From the NCBI GenBank assembly GCA_030704615.1, contig CM060731.1:40114001-40178000 (forward strand): a stretch of 64,000 bases of DNA. Reading direction: 5' to 3'. Shown in pieces: positions 1 to 64,000 of this stretch. The notes beneath the pieces were generated by a model. The model was given only the letters and a program-made list of their open reading frames with translations, had not been told where the DNA came from and ran no database searches. Each line of letters begins with the position of its first letter. The stretch's first letter is position 1. Both the position numbers and the translations under genes were made by a program. The DNA is from Takakia lepidozioides (lineage: Eukaryota; Plantae; Bryophyta).

Positions 1-1667
1 AACAACATTGAAATTTGCTTGAGCACTATCCGCCATGAAACCTGCAAAATTTGGAGATGGCAGCCCATGACACGTATCAGAGAATTCCACATGAGCTTCT
101 GGGATTCCGTATCCTCGGATTGCATGTCACAAACTGCAATTGTCATAATTCGTTGGTACACTGGATCGTAGACATGACAAGCCATTGTCGTCCAATCCTT
201 CACTCGTTTCACATGATCAAACATAAGAAAACAGTTCTGCAAGTCCTCAGTCTTCTGCATCCGCTTCACGAGGCTAACCCCACTGCCCTCCCCAACAGTC
301 GACATTTTGAAAAGAAAAACTTTGATGGCACCTTGACCTGGGAATACATTGTCCTGGATGTAATCGTACTTGCTCACTCGTTTCAACTCCAAAATGTTGT
401 CTATGTAGCCTCTGATACCAGAGCCCATTCTTAATGCATTGATCTGATGCCGAATGTTAGGTGAACTCAAAGTGGAGAAATGATCCATGACCAGGTCCAA
501 TGCTGCACCGTCAAGTTTAGTCCCCACAGAATCCCCTTCACTCAAAATATGGCTTTCCAAGAAGGACTTGCTTGCGCCAAGAGCAATTGCAGATGTTGTT
601 GCGGATGGGTTTCTCCCGAACTCCTGTTTAATCAACCTCGATACTGTCTCAACACTCTCCCTGTAATCCCCCTTCGAGACAAGATGGTTATGGAATCCGA
701 AATGCACACAAGCTCTTGTCATTGTTTTCAAACGGTGGACAACATAGTACATTCTTGCTCCGCAGAGCGCCAAGCAGGATGACACAAGTTTGCAGACGAA
801 AGTGTTTGCCGGTGGAGGGGCAGTCCCAGGCTGAAATGGATTTTCCGCCAGACCCTCCCATTCGCTTTGATTATGAACCCCAGACTGAAGAAAGTGTCTG
901 CAATTCAAATTATCACACCTAAGGTGTCCATTGCAAACTGTTCTCCTAAAAACAAGCTTGTCATCATTCTGAATATTGGATGTTTTTGTTCTGCACCACG
1001 GGTGCCCGTCGTGTTTCTTGTCCATTCCATGCATCATGATTGTTACACCTCCAACTCGCGGAGGAGGAGGCAGCTCGAATAGGATATCGCCATCAAAAGT
1101 CTCTGGCAAGAACTTCACAGGCACCTGCTTCAAAGATTCCCAATCAATTCCTCGCAACTCACTTTTGAATCCAGCCATTCCTCCCATCGCCCGTAATTTT
1201 GGAATGACACTACAAATCTCTTCTTCATCAGCTTCTCCAACCACAGTAGGAAGGACTGGATTTGGAATTTCACTTATGTCATCATCGGACGAATCCGAAA
1301 GCTCAACGATTGGAGTGGAGGACGTCTGTTCTTTTTTTCACCACCACCTCCCTCTTGTCTTCAACGACCGAAGCAGCAGTCTCGGGCGTCACATATGACC
1401 CAAGGGACTTTCGCCGAGGCTCTCCAAGTACGGGCGCACTCTCCACTGGCTGATATGAGCCGTCTCATCACAGTTTTGGAAAGAGTATTTCAACAACTTC
1501 CCTTTCAAATCGTACACCTCTTTCTCCAAAAAGGTGGAGCCATTCTGAAGCTGAAAACGGGTAGCCAAGACATGTTCCAGAACAATTGCAAATCCATTGA
1601 CAAGGACTTCCCGGGAGAACGACACTGGTTTGTCGTCAGAGAAGAACTCCGCTTCAGAGGAAGCCAT
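1..1667 (-). pseudogene. Degenerate Mutator(MULE)-like DDE transposase with N-terminal Cys/His (GCM/FAR1-like) domain; runs off window start
   Basis: Manual minus-strand translation gives DKKHDGHPWC..TSNI..FRRTVCNGHLRCDNLNC, then FLMFDHVKRVKDWTTMACHVYDP..IAVCDMQSEDTESQ and PNFAGFMADSAQANFNVV (DDE-like acidic motifs). Stops and frameshifts are present (e.g. a frameshift near 60-70). Confidence 0.7.
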
Positions 1668-2887
1668 CTTCCTTCCTCGCGTACGTTGATACCTTGCTAT
1701 CGCAGACCTAGTGTAAATCGGTTTACTGATGTCTCCAGAACACAGTTGAAGAATGAGCAGAGAATATGGCGGAGGAAGCTCAGACGACGACAGTGCATAT
1801 TCTGTTATTCTTTCCAGATATGCAGCTGTCCATTTTAATTACTTTTCTTGTGGGCCCAGTGGTCAGAGTATCCCTAGGAGCAATGTCGGCAGCTGTTAAA
1901 CCGTTAATCAGAACCTCATCAATAAACACAATAACAAGCCGACTTCCTGGAAGCATGCCACAGGATCTGAGGGTGGGATTGCAGATTAAGTAAATGTATC
2001 TTTATACTACTACCAATGATCATGCGCACCTGGAAAGTTCAAAATGTGAAACGAACGTGGGGTTGGCTAACAAGGATGACCGTGTATGATATCCCAAAAT
2101 TTGTCATCAAACTCTCGTTCATTTACATATATTTGTTTAAGACTGTGCGCCAAGATTTCTGGGATTCGCTGTTATTTTTAAATATTGAAACCGTTCTAAT
2201 AAAGAACACGTCGTTTATTTTGGGCGACACACATCAGACATCGATAACTGAATACGAACAGCTGTACACACATTGCTGGCATGTGCACTAATAAGGGAAC
2301 GACTCTGTATAACGGTCACGCGAGAGGGAATCCGATGCTTCTAGAGACAAGCAACAATGCACGCAATCCCGCAAGAAATCGGGAGTCACTTCGTTTTTCT
2401 ACTTTTCGCACTTAGAGGGAGAGTGGTAGTCAAGATGGAGACGGTTCCTTCTACAATACAAAAGAGAATAAAGTCTCTTTATTTTACTTCCCTTAAAGAG
2501 AGACGCAGAGCAAGAGAGCAAATGACGAGGCGTCGTTTGTTGGAGAACACAGGGCCAAGGCAGCAGGTGAACGCGGAGACTGATTCACAAGAGCAGACCG
2601 AGACTGAGGCAGCGGCTGTGACACAGTTGGCGATAACAGTGCGCGTTGGAAACCAGCCTGTGGATGCAGAGATGACTCGCAGGGAAACAGAAGGAGGTGG
2701 AAGCACGAGGAATGCTGAACCGGGAGAAGGTCCAGAAACCCTAGAGCAGACAGAAATTCCAGCAGGGAAGAGGAAAACTGCAGAAGGGGATCCAATTTCA
2801 AAACCTAAGAAGACGCCAGTAAGTTTTCTCTAACTTACATTTCATTGTTGAAGATCTGCGTAGAGATTGAGTGGAATGTCCCAGAAA

Positions 2888-3369
2888 AGGATTGTCGCTA
2901 CCGACCATCACCACGAAACAACGGTGATTTGCTTTCTACTCCTCTGTTAAGGGTTTACCGCACAATGAGTAGGTGACTGACGGTACCGTTGTTCAGATCA
3001 TACAGTCTGTCTGATTGCCTTTCAAGCAGTCCTTCCTCTTCCCTTCTTTAGCAGGAACATGTGATTGAAGTCTACTGAATTGCGAGCGTCGTTAACGCCA
3101 TTCGATTCTCCTCATGAGATTTATTTACCTAGGTGTTTGAAGAGAGAGTGAGGGTCGGCATATTCAGTCATAATGTATTGTCATTACACAACACCGATCC
3201 GCCAGGTCCTTATCTTTTGTGATTGTCGTTAACGCCGTTCGCTATCGCTCTCGCTTTTGTTTTGAATTCGGCAGGATCAGCTTTGCTTATGTAGATGGTT
3301 CTGAATTTGTTTCACACCATTCATTGTGAGTTTCTTCGAGACAGAGTGATGGTCGTTACCGCCGTTCAC
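2888..3369. repeat. Cluster of degenerate 24-bp palindromes (consensus GTGAATGTCGT-NN-ACGACATTCAC) in intron 1
   Basis: Copies at 2888, 2973 (weak), 3082, 3219 and 3346. Confidence 0.75.
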
Positions 3370-5237
3370 TATTTGCAAATTACTCAGTCAGATTTGAATG
3401 GCATCGTGCAGAAAACTGTGAGGTCCAAGCCTACAGGATCAGAGGGGAAAGGATCTGGAGATGGGGACGAGTCTGGAAAAAGCTCAGAGAATACAGATGA
3501 AGCAGATGAATCTGAAGTGCACTACCTTGACAAGGTGAAAGAACTCATGTCATTCCAGAAGGTAAACTCTCAGGAGGTTATAAGGGACATGCTCATATCT
3601 GAAGGCATCTGGACATCCCTCTGTGTCGGATGATATCTATGCATGTTGTGCGTCCACCTTTTTCCCATGACATAACAAAATTGGAGAGTGATTTTGTGCA
3701 TCGATACAGACTTGGTGCACAAGTTTTTTATGTGTCACTGACGGACATAAATGGGAAAAGCACATTAGTGTCTCCAGAGATCAGTGATAACTGGGATGAG
3801 TGCTGGAAAGATGCCAATGAGGAGTTCGAGCTGGGCCTCATGATGGGAAAGAACACCCAGCAATTCTGCAACCACATGTTCTACGTCTGGGACGGCAACC
3901 ACCGATTGCTGGCATGGATGGGATACATCCAGAAACACCATACGAAAGACAAAGACAAGCATGTTGCTGTGGATGCAATGGTTTTGGATCCAGGAAACGA
4001 CATCGCTAGGCTTCTTACAGCTATGCACGACGTGAACAAGTAAGTCATCCTAGAGATTTCATTCCCTCTGTAGTGTCTTGTTAATCCCCAAAAAACAGTG
4101 TTAAGGAATGCAATGTTTCCAATGTTTTTGCAGATCGACAGAGAAATCGCATGTGACAACAAGCTTGGTCCACACATTATTCCGAATTCAGAGGATTGGT
4201 CTGATGAAGCTGGATGATTTTCGGACAGTACTCCCACCCAATATAATCAAGAAGTACGAAACATGAAGAGCTGCATGCACTTGGTATTCTTTGACTCGAG
4301 AGGCGTTTCTGGAGTACATGTATGCGGTAAGCCCGAGTCTGTACTCAGTTTACTTTTCGAATACATGTTTGTAGTCCCTTCGGTGCTAATCACTATTTGA
4401 ATCAATGCAGCAAGAACTGGCAGAGGCAGAGAAGGGAAAATCCGAATATTACCGCACTACACCAGAGGAACTAAGGGCATCAAAGAGTGTGGAAGCAGCA
4501 ATAAAGAAGGAGTTTGAAATGCGAAGAACCAAATTGATGTCCGCCTTCGGAAAGCAGCTTAGAATAGTAGATCCTGGACTTGGTTCTGAGTTCCTTCAGC
4601 AGATCAAATCTCACTATGACAAGCATGTGCATCCGGAGATGCAGCAGGAGAAATTGCACCGGTTGGCCATATCCATGGTCGACCCACAAACAAAAATAAG
4701 GTGGCTGGAGATATGGAACTCAGATCAGACAATAAAGGACTTGAATCAGTTCCCAAAGAGCACCATACAGCCTGGCACAAAGGTGGAAGGAATCAGTGAT
4801 TTGGTGTTTGATAACTGGCTCCACAAGGCTACATTTTGGAGTCAGGTGTGTATTCAAATAAGCCGTTTTCTTTTCTTCAATTATGTGATGAGTATCTTAT
4901 TTGCAATACTGACAAATATACAATTTGCAGTTCGAAAAGCGCGCCGTCATTGTGCTGGATCAGACTTTGAAGGACTTGAACATTTCGATTGTTTCCCCTC
5001 CCCAAATGTCATTGGAGGCATACATAAGGAAGTGGAGAGGTCTCACCTGGAAATACTGTTTTTTCCGGGAGTTATCCAAAGATGGTAACATTTTACGGTC
5101 CAACGACTTTGACAGTCAGGTTGGAGGAGAGTGGGTCATGATGCGAGTTGTGTACAGGTGCAATATCATACTGGAAATTCTACTGTATTTTTTGGGAAAT
5201 AATTTGGCTTCATAAGGATTGTAATCATAGATCCAAA

Positions 5238-5656
5238 TTGAATGTCGTTGACGACATTCACTTCTTTGTCTGAGTCATTCTTAAGCGAGAATTTGAATTC
5301 ACCTGGATTAGGAGCTTAGGGTGTAATTATAGTGTCCCTGATTAGAATTGATAATGTCCGTGAACGGCGTTGACGACATTCACATCCAGAGTTGTTGAGA
5401 GGTCCTCAGAGTTATGTAAGTTTTTGTAATGTCCATAGAGTTTACAGTGAGGGTTCCTCACTTCAGTTTGCTGAATGTCGATGCAGACATTCAGTTGTTC
5501 ATTAGCAATGTATTCACAAATCCAAAGTGAATGTCGTTGACGACATTCACTTCTATGTCTGTGTCATTCCAAAGCGAGAGTTTGCATTCACGTGGATTAG
5601 GGTGTATTTACAGTATCATTGAATGGAATGTTTTGAATGGCGTTGACGACATTCAC
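5238..5656. repeat. Cluster of five 24-bp palindromes in an intron, partly from a ~290-bp tandem duplication
   Basis: Copies at 5238, 5360, 5471, 5527 (perfect GTGAATGTCGTTGACGACATTCAC) and 5633. Another copy lies at 6971-6994 in a later intron. Confidence 0.9.
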
Positions 5657-7431
5657 ATCCGGAGCAGTCGTGTGGTCTTGAAAGGTCCTTGGAGCAGTTC
5701 TCAGAGCCATTTCATTCTATGTTTTTTCATTCTGTGCTACTTCATCTTACTCACTTCGCGCTTTGGTGGTTGGGATTTATCTCCTATTTAACAGATACAT
5801 GAAATATGTGCTTATGGAAAGAAATCACCTAAGCGGTATTTCAGACTATCTTGACATGTGGTCGGACCCTGCAAACGATCCAACCATGTATACTGCAGGG
5901 ATATTGAAGGACTGGAGTCCTTCTCACTTCAGAGATTGTGGCTGGTACCTTGACTGCCCACCGGAGCACACGACCTTTCAAGCACAGCATATGAAATATT
6001 TGAACAATAATGCTGAGATGCTGGCGCCTCTGACTGACGAAGACTACCAAAGAAACATAGCAACATTGGCTGCCAAGGAGCCTGATGCTCAGGGAACGCC
6101 GCAGAAGGGAAAGAAGGCGGGCCGTAAACCAAAAGACAAGGCTCTTGATGTCATAGCCATCTCACCAGCAAATCCAAAGGACAAAGACAAGTCCAAAGAG
6201 AAGGAAAATGACAAGGGGAAGGAGAAAGAAAAGGAGATGGAGAGTGGGCAAGACTTCACTGCTGGAAGATATACCCGCACAGTTCAGTGCGTGTTCGATG
6301 CCAAGCCACACCCTTCCCGTTCTGATTCGGCAGGAGAGATTAAAATTGTCAATGAGGGTTGGCTGTCGATGCAGAGTCGAAAGAGAAGATACACTGGGGT
6401 GCATTCGCCTACCTGGGACAACATAATCTCATTCCTCAATCTGGTGAGAATTCCAGTTTCTTTCCTTTTTCTCTGAAAGTTTCATTGGCAGTATTTCAGT
6501 CTGGTTCTTTGAAAACATTCTTGCCATCGTTCTTAAAAAAAACATGTCTGTTGCAGGTGAGCACAGGCCCCACCTTCGTGTGCGGTGTGCAGAAAACATA
6601 TGCGGCTGACATTGTCATTCTCGACATCCCGGATGGCCAGGCTGTGCCAGAAGTTCTTCCAAAGGGCAAGATGCCAGGCTGGAACAAATTCGAGGACAAC
6701 TACTGGAGTTGGGTGTTCGGGTTCTGTAATAATTTCCTTTTTGATGCAGGGACACTTCTGCTTTTTCAGTCATGTGACAAAGATAGTCGTCGGGCATTGG
6801 CATCATACCTCAAGTCTTCAGGGTTTGAAGTTTTGCGCACATGGAATTGTGTGAATAGCCTCTACCTTGTAAAAGGGGGTTTCCCTGGTCAGCTGGTACG
6901 CCGTCTCCCTTCTGCTTGTGCTTTCATGATGAGTTTGAATGTTCTCTGCAGCTCCACTCTAGAAGAATCTGTCATGATCGACACCGATCATCACCGATTC
7001 GTGATAAAAATGATTGTTTTGTGCCTAAGTTCTGAATAACCGATGTACACACTTCCACTATAGATTGTGTTTACCACACTAACCTGCTATCTTTGGCAGA
7101 CGAGGATGTTCGAGGCGATCTGTCTGCGCAAGATTCGCACCTCCAAGACACCATCCTCCATCCGCAGCTTTGAGATTTCTGACCAGGGTTGTTTTGTCAA
7201 CCCCCCCTATGAGCCGCATGTCGATGACATTTTGTACAACTTCATGCAGTCCAGTCAGACTCTGAAGAGACCAGATGGCACTCCCTGGAGAGGTGCAAAG
7301 GAAAAATCCCCAGCGTTCATGCAAATACTGCTGGAGTCATGCAGCCACCACTCTGCACGGGTGGTCGATCTTTCTGTGTCCACAGGTTCGTTCTCTCCCT
7401 TCCGAATTGATTTTCTTTCACCAGTTCCATC

Positions 7432-8416
7432 TGCTTAAGGAGCCAAAATGGGCTCCAATCTCTGGAAGAGAGGCCAGATAATTGTCCGGAAGAAAGGGGA
7501 AGGCCAAAACCCTTGGCTTGTACATAAGCAATTCCATCTTTGTGGCCCCAATCTGGGGACCAAGGAAACAGATTGACTTTTATCCGTGACTCTTGGTAAT
7601 TTGGAGGCCAGGGCCTTATCTGCATCTTCCCTTTGAGCAGAACTGCACAGTGTAAAATCCTCTAGCCATGGACTGACAGAAGTGGTGGGTAAGGATGCTC
7701 AATTATCCACTTACGGACCCATTGTCTCTCGTGCACTCTCCCTGGGAAATGAACAAGAATGCCATGCTGAGACATTTCCTGGACTGAGCCTTGACAAATT
7801 CCATATTCAAAGGAAGCACTTGCTGACTGTCATCTCCCGAGGGGATTTGATCAGCCCAGGGGACGCTGTCCAACCGAGAGGGGCCTAACTAGTTCCGGGC
7901 CCTTACCCAGGAGTGACATAGACTGCTGACCTCCTCTACCTTTCACTGACCAACAGGCACGCCCCTTTGAGCCTGAGATACCACTCTTTCTACGCGGGGC
8001 ACCACCTAGACGACATTACGAGCAACGAGCAACAGAACAAACAGACAGAAGGGGGCGAGAGAGGATGGGAGGCATGACTTGCAGGGCACGAGAGAAGAAT
8101 GAGATGAAGTGTGCAGGCTGCGGAGTTCTACAGCCGACACCCGTGCTGGGCAGCAATAACTCAGATCGCCGTAAGCCGCAAATTCACGACAGGGACCTCA
8201 AGTCGAGGGGATCCACAACAGGTCTCTTCAAATACTCTTGTTTCCACATACAGACGTGCACAATCTGTTCCTGGCGCACACCGCCCAACCCAGTAAACCA
8301 CAAAAACTGCAGTGCGAGTGAGTGAATGAACGAACACAGCTGCAGCGCAAAACGAGAGCGTGCAGAGAGAGAGGTGCGAGACAGGCGGAATGAGATGAGG
8401 CCCCGTTTACAAGTCA
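7432..8416. mobile_element. Possible solo-LTR-like insertion following the last visible exon of the MTase-like gene
   Basis: Abrupt change in composition after the last exon; TG...CA ends. No TSD confirmed. Confidence 0.25.
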
Positions 8417-9199
8417 TACTTGTCTGTTTTCCGATATCTGTGTTCCTATTTTTATGCTACTTTTAATCTACTTTTCGCATACCTTTTGCTTAATTTGCTT
8501 GTACCTCCTTTTTCATACATACATGTCCACAACCTGCTTTTCCTCATTTGTGCTATCAACCCGAATTTGGTCTAATGACGTGTGCGCACACTAACTAGAC
8601 GCTTCGGACATGACTGAATCACTGAATGTGTGAATATTCCCAAAACACTTGTAAAAGAATTTGAATCAAATCCATTGAATCTCTAGACTCCTGTAGCCAC
8701 CCTTCTCAATTCCACGCCCCTATCTACTTTCCATGCCTTCTTCTCTCTTGCCCTTTTTCGAATCATCTCACCAGTGCTTGGGGGGTGAAACTTGGAAGCT
8801 TTTGGCTTTCCAAAAAAGTGCTCTAGGCTGAAGGATTCCTTAGGACTTAGAATCCATGAAACCATTGGGGGAGAAAAACACCGGATTGGAGTCCAGAGAC
8901 GAGAAGGCACAGGGTGCAGAAAGAGCTACTGACTATTCATTATCTTTTTGAACGAAGAATTTTTATCATTTACTGACATAGATGCATGGTCCAATCCCAG
9001 TATTGGCTTATCAAAAATCTGGTATGCTCTGAATTTGATTTTGGAAGCAGGAAGATGAAAGATTGCAGCAGTATGTAACAGGGCAGGGTGATGTGGTCAA
9101 ATGGTTGACACTAATCTGTTGAGTCTCATGTGCTCTCCAAAAGTAGTGGAATGAGATTTCTTGGTCCCTAAAGTCTCCTTTCAGTACTGACACTACAAA

Positions 9200-10310
9200 T
9201 CTGCTAAATTCAAAGAGAATTTAAATCGAAGTCTAGTCAGATAGTGCAGGTATTGCAGCAGTAGAGTGTGTCTTGCATCCAACTGATGTAAATAGTGATG
9301 TAACACCAGAAACGCTGTGCACTGGTTTTTGCTGTTGTTAACCTGGATTCTCCTCCAATTTTCAACACGCCATATGAGAAATCTGTTGTCTTGGGGGTGT
9401 GGGTACTGGTCTTGTCTGACTCTACCTTTCACTGCTCCATTTTCATTTTTCATGAGTGATGAGACCTGACCACTCTCTTCCCATCAAAGAAGTTGAGGTC
9501 TTGACAATTGCCCCACAACGTCTGCACAATGCTTTCAAGCAGTTGGGCACGGGCCCAGAGTAATGTACCAATACCATCCATCATTTGGTCTTCAGTAATG
9601 TTACAGTGCAAATTTGTGGTGAGTGTGACTTGAAAAGGCCATGAGCAAGAACATTTGGAGGTCAGATTGGGTTTATGGTCCATGTCAGAATACTGGCCAA
9701 ATGAGCACATTTGTGTTGTTCTGCAATACAAGTGTTCCTACACGTTTTGATGTGTCTCCTCAGGGTCTCCAGCATGCCCCAACTGGACACGCTCCCAGAA
9801 GTCGAATGAATTTACGCATGGAATACGTAGCAGATGTAGTAAACGTTACTGGCTGTGACAACTGCTAGTTGAGATCTGCCTTGGCGAAGTCGGCTTTCAC
9901 TGGAAGGCCCGAGATGACACAGTACCAACAGTCACATACAGGTTACACCACCACCCAGACCCTCCTCTCTCCCAGGCTCTCTCCCTCTCCTTCACATGCC
10001 TGTCTGCAATGCTGGTTACATGCACTCCATAAACACATTTGAGTGAATGATGCAATCAGCACCTCTCCCTCCCTCTCTGCTGATTTATGGTCACAATGGC
10101 CAGCGATATGTAATGAGTACATCATCTGAATCCCTCTTGGCTCACTAAAATGCAGCTGTCAGAGCAGTCACCACCCCCATGTGTCACATTTGACAGGGAT
10201 CAGGTACAACAGCAATGGAGGAATTAACACTTCCATATTTCCTCTAGAAAAGCCTTCACACAAGCGTCGATCTGCTGTGAGCTGCCCAGCAATTAGACCC
10301 TAACAGGCCC
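9200..10310 (-). mobile_element. Old degenerate non-LTR (LINE) 3' fragment
   Basis: 10240-10280 matches the CAGATTGATGCTTGTGTGAAGGGATTTCTAGAGG segment of the LINE at 21054-22166. Boundaries are approximate. Confidence 0.45.
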
Positions 10311-10414
10311 AGGCTTAAGCTCACCCACAAGATTTGGAAGGCTAGTGAATTGAGGTGCAGGGACTTTGTTTTGGCTTGAAGAGGGTCGCTCTCTCATGAG
10401 AATACCTCGGACAT

Positions 10415-10605
10415 TGTAAGAGAATGTACTCATAAGACAGTATTTGCCATAGCCTCGTGGCCATTGATCCCGCGCCCAGTTTGAGCGGAACACAAAGGGA
10501 CAGAAACTAGCTTTGTCAGGGGCTGATGCGGGTAGTATGACTTTACCTTGGAGCAGACAATTGATCCGATTTTTCCAGATATCTTCTAGAAATCCCTTCA
10601 TTCTA

Positions 10606-10606
<1 letters not shown>
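10415..10606 (-). mobile_element. 5'-truncated LINE 3' end abutting a (GA)n microsatellite
   Basis: Reverse complement of the 21997-22175 LINE tail (GAAGGGATTTCTAGA...TTATGAGTACATTCTCT); (GA)n at ~10609-10640. Confidence 0.8.
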
Positions 10607-10643
<37 letters not shown>

Positions 10644-10764
10644 GAATGTCTGTATATGTTTCAGTTTCAAAATTGGGTACTCCGACTCAGGCCAAGATGT
10701 GCTTGTTACGACTGTTGGCTTTCTGAGGAAATTTGAGAAGAAAACAAAGCTTGAAACTTTATTC

Positions 10765-12180
10765 TTAGCTAATATCCAAAAACTCAATAACATAGTCTGA
10801 AGCAGCCTCACTCCCTTGTTTCCCTACAGGAAGTGGGATGCTAGACCTAATGTGCTCAGTGACACCAGCCAAGGGTGCAATGCGTGTCCCCCAGGTAACA
10901 AGAGACTTGATCAAAACTTGCAATGCTTTCAGTTCCTCAAGATAGTCTGTGCACAACACAAACTTGGTGTAATGCCCATCTAGCACCACACTCACCCACT
11001 GCAGTACCTGCACGAGTGATGGCAATTTGTGGCTGAATCCTTTCATCTTGGGAGCAGGTGTGTGCATCAGCCTGCTGGAGTAGCAGTCCAACCACTTGTG
11101 CAAATACTGCAACAGCCGCACGGCCTCACCTGTGTTGAGCTGTGCAATGACTGATGCAAGCACGGCATCATCCTGTCCTGAGGCCATTATGTCATGCAAA
11201 CACAGTTCTGATGCCGTAAACCCATCAACACTCGCTGCCATGGCAATCGCTCTAGCTAAAGGCCCCCGCTGGTGTGGATTGGGATTGGCATGGTTTCTTG
11301 CTCTTTCATGCCCTTGCTTGTCAGCAACCTTTTGCAGCGCTCCAATTGCCAGTTCTCTCTTCTGGGCAGCAAGTTCAATCGCAGCTGAAGCAGCTTTTCT
11401 CCACTCCTGCCGCACGACTTCGAGAGATTTTTGGGGCACCCTAGAGGCAAGGAAGAACCTTAGCATTTCAAGTATCTCTGAAGGCAGTAAATCAAGGACG
11501 TGCGTGGCACACAAACACAACAGCGATGCCTGCCTCTCCTCCACCAGCTTTTGCACTAGCTGTGGGCAGCCGTTGCTCGACACCAATCCGCACTCGATCA
11601 GCACTTGCAAAGGGCCCCAACAATGTAAGGCCAATGAACACTGCAAAATAAGCGCTATGAGCCTTCGCCCTAAACGCTCTCCCGCCTTCCGCAACAGAGC
11701 GAGGGTCAAAACTTCTTCATCGTCCCTCTCATTTGTGCTACAAATGGCACCCTCCCCGAAACCATTGTCCCTTGCTTCTTCAGCGTTGTGCAGTTCTGGA
11801 GAGCCATCACTTGCCTGCCTGGCTGCATTATCCAACACAGGCCGCAGCATGGCCAAAAATTCCAGAGTAGTAAAACCCTGTGGGTTTTCGAGTCTATTGC
11901 TCAAATCCGCCACCAGTCTCTCCTCTTCTTTCTCTCTAGACACAATGACCCATTCCCCAGTTTCCTTACTGATAAGGTCATCCATGTACTCAGCTGCATT
12001 GTCAGGGCCCGAGTTGCTCTTTTTCGACCCTCTCGAGATAGTCACAGAGGGATGCAAGATCAAAGGCCAGACACTCTGTACCTGTGCAGCACCTGCCTCC
12101 TCCGCTTGCCCGGCCCTTGTCACCACCTCCAGCAGCGATCCTCCATGAGCGATTCTGAGCCTTTCTGCAGGCATTTCCAT
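10765..12180 (-). CDS. Nucleolar protein 11 (NOL11/Utp8) C-terminal-domain-like protein, intronless
   Basis: 471-aa ORF. The C-terminus PSLVQVLQWVSVVLDGHYTKFVL...DYVIEFLDIS resembles the NOL11 C-terminal signature (PTLNQIMDWICLLLDANF...YSIEVLEL). Confidence 0.7.
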   Translation of the reverse strand: MEMPAERLRIAHGGSLLEVVTRAGQAEEAGAAQVQSVWPLILHPSVTISRGSKKSNSGPDNAAEYMDDLISKETGEWVIVSREKEEERLVADLSNRLENPQGFTTLEFLAMLRPVLDNAARQASDGSPELHNAEEARDNGFGEGAICSTNERDDEEVLTLALLRKAGERLGRRLIALILQCSLALHCWGPLQVLIECGLVSSNGCPQLVQKLVEERQASLLCLCATHVLDLLPSEILEMLRFFLASRVPQKSLEVVRQEWRKAASAAIELAAQKRELAIGALQKVADKQGHERARNHANPNPHQRGPLARAIAMAASVDGFTASELCLHDIMASGQDDAVLASVIAQLNTGEAVRLLQYLHKWLDCYSSRLMHTPAPKMKGFSHKLPSLVQVLQWVSVVLDGHYTKFVLCTDYLEELKALQVLIKSLVTWGTRIAPLAGVTEHIRSSIPLPVGKQGSEAASDYVIEFLDIS

Positions 12181-12681
12181 TCCTCCTCCTTGGATCCAGA
12201 GAGAGAAGGTAAGTCAGCTGCAGCTATGGCTCTCTAACCCTAACATGGCTCTTCCGAGGATGAGCGATGGATGATGCAGAGACATATCAAGGATGAAAGA
12301 GCATTCGGTTTCCAATTGCCTTGAAAGTGGCCGTTGACGGTTACTCCCCATAGCCACCCTGATTACGGTCTACATTGTCCGTGGATGTTGGAGAGGTAGG
12401 TAGAGAGGGAGAGGAGAGAAGCAGCTATGTGAGGAAGAAAACTGGGTTCATGTTATGGAGGTGTAGCTTAAACCATTCCTTTGTGTAGTTATCATGCAGG
12501 CTGTTTGTGCAGATGGCAGATAAGAACTTGTCATTTCAAGGAGTAGAGAACAAAGTAGACTTAGGGAAGCTGTGCGATTGATGGTTGGTGGCTTACTCAA
12601 AAAATCGACGAAACTTGTACTGTGATCGTGATATTATTCATAGATTTTGTCAAGAGGGCTAATGTAACAGCAAGGCCCACA

Positions 12682-15600
12682 ATGGCCAGATGCAGCAAAG
12701 ATCAGAGGCTTAGGAGCTCAGCAGACATATGGCAGTCTATGAAACACATCCGCGCCCCGAAGCTGGCTGGTGAGTCCGAGGACAAGCAGTGGGAGCAACT
12801 TTGTGCACATATGGGTACCTCTTTCTCCCTCCTGGCATTCCTCAAGCCACCTTCTTCATATATTCAAGTTAACAGGGTGCATGTATCGAGGGCTGCACAT
12901 CCATACACGATACTGGGTTCGTTTGGCAATGACTGACAATTCCTGTGAGACACATCACTATCAAGCCACTTGAGTTATGGTTTGAGCTCTGCTGGTAAGA
13001 TGATAGTGATGGAAGTTATGGCATCAATGGACTGCCAGTGGATGAAGTAAAAGAGAGACCACATCGTGCTTGAAATCTCCAAGGCATGTTGTCTGTGTCT
13101 GTGTGTGTGTCTCCTACTGTAACAGGTTTTTTATGTTCCTATTGTCTTAGTTTGAGGAGCGAAAGTACCTATCAGTATGTAAGGCTGCCATTCAGTTCTT
13201 GTGCAGCAGTACCGGAGAGAATAGGACAAATGAAGACTGTCTTAAAGACCAACCTACAAGCAGCGAGTATTCCCACAGCGGTCATTGACATCTCCGACAT
13301 TCATCAGCCCTGCACACCCCGCGCGTCAAGCTGGGCCAAGAAATCAACTAACCGCCTGCCTCCACGCCGTCACATTGCATCTGTTCACTTTAGTACACCT
13401 GTTAAAAGTACAGGACGAACATCGCCCATTGATTTCTCTGAGAATAGGGTCAGCAAGTCTGCAGAATTCCAAGACAACCTAACAGTACGTGATATTCCCA
13501 TCTTTCCAGAACTGCCACATGCGGAGGAGGCTTCCTCTTGCAGTGCTGTGCACCCTATTATTGACAGGCATGCAGCCTTCGAAGATTTCACCACCTTAAC
13601 AGTTCATCCTAGGCAGGTCTGTCCAAACCGATGTACCACTTCCCTTCCCTGCTAACTCCTAGCCAGTCTGGTTGTTACTGTTCACTTGACCCAGTAGTTG
13701 TGGTGGCCTGGGTGTTCTGTAGTAATCCCATAAGTTTTCCAAGCTTCTGGTGGACATCACAAAGTTTTCACTATGCTTAAATCTTCCACATCACCTTTGG
13801 TTCCTGATATTCTTGACTTAATCTGCTAAACCAAGCATATTTCTCACTCATTGTCATCTCTATCATATATGCATATGCACATCCGGATGGACCCTTCGTC
13901 ACATACATGTGGAATTGTTTTCTTGCAGGCACCTCAGCAAAGTATGCTAGCAGTACCTGAACATCAAGGAGAGAGCGGGGCAGTGGGCCTTGCAGGGGCT
14001 GGTTGTCATAAGCACAATAATGTGCAAGAGAGTTCCACCATGGGTGCAGACGAGGGACAAGATGAGCACATGGAAAGGCAGAGTCCAGACCAGAATTGTG
14101 AAAATGCTGTTGAGGAGGTCCAGTTTAGCTTGCCCTCTTTACTTACATTCACTGAGAAAGACCTGAACAGGCAATGCCAGGACAGCCCTGGGCTGAAAGA
14201 GCCTCTGGAGGGCATGAACTTACAAGGCCATCAAGCTTTGCCCCTTGCACTTCCCCTGTCACAACCGTCATCCTCACAGTACCTGCCCCACAAAGCTCCC
14301 TATGACAGAGATAGTGGAACAACAGTCAAGGATCATGAATCCATCAGCAAGGTCGAAGAGCTTACTGTGTGTCCTTTGAAAGGAGAGCGGGTCATAATGC
14401 GCGCCAATATGGCATTTGAAGCCTGCCCTACTGCTGACAACTTCACAGGGCCGGTCTCTAATACGCTTGGTGACCATGGGGAGAGAGCCTCTGGCACTGT
14501 GTATATACCCCAACTTTCAAAATCTGGGGGCTTGCGAAACAAATTATTGCATGCAAATAGGCGCAGTGTAGGCAGCTTGCTTGATGATTCTCATGTAAAC
14601 AAATCAGACGTAGGTTGGAAACGGCAGTCTAAGATCAGATCTCCAAGTTCTATCAAGGGAAGGAGAAGGAAAGAGCGACCCAGACTTGGGAAAACCCAGG
14701 AGTCTGGCAAAGGAACCTTTGAGGAGCACAACATGTGGCCAGACACATGCTCAAGTGCCGAGCTGTCAAGCAGCTCTCTACCATTGTATGCAGACGAGTA
14801 TGAGAGTCTGGCATCAACAGAGGCTGAGGAGGTCCCCATCAGAAGACGGTGGCCTAAGATTCCCCAATACTTTACAAGCTCCAAAGTGAGAGCCGAAATG
14901 GAAAAGTCTGTGCTCATCTCTGAGCCAGTGCAGGAAACTGATAGCAGTAGTACAAATGTAGACACAGAACATGTTGTAGAAGGTGTTTTGGAGGGTGGAT
15001 CAACCTCAGAACAGCTTCTCTCAAGTACTGCTGGCTTAAGGAGGCACTTGGGAAAGGTGTATGCTGTGAAAGAGCGTGAAACAGTGGGAAGGAGTTCGCC
15101 AGGTCGTCCAAAGAGCAGAGCTGGAAAAATGAGGAAGGGAAAATTTGAAGATGTTTCTCAGGAAGAAGAGTCGATTGAAGGATGGGGACCAGTGGGGCAT
15201 ACTGAATCAGTAGCACCTTTAGAAATAGATGGGAGGAGGGCGGTGAAATCCTTACAAAGGACTGGAAATCGAGAAGGACCTGCAAGGATGGAGCATGAAT
15301 CATCTGCCATGCGACAAAAAAAGAGATGGACAGCATTGATTCGGAATCTAACACAGGATACTACAGTCATCATCCTTCCAACTTCTTCACATCATGGACA
15401 GGATGCAAATCAGCACCCACATCAGGTGCCTGCGACCACACCCCCAGATGTGGACCCTCATTTACCCTGTGTTCTTGAACTGGACTTAAAAGAAGCCCAA
15501 GATCCACAAGATCGACAAACCCCCAGAAGCAATATTACTGACAAAGAGAAACAGGGCCTTCCAGCACCCGAGATAAGCTTGATGTGCACTAAAACACCCC

Positions 15601-18600
15601 CTGCACTCAGCACCACACATATACACTGCCTAAAAGCCGAAGGATCATTGCTGCCAAATATGCCAATTGATCGAGAGGATTCCAGTTCTTCAGAAAGTAT
15701 AGATGAAAAGCATGTAGACAAAAATAGCATGCAGGCATTCCAGCAAGCACCCCAGGCCAATGTGCGAGATTTATTTGTTGTCGACTGTGATAGCCCAGGA
15801 ACCATGAACCAAATGTATATTGAGGAAGAGAGACGGTATGCTCAAAGGAATGTCAGGAGTGACGAGGACTCGGACGTTGCAAATAAGGCATCCTCCTCTG
15901 CTCATCAGGGGACTGCAGACGAAGCTTATGTGCATCGTGCATCACTCTCTACTGAGAAGCTTTGTAGCATTCTTTCATATCTGGGGCAAGTTGAGGAGTC
16001 CAACCTGCACGAGAACTGCAGCCTCGTTCATAAGGTTGGTGCATCAACGGGCATATGCTACAGCCCCACTGACAATTTCTCGCCACGCACAGTGCTGGAA
16101 CCTGAGGACACCATCTCTCTCACAGGTTCCACTCAGACAGTTATTTCCACAGCCCTCTCAGCAGAGGGGGATCCCAAGGTTTTCGATCAAAGTCCCGCAC
16201 TTGCCGCTTCTGTGTTTGATGATGTCAGAAAAAAGGTGAAGGAGTTGAAGAGTCGAATATCCAACCACCAGAGTCGCATTGTTGACTTGGAGTTAGAAAA
16301 GGAGAAGCTGATCGGTGAACGGGAGAAAGACCTCTCTATGTGAGTATCCATGAGTATCTCATCTGTTCCCCTTGCGTGATACAACAAAATAGACGTGTTC
16401 CTGTCATTTGTGCTCTCACAAGAACAGCTTTCCAACTTGGGCTTTCTCAGGTCTGCAGAAAAGGCTTACATAAAGTGATACTGCATGCTTCCATTAATGA
16501 ACACAGGATTCTAGGCAATCATGTGCTTGAAATTTCTGAAGAATCGAGGAGCTGGTTCTCTCCCAGAGTTGTCCAACAATAAACCTTTAAGCCTTGGAGG
16601 TAAGTGCATGATTGTCTTGCAGAGAACGACAGAAGTATGGTCAAGAGCTAGAAATTCAGGCAGCAAAGTACAAAGATGCCATCCAGCACCACCTGTCTCT
16701 CAATGAGAAAATGCTTAAAGACAAGGAAGTCCTATCAGAGAAGTGTTGCAACCTTGCTGGTATTCTGAGTGTGGCAGAGTCAAAGGTACTCAGATATGAT
16801 TCTTTGCACTCACTTGCATCATGATGAAAACTTATGTACAATTGGTATTGATGAGAGCATGAAGTTTATAGGTCAAAAGTGGGGGACAAACTTGTGTGCG
16901 GTGTTAGTGAATGAGATAAAACAGATGACATGGAAAAAGAGGGAAGAGAGAAGGGAAGGGAGGAGGCCTGTTCTCTAAGTCAAAACACTACTATTTTGCA
17001 GTTTGATGACAAGGTGAAATCAATGAGTGAGCAGTGGTCGGGGGAGATGAAAAAGGTACAAGCCAAATCCTTGCTTCTAATTAAATTTCAAATTTGCTCG
17101 GCAATTCATACCATGGGCCACATTCTCACATGACGATGATGACATACAGTTATCAAGAAGAATTTTGTCAAGCTAGTACAGCTTTGGAATGATAAGTTCA
17201 CAGCAGGGAGCCTTATTCCAGCAAGTCTATCCAGATTTGTCATGATTGCAGTCATACATAGTCACTTGCCCTTGCCAACACACTCTCATATGGGCATGCA
17301 GGCAAGAGAGATGTGGAATGCAGGAGACAAATCGAGACAAAAAGCTTGGATGGACAAAAAAACCAAGGAAATCAAGGAGATAACAATCAAGGGCCTCGAA
17401 CCCCATATCGACGAAATTGTGCAGGTGATTCTGACATATACTTAGCATATTGCAACATACATCATGCTCAACTCTGAGAGGAGTCTTGTGGTGGGGCTGC
17501 TAGCTGCATGCCCATAAGGGTAAGTACATAAACAGAAGAGGAACCATGTATAGCTGGCCGTCCCATATACGACCGAGTATAGAACTGAAGGCACAGACCG
17601 AACTGCAGCTTCACATGTGCTGGCCTCCTCACCTGCAACAAGCATTGGCTAGCAGAGTGAATAGAAGCCAATTGACCATACCGTCCACAGAGGACAGAAC
17701 AATGTGCACTGTATGGTTCATGGCAGGTGACACATGCATGTAAACACCACTGCATCATGCTGTTTAGGCTGGGCAGCTAGAAGTCCAAAGGCACCTGTCA
17801 TGCCCTTCGGCTGACTGGCTTTTGTTCCCACCGACTGACAAGAAGAAAGGAAGACTTCAGAATGCCAAAGACCAAATAGAGAAGACAGCGACGAGAAAAC
17901 AGTGAGAGCCAGAGAGAAAGAGACATTTAGAGGCATGGAGTTTGATGCAAGTTTTGGTTGTGCCAAGCAGAAGCATAAGCTAGAGGTGCAAAAGCTGGGG
18001 GCAAGGCATGCTGAGGAGTTGCAAAAGCAGCTGGAGGCCCAGGGTCTTGAGCACCGCCGCAGCCTGTGTGACCTCCGTGACCGCCTTCAAAAGGTAGCCT
18101 GTCAGTCATGGCTATAGCGAGGTATAGAGTGCATACATCTTCGTTTTCAAAAAAAATCTTGGATTACTTGAAACTCACAGCCTGGCATTTGAAGCAGGAG
18201 CGAGATGAAATGCTAGACCGAGAGCGCCTTGCTGCCAATGCTCGGATGAATGAGGTGGCTGAGAGGTAACCCTCTACTGTCCATGAATGCGTTAAACAGT
18301 GGGGAGAGCCCTGAATCAACTTGTGGATGCCCTTGTTAAGTCATGGCAAATTCAGGTTCATCCTAGATGAAAGGAACAAATTTGTCATTTGACCTCTCTT
18401 TGCAGGATCCCACTAGACAATCAAGATATTAATAATCCATACTTCTCGTTTTCCTTGGGTCTCGTTGTTTGGGGCAGGCACTATTACAGGGGACCAAGTA
18501 GGCAAATAACCGGGAAATGAAATGTTGACTCTTAGCCACCTGGAACAGTTAATGCTGTGGTGGTGTGCAATAAATCTTCTTTCCAGTTCTCAACATGTGC

Positions 18601-21016
18601 GAGGGCACGATGGTCGAGTGGTAAGAGAAAAATGGTATGGGCAGGTATGAGCAGCAGGCAATCCAACAGCGGATGCGTATTGCGAGTGACCTGGCGGCCC
18701 AGCTAGAGCGCTCTGAGGCAGGCCGTCGTGATGACAAGCAATATGCTCAGGAGTTTCTTGCACGTCTCCAAAAAGAGGCTGCTGAAAGGTCTCAATCTTT
18801 CTTTCTCTCTTGAGTTTCTGCGGATGCTGTAAGTACCATTTTATTTCTCGCTCCCTCTAGGAAACCCTGGACGTACAAATTTCTTCTCCTTGTCTCATGT
18901 CTTCAGAGGAAAGGGCAAAATCCTGGATTCAGCTTATCAGAAAATCCTTTCATGTGCTACCTTAGTAAGGCTGATAAAGCCTTACAGAATTTGTCAGAAA
19001 TCAAGAACCCCAAGCTTTCAGAAGCAACTTGAAGCCAAGCCACCAGTACCAAGGTGCCACATCCAGGGTAAGCACCAAAAAGGCACCAAGGTCACAAAAG
19101 ACGCTAGATGTCCTTCGAAAGCCCAACACACTTCTGGATTTCGAGAAGCCCAAGCTTCCAGGACTAACTTGAAACAAAAGCCACCTCCACCAGCCCGTCA
19201 ACGCACTGGGAGGCAGCCCAAGTTTCAACATCAAACTTGAGTAACACCAAGCCAAGTCACCAAGTCAAATGCTCAACACAAATAATAAATGTGGTTGGGG
19301 TCTAATTGCTGGGTGCTCACACACAGCAAGTTGGGTGCTTGTGTGAAGGGCTTTCTAGAGGGTATTTGGACAACCCGAACTAATTGTCATTATCAAGGTA
19401 AGTCACACTACCCAAGTGAGCCCCTCACAAAGGTACTGACTGTTCCCTATTGTTCCACCCAAACTGGGACGGGGTCTATGGCCACAAGGCCACAGCTGGG
19501 CCTCTTCTGGACAAAATAAGTTCCTCCTTCTAGTTCTCCTTCTTGCTTTGTGAGCATAATAATTTTCTTCTCCTCTTTCAAACCTCAGCTTCTCAGACAG
19601 TCTTTACCTTGGAGGTATGGGATCAAGGTAGCAATGTAGGCTCAGGACAGAGTACTAATAGAGATGCATGACACAGGGAGGAAGCACTGAGAAAGCAGTT
19701 AGAGAAGGTACTGGAGGAAGCAATGGCAAAGAAAGAGCAACAGATTGAAACGCTCAAGGCTCAGATGGCTGCCAATGCTCGTGAGTGGCAGCAACAATTT
19801 GATGACCGCCTTGCTCAAAAATTGCAGCAAAAACAACTAGAGCTTCATGCAACGTATGTCACTGCTAGACATGGATTTCAGCTCCTTAATTCAGCTGTTA
19901 TATCCTTATCTAAACAAAGGGTGCAGGCGACAGAGAGAGAAATGAAATGATATTTTACAATGCCCGCGGGAAGCTCAAAGGGCTTGTGGGACAATAGAAA
20001 GCATGAAACAAGAAATAGAGAGGGACCTCTCCACAAGCAGCCCAAAAAACCCAAAAATGGAAGGAAAAAAAAACCCACACGAGAAAGAAAGAAGAACCTT
20101 TACAACGCACAGAGGGTCACGATGGCCCATGAGACAAGGCAGAACAAACCAAGAACTAAAAAGGGACAAATATCATGATGATTATCTGCTGGCTAAATAT
20201 TTCACAATGGCTAAATATCTACTGCAATATGTGTATAGTTATGTCTGTGGATCTCATGGATGCTCATCATTCACATCAGGAAAGACAAATAATTGAGGAT
20301 TCATGCTGGCAGGTTCATAAAAGAACGAGATGAAGAGATTGAACTTGTGATTGAGAGGTTGGAGAATGAAAAAGATGAAGGGATTGCTCAAAATAAGAGG
20401 GAGGAAGCAATGAGGATAGAGGAGGTAATGAAGGAGAAGCTTGACCTTGACAAGAAACTGAAGGACTACGAGTCAAAATTTACTGCTCTCAACAGCACCG
20501 CCCTCCAGGTACAATCATTTCCTATATGCACTGTACTTGTGCGTGTGGATTTATCTCACCAGTCTTATTGTATTTATGCTCGAGTTTTGTTCTCTACAAG
20601 CAGGGGAAGGCAAGGGCAGAGAAGGAGCTTGAGGAGGCAGAGACAGAGATGGGATCAATGCGTAGGAAAATGGAGAATCAAACTCAACTGATTCAGAAGC
20701 TGCATGGCCAGGTATGCTACTATTCTTTTACCAAGCATTTCATAGTTGGCGCTGATCACACTCTTCAAATCTGATAATTTTAAATGAGAGTGAAACCAAG
20801 AGGTGTTTTGGGATACACATAAAGCTGGATAAATGGACATACCAGTGATCACTGACATGTGCGATTCAACAGGTTCTGCAACAGAATAACAACATGAAAT
20901 TGCAAGAAGAGAGTTTTCATGTCCTTCTGAAGTCAGAGCAGGACAAGTTACAACTCACATTGGGAGACCTGCACCAGTGCAACGCCAAAGCTCAGGAAGT
21001 GCGAAACCGCAAGGTC

Positions 21017-21052
<36 letters not shown>

Positions 21053-23233
21053 CATGTTTTCCTCCAATTGTAATTGGGATGCACATATCCGGAAAGTTGT
21101 TCAAACTGGCAAGGGCAAAGCTCTGGGGCTCACTAAATTTTTCCACTGCAGAGGGGTCAACTCTGAGGTTAAGAAAACCATGCTTTGTCGCGTTATTAGA
21201 CCTGCCTTGGAGTACGGATCTGCTACATGGGTTGATAACTCCAACCAGGCTAAGTCTCTAGAATCCATTCAAGTGGGGGTGCTTAAGGAGTGTATGTCAG
21301 CATGCTCCAAAACAGCCAATGTGGCTGTTCGGGGTGAGTATGGCATTCCGTCCTTAAGCTCCCGACGAGATGAATTCAAGGTCAGATGGTGGGGTCAGCT
21401 GCAACATATGCCCAACACCAGATATCCTAAGTTAATCGACTCTATATCTTGGAAACAGGACCGCCCTGTCAAACAGGCTAAGTCCTGGCAGAAGAGAGTA
21501 GAAGAGATTCTCAAGGACCTGGACCTGGATCCGCAAGTCTTGACCCTGCTGGATAAATCTGACTTAGAGGCTGTAGTGTCCTCAGCCATGTCTGTTGCCA
21601 TGAGATTGTCTGATGAAAATGAAGTTAGGCAGAAAACTTCCCTGAACTTGTTTCCAGTCAGTGACATGGGGGAGGACATCTTGGATGACCTCAAGGGTCT
21701 ACCCAGACTGAAATTTAAACTCAGGGCAGGAAGCCTACCTTTGAACAGCAAACAGAAGCAGAGAGGAAAGGGAGAGTGCAATTGCCCGCAGTGTGGGCAA
21801 TCTGAAGACAGTATTCACTTTCTGATACACTGTCCGGGGTTCTCTCACCAAAGAGACGCTCTCTTCAATTCTATCAAGGGAATTGTGCCTGTACCCCTGT
21901 TTAACAACTTTGAAAGTCTCGAGGCTGAGCCAAAAGCCCAGGCCCTCCTGAGGCCTAGTTTTTGGGCAAATCACACACCGCAGATTGATGCTTGTGTGAA
22001 GGGATTTCTAGAGGATATCTGGAAAACCCGGATTAATTCTATATATGATGGTAAGTCACACTACCAACGTCAGCCCCTGACAGAGGTAGGTTCTGTCCCT
22101 TTTGTTCCCGCTCAAACTGGGCGCGGGGTCAATGGCCACAAGGCTACGGCAAACAACGTCTTATGAGTACAATCTCTTTCTGCATCTCTGATTCATTGTC
22201 CTGGGTGAGTCAGAGAGCCGCCCTCTTCAAATCCATCAAGAAATTTGTTCCTGTACCTCTGTTTACCAACTTTGAAAATCTTGAGGCTGAGCCAAAAGCC
22301 CAGGCCCTTTTGGGGCCTAGTTATTGGGCAAATCACACACAGTAAAGGGATTTCTAGAGGTTATCTGGATAAATCTGATCAATTGTCTGTTCCAAGGTAA
22401 GTCATACTACCGACATCTGCCCCTGGCAAAGGTAGTTTCTGTCCCTTTGTGTTCCACTCAAACTCGGTGGGGTCATTGGCCACAAGGCTACGGCAAACAA
22501 GGTCTTATGAGTACATTCTCTCTTTCTGTATCAACTTTATCTACAAAGGTAGGCTCCACTATTGCTACAAGCCCTCAAAATGGTCATGGGCCCTATTCTG
22601 CTTCATCTCTGTCCAATAGGGAGTGCAGGGTCTATGATCACAAATACACTACAGCAAGGACACTCTGAGGTGTACACCTCTCTCATCTGTATGTGGGCAG
22701 TTTGCCCTTCCGAAATGTTGCTTTGTAAAAGTACACCTACTCCCACTAAAACTACTATGCTCTCTAGCAAGAGAAAGTTCAGAGCAAGATTAGCCCAGGT
22801 TGTAAACCCCTGCAGGGAACTGGTTGAATTTGGATTGTCTCTGGAAATGGGAGGCTGGTGTCACCTCAGAGCTGCTCTACGACAATACTAACCCCCTGAA
22901 TTTCTATCATGTTTCTGGTCAGATGGAAGGAAAAAGGCATTTATAAGATCCTTGGTATCCCTCTTGCTGTCCTGCCTCATCTCCCCCTTACCCCCCCCCC
23001 CACCAACCCTTCAAAAAAGCACCTTCCCCTCACTTCCTGTTTAATGAGCAAGCAGCCTGATGATGCAGGTTGAAGAGTTAGCAGAGGTGGAAGCACGGGT
23101 GAGGCAAGCAATTATGAAAAAAGATACTGTAATTGCTGGGCTGCGAGAACAGCTCTTGACAGCCCAGAAGCAGATTGAGCACACCGAAATCCTACTTCAG
23201 CAAGAGCATAATGCCATCATATCTGAGTCTTAG
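12682..23233 (+). CDS. CEP131: Centrosomal protein CEP131/AZI1 homologue, multi-exon (start approximate)
   Basis: Exons encode YKDAIQHHLSLNEKMLKDKEVLSEKC, AWMDKKTKEIKEITIKGLEPHIDEIVQ/KHKLEVQKL, KERDEEIELVIERLE and a terminal EVEARVRQAIMKKDTVIAGLREQ; stop TAG at 23231-23233. A long low-complexity exon spans ~13930-16339. Confidence 0.85.
19320..19500 (+). mobile_element. Diverged LINE 3' fragment in a CEP131 intron
   Basis: GCTTGTGTGAAGGGCTTTCTAGAGG...ATGGCCACAAGGC matches the 21054-22175 LINE tail. Confidence 0.7.
21048..22175 (+). mobile_element. 5'-truncated non-LTR retrotransposon (RT thumb + C-terminal CCHC zinc finger) in a CEP131 intron
   Basis: 370-aa ORF with VIRPALEYGSATW, NVAVRGEYGIPSLSSRRD and CPQCGQSEDSIHFLIHC. 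Preceded by (TC)n at 21020-21047. Confidence 0.9.
22188..22525 (+). mobile_element. Second, tandem diverged copy of the same LINE 3' end
   Basis: Repeats 21820-22175 (GAGGCTGAGCCAAAAGCCCAGGCCC...TTATGAGTACATTCTCTCT). Confidence 0.85.
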
Positions 23234-24707
23234 CACCACCCTGTGTGTGGATTTTGATAAGAAAATCATCAATATCTTATCAAGGCAATGACTAGGTAGA
23301 AGGCACACACCTTGCATGCCATATCCAGACTGAAACTGCACTAGTCCACAGCCATTGCGCACTTTCCGGCTTCACAAATTTGAGTTGAAATAAGAGCCCT
23401 CAAGTTGATAGCTTCTGCAGTTCTCACAGCTGAAACCTTTCTTCTGTGATGAACTGCTCGCACAGTCCTAGATTTTCTTCTCCTTCTGTTTCCCATGTAA
23501 AAGGGGTTGTCAACTAACGCACTGCCCTGCTAGCAGTTTGTTGTCAAAGGTCCCAACTTTCACAGCAAAATAAATTTGTCAGCTAGAACTAGACTGCTGA
23601 GAGGTGTGGGATACAAGAGGTGGGACAAGCTTGAAGTCATCTTGAAGGGTAAAACCCTGACGGAAAGAATGGTCCTCATGGATACTGGCCCAATGTGGTG
23701 ACAACTACAAGTCACCTCAACAAATGTTAACTGTTATGAAAGAAGCAGACAGGCAAAGTGAGGTGTCAGTAATGTTCATGAAGCACTAGGGCAGCCTGTG
23801 CTGTTGGCCCAAGTGTCCAGTGTCATCTAAGTCCAAGTGCAATCCCCTATGTATCCAGAGACCCTGCAGTTTGGGAGATCTCCATGTCATTGTTCCACGA
23901 AAGCCCACTTTGCTATTTTTCACGAATTTCCAGCGACCAAAAGTACTCGAAATTCCATATCTCCCACACTGCAGGTCCAAAAATCATGAGACCAAGTCAG
24001 TGCACCCCTCCTCATCGAGGACTTTCCAACAGTACCAAGCACCAGGGCTGGGGCCTCGCGGCCCTTACTAGCAAAGAATACTTCACATGGTGATTCTTCT
24101 TACCGTGCTCGTTGTAATTTACAGAGTCAATGGGACATTGCGGTTCACCACAACCCCGTCAAAATAGTTTGCATTCTGCATCTACAAATACTATCCCTTC
24201 AGGATGGGGTTAAGGAGACAGACATAGATGGATGTACTCATGAGTTGTCACACTTTGCCATCAAAGCAGATATTTGAGCCTCACAGGGATGTTCTCTGCA
24301 GGTTACTAACCACCTGGTGGAGAGACTCAAAATTCGTGTGTATCAGATACCAAGCCCATGCAATTGAAGACTGGTATGCTGATTGGATCTGTCTTAAGTT
24401 GAACCACTGACCATTATTCCCTACCCACTGGCTGCAACATATCCCTAAGATGTGCAGGTCTCTAACATCTGATGCATTCAAGGCTAGGACCATCCTGTTA
24501 CATTTTACTCGAAGGAGGCAGACTTCATAACAGATGGAAGTTGCTCTGATGGCTCTTTTAAGAATGAAGGCTTGAGACCCTTAATGCTTCCAATGCAGGA
24601 ATCTTCTGAAAGTGGGCTTAAACCGATTAGAGGCTTATGTGCTGTCTCTCCAAAACCCACAGTTGGACATCCAATTTTTCCAGCTGCAAACTGCACAGCT
24701 GACAGAA

Positions 24708-25905
24708 TTAGGCTCTCCTTTCCAGAAAAGAAATGGAACCCTGTGAAAGGGTGAGGGTTCCAGTACTAGGGATGTGCTCCGACGTGGAAGAGGTCAATTC
24801 CTTAAGAGTTGCCCAGCCTTTGCGCTTCCTCCTTTTGCTGCCACTGCCTGATATGCTACCTGGTGTGTCAACAGCCAAGGAAGACTGGCCTTGGGGGATA
24901 TTTCCTTGTGAGGAGACCAGCCTTGGAGGCCTCTCTGCACTTCCTGGTACCAACTTGTCACTAACAGCACTGAGATCAAATGATAGAGAATTTCCCAATG
25001 TATTGAGGTGTGTGCGGGCCGCTGCCTGCACCATCTTGGTCTTCACATACTCTTTTGAGGTTCCTGGGACTGCATTTCCATGCTTACAAAAATGGCAGTG
25101 GTACATGATGTTGTTCTGAAACGCCCCTGCTTCCACACCTTTTAATTTGCCCTTTTTCCTGGGTTTACCTATGCGTACTGAGCAATTGATGCCTGGTTGA
25201 AGAATGGACTCACACCTATTGCACATGAGCGAAATACATGTATAAGTGAATTGATAAGTGCCACACAAAGTATAGAAATTCGACAGAGTTAGGAGCAGAA
25301 AAATTCAAATTCAATCATAATTTAGGGTCATGTAGATGGAGGGACTGGAGTGAGGAACGGAATTGAGTAGGAATGGAAAGAGATAGACCAAGGTATTAAC
25401 TCGTGTAATTCCAAACGATGATACACATCTCCAGTATCAGTTGTCTTCCAGGAAATGGTGCCTTAAGAGGATACAACTGTCGAGAAAATCATGTGTCCGC
25501 ATGAAGAGGAAAGACCAAATGAAGAGAAAAGACCAAGGAGGTATTCGTTCTGTGAAGAGAAAAGACCAAAAACGAATTACTCCTATGAAGGAAAGGAACA
25601 GCAACATACAATTGGCATGTCGAATAAATCAAGGATGCCGGTGACGGGATGGCTGCCAACTGACAGGAGATTTCCAGACGACATCCCAGCAGAGCTCCAA
25701 GGGGGGGTACTGCGCTGCTGGCCCAGCGAGCCAACCTCAAAAGATGATCTGCTCGTAGCGACGCCGCCTGATGGCTGCTGCTCGGTTGCTGCCCACCCCT
25801 TCCCACCTGCTGTCTGAGTGTCTGAGAAGTGCGGCCCGACCCTTGTGGATTGCTCGTGGGCACGGTGGTCGTCAGCTTGGTCTTCTTGCGAGGCTTTCTC
25901 GCCAT
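24708..25905 (-). CDS. RPP21: RNase P/MRP Rpr2/Rpp21/Snm1-family subunit (2 exons: 25905-25610, 25215-24708)
   Basis: Spliced sequence reads STCQLCESILQPGINCSVRI...IMYHCHFCKH (two CxxC pairs), with N-terminal RADHLLRLA. GT-AG intron at 25609-25216. Confidence 0.8.
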
Positions 25906-26117
25906 CGCTCTTAGAGCTTCCTCAGTGTAAACTCGCAAACCCGTACCCTAAGAAGTTGATGAGTTATATATGTATATATATATATATCTTACACATATTA
26001 TCCCCTCTGTAAAAAGGTTAGGCTTGTAGGGGTAATAAGTAATAAGTAATAAGAGATGGGAGGGAAGAAGGACCAAAGACAACATGCTGGAAGTGTGGTG
26101 CTTGGCTTTGGATACTA

Positions 26118-29100
26118 TCACCAATAGTCCCCACAAGAGCACACCCCATTCTTGAAATGGTGAAAGCGAATAGAATCCCTGGCAATAATCTCTCGCCCAA
26201 CAATTCTGGAGATGAATTTGGTGGCGGTGTGGCAATCCCCACATACCCGAAGGTTTTTTATTATGCGGATGGGTGTCTCAGGGGTTGTGCTAATCAGCCC
26301 AAAAGCAATGGCCAGCTTTTCGCTGTGGTGACAAAGGGCCTGTTCTTTTGTCTGTTGATCCACATCATGCAACACAAAACGAGTATCAGGCATATATCCT
26401 GCCTCCTTTATTTGAATAGCCAATCTCTCCAATTCGGCATAGATCTCCTCAGTTTGTGGGTGTGTTCTATCGTCTACAACAAATTTATGTACCCTGTTCT
26501 TCACCTCAATCCAGCTGCACCCAGGTTCCTTCTTCATGCCTCTGTCCTTCATTGCTTTTCTCACCTTTGCTATGTCATCCCACATGCCAGCAGCAGCATA
26601 TATGTTTGAAAGTGACACATACACTGAAGCATTTTCTGGTTCTAACTTGAGGATCCATTGGGCAGCACGTTCTGCTCGGTCAACGTTGCCGTGGATTCTG
26701 CAGGCACCAAGCAAAGCCCCCCACATTGAGGCATCTGGTTCAAATGGCATTTTGTCGATGAACTCCTCTGCCTCATCCAAGCGCCCTGCACGGCCAAGAA
26801 GGTCAACCATGCAGCCATAGTGTCTTCGTGTTGGTGTTATGCCATGATCTGCACTCATAGAAAGGAAGTAACAATGGCCTTCATCCACTAGGCCCACATG
26901 GCTGCACGAAGAGAGAACACCAATGAATGTGACGTCATCTGGCTTCAACCCTTCCCATTGCATTTGTTCAAAGAGTTGGAGAGCCTCTTTGCCAAGCCCA
27001 TGCTGGGCATATCCCATGATCATTGCAGTCCATGAGACCTCGTCTCGCTCGTGAATGTCGTCAAACACTTGCCGTGCATATCCCAAATTTCCACACTTGG
27101 CATACATGTCCACAAGAGCGTTACACACTCGGACATCCTCCAATCCAGATCTGATGATGAGATCATGGACAGACTTGCCCTCTGCCAGAGTTGCTAGGCT
27201 GGCACATGTATTGAGGATGCTAATAAAAGTGACTTCATTAGGCTTCACACCTTCTCGTTGCATTTGGCGAAAGAGTTCAAATGCCTCTTCACCATGCCCG
27301 TGCTGAGCTAGTCCTGCAATCATCACAGTCCATGAGACCACATTTCGCTCAGACATTTTGACAAATACTTCATGTGCACCTGCGACAGACCCACACCTGC
27401 AGTACATGCTGACAAGGGCAGTCCCGACAAGGACACCTGACTCGAATCCAGCTTTGATGATGCCTTCATGGAGCCATTTTCCCTGTTCCAGAACAATGGG
27501 GCTGGCACATGCATTCAGGATGCTCAGGAAAGTGACCATGTCGGCCTTCATGCCTGCTTGTTGCATCTGCCGAAAGAGGTCAATTGCTTCGTCCCCATGC
27601 CCTTGCTGGGCTAATCCTGCAATCATCGCATTCCAAGAGATCACATCTCGCTTAGGCATGTTGTCAAACACTTGATGTGCATTCAACACACTCCCACACT
27701 TGAAATACATGGTGACAAGGGCATTCCCTACTCCAACATCGGACTCAAAACCAGCTTTGCTGATCTGAGCATGGACGTGCTTGCCCTTGTCCAGGGACAC
27801 TGGGGTGGTGCATGCATTGAGGATGCTCATGAAAGTGACCTTATCTGCCTTTAACCCTTCTTGTTGCATTGTCTTAAAGAGTTTAAATGCCTCTTCACTG
27901 TGACCCTGCTGTGATAATCCTGCAATCATCGCATTCCATGAGGTCACATCGCGCCTAGGCATTTTCAGAAACACATGTTGCGCATCCTCGACACTCCCGC
28001 ACTTACAATACATGCTGACAAGAGCAGTCCCCACCCTCACATCTGACTCATATCCAGATTCGATGATGCCTGCGTGGAGCCACTTGCCCTGTCCCACGCG
28101 TACTAAATTGCCACAAGCGACCAGGATGCTTATAAAAGTAACCTTGTTAGGCTTCATACCTTCTCCTTGCATTTGCTGAAAGAGTTCAAATGCTTCTTCA
28201 GCAAGGCCTTGCTGAGCCAATCCAGCAATCATTGCATTCCATGAGATCACATCTGGCTTATGTATTTTGTCAAATACCTTGCGTGCATTGACAACACTCC
28301 CACATTTACAATACATGCTAACAAGAGCAGTACAAACTTGAACGTCTGAGTCCAATCCAACTTTCCTAATAACATCATGGAGCCGCTTTCCCTTTTCTAG
28401 GGCTGCTGGGTTGCCACATGCGTTCAGGATGCTGATGAAAGTGACCTCATTTGGCTCTATTCCTTCTTGCTGCATCCTCCCCAAGAGCTCAAATGCCTCT
28501 TCACTATGCCCTTGCTTAGCTAACCCTGCAATCATCGCAGCCCAGGATATCACATTCCGTTTAGGCATTCTGTCAAACACTTGCCGCGCATCCATCACAC
28601 TACCACACTTGCAATACATGGTGACCAGTGCAGTCCCCACTTTGACATCTGACTCCAATCCTGCTTTGATAACCTCCACATGAAGCAGCTTTCCCTGTTC
28701 CAGGGCTAAAGGGCTGCCACATGCGTTGAGGATGCTCATGAAAGTGACCTTGTTTGGTTCCACAGCTTCTCGTTGCATTTGCCCAAAGAGTTCAAATGCC
28801 TCCTTGGCATACCCTAGCTTAGCTAGTCCTGCAATCATCGCAGTCCATGAGACCACATTGCGTTCAGGCATTTGATCGAATACATGGCGCGCATCCACAA
28901 CACTTCCGCACTTGCAATACATGCTCAGAAGGGTGTTTCCCAAGAATGTGTTTGACTGAAATCCACTTTTAATAATGTGGGCATGGACAGCCTTGCCATC
29001 TGCCAGGGCATTTGTCTTTGCATACCCCTGCAAGAGTTGCGCACAGGTATCGGAATATGAACGAAATCCCCGTGACTCCATCATATCCAGAAGGAGCATT

Positions 29101-29303
29101 GCCTCCTTCAACTGCCCATCCTTGGCCGCTAAGCTCGCATTCTCACCAGTTCCACAAGTGCCCTTGTCCCCTTCCCACTTTGCAATTGTTTTCCACCCTC
29201 CATTAGCAACAGTGGCGATGGTGAACACGCCAATGCCCATACCCTTGCCGTCACTCTGATGCTCAATAGACAACTGGGTCTGATTCCAGATTTGAAGCCC
29301 CAC
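26118..29303 (-). CDS. PLS-class PPR protein with E and DYW cytidine deaminase domains (organellar C-to-U editing factor)
   Basis: 1061-aa ORF with repeated P-L-S triplets, PG box PGCSWIE, HSEKLA, KNLRVCGDCH and terminal CSCGDYW. The exact start is uncertain. Confidence 0.97.
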   Translation of the reverse strand: MGLQIWNQTQLSIEHQSDGKGMGIGVFTIATVANGGWKTIAKWEGDKGTCGTGENASLAAKDGQLKEAMLLLDMMESRGFRSYSDTCAQLLQGYAKTNALADGKAVHAHIIKSGFQSNTFLGNTLLSMYCKCGSVVDARHVFDQMPERNVVSWTAMIAGLAKLGYAKEAFELFGQMQREAVEPNKVTFMSILNACGSPLALEQGKLLHVEVIKAGLESDVKVGTALVTMYCKCGSVMDARQVFDRMPKRNVISWAAMIAGLAKQGHSEEAFELLGRMQQEGIEPNEVTFISILNACGNPAALEKGKRLHDVIRKVGLDSDVQVCTALVSMYCKCGSVVNARKVFDKIHKPDVISWNAMIAGLAQQGLAEEAFELFQQMQGEGMKPNKVTFISILVACGNLVRVGQGKWLHAGIIESGYESDVRVGTALVSMYCKCGSVEDAQHVFLKMPRRDVTSWNAMIAGLSQQGHSEEAFKLFKTMQQEGLKADKVTFMSILNACTTPVSLDKGKHVHAQISKAGFESDVGVGNALVTMYFKCGSVLNAHQVFDNMPKRDVISWNAMIAGLAQQGHGDEAIDLFRQMQQAGMKADMVTFLSILNACASPIVLEQGKWLHEGIIKAGFESGVLVGTALVSMYCRCGSVAGAHEVFVKMSERNVVSWTVMIAGLAQHGHGEEAFELFRQMQREGVKPNEVTFISILNTCASLATLAEGKSVHDLIIRSGLEDVRVCNALVDMYAKCGNLGYARQVFDDIHERDEVSWTAMIMGYAQHGLGKEALQLFEQMQWEGLKPDDVTFIGVLSSCSHVGLVDEGHCYFLSMSADHGITPTRRHYGCMVDLLGRAGRLDEAEEFIDKMPFEPDASMWGALLGACRIHGNVDRAERAAQWILKLEPENASVYVSLSNIYAAAGMWDDIAKVRKAMKDRGMKKEPGCSWIEVKNRVHKFVVDDRTHPQTEEIYAELERLAIQIKEAGYMPDTRFVLHDVDQQTKEQALCHHSEKLAIAFGLISTTPETPIRIIKNLRVCGDCHTATKFISRIVGREIIARDSIRFHHFKNGVCSCGDYW

Positions 29304-31075
29304 TACCCTGCATGATAAACAACCAAAAGCTCAACGCCTGATTCTTTAACCCCTTCGATTCCCTTTCTTTCATGAGTACATTCTTATCACAAGCTATAAC
29401 TTAGAGATCTTCTAATTCTGTTACATCCACATTGGGACGGAAGTACAGCGTACCGAACACTCCAGATTTTCCTTTGACGGCCCATTACAACAATCCCAGT
29501 TGTCAGACCTTCAGCAATTGTTGGGGGCGGAGAGCCATAATGCGGGTCATCTTGTTCTCAGTGCAGTCAGAACGATGTAACACTACGTGTTGGGTCCTCT
29601 GAGCTTGGATCATCGAAATACCTTATGTCCAGTAAGACACTCATCGGTCGCCTAGTGCTCCAATTCTTCCAGAAGATCTGCTTTGATCAAACTGTCACTC
29701 CCAATATTTGGTCGAAGAGGTTCTCATCCCAATCGATCGATAGTTTGTTCATTGACATAGTCATGCATCCTCAGAACAGCTTTCAATCAACCCCCAAATC
29801 AGATAGTAGCTTTCGACAGACAAGCCACTCTCCTTGGAGCATTGCCAACAGATAGAACACCGTTCTGTGATGGAATTAGTCCTGGGACTTCGACATACAA
29901 TACCAGGCTCCGTCACACATTTGGGATCCGAGTAATAATGAGCATGAAGGCTGGCAGTAGTGAAGGAGGGGAGGATTGACGAAGAAGTGTCAGGATATAT
30001 CTGCACATTGTCTTGTCTCTCCTCCGATTCAAAGTAAAAACATACAAAGATTTGCTCAGGCCCGACTGGATACGCGTATGTATGAATGTTGTCGATGTAT
30101 ACAAAGAAAAGAAAGTAAGCCAACATGTTCAGGGCTCTGCTAAATCACAAATCTAATCCAATTTGCATGATAACACTTACGAATTGCGAAGAGAAATGAA
30201 CTCATAACGTCGGCAGAAAGCTCAAAGATGAGAGAGAGAGAGAGAGAGATTGCAATCCGTAATGAACGGAATGGAGTTGGGGCCAGTCCAATGCGCGAGC
30301 TGCAGGGGGGATGGCAACCGTATTTATATTGTAAGCAGATCTGACCTAACCAGTCTCACGACAGCAGCTTCTAAACCATCACATGGAAAGCAGCAGCGCA
30401 GGTCGCAAAAGTTGGAGAAGGAGGAGCCGTGGCAGCGAGCTCACAGTAGGCATGGCACGGGTGGCATCATATGCATTCTCCCCCGAGGCTACTGTGCTTG
30501 GCAGACTGGCCCTCTTCTTTAGTAGAACATCAAGAGCGTGTGAGTGGTACTCTCTGTACGGGACCTTTGTGCATTGTGGGAACTGCATTGTATTGAGATT
30601 TTCTTCAAACAGTTTCAAGCCAATTGCGGGGCAATGGAAACCAGTAGGGGAGGAGCAAGTCCATGGCCATGGGGATGAGCAAGGAGGTCATAACACGCAA
30701 TTATCTAAAAAGCCAAAATTCAGGTGTTGATCAATAGCGGGACAATGGAGGCAGAACGATCCATTCTGGAGGACGTGATTTCAAGCACGAGACTGCAAGA
30801 ATCTGGATCGGCCAAATACCTATCCAGAATTTGGACCAGGAGAAGCTTTAGAGAGAATAACTTCCAAACCAAAGTCATTGTTGGGACAATCGAGGCCCCT
30901 ACACATTTCGAGCATGGGAGTAGCAGGGAGGGTACAAGAAACTGGGGAAGCTGGTTGCAGTGCAGCTAGGGATATATACCCAAATTTCGGAAGGAGAAGC
31001 TTTGGGGGTTTAGGGGTTTAGCTTCCAAAATTCCTACCCGGAACATTGTAAAGCTAGAACCCCCACGAAAGGATA

Positions 31076-31507
31076 TGCTCTCGTCCTCTGCGGGTTAAGT
31101 CATGCACATGGGATTGTAAGCTATAGAACTTTGCCAAGCTGACAGGGAAGGATCTATTGCAGAGCACACATACAATCTAAGCCAAATGTTGCACGTAGCA
31201 AAGCATCAACACAGTTTCATCCAGCGTCCGTCACACATCCACTGCACCAGTTTGTACACCCAAAAACATCCTGCCTAAGCCTGATGATCTCTTCATTTAA
31301 AATAATCGGGAGAGGCTAATCTCGAGATCCAGATGCAGCACTCTTATTGGACATGTAGATTACAAGACCTCACATCCGCCAGCTCAGTTTCCAGGTTGGC
31401 TTATCTCCCGACTGTTAACGTAGGACAATCACATAACCAAAGATAGTCCTTGTTATCATTAATGTCCAACAACCTCATGCTTTTCATCCAAGGGACTGAC
31501 AGGAGAG
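31076..31507. repeat. LTR-like direct repeat, left copy (~430 bp)
   Basis: About 95% identical to 53618-54050 by manual count (~21 differences). Starts TGCTCTC. Confidence 0.9.
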
Positions 31508-31834
31508 GCGCGAGAGGGATGAAAAAACCCTCAGCAAAAAAACCTTAAAATGGACTAAGGGCAAAACTCGCTGGGGAAAAGCCCCTATCACGTTACAATA
31601 GTGATGCAAAACACTAACACGAAGCTAAAGTCTGTGCTAAGGTCGTCCACCTCCTCTAACACCAGATGTCGCAAGTCTGCAGCAGACCATTATTTGCACA
31701 CCACACAACACCAGGGATGGCCACTGTTGAACCATCAGAAAGCACCTAAGAGAGACCATAGCTTGGACCTCCAGAAAACACACAAGGCTGCAACACTCTA
31801 GCCTTTAATCCTTGCACTCAATCACACACAAAGA

Positions 31835-32677
31835 TCAGCCAATCGTCATGCCCTCTACATTGATGCAGGTGAGATCGAAGACCAATCTGTTGTGCACCAA
31901 GGAGTCCACATGCATAGGGTGAGTTATGGGTGGCGTGGAATGATGTTGGGGAAGCAACAAGAACTTCCTCCCACGAAGTCTTTCAGTGATGAGATAAGGA
32001 CCCTCAAAGCATTTCGAAGCTTTGGAGATAATTTTCCCAGATTGCAGACGGACACACATAGTTTGGCCCACCAAGAATTCCTCTGAGTAGTGAACTTTCC
32101 TGTTGTAGTTACGAGCCTGCACAGCCTGGTGGTAGAGTGTACAGAGGTCCGATAAGCAAAAATCAGAGTGGATAGAGTAGTATCCCAATCATGATAGGGT
32201 GCAGTCGTACGATGCTTAACACCCAAATTAAAACACACAATCTGCATGAGCTGGTTACAAAATTCAGAGCCTTGATCGATGAGGATCTCCTGGGGACAGC
32301 CATGGCGCAAGATGACCTCGTTGAAGAAGAACTATGTCACTGTGTCTACATCCTTAGCAGCCAAGGGTTGAACCTCCACCCACTTAGATAGGTAATCAAT
32401 TGCCACAGCAATGTAACAATGTCTCTTAATCGTAGGCTGGAGTGGCCCAACAAGATCTAGGCCCACTCGGGCGAATGATTCAGACACCGGAATTGGTTGC
32501 AAAGCAAGTGAAGGATGGGCTCTAGGAATCAGTGTCTGAGAATGGCACTCCACACAGCAAGAGATAAAATGTGTAACATCTTGAACCATCCCTTTCCAAT
32601 GATACCTCTCTTGGAGCCTCTTCAAGATCTTAGTGATGCCCAAGTGACCAGCAAAAGCAGAAGAATGATGCAATTGA
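31835..32677 (-). pseudogene. Gypsy-type integrase (HHCC zinc finger + rve core), 3' part
   Basis: HHSSAFAGHLGITK..RYHWKGM..CVEC, VGLDLVGPL, AIDYLSKWVE, ILIDQGSEF, TTAPYH. Deletions and frameshifts present. Confidence 0.9.
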
Positions 32678-33773
32678 CACTATTTTAACTAATTCTGGAC
32701 TTTTGTTTGGTCCAGAAATAATATGAGAAATATGAATAAACAAAATTTATTATTGAAATAAAGCGATATATATGATTATTTTGTTTATTGTATACACAAT
32801 ATAATCCTCCAAACATTTTTTGGAGACAATATAAGTATGTATTGTGGTTTTAGAAGAACATCCACTGCCAAGTTGACGTTCACGAAAAAAATGGGAGGAC
32901 GCAATAAATTACACCATGATGTGAGGTCAGATATGTAAAACTTTTTGCAGAAAATGGTTGTCATATCAGATGACATACAAAACCAAACATAAAACAATCA
33001 TGGCATGTGATGAAGAGGATGATATGAAAGAATGTGTCCGCATACATTGATGATAAACATTTATATTTTATTAGAGATTGCAACTTTGGTGTTGCAATCA
33101 GACCTGTAACGTCAACTGTACATCCGTTGGACTTAATGTTATCCAGCGGCTCGAAGCCATACAACGGCTTACACTAACCCATTAATATTACAGAGCCTCC
33201 TCCCAAACGGCTCACAGTCAAGGCATGTGTTTGAAGACGCCTCCGGTTACCACAACCACTTGCAACGCTCTCCGCACCAGATGAAACGGAAATACTTTCG
33301 GAGAACTTGAACCTTAGTAGTAACGTTATCATCCGAAATGTTACTTGGAACTCTACTTGTTGAATCTCCTGATGCCCTTGAAGCCTGTCGGGAAGCCCGC
33401 CATTCTTGCCAATCACGAGGCTCTTCTTCTTCTTTTTGAATTCGCTCCTTGAATGTGACTGGGCAAAATAATTTTTCATATGACAAATGTCAGCTGAAAT
33501 GTGGAACATTTGTAGAAAAAATGATAAAGTAAAAGTGCAAGTGGAAGACACTTTCAAGATCAAATTCTCCATAAACAACAAATAGTGGGATAAGTACATA
33601 CCAAGGTAATCAGGTTCCTTTTGTTGTGGGATCCAAACACGAGGATCAACATATCTTCCATATCAAGCCCAATAGGCATGGTCACGACCAATAGGCTTAC
33701 AAGAACACTTGGCAGGGTTCTCGCTGATGTAATCTACGACTGTTGAAGCTGCAGCCATTTTCAATATATATGG

Positions 33774-34298
33774 CTACATAGCTTTTGTCATATCATCCTG
33801 GTCAACCAATCCCTTTGGTGATGGCTTGTATGAAATAGGGAAGAATCCAGTATTTGGTGGGTTTCGAAGGCCCTTTAATGGCTCATCATCAACAATGAGT
33901 ATTTGTCCTTGCGTTGCAAAGGGTGTACCAGGGTACTTGGCAAGAACAATGCGAATATCCTTAACGAGATATTTCATCCCAGGCATGATATAACCGGTAG
34001 TGTCTTTGCAATCCTCAGCTGACCAGATGAAGCAAAACTTCTTCGCAATTTTCGTAGGAACTAAGCACTCGAGCATCCTACAAAGAACATGTCTTTAAGC
34101 ACATGACCAGATCGCCACGTGAAAATGCATGAACGCAAGGTTGAGAAACTCCAAGACTCCGGGCCGGGGAACCACAAAAGGTCTTTCGGGAACATAAACT
34201 GTAACTTTCCTAAAACGAAATCTTTCCTTAAACAATTCACCGCCGGTTGGAGGTGGCCGGTAGCAAAGGAGACCGTTGACACTCAATATTAACAGCAT
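33774..34298 (-). pseudogene. FCP1/NIF-like HAD phosphatase domain 3 (frameshifted)
   Basis: LLILSVNGLL, VVPRPGVLEFL..F..FHVAIWS, ILIVDDEPLKGLRNPPNT. Confidence 0.85.
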
Positions 34299-35852
34299 CC
34301 ATTTCCTCTTCTCTGATGTTGCAAATGAAGGTTGATGGACGATACCAACCTGCGCAATTTAAGTGTTCCCGCCGTCAGAAACAACACAATGTAGTGTTTC
34401 TTAGTTTCAGAGTGACTTCTACGTTTTCGGAGACATAAGTGTCCCGACAATGGACTACTGTAAAGGACCAAGAGTAGACCATATATTGAAGAGTTTGAGA
34501 TCACGAAAAGATGAACGTCGGCTGTCAAGTGGAGGTTAGTGGACGCACCTTGTCGGGAGGCGCATTCAAGAAGTTATGTGGCTCCATACTCGCTTGTATA
34601 GAAATTACGGAGTTAGTTTGGGACAGAAAAAAAAAACAGCAAACGAAAGTGGAGAAATTGTTTTGAAATGTACCATTGAAGCCTTATTGGAATGTCTAGC
34701 AGAAGAACAGTGGATTCCCGCGGGCTTGGATTGACGAGGTGCCACAACATCCGAGGGAGTCCTCATGTGTTTGGAGTCCGCTCTTTTTTTCTTGTCAGCC
34801 TTTTGTCCTTTGGAATGATTCCCTGCAGAGAAAGGAAATGACTCGGGGGCCGTTTTTCGCCTCTTTGGTGCAGAACATTATGCGAGCAGTTCAGGGTCAC
34901 ATTGTGTCGATGTTGAAGATGTTTTGCCATTGAACGACGGGAGAAGTGGAGGGGCAACAACAGGCAAGCACAGAAAATTGTCCCTTGAGCACTCGACATC
35001 TTGGATGGAATGAAAACGCAACGAAGGAATAATTTACCTCGGAACTGCATTCCAATGTAGACGTCGTTTGATAGGAAGGTCATAATCTGCAGATTTTCTT
35101 ACCTGGAGCGACAGATGAATATCAGACCCCAAACTAAGTGAAACTAGGAGAATGAGCAAGGAGCGAGAAATGAGTTTAAGTCACCTGACTCCTGCGGATT
35201 TGGGCTGTCCAACCCTCGTGCTGGGGAGATATGCGAGGAAGAGACGGAAGCAGGTGCAGCGGAGCCGTAGCCGAGTCCCCGACGGTTGGATAGACCAGAC
35301 CCTGCGTACTGAACAGGGAGGGTGAGGAATGTTCGGAAAGGTCGATAAAGTCTCCGGGATATTTGTGTTCTTCACCTGCACCTTGGTCTTTACCCCCAAG
35401 AGGACCCAAGATGATAAGAGTGTCGTCTGCTTCCCGGGAGGACAAGGGTCTGACAGAGGATCCATCCTCAATTTGAGCACCATCGTGAACCCTCGGAAAG
35501 CCTTCAATACTCCGACTCACAGCTGATCCGGAGGGTTCCTTTAGGGGACTTGAGGAACCGATGACGTTCTCAGCATCTCCTTGAACCTGCCAAAGAGACA
35601 TAATCATAAATCCGGGAATGCACGAATGCGAACCTCCACTGAACAGTGGAGGTCACTAGATATAGTTTTGTCCCCATATGAAGGCCTGTATCAGAGTCTT
35701 GGGATTGCCCGGAATGTGCGTCAAGAATTCAACTGAAAATGAGTCAAAATGAGAGTACCATATCTTTCACGTGTGTGATTACAAGGAAATGAAAAAGAGA
35801 AACCATGAAGATATTCAATAGCTCGATTGAGATGGGATTGATAAAAAATAAT

Positions 35853-36599
35853 TTATTTTGAAGCATCATATCTGAGACTCTTAAAACCATTGTCCTCAAT
35901 AAAATCCCAGAGTGGGCTAAACTTGGGATCGTTTGAAACATTGGGAAAAAAACTCAATACTATCATTTTTTTCCCAAGATAGCTTGAAACAGTGGGATGT
36001 TTCCTCATTCCAAGCAAATAGGTCTGAAGAACCTTGAGAAGATAGCAACCATGAGTCTCAACGGTCTGGAACGGTTTGAGAACAAGACATGAGTCGGGCG
36101 GGTTCAATACACACTTCATGGCGGTGTCGTCAATGAGCAGAGTGTTACTCTTGGTGTATTGCCCACCAAAACTCTGCCAGACCTTGACCAGTGGCTTCAA
36201 AAACAAATGAGGAGGGTCCAATCCTGATTTGAATTGAGGGTGAACTGAAGTAGGGCATGAAATACAATCCTCTTGAGATATAACGAAGGCCGGTTGAGGT
36301 AGACCACGAAGCAAAAAATCCAGGATGGGCTGCAAGTTCTTGTACATCATAGAGCTCCCAATCCCTAACCGGTAGTGTTTGTGCAACTCTGTCCACACTT
36401 CGCGATATTTCTCCCGTCTAAAGACAAGTCGGAATCCGACAAGAGCTGGAATTTTGTAGTCCGATTCTGAAAACCGGGGGACATTGTAGCTCTTCTGGTG
36501 CTTCAAGATTTTGCACAAGACTCCATTCACGTCAAAAATAATCAAACGCAACCCTTGCGCAGGAGGAGAAACAGGTGCTCCAATCTGCCAGAGAGTCAT
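35853..36599 (-). CDS. FCP1/NIF-like HAD phosphatase domain 2
   Basis: LIIFDVNGVL, FLKPLVKVW, SNTLLIDDTAMKCVLNPP. Confidence 0.85.
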   Translation of the reverse strand: MTLWQIGAPVSPPAQGLRLIIFDVNGVLCKILKHQKSYNVPRFSESDYKIPALVGFRLVFRREKYREVWTELHKHYRLGIGSSMMYKNLQPILDFLLRGLPQPAFVISQEDCISCPTSVHPQFKSGLDPPHLFLKPLVKVWQSFGGQYTKSNTLLIDDTAMKCVLNPPDSCLVLKPFQTVETHGCYLLKVLQTYLLGMRKHPTVSSYLGKKMIVLSFFPNVSNDPKFSPLWDFIEDNGFKSLRYDASK

Positions 36600-36704
36600 T
36601 GATACTTAGGATGATAAAAGAGAACAGTACAATGCATTGGAAAAACCGACACCAGGAAAGTGAACAAGAACATCCACTGGACAGCCGAGGTTCAGCAAAC
36701 TCAG

Positions 36705-37551
36705 TTAAAATATTTTATGTCCCAATGCAGCGACACACAACTCGAGATTGCTAAGAAACTTCTGCCACTTATAATCAAAGTCTCTAAGAAATTTGACCGC
36801 TGGGTCGTCCTCGAAGAAATCCTTCGAAACGCCGAAAGGATGTAGGTCGTTGAACGGCATGATATCCATCCCCGATAACCGGAACATGTTAAGGTGAGGC
36901 TTGAGCTCTTCCAGTAGAAATTTATCCTTGTCAGGGTCCACGCGCGCCTTATATTTTGGAAGGAAGATGGTATGTCCTAACGGGTTCAAGTATGACTTGT
37001 ACATATTGTCTACACTGTCGATGAGGAGAGTATTGGATTTGTAAGCCGTCGGGTCTTCCTCAACGAAAATGTCGTAAAGACGTTTAAAGTAGATGGGATT
37101 TTTGGAAGCTTTGGGCCATTTTTCGTTGAATGTCGATCTATGCATGACGGAATTCTCACTGCTGTAAGTTCTGACCTGGGAATAGTACTTCCCGAACATG
37201 GCCTTGGCGATAGTCTTGACGTTCATTTCAGGTCCAGTGTTCCAAAAACAAAACGGAAAACTCTTTGGCGGCCCACTTAACGAATTCGTCAAGACCGTTT
37301 CGCGTAGCTAACTTGAATTTCCTTGCGGAGATACAAGGCTGGGTGGCAGGAGGTGTTTTCTTTCCATCCTTTAGGAAAACCTCACAAATGTAACCGATGT
37401 CCAGAACCAGGACGTAGTATCCTGGCCGACATCCGTTCGGTCCCCAAGGAAGGGAATGCAGATCGTTTGGATTGACAGAAAGGGAATAGTCGACTGGAGG
37501 GTAATGCATGTTGTCCTGTGGAATAACAGAAGAGTTCATTATTAATTTCAA
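36705..37551 (-). pseudogene. FCP1/NIF-like HAD phosphatase domain 1 (frameshifted)
   Basis: VLVLDIG, TRNGLDEFV..EFSV, FKRLYDIF, SNTLLIDS..KSYLNP. Confidence 0.75.
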
Positions 37552-37766
37552 TTTGAGTAAAATCCCAAAGTAGACAAACGGAAGAATGGAGTTGAAATCA
37601 TTACCATTTTTGGAGTGGGCCGCTGAGATCCATGGGCAGGCTGTTCCTCCTCTTTCCCATCTCTACGTCCAACGTTATCGTCCTTCTCTGTGGAGCCAGA
37701 TGGCAACCTCGACTGTCCAGTGGAGGTAACTTGTATGACCGCATATAGAGAAGAAAAATTTATTTC

Positions 37767-40700
37767 TTAAATCGAAGTACTTGAGTTGACCTCAACAATA
37801 TGTCCTTGGTCTGGAACTCGCTCGCACGACTCGTTTTCTGACTGACGATTAGCCTCCTCCAAATTAGCGTGCGACTTCACTGCTTCGGCGGCAGTAATTC
37901 TCTTAGTGCTATTCCTTGTCGTATTTTTTCGTGAAGGCATTGTCCACACAACATTGTTCACGTGGATCCATTGAGAAGGATCTGACGAGTTATACTCCCA
38001 AAGTTTTGACCAACAGTCCCTGTACCTTTCCAAGTCTGTTGGATTACCACCTTTTCTTGGTCTCCACCACTCCACCTTCACCTTCTTAAAATTAGGATCC
38101 TCCCTTTCGCGGATCACGTCAAATATCCCCCATCCAGACCGGGCACATACTTGGGTCATAAGGGCGAACGAGCACAAAAAAACCCTTTCTCAATATCCTT
38201 GAACGGATTCAGGGATATTCTTGGTCGCTCACACCTGGGGCACAGTAAGGTTCTAGGATTTCATCCTCTTCTTTCATATCTGGCAATAGATGTGGATGGA
38301 TTCCATCTCTGTGATGATTCTTGGACCAATTTGTTTTCGGCCAGAATCCCTCAAGAAGCTGAATACGGTCGGGAGCTTTTGGAATTGGCTTATCCAGCTC
38401 GGCGAGAATGTTTCCCCAGTACTGGTCGTATTGTTCCATTCGACCTCTGTAATGATCGTCAAGCATCATTCCTTTCGTCCAAAAATCCCTGTATTTTTTA
38501 TTCCATTATTAATGAATGATTGTTTTTCAGATGAGTCGTCCCCGACTCCCCAGATAGGTCTCATTGGAACGACGTATGGGTCTCCTTCAGGGAGCTTCGG
38601 AGTCCCGTCAGGATTGGACTTCCACATCTTCACGCTATTGTTTGTTGGAAGCCAATCCGAATCAGTAGCGGACTTCTAGTACTTCATGACGGGTCAGCCC
38701 TCCGCATCCTTGAAAAAACGGAAGACGTGCATCTCCAAAATCCCGACCAACGCCTCATTTCCATCCAGAATACAACCCTTGACAAAATTCTTGAAGTCGG
38801 GAACCTCCTGAATAATCTGTGGAATGAACTGCAGATCTTGCGAGGTCATAAAAGACCTCATCAAATCCGAAAGAATGTAGGTGCTTCGTTCCTTCAGCTT
38901 CTTCGAAATGTAGCTGAAGAACCCGTCGATGTCCTCATGGGTGTGTCCGACCATTAGGAACCCTAGCTGGATTTCTTCAAAAACATATTTGGCGGTCAGG
39001 AGGGATAGAAAACCAAGCATCCATCTGTTCTTATTGTCCTTCGCAGAGTTGTCCATTTGCAAGTACAGTCTTCTCGGAAGTGGACGAGCACCAGGTTTGT
39101 CTTCCGGCCTGCAGGGTTTAAGAGCATCCAAACATCTCGATTTACCTCTTAAAAGTGATTCGAAGAACTCGTTTTGAAGTCAGTAATCAAAAATGTTCCT
39201 GGACTCGCGACAGGTTGACTTCTCCAGCTGGCGCAGGCAACGTGCCAAAGAACCAATTGTAAAGTTTGAATTTCCCTTCCAGAACTCAAGAGAATACTGA
39301 CCGTAAGCTCCATCACCGTGTCTGTGCGTGACCATTCCCGTTAGTGAAACTGGAAGCTGACCCAATCCAGAAATCATCTTATTTGGAGTCTGTAGCCTTG
39401 GAATAGTTGTTTTCCTATGATCCATTTTGTCGTGAATAATACAGAGAAACTCCTCCGGAATCATAACAGACTCATTCCTCCAGCTATGGTACAGTCTTCT
39501 GCACGACTCTTGGTGCCTCAAATGTTTATCAAGCGCTCGTTTATGTGTCACCTGTTCCGCACTTCTCTTGACAGACTTTCTGACCAGGTCCTTGAACATC
39601 TCACACTTCGTGCACTTCGCAAATGTACTCCTAGTTTTACGAACCTCCACGTTAGGAAAAATCCGACTCCGGATGCGGCTAACAGCCGACTGCGAGACTC
39701 CTTCCAACCCGAAAAGTCTGTTGGTCTGTTACAATAAGGCATGGTCAGGAAAGGAACGTCCACTGGACAGTGGAGGTTCATGAAGCTAGAACCACAGTCA
39801 AAAGAGACAAAATCGAAGGGAGGATCATCCACATTGAATCAGAAAAAATATTCCAGGAAAGAAATTGAAGAATGGAGATTTCATACCTTGTTGGACTCGT
39901 CTCGTATTCGCTTCCAGTTCATTTCAGGTGGTAAGACTCTCAAAGTATCCCTCCTTCCCTCCCCAATGCATCTTGTCTTATGGGGCATGAGGTCAGTATT
40001 TCCGTTGACAATAGACATAATGTTACCCTATGCCTGAAGTGTCATTGGGCGTGGCCTCTTCACTCCACGGTTCCCATGGAGACTTGACAACCAACCCTGT
40101 TACTCAACTTTTTGTACTCCATGTATGTGGACCTGCCAATTCCATGAATTGTCCACCAAGCAGTCTCACATACATCCACACCATCAATCGTAACGTATGC
40201 CCTGTGAGAGGTCCCTTCCACCATGTGAAGTCGTTTCGAAACATTCAGTCCATACCAGAACTGGACTGCCTGAGCTTCAGTAACCCCTTGGGTCACACTT
40301 ATCAAGCGCCACTCCGATAGTATAGCACTTTGGCTGCATGGTGGTGGGCTGACTTCCTACCTATGCCGGGTAGACCCCACTATCAGGAAATGGTGGATGG
40401 TCTGAGTAGCTACACAGATCAATGAATGAAGCAAGACACTAACATCTTTCCAAGAAAACATCCTGACAGCAGTGAAGTCTGCAGCAAGGTTTGCTGCTCA
40501 CGGACCGGACTTCCTTCAAAATAAAGATTCTTCATTCTTTTTTTGGAGTGTTCCAAATCTCGATCCCTCTTCTTTCTCGTAAAATGCCGATACGCCCCTT
40601 TCTTCACACCTGCCTCGTGATCTTCGTACAAGATACTGTCAAAGGATCTAATAAAATTCTCCAGATCATTTGAGAGTAGTTTCCCACTTTCCAAAAGTCG

Positions 40701-41351
40701 TGTTTTTGTTAAAGGCCATTTTACAATAGACATCAAACATCCAGAACCTCCAGAAAGTATTCTGGTGACAAGAACTCCAACATCGTCCTCTCCCAGTTTG
40801 TCATTGAGGATCACCTCGTCCGGAATGCAGGCTTGAATCCTCCCCTCGAATAGTGCACCCCCATCATTACCCAACAGTACGCACTGCAAGTTTCTCCAAT
40901 TGATTCTTCCGAGTCCTCCACTCGGATTCCCGGAACTCTTCGATGGTCTGTGGTTTGATTCATCCTCATCGTCGTCAGAATTCTCGGAAGTATCTCTTGT
41001 CTCCGGCATAAAATCAGGATTCATGTCAGGCCCTCCTTGATACTCGTTATTCTCCGCAAGAACTTCGCCAACATTCCACATCACCGGGGTCCCAATGGCC
41101 TCCTTCAAGGTGTCAACATCCATATGTCCATAAGGAAGAGGACATAATGAGTGTGCTTCATCACAGGAGATGAGAACTACTGAAATGGTTGAGGAAGATA
41201 ATTGTTGTCCATGACATGTCCCAACCTCGGAGACATTAAGGTAGTCCCCAGTGGCTACTGCAGATGAGGACCTGGGAAGAGTAAGAAACACTCTTTGACC
41301 CGTCTCTAAAATCATGATCACCGGAACCTCCACTGCACACGCGAGGTTCAA
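37767..41351 (-). pseudogene. DDE transposase (DUF7869/Sola-like core) with two N-terminal Tnp1/En-Spm-like domains; frameshifted; intron 39886-39726
   Basis: Core: IDGVDVCETAWWTIHGI, FAKCTKCE, CIIHDKMD, LYLQMDNSAKDNKN, FLMVGHTHEDIDGFFS. N-terminal: VATG..CHGQQL..LPY..TLKEAIGTPVMW. Confidence 0.88.
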
Positions 41352-43764
41352 GAAACTGGAAACCCCTCTGTGACGACCTTACTGACAGTAATAAGCAGTA
41401 TGAGTGAAGACTCTATTTCAGAGATGAATCAATTCAATAAAAGGAAATACACTCGTGTATGAACGTTTCAGAGAAGTAGAATAGAAATGGAATTGTTGTT
41501 TGGTCTAGATCATGTCATTTGAAGATTGTGTCTAATTATATAACCTCCACTGTACAGTGGAGGTTAGATGAGATACAGATGAAAAAGTCGGACGGATGAA
41601 TATTAGTGGATGAACATGATTACGTGGATGAATAATTGTAATGACGGATGGATGTGAGCATTGTCGCGACTGTCCAGTGGAGGTCCACGACTTCAGGTAT
41701 AACGAAATACAGAAATCGGAGAGAATTGGACTGTAATTTCTAAACATGCAGATGACAAATAAGTAGATTTTCCTCTAGAGTATAAAAAACACATAGATGT
41801 CTTAACATTTTCTACGGGTGAAAATGCAGTTCACACGAGAGATTATGGAAATTCAGAGAGTTACACCTGCGATGGCCGCAGAGGTACTGGATGCTCAGAG
41901 AGGTGCAGTATGGGAAGCGAGGTGGGAGATGACCAGAGAGGTGCGGGAAACACAATCTGCAAGTGAGAGGTATGGAGATAGAAGTTTGAACAGTTTGCAC
42001 TCAGACCTTATATAGAGGTGGAAACCAGGTTGCCCGCTGGAACTCCTCCAATGGGATAGTGCGATACATTGTCTCCTGGATCGATTTCCGTCGCCGTTGA
42101 TATCCGGTATGGCCACAATCGAACGGTTCTGGATGGTGCAGGAGTGCACTCTTTGACCGATTTCAGAAAAGAGTGTCATTTACTGGTAGATCCCTACGTA
42201 ACAATTATGATGCCAGAAAGATAACGGCCGATAACGGTGGTTCAATGGTCTCGCACTCGTGCTTATAAAGCAGTACGTATTTCGCATTCAATGTTGTCCA
42301 AGTGGATGATGGCCTGACGCCGATGACAAGGTGCAGCTATGACACTCGGCCGAGAATGCAGCAGGCATAAATGAGTGATAGTGGAAATATTCCAAGCCTT
42401 AATCCGCCGAATGTAGACATGGTCAGGAGCAATTATTCCCAGCGGCAAAACGCCGCAAGAGGATCTGACTTGTACATTTCATTTATCGTCACGTGGGGGG
42501 TGTGGGAAATATCCCACGGGGTTATAATTGATGATCCTGTGCAAGGGATCATTAACGTAATATTTTCTCGTTCATTCATCTGTTTTTTCATTTTATCTAG
42601 TCATTCGTAAAATGGATGGATAGAATGGAAATGATGAATTGGATGATATTTGCATGGATGTTGGATGGAACACGCGCGACCGTTCGATTTTGAAAAGACG
42701 CGATGGTTCAGATCCTTTGCGACGGCACCATATAAGGGGTGTGGTCGTTCAGCCCACCCTTTCGCCACTCCATTGTGTATGCGGAAGCGCTGCGGAAGTG
42801 GTAAGACCAAGTAGCGCTAAAAAAGAGAGAGTTTTGAAGAGCGGAGAGCGTGAAGAGCAGAGACTGTGTTGTGCATGGTGCCGTGAGAGCTGAGAGAAGA
42901 GAGCGTGCAGTGGAGGAAAGGAAGCAGACAATGGATTCAAGTGCAGACAGGAGACGGGAAGGAAGTAGAGCGTAAGGGAGAGCGGAGTGGAGCGGTGGAA
43001 GCTTAAGGGTCAGGCGTTTCAGGTCAGCAACAGAGGCACCAAAATGGCTCACGCATCTAGCAGGTAATGTTCTCGTTTACGCATGTGGTTTGATGTCATT
43101 CTCTCTTGCTCGCTTGTCATTCTCTCATTCTCTCTTTGTTCTGTTTGTTGATTTGCTTTTTTTTTTTTTTTGCTGTTGCTTTTGTTGGTCAGCATCGCCC
43201 ACGTCGCTGTTGTTTTGCTTCTCTTCCTCACTCGCTTTCGTTCCAGAGGTTATAGAGCACCATTTGATTCTTGCATGTCATGTTTCGTGAGTGTGTTGTC
43301 TTGTCTGATGCGGAGCATCTCTTTTCAATTCATGTGGTTCCAAAGCTGTTTCAATTAGTTTGAATTGATTAAAGCTGTTTAGGTGTTTCAATGCATTGCT
43401 GCTTCTCTACTGGTGGTTTGTATGGTGGTTTGTATGGTGGTTGGTATGGGTGGTTTGTGGTCCTGGTTTACTGGTGCTGCTGGATTATTAGGGTTATGGA
43501 TTAGGGTTATGGCGGGTTAGGATCATGGTTTTTAGCGATTGTTTTTCCGAATTTCTGATATTTGATAACGGGTTTTTCTTCGGGGCTAGGCAACTCTAGT
43601 AGACTAGTCTCCGTAGACCACTAGACCTCTACTAGACCTCCATAAACTCCGACAGGACAAACCACACGAACCTCGCCTGCCCAGTGGAGGTTCCTGCATG
43701 TTACTATGCCAAGGCACAACATAAGGATGTATTGAGATAGACTCATGTAGGTTCCTCCCCTGCG

Positions 43765-44328
43765 TTGATTTTTTGTTCTGTCAGTTTAAAAAGAACGGGC
43801 GTAGGAGTTCACACGGTGGCCAAAGATGGTTCTGAGACCGTCGTCGACATCTGTAAAAGGCCAATGAGACAGAATCCAGTAAGCATAAACGAAGCAGAAA
43901 ACCAAGATGAATCACTGGTTGTATCGAAAACAAAAACCTTCAAGAAGAGATATGAGAATCAAATATCAGATGTGGGCTCTGACGTGCGAACCTTCATAAA
44001 TCCGGGCACTAACGAATCAATGTTCGAGGGAGTTATTCGACGGGAGACGACGGAGGAAACAGAGGAAGAGAAACATGAAAGTGATGACTGTAATCTTCAG
44101 TCTGATTCAGATAATGACATTTCTGTAGGAGATAGTGAACAGTACCCGGGATCCGTCCTTCCGTCCTCTCCAGGATACAGTCCCTACTCTCCTCAGTATG
44201 CAGTCCTTGTAAATTCTCCAGAATATGTCCCCGCTGATTCTCCAGAATATGTCGGAGATTCTCCGACATATACACCTAGAGAGTACTCCCCTGAAACCTT
44301 GAGGATGATTCGAGAGAGTCTCCTGTAG
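43765..44328 (+). CDS. Acidic cargo protein with RNA Pol II CTD-like Y-S-P repeats
   Basis: C-terminus SSPGYSPYSPQYAVLVNSPEYVPADSPEYVGDSPTYTPREYSPET. Confidence 0.55.
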   Translation: MIFCSVSLKRTGVGVHTVAKDGSETVVDICKRPMRQNPVSINEAENQDESLVVSKTKTFKKRYENQISDVGSDVRTFINPGTNESMFEGVIRRETTEETEEEKHESDDCNLQSDSDNDISVGDSEQYPGSVLPSSPGYSPYSPQYAVLVNSPEYVPADSPEYVGDSPTYTPREYSPETLRMIRESLL

Positions 44329-44605
44329 TTATTGTAGATACAAGAAAATGAAAAGATGAAACTCATCTTACAAAAAAATATGGATTTCTTGTTGAAATTA
44401 TATATTCGTTATAGGAACAATTTTGAGACCGCATGATGTATGGAATGGCGAGACGAGCCTTCTATGAATAAATGTATTATTCTTCTTATAAGTGAAATCG
44501 TTTTCTCCTCCTGAATTGAACTCTTTTATCTGTCAGCTATGAGCGTTGAACCTCCACTGGACAGTGGAGGTTACTGTCCTAGGAATCTTGTATGGTTGTC
44601 ATGAT

Positions 44606-45127
44606 ATGTGTCTGAGGACCGAGGTGGTTTGTTTTGTGGACAACTACATTACCCCGAGGGATTGTATTGTTGGAATGTGCAAACCTATCTGTGGTTCATT
44701 TGTTTCTCGAAAATCTCCGAATTTCAAGAATGATCACCTGGCAATTTTTGAGCTGAACCCGGAGATCACAGAATGGGGCATTTTACCCGTTGGCACACCT
44801 CCGGACCATAAGTTCCGGTTCCAATACAAGATTGGTGCAGAGGTCGCCGAGCTCAAATATGCAGATGTGGTCGACGTAGAGCTGGAGATGGATGTGGAAT
44901 TTCCGATGTTGGTAATGTTCATGATGGAAGATGGTAGATTTCCTAGAACGTTTGGCTTCAAACTGGAGGTACGAATTCTAAGGAAGGCCATGATGAGAGA
45001 GTCCATTCGGGCGGGGTTCACATATTGCGACGAGGGTACTCAATTTTCACGTTTTCATGATCATATGATGTTTCAAGTATTTTTGCGGCACATTTGCGGA
45101 ACTGTTACAGGTGGAGAACATAAATAG
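44606..45127 (+). CDS. Hypothetical cargo protein (globular, possibly PH-like)
   Basis: Open ~173-aa frame with globular composition, preceded by the palindrome at 44549. No family recognised. Confidence 0.4.
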   Translation: MCLRTEVVCFVDNYITPRDCIVGMCKPICGSFVSRKSPNFKNDHLAIFELNPEITEWGILPVGTPPDHKFRFQYKIGAEVAELKYADVVDVELEMDVEFPMLVMFMMEDGRFPRTFGFKLEVRILRKAMMRESIRAGFTYCDEGTQFSRFHDHMMFQVFLRHICGTVTGGEHK

Positions 45128-45263
45128 ATTGGGAAAATAAGAACTGGACAAGCACCTCAGTACCAAACAAGACACATTACAAAAGACCCCATCATGTCGA
45201 ATTTTCGAATGCTGAACCATCCCGCTCGTTCATTGTAGCACCCTCCCTTATGAAGGTTTTTTT

Positions 45264-46478
45264 TGTACTGTCTCCTGATTCGTAATGCGGTCTCCGTTCG
45301 TCACATTAAATCCAAGCTTGAGAATATTTTGGTTCTTTAGCAAAAGAAACGGAAAGCACAATGAATCATTTACCTTCCATTGTCTAGTCTCCGACTTCGT
45401 TGTGTGATCGTTGTACTTTTTGGGCCTCTCCCTCAGCTCGAAGAAATTTCGGGCATGTGCAACTTTCTCCGGAAATGTTGTGTCAAATCTTTGCGCCTTA
45501 TTCGGGTAGTTTATGAGCTTAGATAGCTTCACGAGCCTCATAAGATCCTTTGACCATATAATCTTTGAGGGCCAGTCAGTGTAGTACTTCTTAAGATTGT
45601 CGTCGTCTACGTCTTGCACAAGTTCCTGCGACAGAATTGAATAAGGTCAGAAATGATATCGACCTAACAAGCATATTGTTTAAAGTTCATGAACCTCCAT
45701 TGTCCAGTGGAGGTTCATGTTGTTACAAAAATTGGATTTTGTTGGGAAATTTACCTTGGTAGCAATGATCGTGTGTTGTCCACCGATGACAAAGAATCTG
45801 GAATTTTCCCCCTCCTTCCAGTTTCGAGGTTTCAAACTAGAAACCTCCATAGGCTTCTCGGGGTTTGCGGGAATCCAAATAAACTGGATGTTTGGAGTCG
45901 AACATCCGGAGTTGGTAAAGATGCGCTTTGACTTCGTCTTTGTGCTTCACATTTAGGGGCCTGTACACCATATCTCTGGGAGCAAGCTCCATCATGGAAA
46001 CTTTGACGTCCTGGGTCGCCTCAAACCCAAAAGGAAACATGTCCTTGTAGTCTTGTTCCAGCCTCTCCAGCATCTTCTCACACTTGTCTTTGTCGAATAT
46101 GTCTGCAGCCTTGGGTTTCTTGGTATCTGTCATGAACGCAGGATCCCATCTCCTCTTTTTTTCTTCTTTTCTTTCCCCTGATTACCGGCTTCATTGTCAT
46201 CACCACCGGCGTCAATGGATTTCCGTTTTCCCTTCTTTGGGCTTCGCTCTTGCAGCCTCCTCCTCCCGCGTCTTTGCAATCTCCTTACCCTTTAAGTAAA
46301 GCACATCCAAGAAAATACCCCAAGCCATGCGGAGAACGCTTCCAAAACTTTTCATCCTCATTGGGTTTTTCAAGGATTTTCTAGGTAAACTCTTGGAACT
46401 GTTTTTGGTGGAGAACATGAACAGATTGGATAAATTTGACTTGGAGGAGCACCGCATTCCGAAGCAGGAGACACTACA
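45264..46478. repeat. Inverted repeat pair (45264-45291 / 46451-46478) bracketing the ParB exons
   Basis: TGTACTGTCTCCTGATTCGTAATGCGGT vs rc TGTAGTGTCTCCTGCTTCGGAATGCGGT (25/28 identical). Weaker similarity extends to ~65 bp. Confidence 0.85.
45374..46300 (-). pseudogene. ParB/Srx-like N-terminal exons (inverted relative to the rest of the gene)
   Basis: ELAPRDMVYRPLN...RFFVIGGQHTIIATK | intron 45754-45626 | ELVQD..WPSKIIWSKD..FPEKVAHAR..RQWK, then a phase-0 donor at 45373. Start approximate. Confidence 0.7.
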
Positions 46479-46650
46479 GAAAGAGCTTCAAATTACAAGG
46501 CACAACAAGATGGACGGAGATGAATTCACAATCGAATCATCACTTGGTGTATAGTATAATTGACAAGATAGTTGTGACTATTGTTTCATCTCAAAATTAA
46601 TATCAAATATTGAATGAAATTTCTAACTTTGGCCCTGATATTTTTCGTAG

Positions 46651-48480
46651 GAATTTATGCAAGCATGTCAACTCATACTGGAGATGAGTAGCGTGAAGGA
46701 GGCCATGGTTCTGGTTCTCTGTGACGAAGACGTATGGAACCTGTGGGAGGAGGTTTTCAAACAGTGGGAACAAGAGAAGCTTATTGATATTTTCGGGATT
46801 CAGTGCAAGGGTGAACAACTACCGTTGAATAAAACTGCTATCGTGAAACTACAAGGACTTAATAGCAGGCAGTTGAAAAGAGTGGCGGAGAAAATCCTAA
46901 ACAGAGACAATTGCATTCGGGGAACGAAATTCAAGGGCGCGGAAAAATCGAAAAACACAATGAGCGCGTATATTGACCAAATGGAATGGAAGTCTTAGGG
47001 TGGCCTCGGAGGAGCAAACAGAACCCGGAACCGTATACCAAACAGGAGTGACGTGATGTTAAGAAAAAAAAACAACTTCTACAAAGCTGAGTTTGAAACA
47101 TTTCGAGATAGGCTCGGGAACGACTACATTGTTAGCAAACAGAAGATGAATATGGAGACGCAGCCAATGATTGTTGCCTTCAAGAAATGTGGCTTGTCGT
47201 GCAAGCAGACCTTCGAGGATAACCAGAATGCCCTGGCGATTCTACGCACGAGCTTCAGGTCCCATTACACACAGCTGGGGGGAAACCAGAAATTTTCTGA
47301 TGCCAGATCACGGTTGGGACTTGCACCAAAGAATCGGTTCGACGACATATCCATGGTGTTCGTTAATACAGTTTGTGATGATGACTCTGTTGTCTTCGAG
47401 ACAAAGGACTACTCAAATATCTTGGATGCTTTTGTGGCTCGGCAACTCATGTCCAGTGCTTTTGTGTTTTTCTCCACACAAGAATCATCGGGAAATCTTG
47501 TGTCATACATCCGGAATGGCCCTGGATCAAAATCGTTTATTATCCGACAGGGTTACTACATTCCCGGCGAGTTTGAATCACATTACAAGAGCTGCACGAC
47601 TATATCTCCCGGACGGTCCTCTGCCTCGACTACGTATTTCCGGCAACAGCTGAGGAGATGGTGAATCCGGACGACCACATTCAAACTGTTTTGTTATCGC
47701 CGGACCCAATTAATCCCGTTATCCAAGGACGAGATGTAGACCCGACCTCGTAGGAGATGGAGTGCAGGACTTACAATCATGAGCTGAGGCCGGACACCTA
47801 CGATTACCTGGTTTTTTTTTTTCGCAGGGACGGGATGTCTTGTGTGAACATTTTCGGAGGACTAGCAATGACATACGTTCTTCTTGTAAGCGGATTCTGC
47901 ATCTTGGAATTGTCTATGTTTTCAGTTTTCCGGATTTAACTCTCATATTATTGACGTTGTCGGAAAAGCGTGTTTAACCTGTGTCTGATTGTTCCATTTT
48001 GTTAACCTCCACTGGGCAGTGGAGGTTCATGTAATTGGAGTTGTGGGTGTTTTGGGTATTTGTTATTCTGCAGATTGGTGTATTTGGTAGTTGTCTCAAA
48101 AGAAAGCCTAACCCTATCGATGGTTGGTGTTCGTCGGATTTATTTTGATATCATTGTTTGGTTTCATTGCAGGAAAGAAATATTCGTGTGCTCGACATAA
48201 ACTTTGTAACAAAAAAGAAATTTTGTAGAAGCAAGGTGGAGCCCTATTTCATGACCCTCCAGATTGACAATCAGACTATCGCAAGAGACGGAGATGACGG
48301 TGACTCACTGCAGGATGACGAAGTGGACGAAGAAGATGATGACGAAGGAGACGACAAGGATTAGGACGAGGAAATGGAGGAGAAACAAGAAGAGGACGAC
48401 GAGGAGGAAAAAGACGAAGATGAGAACATGGAAACGGAGTCCAGGGGCAGATGCAGCTAAGAGAAAGAGAAAGAGAGGGC
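46651..48480 (+). pseudogene. 3' exons of the ParB-like gene, including a highly degenerate amino-MTase-like domain and acidic tail
   Basis: Phase-0 acceptor at 46650 (branch CTAAC at 46623). EFMQACQLILE..VWNLWEEVF; ISMVFVNT; ELRPDTYDYLVFFFRRDGMSCVNIFGG..|ERNIRVLDI (resembles motif I). Intron 47886-48172. Confidence 0.5.
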
Positions 48481-50214
48481 CAGGAAATTTCACGGTTGGA
48501 TAATCTAGGTAGTACTCCAAATACCCAAGAACGCGTTGCGCCACAAGATGTACACAATCTGGACAGCTCTTCCTCCAGTTCCGATAACACCACGAATAAG
48601 AATCCAGCTTCTCCAGGTGGACAAGAAGCGACATCGAGGGAGTTAGTTGAAACCCTCGGTCAAGGGTTCACACCTATGGAAGGTGACAAGCCATTGATTA
48701 TGTCACCGGATCTCGTTAACAATCGTCGTGAGCTGGTGTCCCATAATGTCACCCAGGATCTGGTTCTGGGTGTAGGTAACGAATGACAATTAGTGAATGT
48801 TTATTCGTACACACTTCTGAATACAATATGACAATATTGTAATTATACATACTTGTGAGTGGAATAATCCGAATGTTATTTCCATATGACAATATTGTAA
48901 TTATATATAATCCCAATGTTTTTCCTATATCCATCTTTCTGGACTTCCGAATAAAACATATTTCCACCCGGATACATATTTCCGTTCGCACACCTTTGTG
49001 GACAGCCACTAACCGATTTGGATAGCTTTTCTTATAGATCCAAGAATTCAATTCGGAGGAAATGACACACACAAGAAAAGGATCAAAGGACACTCAAACG
49101 GTGAAGAGACATATGGATCTGACAATGAGGGCCAGGTCACCTGAGCCGGTTCCACAAGTAACCTCCACTGTCCAGTCGATGTTGCCATCAAGGGACGCAG
49201 GGATTGAGTCGGAGAATCCTCATACTCGCGAGGAAGGAAAAGAGACAGAGCACCACAATCGCGTAATCCAACAACAGATCCCGATTCGGGTAAAACATTG
49301 GTTTTTTTCTTATTACTCTTATTATTGGTCTTTCAGTCTAATCTTCGGTATTGCTCAGTTCGGTAATTTTGTCAGATCATTTTGGACCACCATAGTCGTC
49401 ATCCGTGGGATTTTTCATTAATTTCCTGTAGATTCGTGAGACGACGTCTGAGGAGATCAAACACACGAGGACCGACTCTATCGAAACTGAGACGGTGAAG
49501 AGAAGAGTGGATCGAACAATTACTGTCGCTCTATTTGAGCCTTCTTGTTTGCGTTTGGGGATCATTTTTGTTATCTTCTTATGTCGCACTGAACCTCGAA
49601 TGTCCAATGGACGTTCTCGTCCTTTGTTTCTGGTTTGCTGGATGCTGGCCTGCTGTACGTCCTGGTCAACAAAGATGACCTTCTGGGGGAGTTTCGCCTA
49701 CATAACATATAGATCACAAGAACAAAATGGGCGGGCACAACCACTGAAGTCTTCAAATTCGGTCAAAGAGGTTTTTAACAACGGAAGAAAATAGCCCATT
49801 TCCAGTCCTTCTCTGAAACATTGGACTTGCTTTTCGCATAACCAATTCTCCCACTAAAGTCTCCCACTAGGAGGAGCCTTACTCAATCGTTGTTGACATA
49901 CAGTTTTTCAATTTGCCAGTCCTCAAGTTTTTTCTATGAGGTCTTCCTCCATTTTCCCTCTAAGCTCTACGACTTTTCTGCACCAAATTTTCATTTCATT
50001 TCATTTTCATACTTCTCATCTTTGGCCCTGGTTTAAGAGGGAATTTCACATGTCCTTTCCGTTGTTCAAATTTTAAGCAATTTTTATTTCTCATAGTTTT
50101 TATTTGGTGGTATGACTTTTTATCCTCTCTCATGTTTTCTTCAGATCCATTTTCTCCCATGAGATCCAGACGCTTCCCAAAAGTCGTTATATAACGCCAT
50201 TTTCTTTCCAAATC

Positions 50215-51850
50215 TATTCATACCATAACCATAGCCATAACCATAACCATTATGGTTATTGAAATGTCTTCTCCCTTCACATTTGCGCTAGTTTTTTTCT
50301 TTGTTTTGGATTGACATGCATTTAGGCATGTTACAGTTTGCTTTCTATGTTACATCTTAATACTAGGTCCAGGTTCCAACGACGAGTCTTTCATTTAAAT
50401 ACTTGTCCATAATATTAGGTTCGTCATTTTTTTTTTGCTTACTAGTACCCTACTAACAACACTAAGTTCTAGCGAAGTCTGGAGTTTTCCATAAGACTTA
50501 TTGTTTGTCTATTTTGTAACTTAAACAAAAACCCTAAACCCTTACCCTAAACCCTTACTAGAAAACCCTAAACATTTATCCTTAACCCAATACCTCAGAA
50601 CCCTTTCCCTTCCCTTTGCAAATGGGAATCAACTATCCATACCATAATTATAACCATTTTGGTTATCCAAATCTCTTCAATGTAACCAAATTTCCATTTT
50701 GTACCATACTAACACACATTGAGTTGTAGCGAGTGCGAGTCGTCCGACATGTATGCTCACCATTTCTGCCTTCGACCCAAGCCTTAAACCCTCGTCAAAA
50801 ACCCTACGCCATTGTTACGTCTAAACCCTTACCTTTCCCCTGCAACTGGGAATGAAGTATCCATACCATAACCATAACTATTTATGGTTATTCAAATCTC
50901 TTTGCCCTTCACCTTGTGCAAGGTTTTGCTTTTGGTTTGGATTGACATGCACTTACCTTTTTTTTATCGAACTTTGCTTTATATGTATCTTAATATCAGG
51001 TTCCAAGGACGAGTCTTTCATTTAAATACTTGTCCAATGCAATGACTACACTTCCATAATATTAGGTTCTTCATTTTTATTTTGCTTAGTACTACCTTAC
51101 TAACAACACTAAGTTGTAGCGAGTGCAAGTCTTCCGACATGTATGCTCACCATTTCTGCCTTCAACCCAAACCCTAAACCCTCGTCGGGAACCCTAAACA
51201 AAACCCTACGCCATTGTTACGTCTAAACCCTCACCCTTCCCTTGCAAATGGGAATGAAGTATCCATACTATAACCATATGTATCTTAATACCAGGTTCCA
51301 AGGACGAATCCTCAATCTAAATACTTCTCTGGCCCAATGACTCTTCAATAATATTTGTTTCTCTATTTTTTATTTATTTTTTATCCTTCTAACACACACC
51401 AAGTTCTAGCGACTATGAGTCTTCCATATTTGTTTGTCCAATAGTGTTCTTAAACCTGGCAAACTGAAAACCCTACCTTTATCATCACCCCTAAACCATT
51501 AATCTTACCATAAACCAATAACTTTAGTGTACTGCCCTAGTTACACTCCAAACCTTATTGTACTACCATGTTACATCTTCTCAATGTTTCATGCTCTTTT
51601 AATATTTTCTTTTGTTGGATAAGGTATGATAGAATGATTACAGGGATATCAAATTCCTCAACCATGTCTTAATTCTACCGAGTGTAAGTCCATCATATTT
51701 GTTTGTCTTTTTGTACCCTAAATCCAAACCCTAAACCCTTACCCTTACTGTAAACCCAAACCTTATTACACTTCTCTCTAGTTACACCCCAAACCTTATT
51801 GTACTACCCTAATACCTCTTCCGAATGTTTCATGCTATTCTAATATTTTA
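50215..51850. repeat. Subterminal complex tandem repeats with telomere-like AAACCCT motifs
   Basis: Recurring blocks (ATACCATAACCATAAC, GACGAGTCTTTCATTTAAATACTT, CTAACAACACTAAGTT, AAACCCTAAACCCT) in 3-5 copies. Confidence 0.85.
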
Positions 51851-52274
51851 CTGCCCTTGTCACATACAAAACATGATTCATTCCAATGGCGTGGTTTGTG
51901 AACATTGTGCTTCATATGAAGATTTAATCAATAAAATTACTAGCAAGTTGTATCGAGTATGGTAGAGTACGAGTTTGGCCCATGTTCAATGCGATCCATT
52001 TGTTTATTATGATGACCTGCAATGGAACATTACTTTATTCGACTTCCAAGTGAACGTTCAATGAATTGTTCAATACTGCTACTTCATATTGAGCACTTCA
52101 ATGTCAAATGGACCTCTTCTATGACACATTTTGAAAAGAAGTATGACATCACCTGAAACTTCACAAAGTTCAATCACACATTACACCATCATATTATTAA
52201 TATTTCAATTAAATTTAATACAAATAAGTTTAGTCCGGATTTAAGTCAAAAGTCCAGAATGAATTAAAATAGGG

Positions 52275-53370
52275 TTAACTCAAACAACTCTGAAACTGAA
52301 TCCCTATTAGGAACCTCCATAGCATGGGTCTGACCTTCCAAGGCAATCCTCATGAACAGTTTACCTTCACGTGCCTCACAATGGGGAAAATGATAGTTAA
52401 CATGTCTTTGAGTAGTCTTGGATATGCCTGGAAGTTGAGTGCCAGTCATGCACTTATGGAGTAGAGCCAAATGCAATTGATTCTCCATATCTGTCACTGG
52501 GATGCAGCATGCACTTCTCCCAATCCGTGACGGTGTAGGAAGAGATGAAACGATGATTGTAACTGAGATACACAGCTTCGCCCTGCAGATGCCAGAGTGA
52601 CTGAGCCACCTTCAGCCAAAATGCAATACGAGTCACCGTGCGCACTACCCTCTCCTTGACTACCAGGGAGTGCAACGGATACTTGTCAATAGGAGTCTGG
52701 ACTCGACAGAGCCCAACCTTCTCTTGATCAAAGGTTTTGCCAGAAAAAATCACAACATCCCGCGTAGAGAGGTGAAATAAATGTTGTGGGACGCCAGTAA
52801 TGGATTGTTCCCACTAAAAATCATCAGCAGGTTGATCGACAGTCCAGGCAGGGCGTATGTTTGTCAGCGCCGCTGCACTCCCACCTCGGACAAGCTCCCA
52901 AAAACGATAGCCACTAGGAACCTTTGGGTGCAGAAAGCTCTCAAGGTTGTTGGTGCGATCTCGCGTGACAACAAACTTGGGCACTCCAATCTGTGGCCAA
53001 GTGAGCAGTTCGCCTTGTCCAAGTCGCTCACGGATGACCTCCCGAGGTAAGCATTTGGCGATTTCCTTTACATGCAGCTTCTGCAACAGTCTGCCAGCAA
53101 ACGCACCCTGCTTGGCTTCAGCAATCTTGCGACGCTGCTCGCGTTTTTCTCCTTCAGAACTCACAGTCTTGCGCGCTTCAACAATGGCCGTCTGCTCAAA
53201 CTTCTCTATCCAGTAAGCCGAGGGCACATCAAGTGAAATCTCCGCGGTTCTCCCTCGTAAGGCCTTAGCACTTCAGGGGACGCAATATCATGCACAACAC
53301 TCAGGAAGACAGCTTCAAACGAATCGTCGTCAATCACAAACGAAGCAGTATCATTCGAACTGGAAGCCAT
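52275..53370 (-). pseudogene. 5' part of the integrase ORF (unknown N-terminal region + pre-integrase segment)
   Basis: Ends GTQLP...EGKLFMR..EVPNRDSVSEL, which joins (S)QLHHSSAFAGHLG across the insertion (1-nt offset). Stops and frameshifts present. Confidence 0.75.
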
Positions 53371-53617
53371 GGCCACCGTTTGCACAGTGTTCACTCACAA
53401 AGCAGGAAGACACAAGACACACAATATCAGCAGAAACAACATACACCAGGAGGGACAAATGATTGAACATAGTGGATCGCGCAACCATCTTTCTAGATTT
53501 CCCGTACAGCTGTCTTTCCACCATAGCCACACCGAACCTAGGCTATCATTAACAAAACACCCAAGCCGTTAGATTTAAATGCCCCCCATCTCCACCAAGA
53601 ACCCCAACACAAAGATA

Positions 53618-54050
53618 TGCTCTCGTCCTCTGCGGGTTAAGTCATGCACTTGGGATTGTAAGCTATAGAACTTTGCCAAGCTGACAGGGAAGGATCTATT
53701 GCAGAGCACACATACAATCTAAACCAATCGTTGCACGCAGCAAAGCATCAACACAGTTTCATCCAACGTCCTTCACACATCCACTGCACCAGTTTGTACA
53801 CCCAAAAACATCATGCCTAAGCTTGACGATCTCTTCATTTAAATAATCGGGAGAGGCTAATCTGGAGATCCAGATGCAGCACTCTTATTGGACGTGCAGA
53901 TTACAAGACCTCACATCCGCTAGCTCAGTTTCCAGGTTGGTTTATCTCGTGATTATTAACGTAGGACAATCACATAACCAAAGATAGTCCCTGTTATCAT
54001 TAATGTCCAACAACCTCATGCTTTTCATCCAAGGGACTGACAGGAGAGCA
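53618..54050. repeat. LTR-like direct repeat, right copy (TGCTCTC...GAGAGCA)
   Basis: 7-bp inverted termini with TG...CA; matches 31076-31507. Confidence 0.9.
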
Positions 54051-54098
54051 TATGCACCGCCATGGAATCTGGAGCTCCACAACATTGAAGGTTTTTTT

Positions 54099-54483
54099 CA
54101 GTGTTGGGCAGATGTTAACTTTTTTTAACATCTGCCGGTTCAGGTATTTGCCAGTGTTGGGCGGTTATTTGATATTTTTCATAACCGGCGGTTCTGGTTG
54201 CTTCAAATTTTAGGAAACAATTAACCTGCGGTTACGGTTATTGAATTTTTTATGACTAGATATAACCTACGGGTGCGGTTGCAAAAACCTCAAATAACCG
54301 GCGGTTTTCATCAAATAACCGCGGGTATTGGGCAGTTCTTTAAAAGGTTCTTTGCTCGGTTATTTGAATACCTGACCTCCGCCGGTTCCTAACTGGACTG
54401 GTTACTTCATTTTTTCACCTCCGCCGGTCATATATATATACCACCGGGTATTAGAGAGAAATTTAAATAATCGCCCAACATTG
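54099..54483. mobile_element. hAT-family MITE
   Basis: TIR CAGTGTTGGGC...GCCCAACATTG; 8-bp TSD GTTTTTTT/GTTATTTT; subterminal ATAACCG/CGGTT repeats; a second left terminus at 54152. Confidence 0.8.
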
Positions 54484-55494
54484 GTTATTTTCTCCTCTCA
54501 CTATTAAGGGGCCTGATTTGTGAGCTGTCACTCCCAGGTGTTTCCCTCAAAAAAGAAAAAGAAAAAATCAATGTGATACAGTTTTGAAATTTATACACAT
54601 TGCACTTTATTTGGATTTTTTTTGTTTTTTTTGTTTTTTTTTGTTTTTTAGAGAACAGGGGGGATGCCCTGGATGAATTTTATTGAAGGTTATTTGAAGG
54701 GAAAAAAATTAAATCCCTTGAATGCCCGCAGGCTTATTTCTATGTCCATATTTGAATCCAAAATTTATTCTGTTTAAAAGCTTCGCAAGAAGACTACTAA
54801 CTACTAACCTGGAACTTCCGGTTTAAGAACCTTATGTCCGTCTCCTGTCCGCACTCGACAGAAGTCATCCATGGATGAAAGTGCAGGCGGGATATTAGTG
54901 TGGGTGTGCAATGAATGTGCTTTAGCTTTCAAGGTGCAGATGGTAGGGCTGTGTTGTTTTGCAGCAAGGGGAGTGTGACATGTTTCCTGTCTTGGGCCAA
55001 TTGTCAAAACGGAGAGGCTAGATTGAAGTCAGGATTTCTGTGAACTTAAGGGTAGGAAGGAAACCCTAATTGAGTACACGGGAGTAACCCCAAGGAGAAT
55101 TGGAGCGAAGGGTTTCGGTCACGGGTGTCTTTGTGGTATGGTCGCAATGCACCGCTTACCACTTTCTCTTGTTGTCTATCGATGAAGGAACCTGTCAGAC
55201 TGCCAGTCACACAGATAGCAGCAGCCCGAGGACTGTCATTAGCACTATCTTGTTCAACATATTCCTCTACTATGTTTGTTCGCTGTGTTTGTCAACGTGG
55301 ATGGTGAATTGAGTGGACTGTGGAAAGGATTGCGGAAAGGCACTGTGATCTTTGTATGGAAAGGCTACCAGCTTATGGCGGGTGCAGCATTGCGAATTGG
55401 GCAGAATTCTGTGAGGTTTGGTGGTGGTGCGAGTGAGCGAGCTAAAACCCTAGGGGGAGGGCGGGATTGGGAGTGGCAACAGGATTGGAGCGAG

Positions 55495-55905
55495 ATGACG
55501 ACGCTGTTGATACACGCGTGCTCGCCGTCGCTGTCGACAGCGAAAGTGGAGGCCAATGTGGCAGCGAGGCCGTATGGGATTGTGGCGCTCCTCCCTGCGA
55601 GGGGGTTGGGCTCCATGAGGGGCCTGTCGTCGCGGGGATCCGCTCTGCGGAGGCATTCGGCGAGGAGGACTGTGTTGACGGTCCCGAGAGCGTCTCTGGG
55701 CCAATTGCCCGACCCCGAGAATGTGGACCTGGCGTTGGGCGCACTGTTGAAGTCGCCTGAGGCGTTGCAAGCGTTGCCGAGCCGGACTGAGAGACTATTC
55801 TTCACGCTGGCGGATGCCGCGGTGGCGACTGATCCCAGTCAGATGACGGACGCTGTGGTGCAGAAGCCGGACGGAGGTTGGCTGGCACTCATCACCAATA
55901 ATCTG
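55495..55905 (+). pseudogene. ALB3: ALB3/YidC chloroplast insertase 5' fragment
   Basis: Transit-like N-terminus, then RTERLFFTLADAAVA...QKPDGGWLALITN. Truncated before the YidC domain. Confidence 0.75.
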
Positions 55906-55956
55906 ACGGCTGATGCAGTTGTCCAAGTGAATGTTTAACACTGTCTATAAGTTTAC

Positions 55957-56108
55957 GCAGTCTGGTGATTTGTGATAGGTCTCTGAGAGGATAGTTGAAT
56001 GTGGCATATCCCCATCATTCAACTATACCACCTGCAGTCTGGTGATTTGTGATAGATTTCTGAGAGGACAGTTGAATGTGGCATATCCCCATCATTCAAC
56101 TATACCAC
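55957..56108. repeat. 76-bp tandem duplication containing a small hairpin
   Basis: GCAGTCTGGTGATTTGTGATAG...TAGTTGAATG-loop-CATTCAACTA present twice. Confidence 0.85.
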
Positions 56109-56853
56109 GTCCATTTATGTGCTGCTCATTCTTTCCCAGAGTTTAGGATTTTCTATCCTCAGTTGCTCAACGTGAATGGCATCATATCAAATAGAGTCCT
56201 TTTCTAAGTCCCCTATAAATTTCATGGCCAGATCAAGATAAGCTTCTATAGGGTTGTGGTCCACGGTATCCTTGGCTACCTGTTGTCTTTCATAGTAGTT
56301 TGTTCATGTTGCCTTGATATGAGCGTGAAAATCCTCTGAAGTATACATGCCAAATTTTGCTCATTTCTTTGTGCATGCTTTTCCTGCATGTCCTGGAAGG
56401 GGCTGCAGAAGAGCAGAAGTTTTTTTCGGTATGCTTTATCAGCCCACTGGCATGAGGATTGACAGAGATCCCTATGGAGTTTATGAAACCCTAGACTTCA
56501 AGATTTTGTGAATTTCGTTTGGACACCCACAATTCTGTGTTTGGAATCTTATGGTGAGAATAGTAAGTGCACAGAGTTTTAGGTTGAAGTATGCATTTAC
56601 CAAAAAGAAGTGGCAAGAAGGGAACTGAAGTGAAATGGCACAGGGGTTTGAGGAATTGTCATATACTGAAGATTGCTGGGTTGGCCTTTGTGTTGGTCCC
56701 TGTTCCTTTCATCTTGCATTTTTTATGACATATGCGCTCCTTAGGGTAGTCAATTTTGGTATCTTCACCACTAGGATCTCAAAGTGTAACTCTTTGGAGA
56801 TTGAGAGGATTATGAGTATGGTGATTGATGAATGACTGTCTATGACTGGGCAG

Positions 56854-57142
56854 GTAGCTTGGACGATTTTGGAATTGCAACAGGAGTTGAGCTGGAGGAG
56901 TTGGAAGCGGAGCGCTCGGTACCCCTTCCATCCTGCTGGTTCTATTTTGCAACCATATGGGGACCCACTTCAGTAAATGTCTGCACAAATGGACAAAACC
57001 ATTAGCGAAAGTGTAGGGACATCACAAACCAAAAATAACCGACATTTTGTGACAACTTGCAGAGGAAGAGCATGATGTGACATGGTTCAAGCTGGAGAAG
57101 GACAAACCATATGAATGCTCTGTCTGCAGCCAAGTCTTTCAG
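56854..57142 (+). pseudogene. COX5B: Cytochrome c oxidase subunit 5b fragments (middle exon(s) missing)
   Basis: LDDFGIATGVELEELEAERS (56859-56918) and EEEHDVTWFKLEKDKPYECSVCSQVFQ (57063-57142), with splice sites. Confidence 0.75.
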
Positions 57143-60100
57143 GTAAATGTCAAGCGGTCTTCCACAAATCAGATACTTCCCACCATCAGTTTGTGTATCA
57201 GACCTAATGACATTGCACTTTCATGGCATGATGGCCTAATGCTGCCAGTACTCCTCATCGCTTCGCAATGTCTCCATGCAGATGATGCAGCCAGCTACTG
57301 CAGTATGTATGCGCACTTACCCGTCCATTGAAAAGGCGGAGCAATTAATTGGGGTCTTTCGTGATGGCGTCGAAGATTTTCTTGTCAATGATGAGTGTGT
57401 GACACCGGAGGGAAGACCTTCACACAATTGCATACAAGCTATTGATCAGTTGCTGAAGAAAAGCGAGGTTGCAAAAATCCGCTTAGTTGTTTCTGTTGAC
57501 ACCCTTGGCCTATTCGAGGGGATTTTGGAGGTAATCCTTATTTAATTACTTAGCAACTACTATATTTTGTTATATATCTAATGAGTTCCATGTGCTTGTT
57601 ATTAAAGGTGTACTAGAGTTTGGTGTGAGTGGATTAAAGTTGTAGATTGAATGGGATTATTTTGATGAAAACGGGATATTTACGTGCAGGATTCGTCATC
57701 TGGATTCATCCTCTTCCGACAGGATGATTTTCTTCTATTGCATCGGCATCCATTCAAGGGTCGTGATGAGCCAGCAGAGCCGGATGACAGAGCTGCTTGG
57801 GACTCTTACAAGTGAGGTTGGCATTGGGCTGGTTTCTTTGCGGAGCTTATTCTGACAGAGGATGATCAGAGTATGATTAGAGCACATTGTGCCAAAGTTC
57901 TTGATGGAACCAACATTCCAAGGTATGACTTATCCAAAAGACCTAATCAATCCACAAATTTTTCATCTTTAGTTTTGTCCGTTTCGATTGCACAACAACA
58001 AATTGTCATAGTTGTTTTCATCTTTTTTACTGAATTACACAACGACATGTACTTAATTCCACTTGCATTACTTGCAGTGTTATAGATGAGGTCTCGTACG
58101 AGCGATTGAAGAGGTCGAGAGGATTGCCTCTTTCAACCTTTTAACGCCATCGTACGAGTCTTTTCTGAGGCGGAGCTTACGATTGCCAGGTCAGCAATAG
58201 ATTGAATAAGATTAAATAGTAGTGTTGAGTTTGATGTCAGATTGGGAGAAGCTTGTGCAGTGGAGAGTTTGTCCATTTTTTCGAGAATCGTTGTTTCTGA
58301 AGTGAAGAAGAGTTCTGGATTGTAGGTCGGAGGTTTTTTTGGTGAAGATAGGAAAGAGCTTGCGAGGGTTAGGTTTCTGGAGACTCGATATGAAGCAGGA
58401 ATTTACGTTTCCAGATTCTGATGGCAGAGTTTCTTGGGTTTTGCAGAGGTTGACCTATGCTAAGTTCTGAGGGGCTATAAGGTACTAGATTGGTAGGACT
58501 TAAAGATGCCTAACAGTGGCAAAAGGACTATTTATATACAAGGTGACAAGGATGCGGAGCCGAAGAAGATTTTGTTGGAGGACAACAGTAGTAGACACTT
58601 TGCAGTAGTGACCTTGGATCTTGGATCGGCTGGTTTAGGGATTCTAGGTGAGTCAAAGCTTGCAGCCCAAATTCTTTGCTGGCCTCATCAATTTAATTCA
58701 ACACCTGCAATCTATAGGCGTCCGAATAGAAGAGCGAGGTTCCACCTTCCTTGAAACCGATCATAGTGACAAGCGCATGTTTGTACAGACCGGTGCTCAG
58801 TGCACCAATTTTTTAACATCTACTGCTTAATATCCTGAACCTTGGAAGAATCTGTTACCGATTAGCAAACACGTGACTATCATCTGTACTGTGTAATTAC
58901 GAACTTGCATACACTTTAGAGTCTATTGAGAAGCAAGTTGGCTGGATGGGTTTCCATCGCCACCAAGAACTACCTACTGTACCCATTGTTTGTACATTAT
59001 TTGTCCAGGACCCCTGGCACTGCCCCCGAATGTTGATGTCTGCTCGGTGGCGTTGATCAATGACATCCAGAAAGAGTGGATCCACCTTGATTTCGCTTCT
59101 CACATACACCTGTGCATAATCAACAGGCGAGAGCTTAATCAGAAACAAGAAGTGTAATCATTCCTCAACACCCAATAAGACATTGAAGACCATCTGTCCA
59201 GAGAATTGATCCTAAATCTCACGTTTTCTTAAGATTTCATTGTTGAAGAATCGTTTCCTACAACATCTTGCATGCGTTCACAGAGGAACACAAAGCAAAC
59301 CTTAATTGTGGTACCCAAACAAATCAAAGCACGCGAATTTCAATGCAGTACGTCATAATGATGCCTGTGCTTCCAAACCTTGATGTCACCCTTCACTGTA
59401 GCTTTAGCATGAAGAACCATTTCTCGTTTCGGTACATGATGAAACAAATCCTGCAGTTGATGGGTTGCTTCAAGTCCACTCATCCTGCAAGGAAGTTCCA
59501 GCATTTGCTCACTCTGCGCTCCCTGGTCTCCGGGATGTAGCTGTCTTACAAAACACCACATCACTTCACTTGAGCCCTAAACCACAGGCAAAAAAAACCT
59601 CATTACCAGTTGTCTATATCAAATTCAAAGTACTTGACATATACTTCGGAAGGGAAAGAGAGAGAGACGCACCACAACCTGTCCTAGCAGACTACCCCTG
59701 TAGAAAATCTCCATGATGGTCGCATGGAAACAAATCGGGGTGACATTAGGGTTTCGGACCATGACATAAATTGTGGTGTTGAGATCAATGACGGCGAGGA
59801 GCATAGACTCGGTGCTGGTGTGGAGACTGAAGCCACTCAGGGTGATGGATTTGATGATCATGGTGGGGTCTCGAGGTCTGTTGTACCAGCCAAATACTCG
59901 GGAATGGCGGCCATGGGTGATGACTATGATGGTGCCTTTCTTCGGTTTAGGCCTCTTTCGTCATTTTCACGAATAATAATCGTCTGCCCCGGATGCTCTG
60001 GATCATCATCACCTTCTAAGATAACTCTCTTCACCTTCCCATTCTCTTCGAAGACGATAGCCCTGTTTGTTTAGACACTGGATAAATTACTATGCTTAGA

Positions 60101-61861
60101 ATTTGAGAATTTTGGGGCTGGCAAGTGAGAGAATAATCTGTTTGCGCTCTGACGACAGATTGCAGTCATGTTTACGAAGAGGATTTAATGCTCAAAATGC
60201 TTGCAAGTATCTTCCTCTTGGAGACGCTTGATATGACGCAGAAAGATGTTTCTGGATGCTGTGATACAGAGGTTCTTAAACTCTAAGAACTCGAGCTTAC
60301 CCTGTTTGCTACACCATCACTTGATCATTCCAATCGAATCTGCATTCAGCATGGTTTTCTCGCTGTTGCTTCTCGCGTATCATTACTCATGTTGTCCGGA
60401 GGATTTTTCTCTCAGACATTTAATCCCCTCCTCACATCTTCCGCTCTTCTCGCTGCAATTGCCAAGCACTCTGCGCAGATTTTCCGCATTCTCTACTGAG
60501 TAAAGTCAATTTCACACATGATACAGACATGAATATCACGACAACCGTCACTCTCCTGAGAGCAGGCACAAACACAGAAAGACTGCGCTCACAGGTTGCG
60601 AGACCATTCTCGAACTGAAGCGATAGGGCACCATTACCAAAATAATTCCACTCGCCGTGCAGGAATCAGTGGACGCTACATATTGCCGTGACACAAGATT
60701 CCACTGTCGTTCGCAGAGTAAGCGATATCATAGGGAGGGTGAGGGTCCCGTGAGCACACCTGAAGCCATTCGCAGATATCCGGGCGGAAAACTTCTTGTC
60801 AACAACTATTATATAGTATACTTGTCCTGCTGGTGGAAGGCGTTAACACAGGGCGCCCTGGCAGTGTTGATTAGCACATTTCCTAAAAGAAGCAAAACGC
60901 ATGGGGGTTTGTGTGCACGACAGTGGCTACAATTCACGACAGCGTGATAATTGCAGGTCACAAACGAGAGAAACAATCAATATGCCTATAATGCGGAAGA
61001 TATTACACGACATGCACTTCTTTACAACGGCACTCACAGAAGTGAAATGGGGCTGAGCGGATAGTTTCGAACACAAAGGTGACACCTGGATGAACTTGGT
61101 TCAAGTAACATCCATCAACTGCCACTCTCAAGGACAGTTTCACTCGAAAACAATTTGGCATTCGGTTCAAATTATCATATGAGAATTTGAACTCTCATTT
61201 CTACTACAGACAAAAATCACAAAAAAGCGCAACAGATTTTGCCCCAAATGTGACCAATCCCCATCCAGAACCTTTAGACCTCACATTGCGAACATGCCAG
61301 TATACCCGCACAAAATGTTAACTAGGTCATCCCCAAAATACCTGGTAGATAGACTGATAGTAAGATTAAGAGCAACAAAAAATAAAAAGTACCCAGCTTA
61401 CTCCCTCACGCATTCAGCCGTAAGGCTGTAAGCAGTCAAGTAAGGACAAAATACGAAGGAAGCCTGGGCGTAAGAGGGTTCGTAAGAGAAAAATTGGAAA
61501 TTAAAAGTAACATAGGATTCACTTTCATTTCATAAGATTCTGCTACAGAAGGTAACATCTGGATATTACCGCATGTTCCCTTCACGCACAACATCAATCA
61601 TATTATACAACTTCTTATCTGCCCTCTCTCGAATCTGCACATTACAGCAAAAAGCCAAGAGGTCAGAAAGGCCGTCTTGAACCTTATTCAGGCAATAATA
61701 TGAATACTAGAGGTACACGTGCGGTGACAAGCAGCTCATTGAGGTTGAGGTAGCATCTTCAAAAGCCTTAACTAGATACTCATAGTTGCCAGAACCACAC
61801 TCACTATTTGTCAAGTAGGTGGATATGTAAACTGGGGAGTTATATCTTTGTCGGATCTCAC

Positions 61862-62170
61862 CTTCTTGGCTAAAAACAAGACTGCATCAACAGTCCCCTC
61901 TGCATATATTGATCTCCCGCAAACATTGTGCTGAAATTCGAAGTTGACCCTACAGGAACAAAAAGACCCAATTGGATATAATCAATACAAAAGTGAAGTA
62001 ATAATAACTCATGCTTCAGGAACCAGAAGCTTGAGGAATGTAATAACAGTGCATTGCTACTTCATAGGTAGGGAAGTATACGCACATGCCGTCTGGCGAA
62101 ACAACACGGTACGTATGAAAAGCATGGCCGTTGAGGTGTTCTTCAGGCACTTTCATTTCTTCGATTTGAA
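61862..62170 (-). pseudogene. DAPB: Dihydrodipicolinate (HTPA) reductase C-terminal fragment, two exons
   Basis: VPEEHLNGHAFHTYRVVSPDG | VNFEFQHNVCGRSIYAEGTVDAVLFLAKK. No other exons adjacent. Confidence 0.85.
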
Positions 62171-62317
62171 AGTAACACTTGCAAGAGAGCAAGCAACGGT
62201 GAAATATTAATCCCCAATCCTTAAGTAGGCAGAGGTTTTTAGTATCCAAATGTCGTTGTGAAAAGAGCTCCTGAAGAATGACCACTTGAACATACAATTA
62301 CAAGACTAGATACCGAC

Positions 62318-62813
62318 CTGAGACGCTCTGCGTCAGCTCGAATGTCAATCTCCTCAGTTTCTCAAGCAATGGCGGCCACAATTCCAGAGGTATATGCAGC
62401 TAAAGCCTGTAGTAGCAAAGGGGGGGTCTTCAGCGACGTAAGCGCAGTCTCTCGCACCTCCTCTGGTATGTTGTCCCCGTCCACCTCGAACCCAAGCTTG
62501 GCCACTTCCAGTTGGGTATGGTCCGGGTGGCTTCCCCCACCATCGTAAGCAGTAAAGGTCGTCCTTATTTTATGTGTTAGATCCTCAGCAAGGGCCTCAC
62601 AGGCTTGACGGATGGATCTCTCTCGTGGAGTCTCGGCCAAACCTGATTAGTTGGCTGGCCACTTTTCGCTGGCCCATGAAGAAAGTCAGGACTACAATCA
62701 GGGGACCCAGTTTTTCCGCTCTGTGCTCCCTGGCATGCATGAAGTTGACGTGAGTACTCCGCAAAAATACGAGTAGTCTGCTCAACCCGGTGCTCATAGG
62801 ATTCCATCAACAC
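62318..62813 (-). pseudogene. AUG5: AUGMIN subunit 5 single internal exon (frameshifted)
   Basis: LMESYEHRVEQTTRIFAEY, ETPRERSIRQACEALA..KIRTTFTAYDG, LKTPPLLLQALAAY, EIDIRADAERL. Followed by DapB rather than further AUG5 exons. Confidence 0.8.
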
Positions 62814-63350
62814 CTGCTTATGCCTACAAACGAAAATAAAATCAATCCCTGGTACAAGAAAACCTTGCTCAAAGAATCCAGCTATTAAAAGTTGTACGTT
62901 TTCTCTATCAATATCGTTTATTAATCTACTCGTAGCATCTAAAGGTGCAGCGGCTCAGGCTGAAATGCAAGACGCCACACCAACCAAACACATCAAAATC
63001 TCCATGCAAGGAAGCTCAAATGCCGTCTTCCGTGAAGACTACACAGACAATATCTACCCGAAACAGACCCCATTCCAAACTCCGAAACGAGGAGCTGGGC
63101 TTCAAAATGTGGTAGCCGTTGATACTAATTCCTAAGTCTGCTGAGAATACTGAGTACGATAGCCTCACATTTTTAAAACCACTCAAATGCTGAGCTACCA
63201 TGGCCAAATACAACTCATGGCACACAAAGAGAAAACGTATGTGATGAAACCCTGTAAGACTTTATTTACAACATGTACAATGGGTGAACGTGCATATGAT
63301 GTGAAGTTCCAAAAAAGGGGGGGGAGGAACAAGAAACAAGAGAAGAAAAC

Positions 63351-63447
63351 AAAAAGCTATAGTAAGCTACTCAGCTAGAGAAAAAAACAAAAGCTATAGT
63401 AAGCTACTCAATCAGCGACGAAAACAGAAGCTATAGTAAACTACTCA
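63351..63447. repeat. Short tandem repeat AAAAGCTATAGTAAGCTACTCA x3 at the retroelement 3' end
   Basis: Directly visible in the sequence. Confidence 0.8.
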
Positions 63448-64000
63448 AGTAGAGCGACCCTCCCAGCCAACAGCCTGGAGGAGATCAGGCAAGGAGATAG
63501 GCAAAGTGTCAGGGAGAGGCGGAAGACGAGATGACGCGGAGCTAGCCACATCAGCCCGATGCAAAATAGAGATGGCTTGTGCTCTCTACAAAGCAACTGA
63601 AACATAGTAGGCGACAAGGACAGAGGCATGTGGGATGCCAGTGGACCCGCTCTTGGCTGCATGATGTGCACATGTCCGTAGGAAATCGTCGAAGTGCCGG
63701 TGCAATGAGCCAAATATTTCGACCGCCAGTGGAAGAAATGTGTCGGTGGGGTGACGATCGTTGTAGTCGCGCTCCTTGGCCTGGGCTGCTACAGTGGCTG
63801 CCGTGCCTGGTGTAGTAGCTGCGCGAGATAGCAGATCCGCTCGAGTGGGGCCGGCGAGAATGACATCTGCTAAGGTACGCAAACCATCTCTAGATAGGAC
63901 GATGTCAACACGGCGGCGTGTAGAGTGGGACGTGAGCGTGGGTCGTAGATGTGGTTGCTCACGCAGTACATGATACCCTGCCTCCCGAGCAATAGATGCC
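63448..64000 (-). mobile_element. Non-LTR retrotransposon 3' end with restriction-like endonuclease (CRE/R2-type RLE); continues beyond the window
   Basis: RRVDIVLSRDGLRTLADVILAGP...AAQAKERDY..FLPLAVEIFG, a PD-(D/E)xK pattern. Confidence 0.75.

What the first reader, a model, noticed from the sequence alone, without database searches (positions are those of the whole stretch)
2888..6994. Second palindrome family GTGAATGTCGT-NN-ACGACATTCAC clustered in introns of the ParB-MTase gene
Seen: ~11 copies (2888, 2973, 3082, 3219, 3346, 5238, 5360, 5471, 5527, 5633, 6971), all in predicted introns and spaced ~55-140 bp within clusters. Some copies change both arms symmetrically (5471 CTGAATGTC..GACATTCAG; 6971 ATGATCG..CGATCAT). 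The CG dinucleotides are mostly retained, although methylated CGs in TEs usually decay. Inference: selection for symmetry (dimer binding or RNA hairpin) and possibly local protection from 5mC.
Basis: partly seen in the sequence, partly recalled or inferred. Interest (0 to 1): 0.82.

Follow-up and report, generated by a model that had tools for sequence, protein, structure and literature searches.

The report
Plant transposon's parS-like intron palindromes
A high-copy plant jumping gene carries repeated 24-letter mirror-image DNA words in the introns of its ParB-fold/methylase-like gene, related elements carry different words of the same shape in the same place, and the words are likely docking sites by which the protein recognises its own element and likely keeps it active, an idea already proposed for seaweed transposons but untested.

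Summary
Real. All 11 sites lie where stated, but only 4 are within 2 mismatches of the consensus and 3 (2888, 2973, 6971) match only by a CG core. Two pairs come from one ~280-bp duplication; the rest share no flanks. The host is a high-copy, probably Mutator-like plant transposon; its second gene joins a ParB/Srx fold (model of a relative) to an N4/N6-methylase-like domain lacking the catalytic motif. Of 35 loci with enough upstream DNA, 15 have at least 3 copies of an 11-2-11 palindrome there (0 of 28 distant windows, 0 of 350 shuffles). Clades have their own outer arms around a shared xCGx-NN-xCGx core; a held-out locus fits. There is no G·U bias or within-family compensation, so dimer binding beats RNA hairpin. 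CG retention is seen only in near-intact copies, so protection from 5mC is unproven. Best reading: parS-like self-recognition sites, VANC-like in role (0.5). The cargo gene and the inverted-repeat idea are published for algal transposons, and this scan found the system before in other genomes. New variant of a known kind.

The parts
2888..3369 (.). Cluster 1: five degenerate 11-2-11 sites (2888, 2973, 3082, 3219, 3346), 7 of 11 pairs each, CG core kept
   Evidence: the intron 2819-3411 is predicted only
5238..5656 (.). Cluster 2: five sites (5238, 5360, 5471, 5527 perfect, 5633); 5238/5527 and 5360/5633 are duplicates
5158..5794 (+). GT..AG intron holding cluster 2
   Evidence: X8 contig joint 5158 to 5796, in frame with homologues (frames)
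6971..6994 (.). Single divergent site (9 of 11 pairs, 9 mismatches) in intron 6896-7099
   Evidence: record 30
2522..7385 (+). Spliced ParB-fold + helical + N4/N6-methylase-like gene. Exons about 2522-2818, 3412-4039, 4135-4327, 4411-4845, 4931-5157, 5795-6443, 6593-6895, 7100-7385. This copy has a frameshift near 3604, a stop at 4264 and lacks its last exon. The ATG at 2435 is private to this copy.
3603..4037 (+). ParB/Srx-fold domain with vRp and WDGNHR motifs
   Evidence: model of relative P0002; fold searches
6593..7385 (+). Beta-class N4/N6 methylase-like domain; motif IV reads DIPD, motif I reads DLSVST
   Evidence: relative P0009 passes PF01555
1..1835 (-). Divergent gene, probably a Mutator-type transposase with a GCM/WRKY-like finger (recalled motif resemblance; no Pfam or PDB hit); cut by the window start
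   Evidence: homologue on the opposite strand upstream in 8 loci; negative searches
1..7440 (.). High-copy element: summed contig depth 87,000-461,000 against 57-484 in the flank; this copy ends at a unique junction near 7440
   Evidence: the tool warns that depth is no copy number

Best explanation
The palindromes are 24-bp inverted repeats in the non-coding DNA of a high-copy plant transposon's ParB-fold/methylase-like gene, and they are likely parS-like loading sites for a predicted dimer of that same protein, which would let each element family recognise its own copies and likely counter host silencing. Shown: the sites, two of the three introns (one of them only roughly), the high copy level, the ParB/Srx fold of a close relative, the fused methylase-like domain, and clade-specific arms around a fixed geometry. 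Inferred: each subunit reads one half-site (strongest positions 5, 7, 9, 10 bp from the centre); the outer 7 bp give family specificity and the inner xCGx core is shared; arrays grow by local tandem duplication and are then pruned to the site; an NTP-gated clamp spreads from the array over the element, as ParB, KorB and VirB do. The methylase-like domain is predicted not to catalyse in the canonical way and would act as a DNA- or cytosine-binding module. The anti-silencing outcome is by analogy with VANC and VirB and is the weakest step.
For: 15 of 35 loci (34 distinct relatives plus the window) with at least 1.2 kb upstream have 3 or more copies of an 11-2-11 palindrome within 2.5 kb of the ParB exon; 0 of 28 distant windows, 0 of 350 shuffles; odd spacers give 2 and 3 of 35. 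Arm sequences differ by clade and follow the ParB tree: CCAACTT (100/100), GCTACT (100/98), CCTATGG (100/96), CCATAT/CCCATGT (100/100); the window is sister to the last (90/94) and shares its inner CGT. Held-out locus L081, fetched after the pattern was fixed, has 4 sites (11, 9, 9, 11 pairs) with a new arm and the TCGG-NN-CCGA core 406-728 bp upstream of ParB. In the 6 relatives with both a site family and the transposase homologue, and in the window, sites lie in or near the ParB gene, none in the transposase hits. Model pLDDT 86; the top 8 of 48,161 chains are all ParB/Srx-superfamily, Z 5.3-6.8; best Foldseek hit Noc, E 2.5e-3. Methylase-like domain in 16 of 22 loci with 4.5 kb or more downstream. 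No hairpin signature. In the duplicated unit, sites are 45 of 48 identical against 118 of 140 flank (P 0.14), or 47 of 48 with family-majority alleles (P 0.01). Precedent: VANC binds motifs in introns and non-coding tandem repeats (PMC5735166, passages); VirB is a ParB-type anti-silencer (PMC10770331, abstract).
Against: No binding, expression or methylation data. No HTH was shown: the helices after the ParB fold match nothing clearly. 20 of 35 loci, the window's own upstream cluster among them, fail the strict test. In 18 of 19 loci with sites, non-palindromic repeats also occur upstream, so multiplicity in relatives is largely tandem duplication; the window is the exception. Gene and sites are physically linked, so agreement with the tree is expected by descent and is not proof of co-evolution. 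The arm-symmetry count (63 of 70 against 29) is partly built in by symmetric site picking. Several relatives carry a second, interleaved palindrome class that one protein does not explain. Fold Z-scores are under 8 and the ParB/Srx fold also occurs in non-clamp enzymes (10.1101/2025.10.10.680097, passages). Polymorphism depletion at sites is not significant.
Confidence: 0.5

Rival explanations
1. Same protein and sites, but the methylase is active and writes 4mC or 6mA at or around the sites (for example on the core CGs), which blocks 5mC and marks the element as self.
For: The domain is kept in 16 of 22 loci and P0009 passes PF01555. CG is the best-kept part of the window's sites (21 of 22). 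The element is less CpG-poor (0.51-0.74 in genes and the cluster-2 intron) than host DNA at 9-25 kb (0.33). Ectocarpus authors propose self-modification (PMC12477816, passage). Marchantia uses a 4mC enzyme with TSPPY (10.1101/2021.02.12.428880, passages).
Against: The canonical [DNSH]PP[YFW] motif (PMC4738411, passage) is met by 0 of 7 sequences read: DIPD, DTPF, DQPF, DVPE twice, DAPE, DMPS. Motif I is DL[ST]A[ST]TG-like rather than DPFxGSG. CG decay is heavy in relatives that still carry the domain, though these are dead copies.
Confidence: 0.15
2. The sites are operators: the ParB-fold protein binds them to repress or tune its own gene (and the divergent transposase), as KorB or DndB do, without anti-silencing.
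For: Arrays sit at the 5' end of the protein's own gene in nearly all loci; KorB is among the top fold matches.
Against: Second arrays lie 1.6-2.8 kb inside the gene, in different introns in different clades; simple repression needs neither many sites nor clade-specific arms.
Confidence: 0.15
3. The transposase (or a second accessory protein) binds the sites, as Spm TnpA and AtMu1 transposase bind cognate motifs.
For: Transposases can activate cognate copies by sequence (10.64898/2026.08.24.746577, passages). A second palindrome class is interleaved in several loci. The window's other element has an 11-2-11 family, and its ParB likeness is weak (8 of 300 shuffles score as high).
Against: Published transposase/TnpA effects are terminal, with 7-10-bp motifs; here sites avoid the transposase gene and cluster in the ParB gene.
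Confidence: 0.1
4. The sites are RNA hairpins, cruciforms, or neutral products of tandem duplication.
For: Arrays in relatives lie in degenerate tandem units (18 of 19); 5527 folds well (z -4.1); two window pairs are duplicates.
Against: No G·T excess and no compensation; 8 of 11 sites do not fold better than shuffles; no Rfam match; 8 of 28 distant windows have ordinary repeats but 0 of 28 have palindrome families; window flanks are unrelated while sites match; conservation falls from 0.8-0.9 at 9-10 bp from the centre to about 0.4 beyond 13 bp.
Confidence: 0.1

Closest known systems
Plavaka accessory gene PAG3 of the red alga Bostrychia (10.1101/2025.02.11.637652; section 8 read whole, other passages; supplements closed)
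   Same: Transposon cargo with a ParB-like N-terminus and tandem arrays of inverted repeats beside the gene, proposed to bind its own element
   Different: EnSpm/Plavaka host; fused to a 2OG oxygenase, with the methylase on a separate gene; arrays adjacent rather than intronic; no clade-by-clade site analysis in the text seen
Accessory gene of Sola1-1_Ec32 in Ectocarpus (PMC12477816; abstract, passages, part 2 of 5 of the references)
   Same: 1104-aa ParB-like plus N4C/N6A methylase fusion on the strand opposite the transposase; proposed self-modification
   Different: Brown alga, Sola1 transposase; 'palindrom' has 0 hits in its main text; catalytic state not discussed in the passages seen; homology to this family not tested
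VANDAL/VANC anti-silencing of Arabidopsis (PMC5735166; abstract and passages)
   Same: Mutator-like element, accessory protein, family-specific motifs amassed by tandem repeats in introns and other non-coding DNA
   Different: VANC motifs are 9-bp and 'palindrom' has 0 hits in the paper; anti-silencing is shown there, only inferred here; no VANC likeness appeared in Pfam scans
Bacterial ParB/parS, Noc, KorB and VirB clamps (PMC10770331 abstract; 10.1101/2025.10.10.680097 passages; others search listing only)
   Same: ParB/Srx fold, Box II-like DGNHR motif, arrays of palindromes next to the gene
   Different: No ParA; HTH and dimer not shown; sites 24 bp, not 16; eukaryotic, spliced, fused to a degenerate methylase, a fusion type reported as enriched in phages

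Membership tests
ParB-type CTPase clamp / parS system | ParB/Srx nucleotide-binding fold | tested here: met
   Model of relative P0002 (48% identical to the window exon); top 8 VIA hits ParB/Srx family, Z 5.3-6.8, rmsd 2.5-5.0
ParB-type CTPase clamp / parS system | Box II GxxR motif | tested here: met
   D-G-N-H invariant and R in at least 90% of 15 sequences; equivalence to Box II is recalled
ParB-type CTPase clamp / parS system | HTH DNA-binding domain after the fold | tested here: inconclusive
   Helices follow but match no HTH clearly (Spo0J Z 3.2); the next region was not modelled well
ParB-type CTPase clamp / parS system | Cognate palindromic sites near the gene | tested here: met
   binding itself untested
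ParB-type CTPase clamp / parS system | CTP binding, dimer clamp, sliding | not testable with these tools
   needs biochemistry
ParABS partition system | Linked ParA ATPase | tested here: inconclusive
   No ParA among 23 window ORFs scanned; element start lies outside the window
Beta-class N4C/N6A DNA methyltransferase | Permuted domain, motif IV before motif I | tested here: met
   P0009 PF01555 E 4.9e-7, above cut-off; window exons match family profiles
Beta-class N4C/N6A DNA methyltransferase | Catalytic [DNSH]PP[YFW] motif | tested here: not met
   0 of 7 sequences; window DIPD
VANC-type anti-silencing system | Family-specific motifs amassed in the element's non-coding DNA | tested here: met
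VANC-type anti-silencing system | Protein-induced hypomethylation and activation of cognate copies | not testable with these tools
   no methylome or transgenic data
Mutator-like element | MULE DDE transposase | tested here: inconclusive
   Motif resemblance recalled; no Pfam or PDB hit; gene cut by window start
Mutator-like element | Termini and 9-bp target duplication | not testable with these tools
   No genome held; left end outside window, right end truncated

The most novel reading that the evidence does not exclude
Land-plant transposons have turned a bacterial ParB/parS module into a self-recognition barcode: an NTP-gated sliding clamp loads on family-specific 24-bp palindromes in its own introns, spreads along the element through chromatin and carries a disarmed methylase that shields cytosines from host 5mC, with protein and outer arms diversifying together so that each family unlocks only itself. 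It would be the first nucleotide-gated ParB clamp acting on eukaryotic chromatin.
Probability: 0.3. Interest if true: 0.85.

Novelty: new variant of a known kind. Interest (0 to 1): 0.6.

Why it matters
VANDAL is described as the only transposon known to bind and modify its own sequence (10.1101/2025.02.11.637652, section 8). This family supplies at least ten natural protein-site pairs with one geometry and different arms, in an element abundant enough to matter for its host genome. That makes two open questions directly testable: how a transposon tells itself from its relatives when evading silencing, and whether ParB-type clamps work in eukaryotic nuclei. If true it also offers a set of orthogonal sequence-specific anti-silencing tools.

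Tried and rejected
No whole genome is held, so copies were seen only through contig tables (one search showed 40 of 530 difference rows). No RNA holder was listed; X8 is a guessed RNA run and does not cover 2100-3600. Single-sequence fold of P0009 failed (pLDDT 35). Alignment A2 misplaced C-terminal fragments and was dropped. The homodimer job gave no answer. Pfam and PDB sequence searches did not name the ParB domain (DndB only at E 0.06). No relatives in viral contigs or phages; one hit among prokaryote genomes, L081, has introns and is read as eukaryotic DNA in that assembly. My idea that CG-decayed relatives had lost the methylase was wrong. CG retention does not scale with stop density overall (Spearman 0.02, 16 loci); only the two near-intact genes stand apart. 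An apparent stop at a 5085 splice was my misreading, corrected. Four of 30 automatic families were dropped as off-register or composite. The second element's ParB/methylase identity was not established. Literature: 10 searches; the five aimed at this system found no land-plant description, but the library lacks most subscription journals, and Iyer 2011 (cited for green algae) and bioRxiv supplements were not seen.
Full report
Observation. All 11 listed positions carry a 24-bp inverted repeat with a 2-bp centre. One is perfect (5527), three are within 2 mismatches, four have 4-6, and 2888, 2973 and 6971 have 7-9, the last two at chance level by sequence. What unites them is the inner core: CG at half-site positions 9-10 in 21 of 22 half-sites. 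5238/5527 and 5360/5633 are halves of one ~280-bp duplication; every other pair has background flanks while the sites stay alike. The cluster-2 intron (5158-5794, GT..AG, in frame) is shown by a contig of run X8; the intron with 6971 is roughly supported; the first intron is predicted only.

Host element. Bases 1 to about 7440 are covered by 16,846 contigs of run X1 at summed depths of 87,000-461,000, against 57-484 beyond: a high-copy repeat, cut here at a unique junction. On the minus strand lies a gene that looks like a Mutator transposase (recalled motifs; Pfam and PDB silent); its homologue lies on the opposite strand upstream in 8 related loci (20 loci have 4.5 kb or more upstream, counted). 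On the plus strand lies the spliced gene; this copy has a frameshift, a stop and no last exon. The one named homologue is a 1147-aa Ceratodon protein with PF01555; with the neighbouring DYW-PPR gene this points to a land plant, likely a bryophyte (inference).

Protein. A model of relative P0002 from an 87-row alignment (pLDDT 86) matches only ParB/Srx-family chains at the top (8 of 8 at Z 5 or more; Noc, KorB, Srx, PadC, ParB by Foldseek, none at E 0.001 or better). No HTH was shown. The C-terminal domain is a beta-class amino-methylase homologue, present in 16 of 22 loci long enough to hold it, but 0 of 7 sequences read keep [DNSH]PP[YFW].

Relatives. The best 80 of 325 metagenome hits were kept and collapsed to 48 distinct loci. 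Of 35 loci with at least 1.2 kb upstream, the window included, 15 have 3 or more copies of an 11-2-11 palindrome within 2.5 kb of the ParB exon; 0 of 28 distant windows and 0 of 350 shuffles do. The window's own upstream cluster fails this strict test. Arms differ between clades by 4.6 of 7 outer positions on average around a shared xCGx-NN-xCGx core, and follow well-supported ParB clades; linkage alone predicts that agreement. L081, fetched later, fits with a new arm. Conservation is 0.80-0.91 at 9-10 bp from the centre, 0.52-0.64 at 11-13 and 0.36-0.49 beyond (169 of 185 sites overlap the training set). Against a simple story: 18 of 19 loci with sites also have non-palindromic repeats upstream, so arrays are built by tandem duplication; yet 8 of 28 distant windows have such repeats and none has a palindrome family. 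Several loci carry a second interleaved palindrome class, unexplained.

DNA site or RNA hairpin. G·T and A·C mismatches are equal on the sense strand (230 and 235; 5 and 5 in the window) and double changes are not in excess (91 against 96 over 26 families; window alone 8 against 3.5, uncorrected P 0.022). Three of 11 window sites fold better than about 95% of shuffles; Rfam has no match. Half-sites behave independently, as expected for two subunits of a dimer.

CG retention. Window 21 of 22, L035 12 of 12, L081 6 of 8; other relatives 44 of 206, and those genes carry 1-4.6 stops per 100 residues against 0.3-0.5. Among X1 copies none of the 9 core CGs in cluster 2 shows a variant at 8% or more, while 3 flank CGs in 5030-5830 show decay-type variants and 9 show none; too few to decide. 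Retention fits purifying selection in a young family; protection from 5mC is neither shown nor excluded.

Mechanism. Most likely the protein binds the arrays as a dimer, loads and spreads in the ParB manner, and keeps its own family expressed (0.5). Rivals: active 4mC/6mA writer (0.15), autorepression (0.15), transposase or another binder (0.1), hairpin or neutral repeat (0.1). Binding, nucleotide gating and the outcome are all inferred.

Known work. ParB plus N4/N6-methylase cargo is described in Ectocarpus Sola1 (PMC12477816, passage), and inverted-repeat arrays beside a ParB-like cargo gene in red-algal Plavaka, with the self-binding idea (10.1101/2025.02.11.637652, section 8). VANC is the proven analogue (PMC5735166, passages). 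I reached the Ectocarpus paper through earlier scan notes, which report the same kind of element with 15-18-bp palindromes in other genomes (unchecked). What this study adds: a land-plant, intronic form; a controlled survey showing one geometry with clade-specific arms; evidence against the hairpin reading; and a degenerate catalytic motif across the family. Verdict: real, new variant of a known but untested kind; interest 0.6.

Noticed in passing
window 32674-52278: Second, 19.6-kb transposon with 32-nt terminal inverted repeats (88%), a TTAA-like end, a DUF7869 transposase (E 8.5e-36), a NIF phosphatase gene and its own 11-2-11 palindrome AACCTCCACTG-NN-CAGTGGAGGTT in about 15 copies spread every 0.1-2.3 kb through coding and non-coding DNA.
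   Followed up: partly
window 45683-46181 (-) and 46651-48361 (+): ParB-like piece (GGQHT motif) on the minus strand and a methylase-like stretch on the plus strand of the second element, as if inverted; profile support is weak.
   Followed up: partly
window 31056-31507 and 53598-54048: About 450-bp direct repeats (94-95%) with integrase-like and gag-like fragments between: the second element seems to sit inside an LTR retrotransposon (labels recalled).
   Followed up: no
L008 12471-12777; L024, L065: Seven sites at exact 51-bp spacing in a downstream intron, like a plasmid centromere array.
   Followed up: partly
L039, L045, L053, L078, L018, L074, L037 upstream of the ParB exon: A second palindrome class (GxAxCCxAGCT half-site) interleaved with the first, shared across clades that differ in the first class; binder unknown.
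   Followed up: partly
P0002: Feature search ranks fungal DUF3723, a conserved Starship cargo gene, first (score 0.95, 177 of 256 features), hinting that DUF3723 is a ParB-fold relative; a lead only (Starship passages).
   Followed up: partly
L043 15520-17157: A ParB-methylase gene of this family lies next to a DUF7869 transposase homologue, suggesting the cargo moves between transposon superfamilies.
   Followed up: no
window 9000-29330 against 1-7385 and 32674-52278: Host-gene DNA is more CpG-poor (0.33-0.42) than both transposons (0.51-0.76; 1.28 in the divergent promoter).
   Followed up: partly
window 26118-29330 (-): Intact 1070-aa PLS-type PPR gene ending in DYW, with 303-bp repeats.
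   Followed up: no
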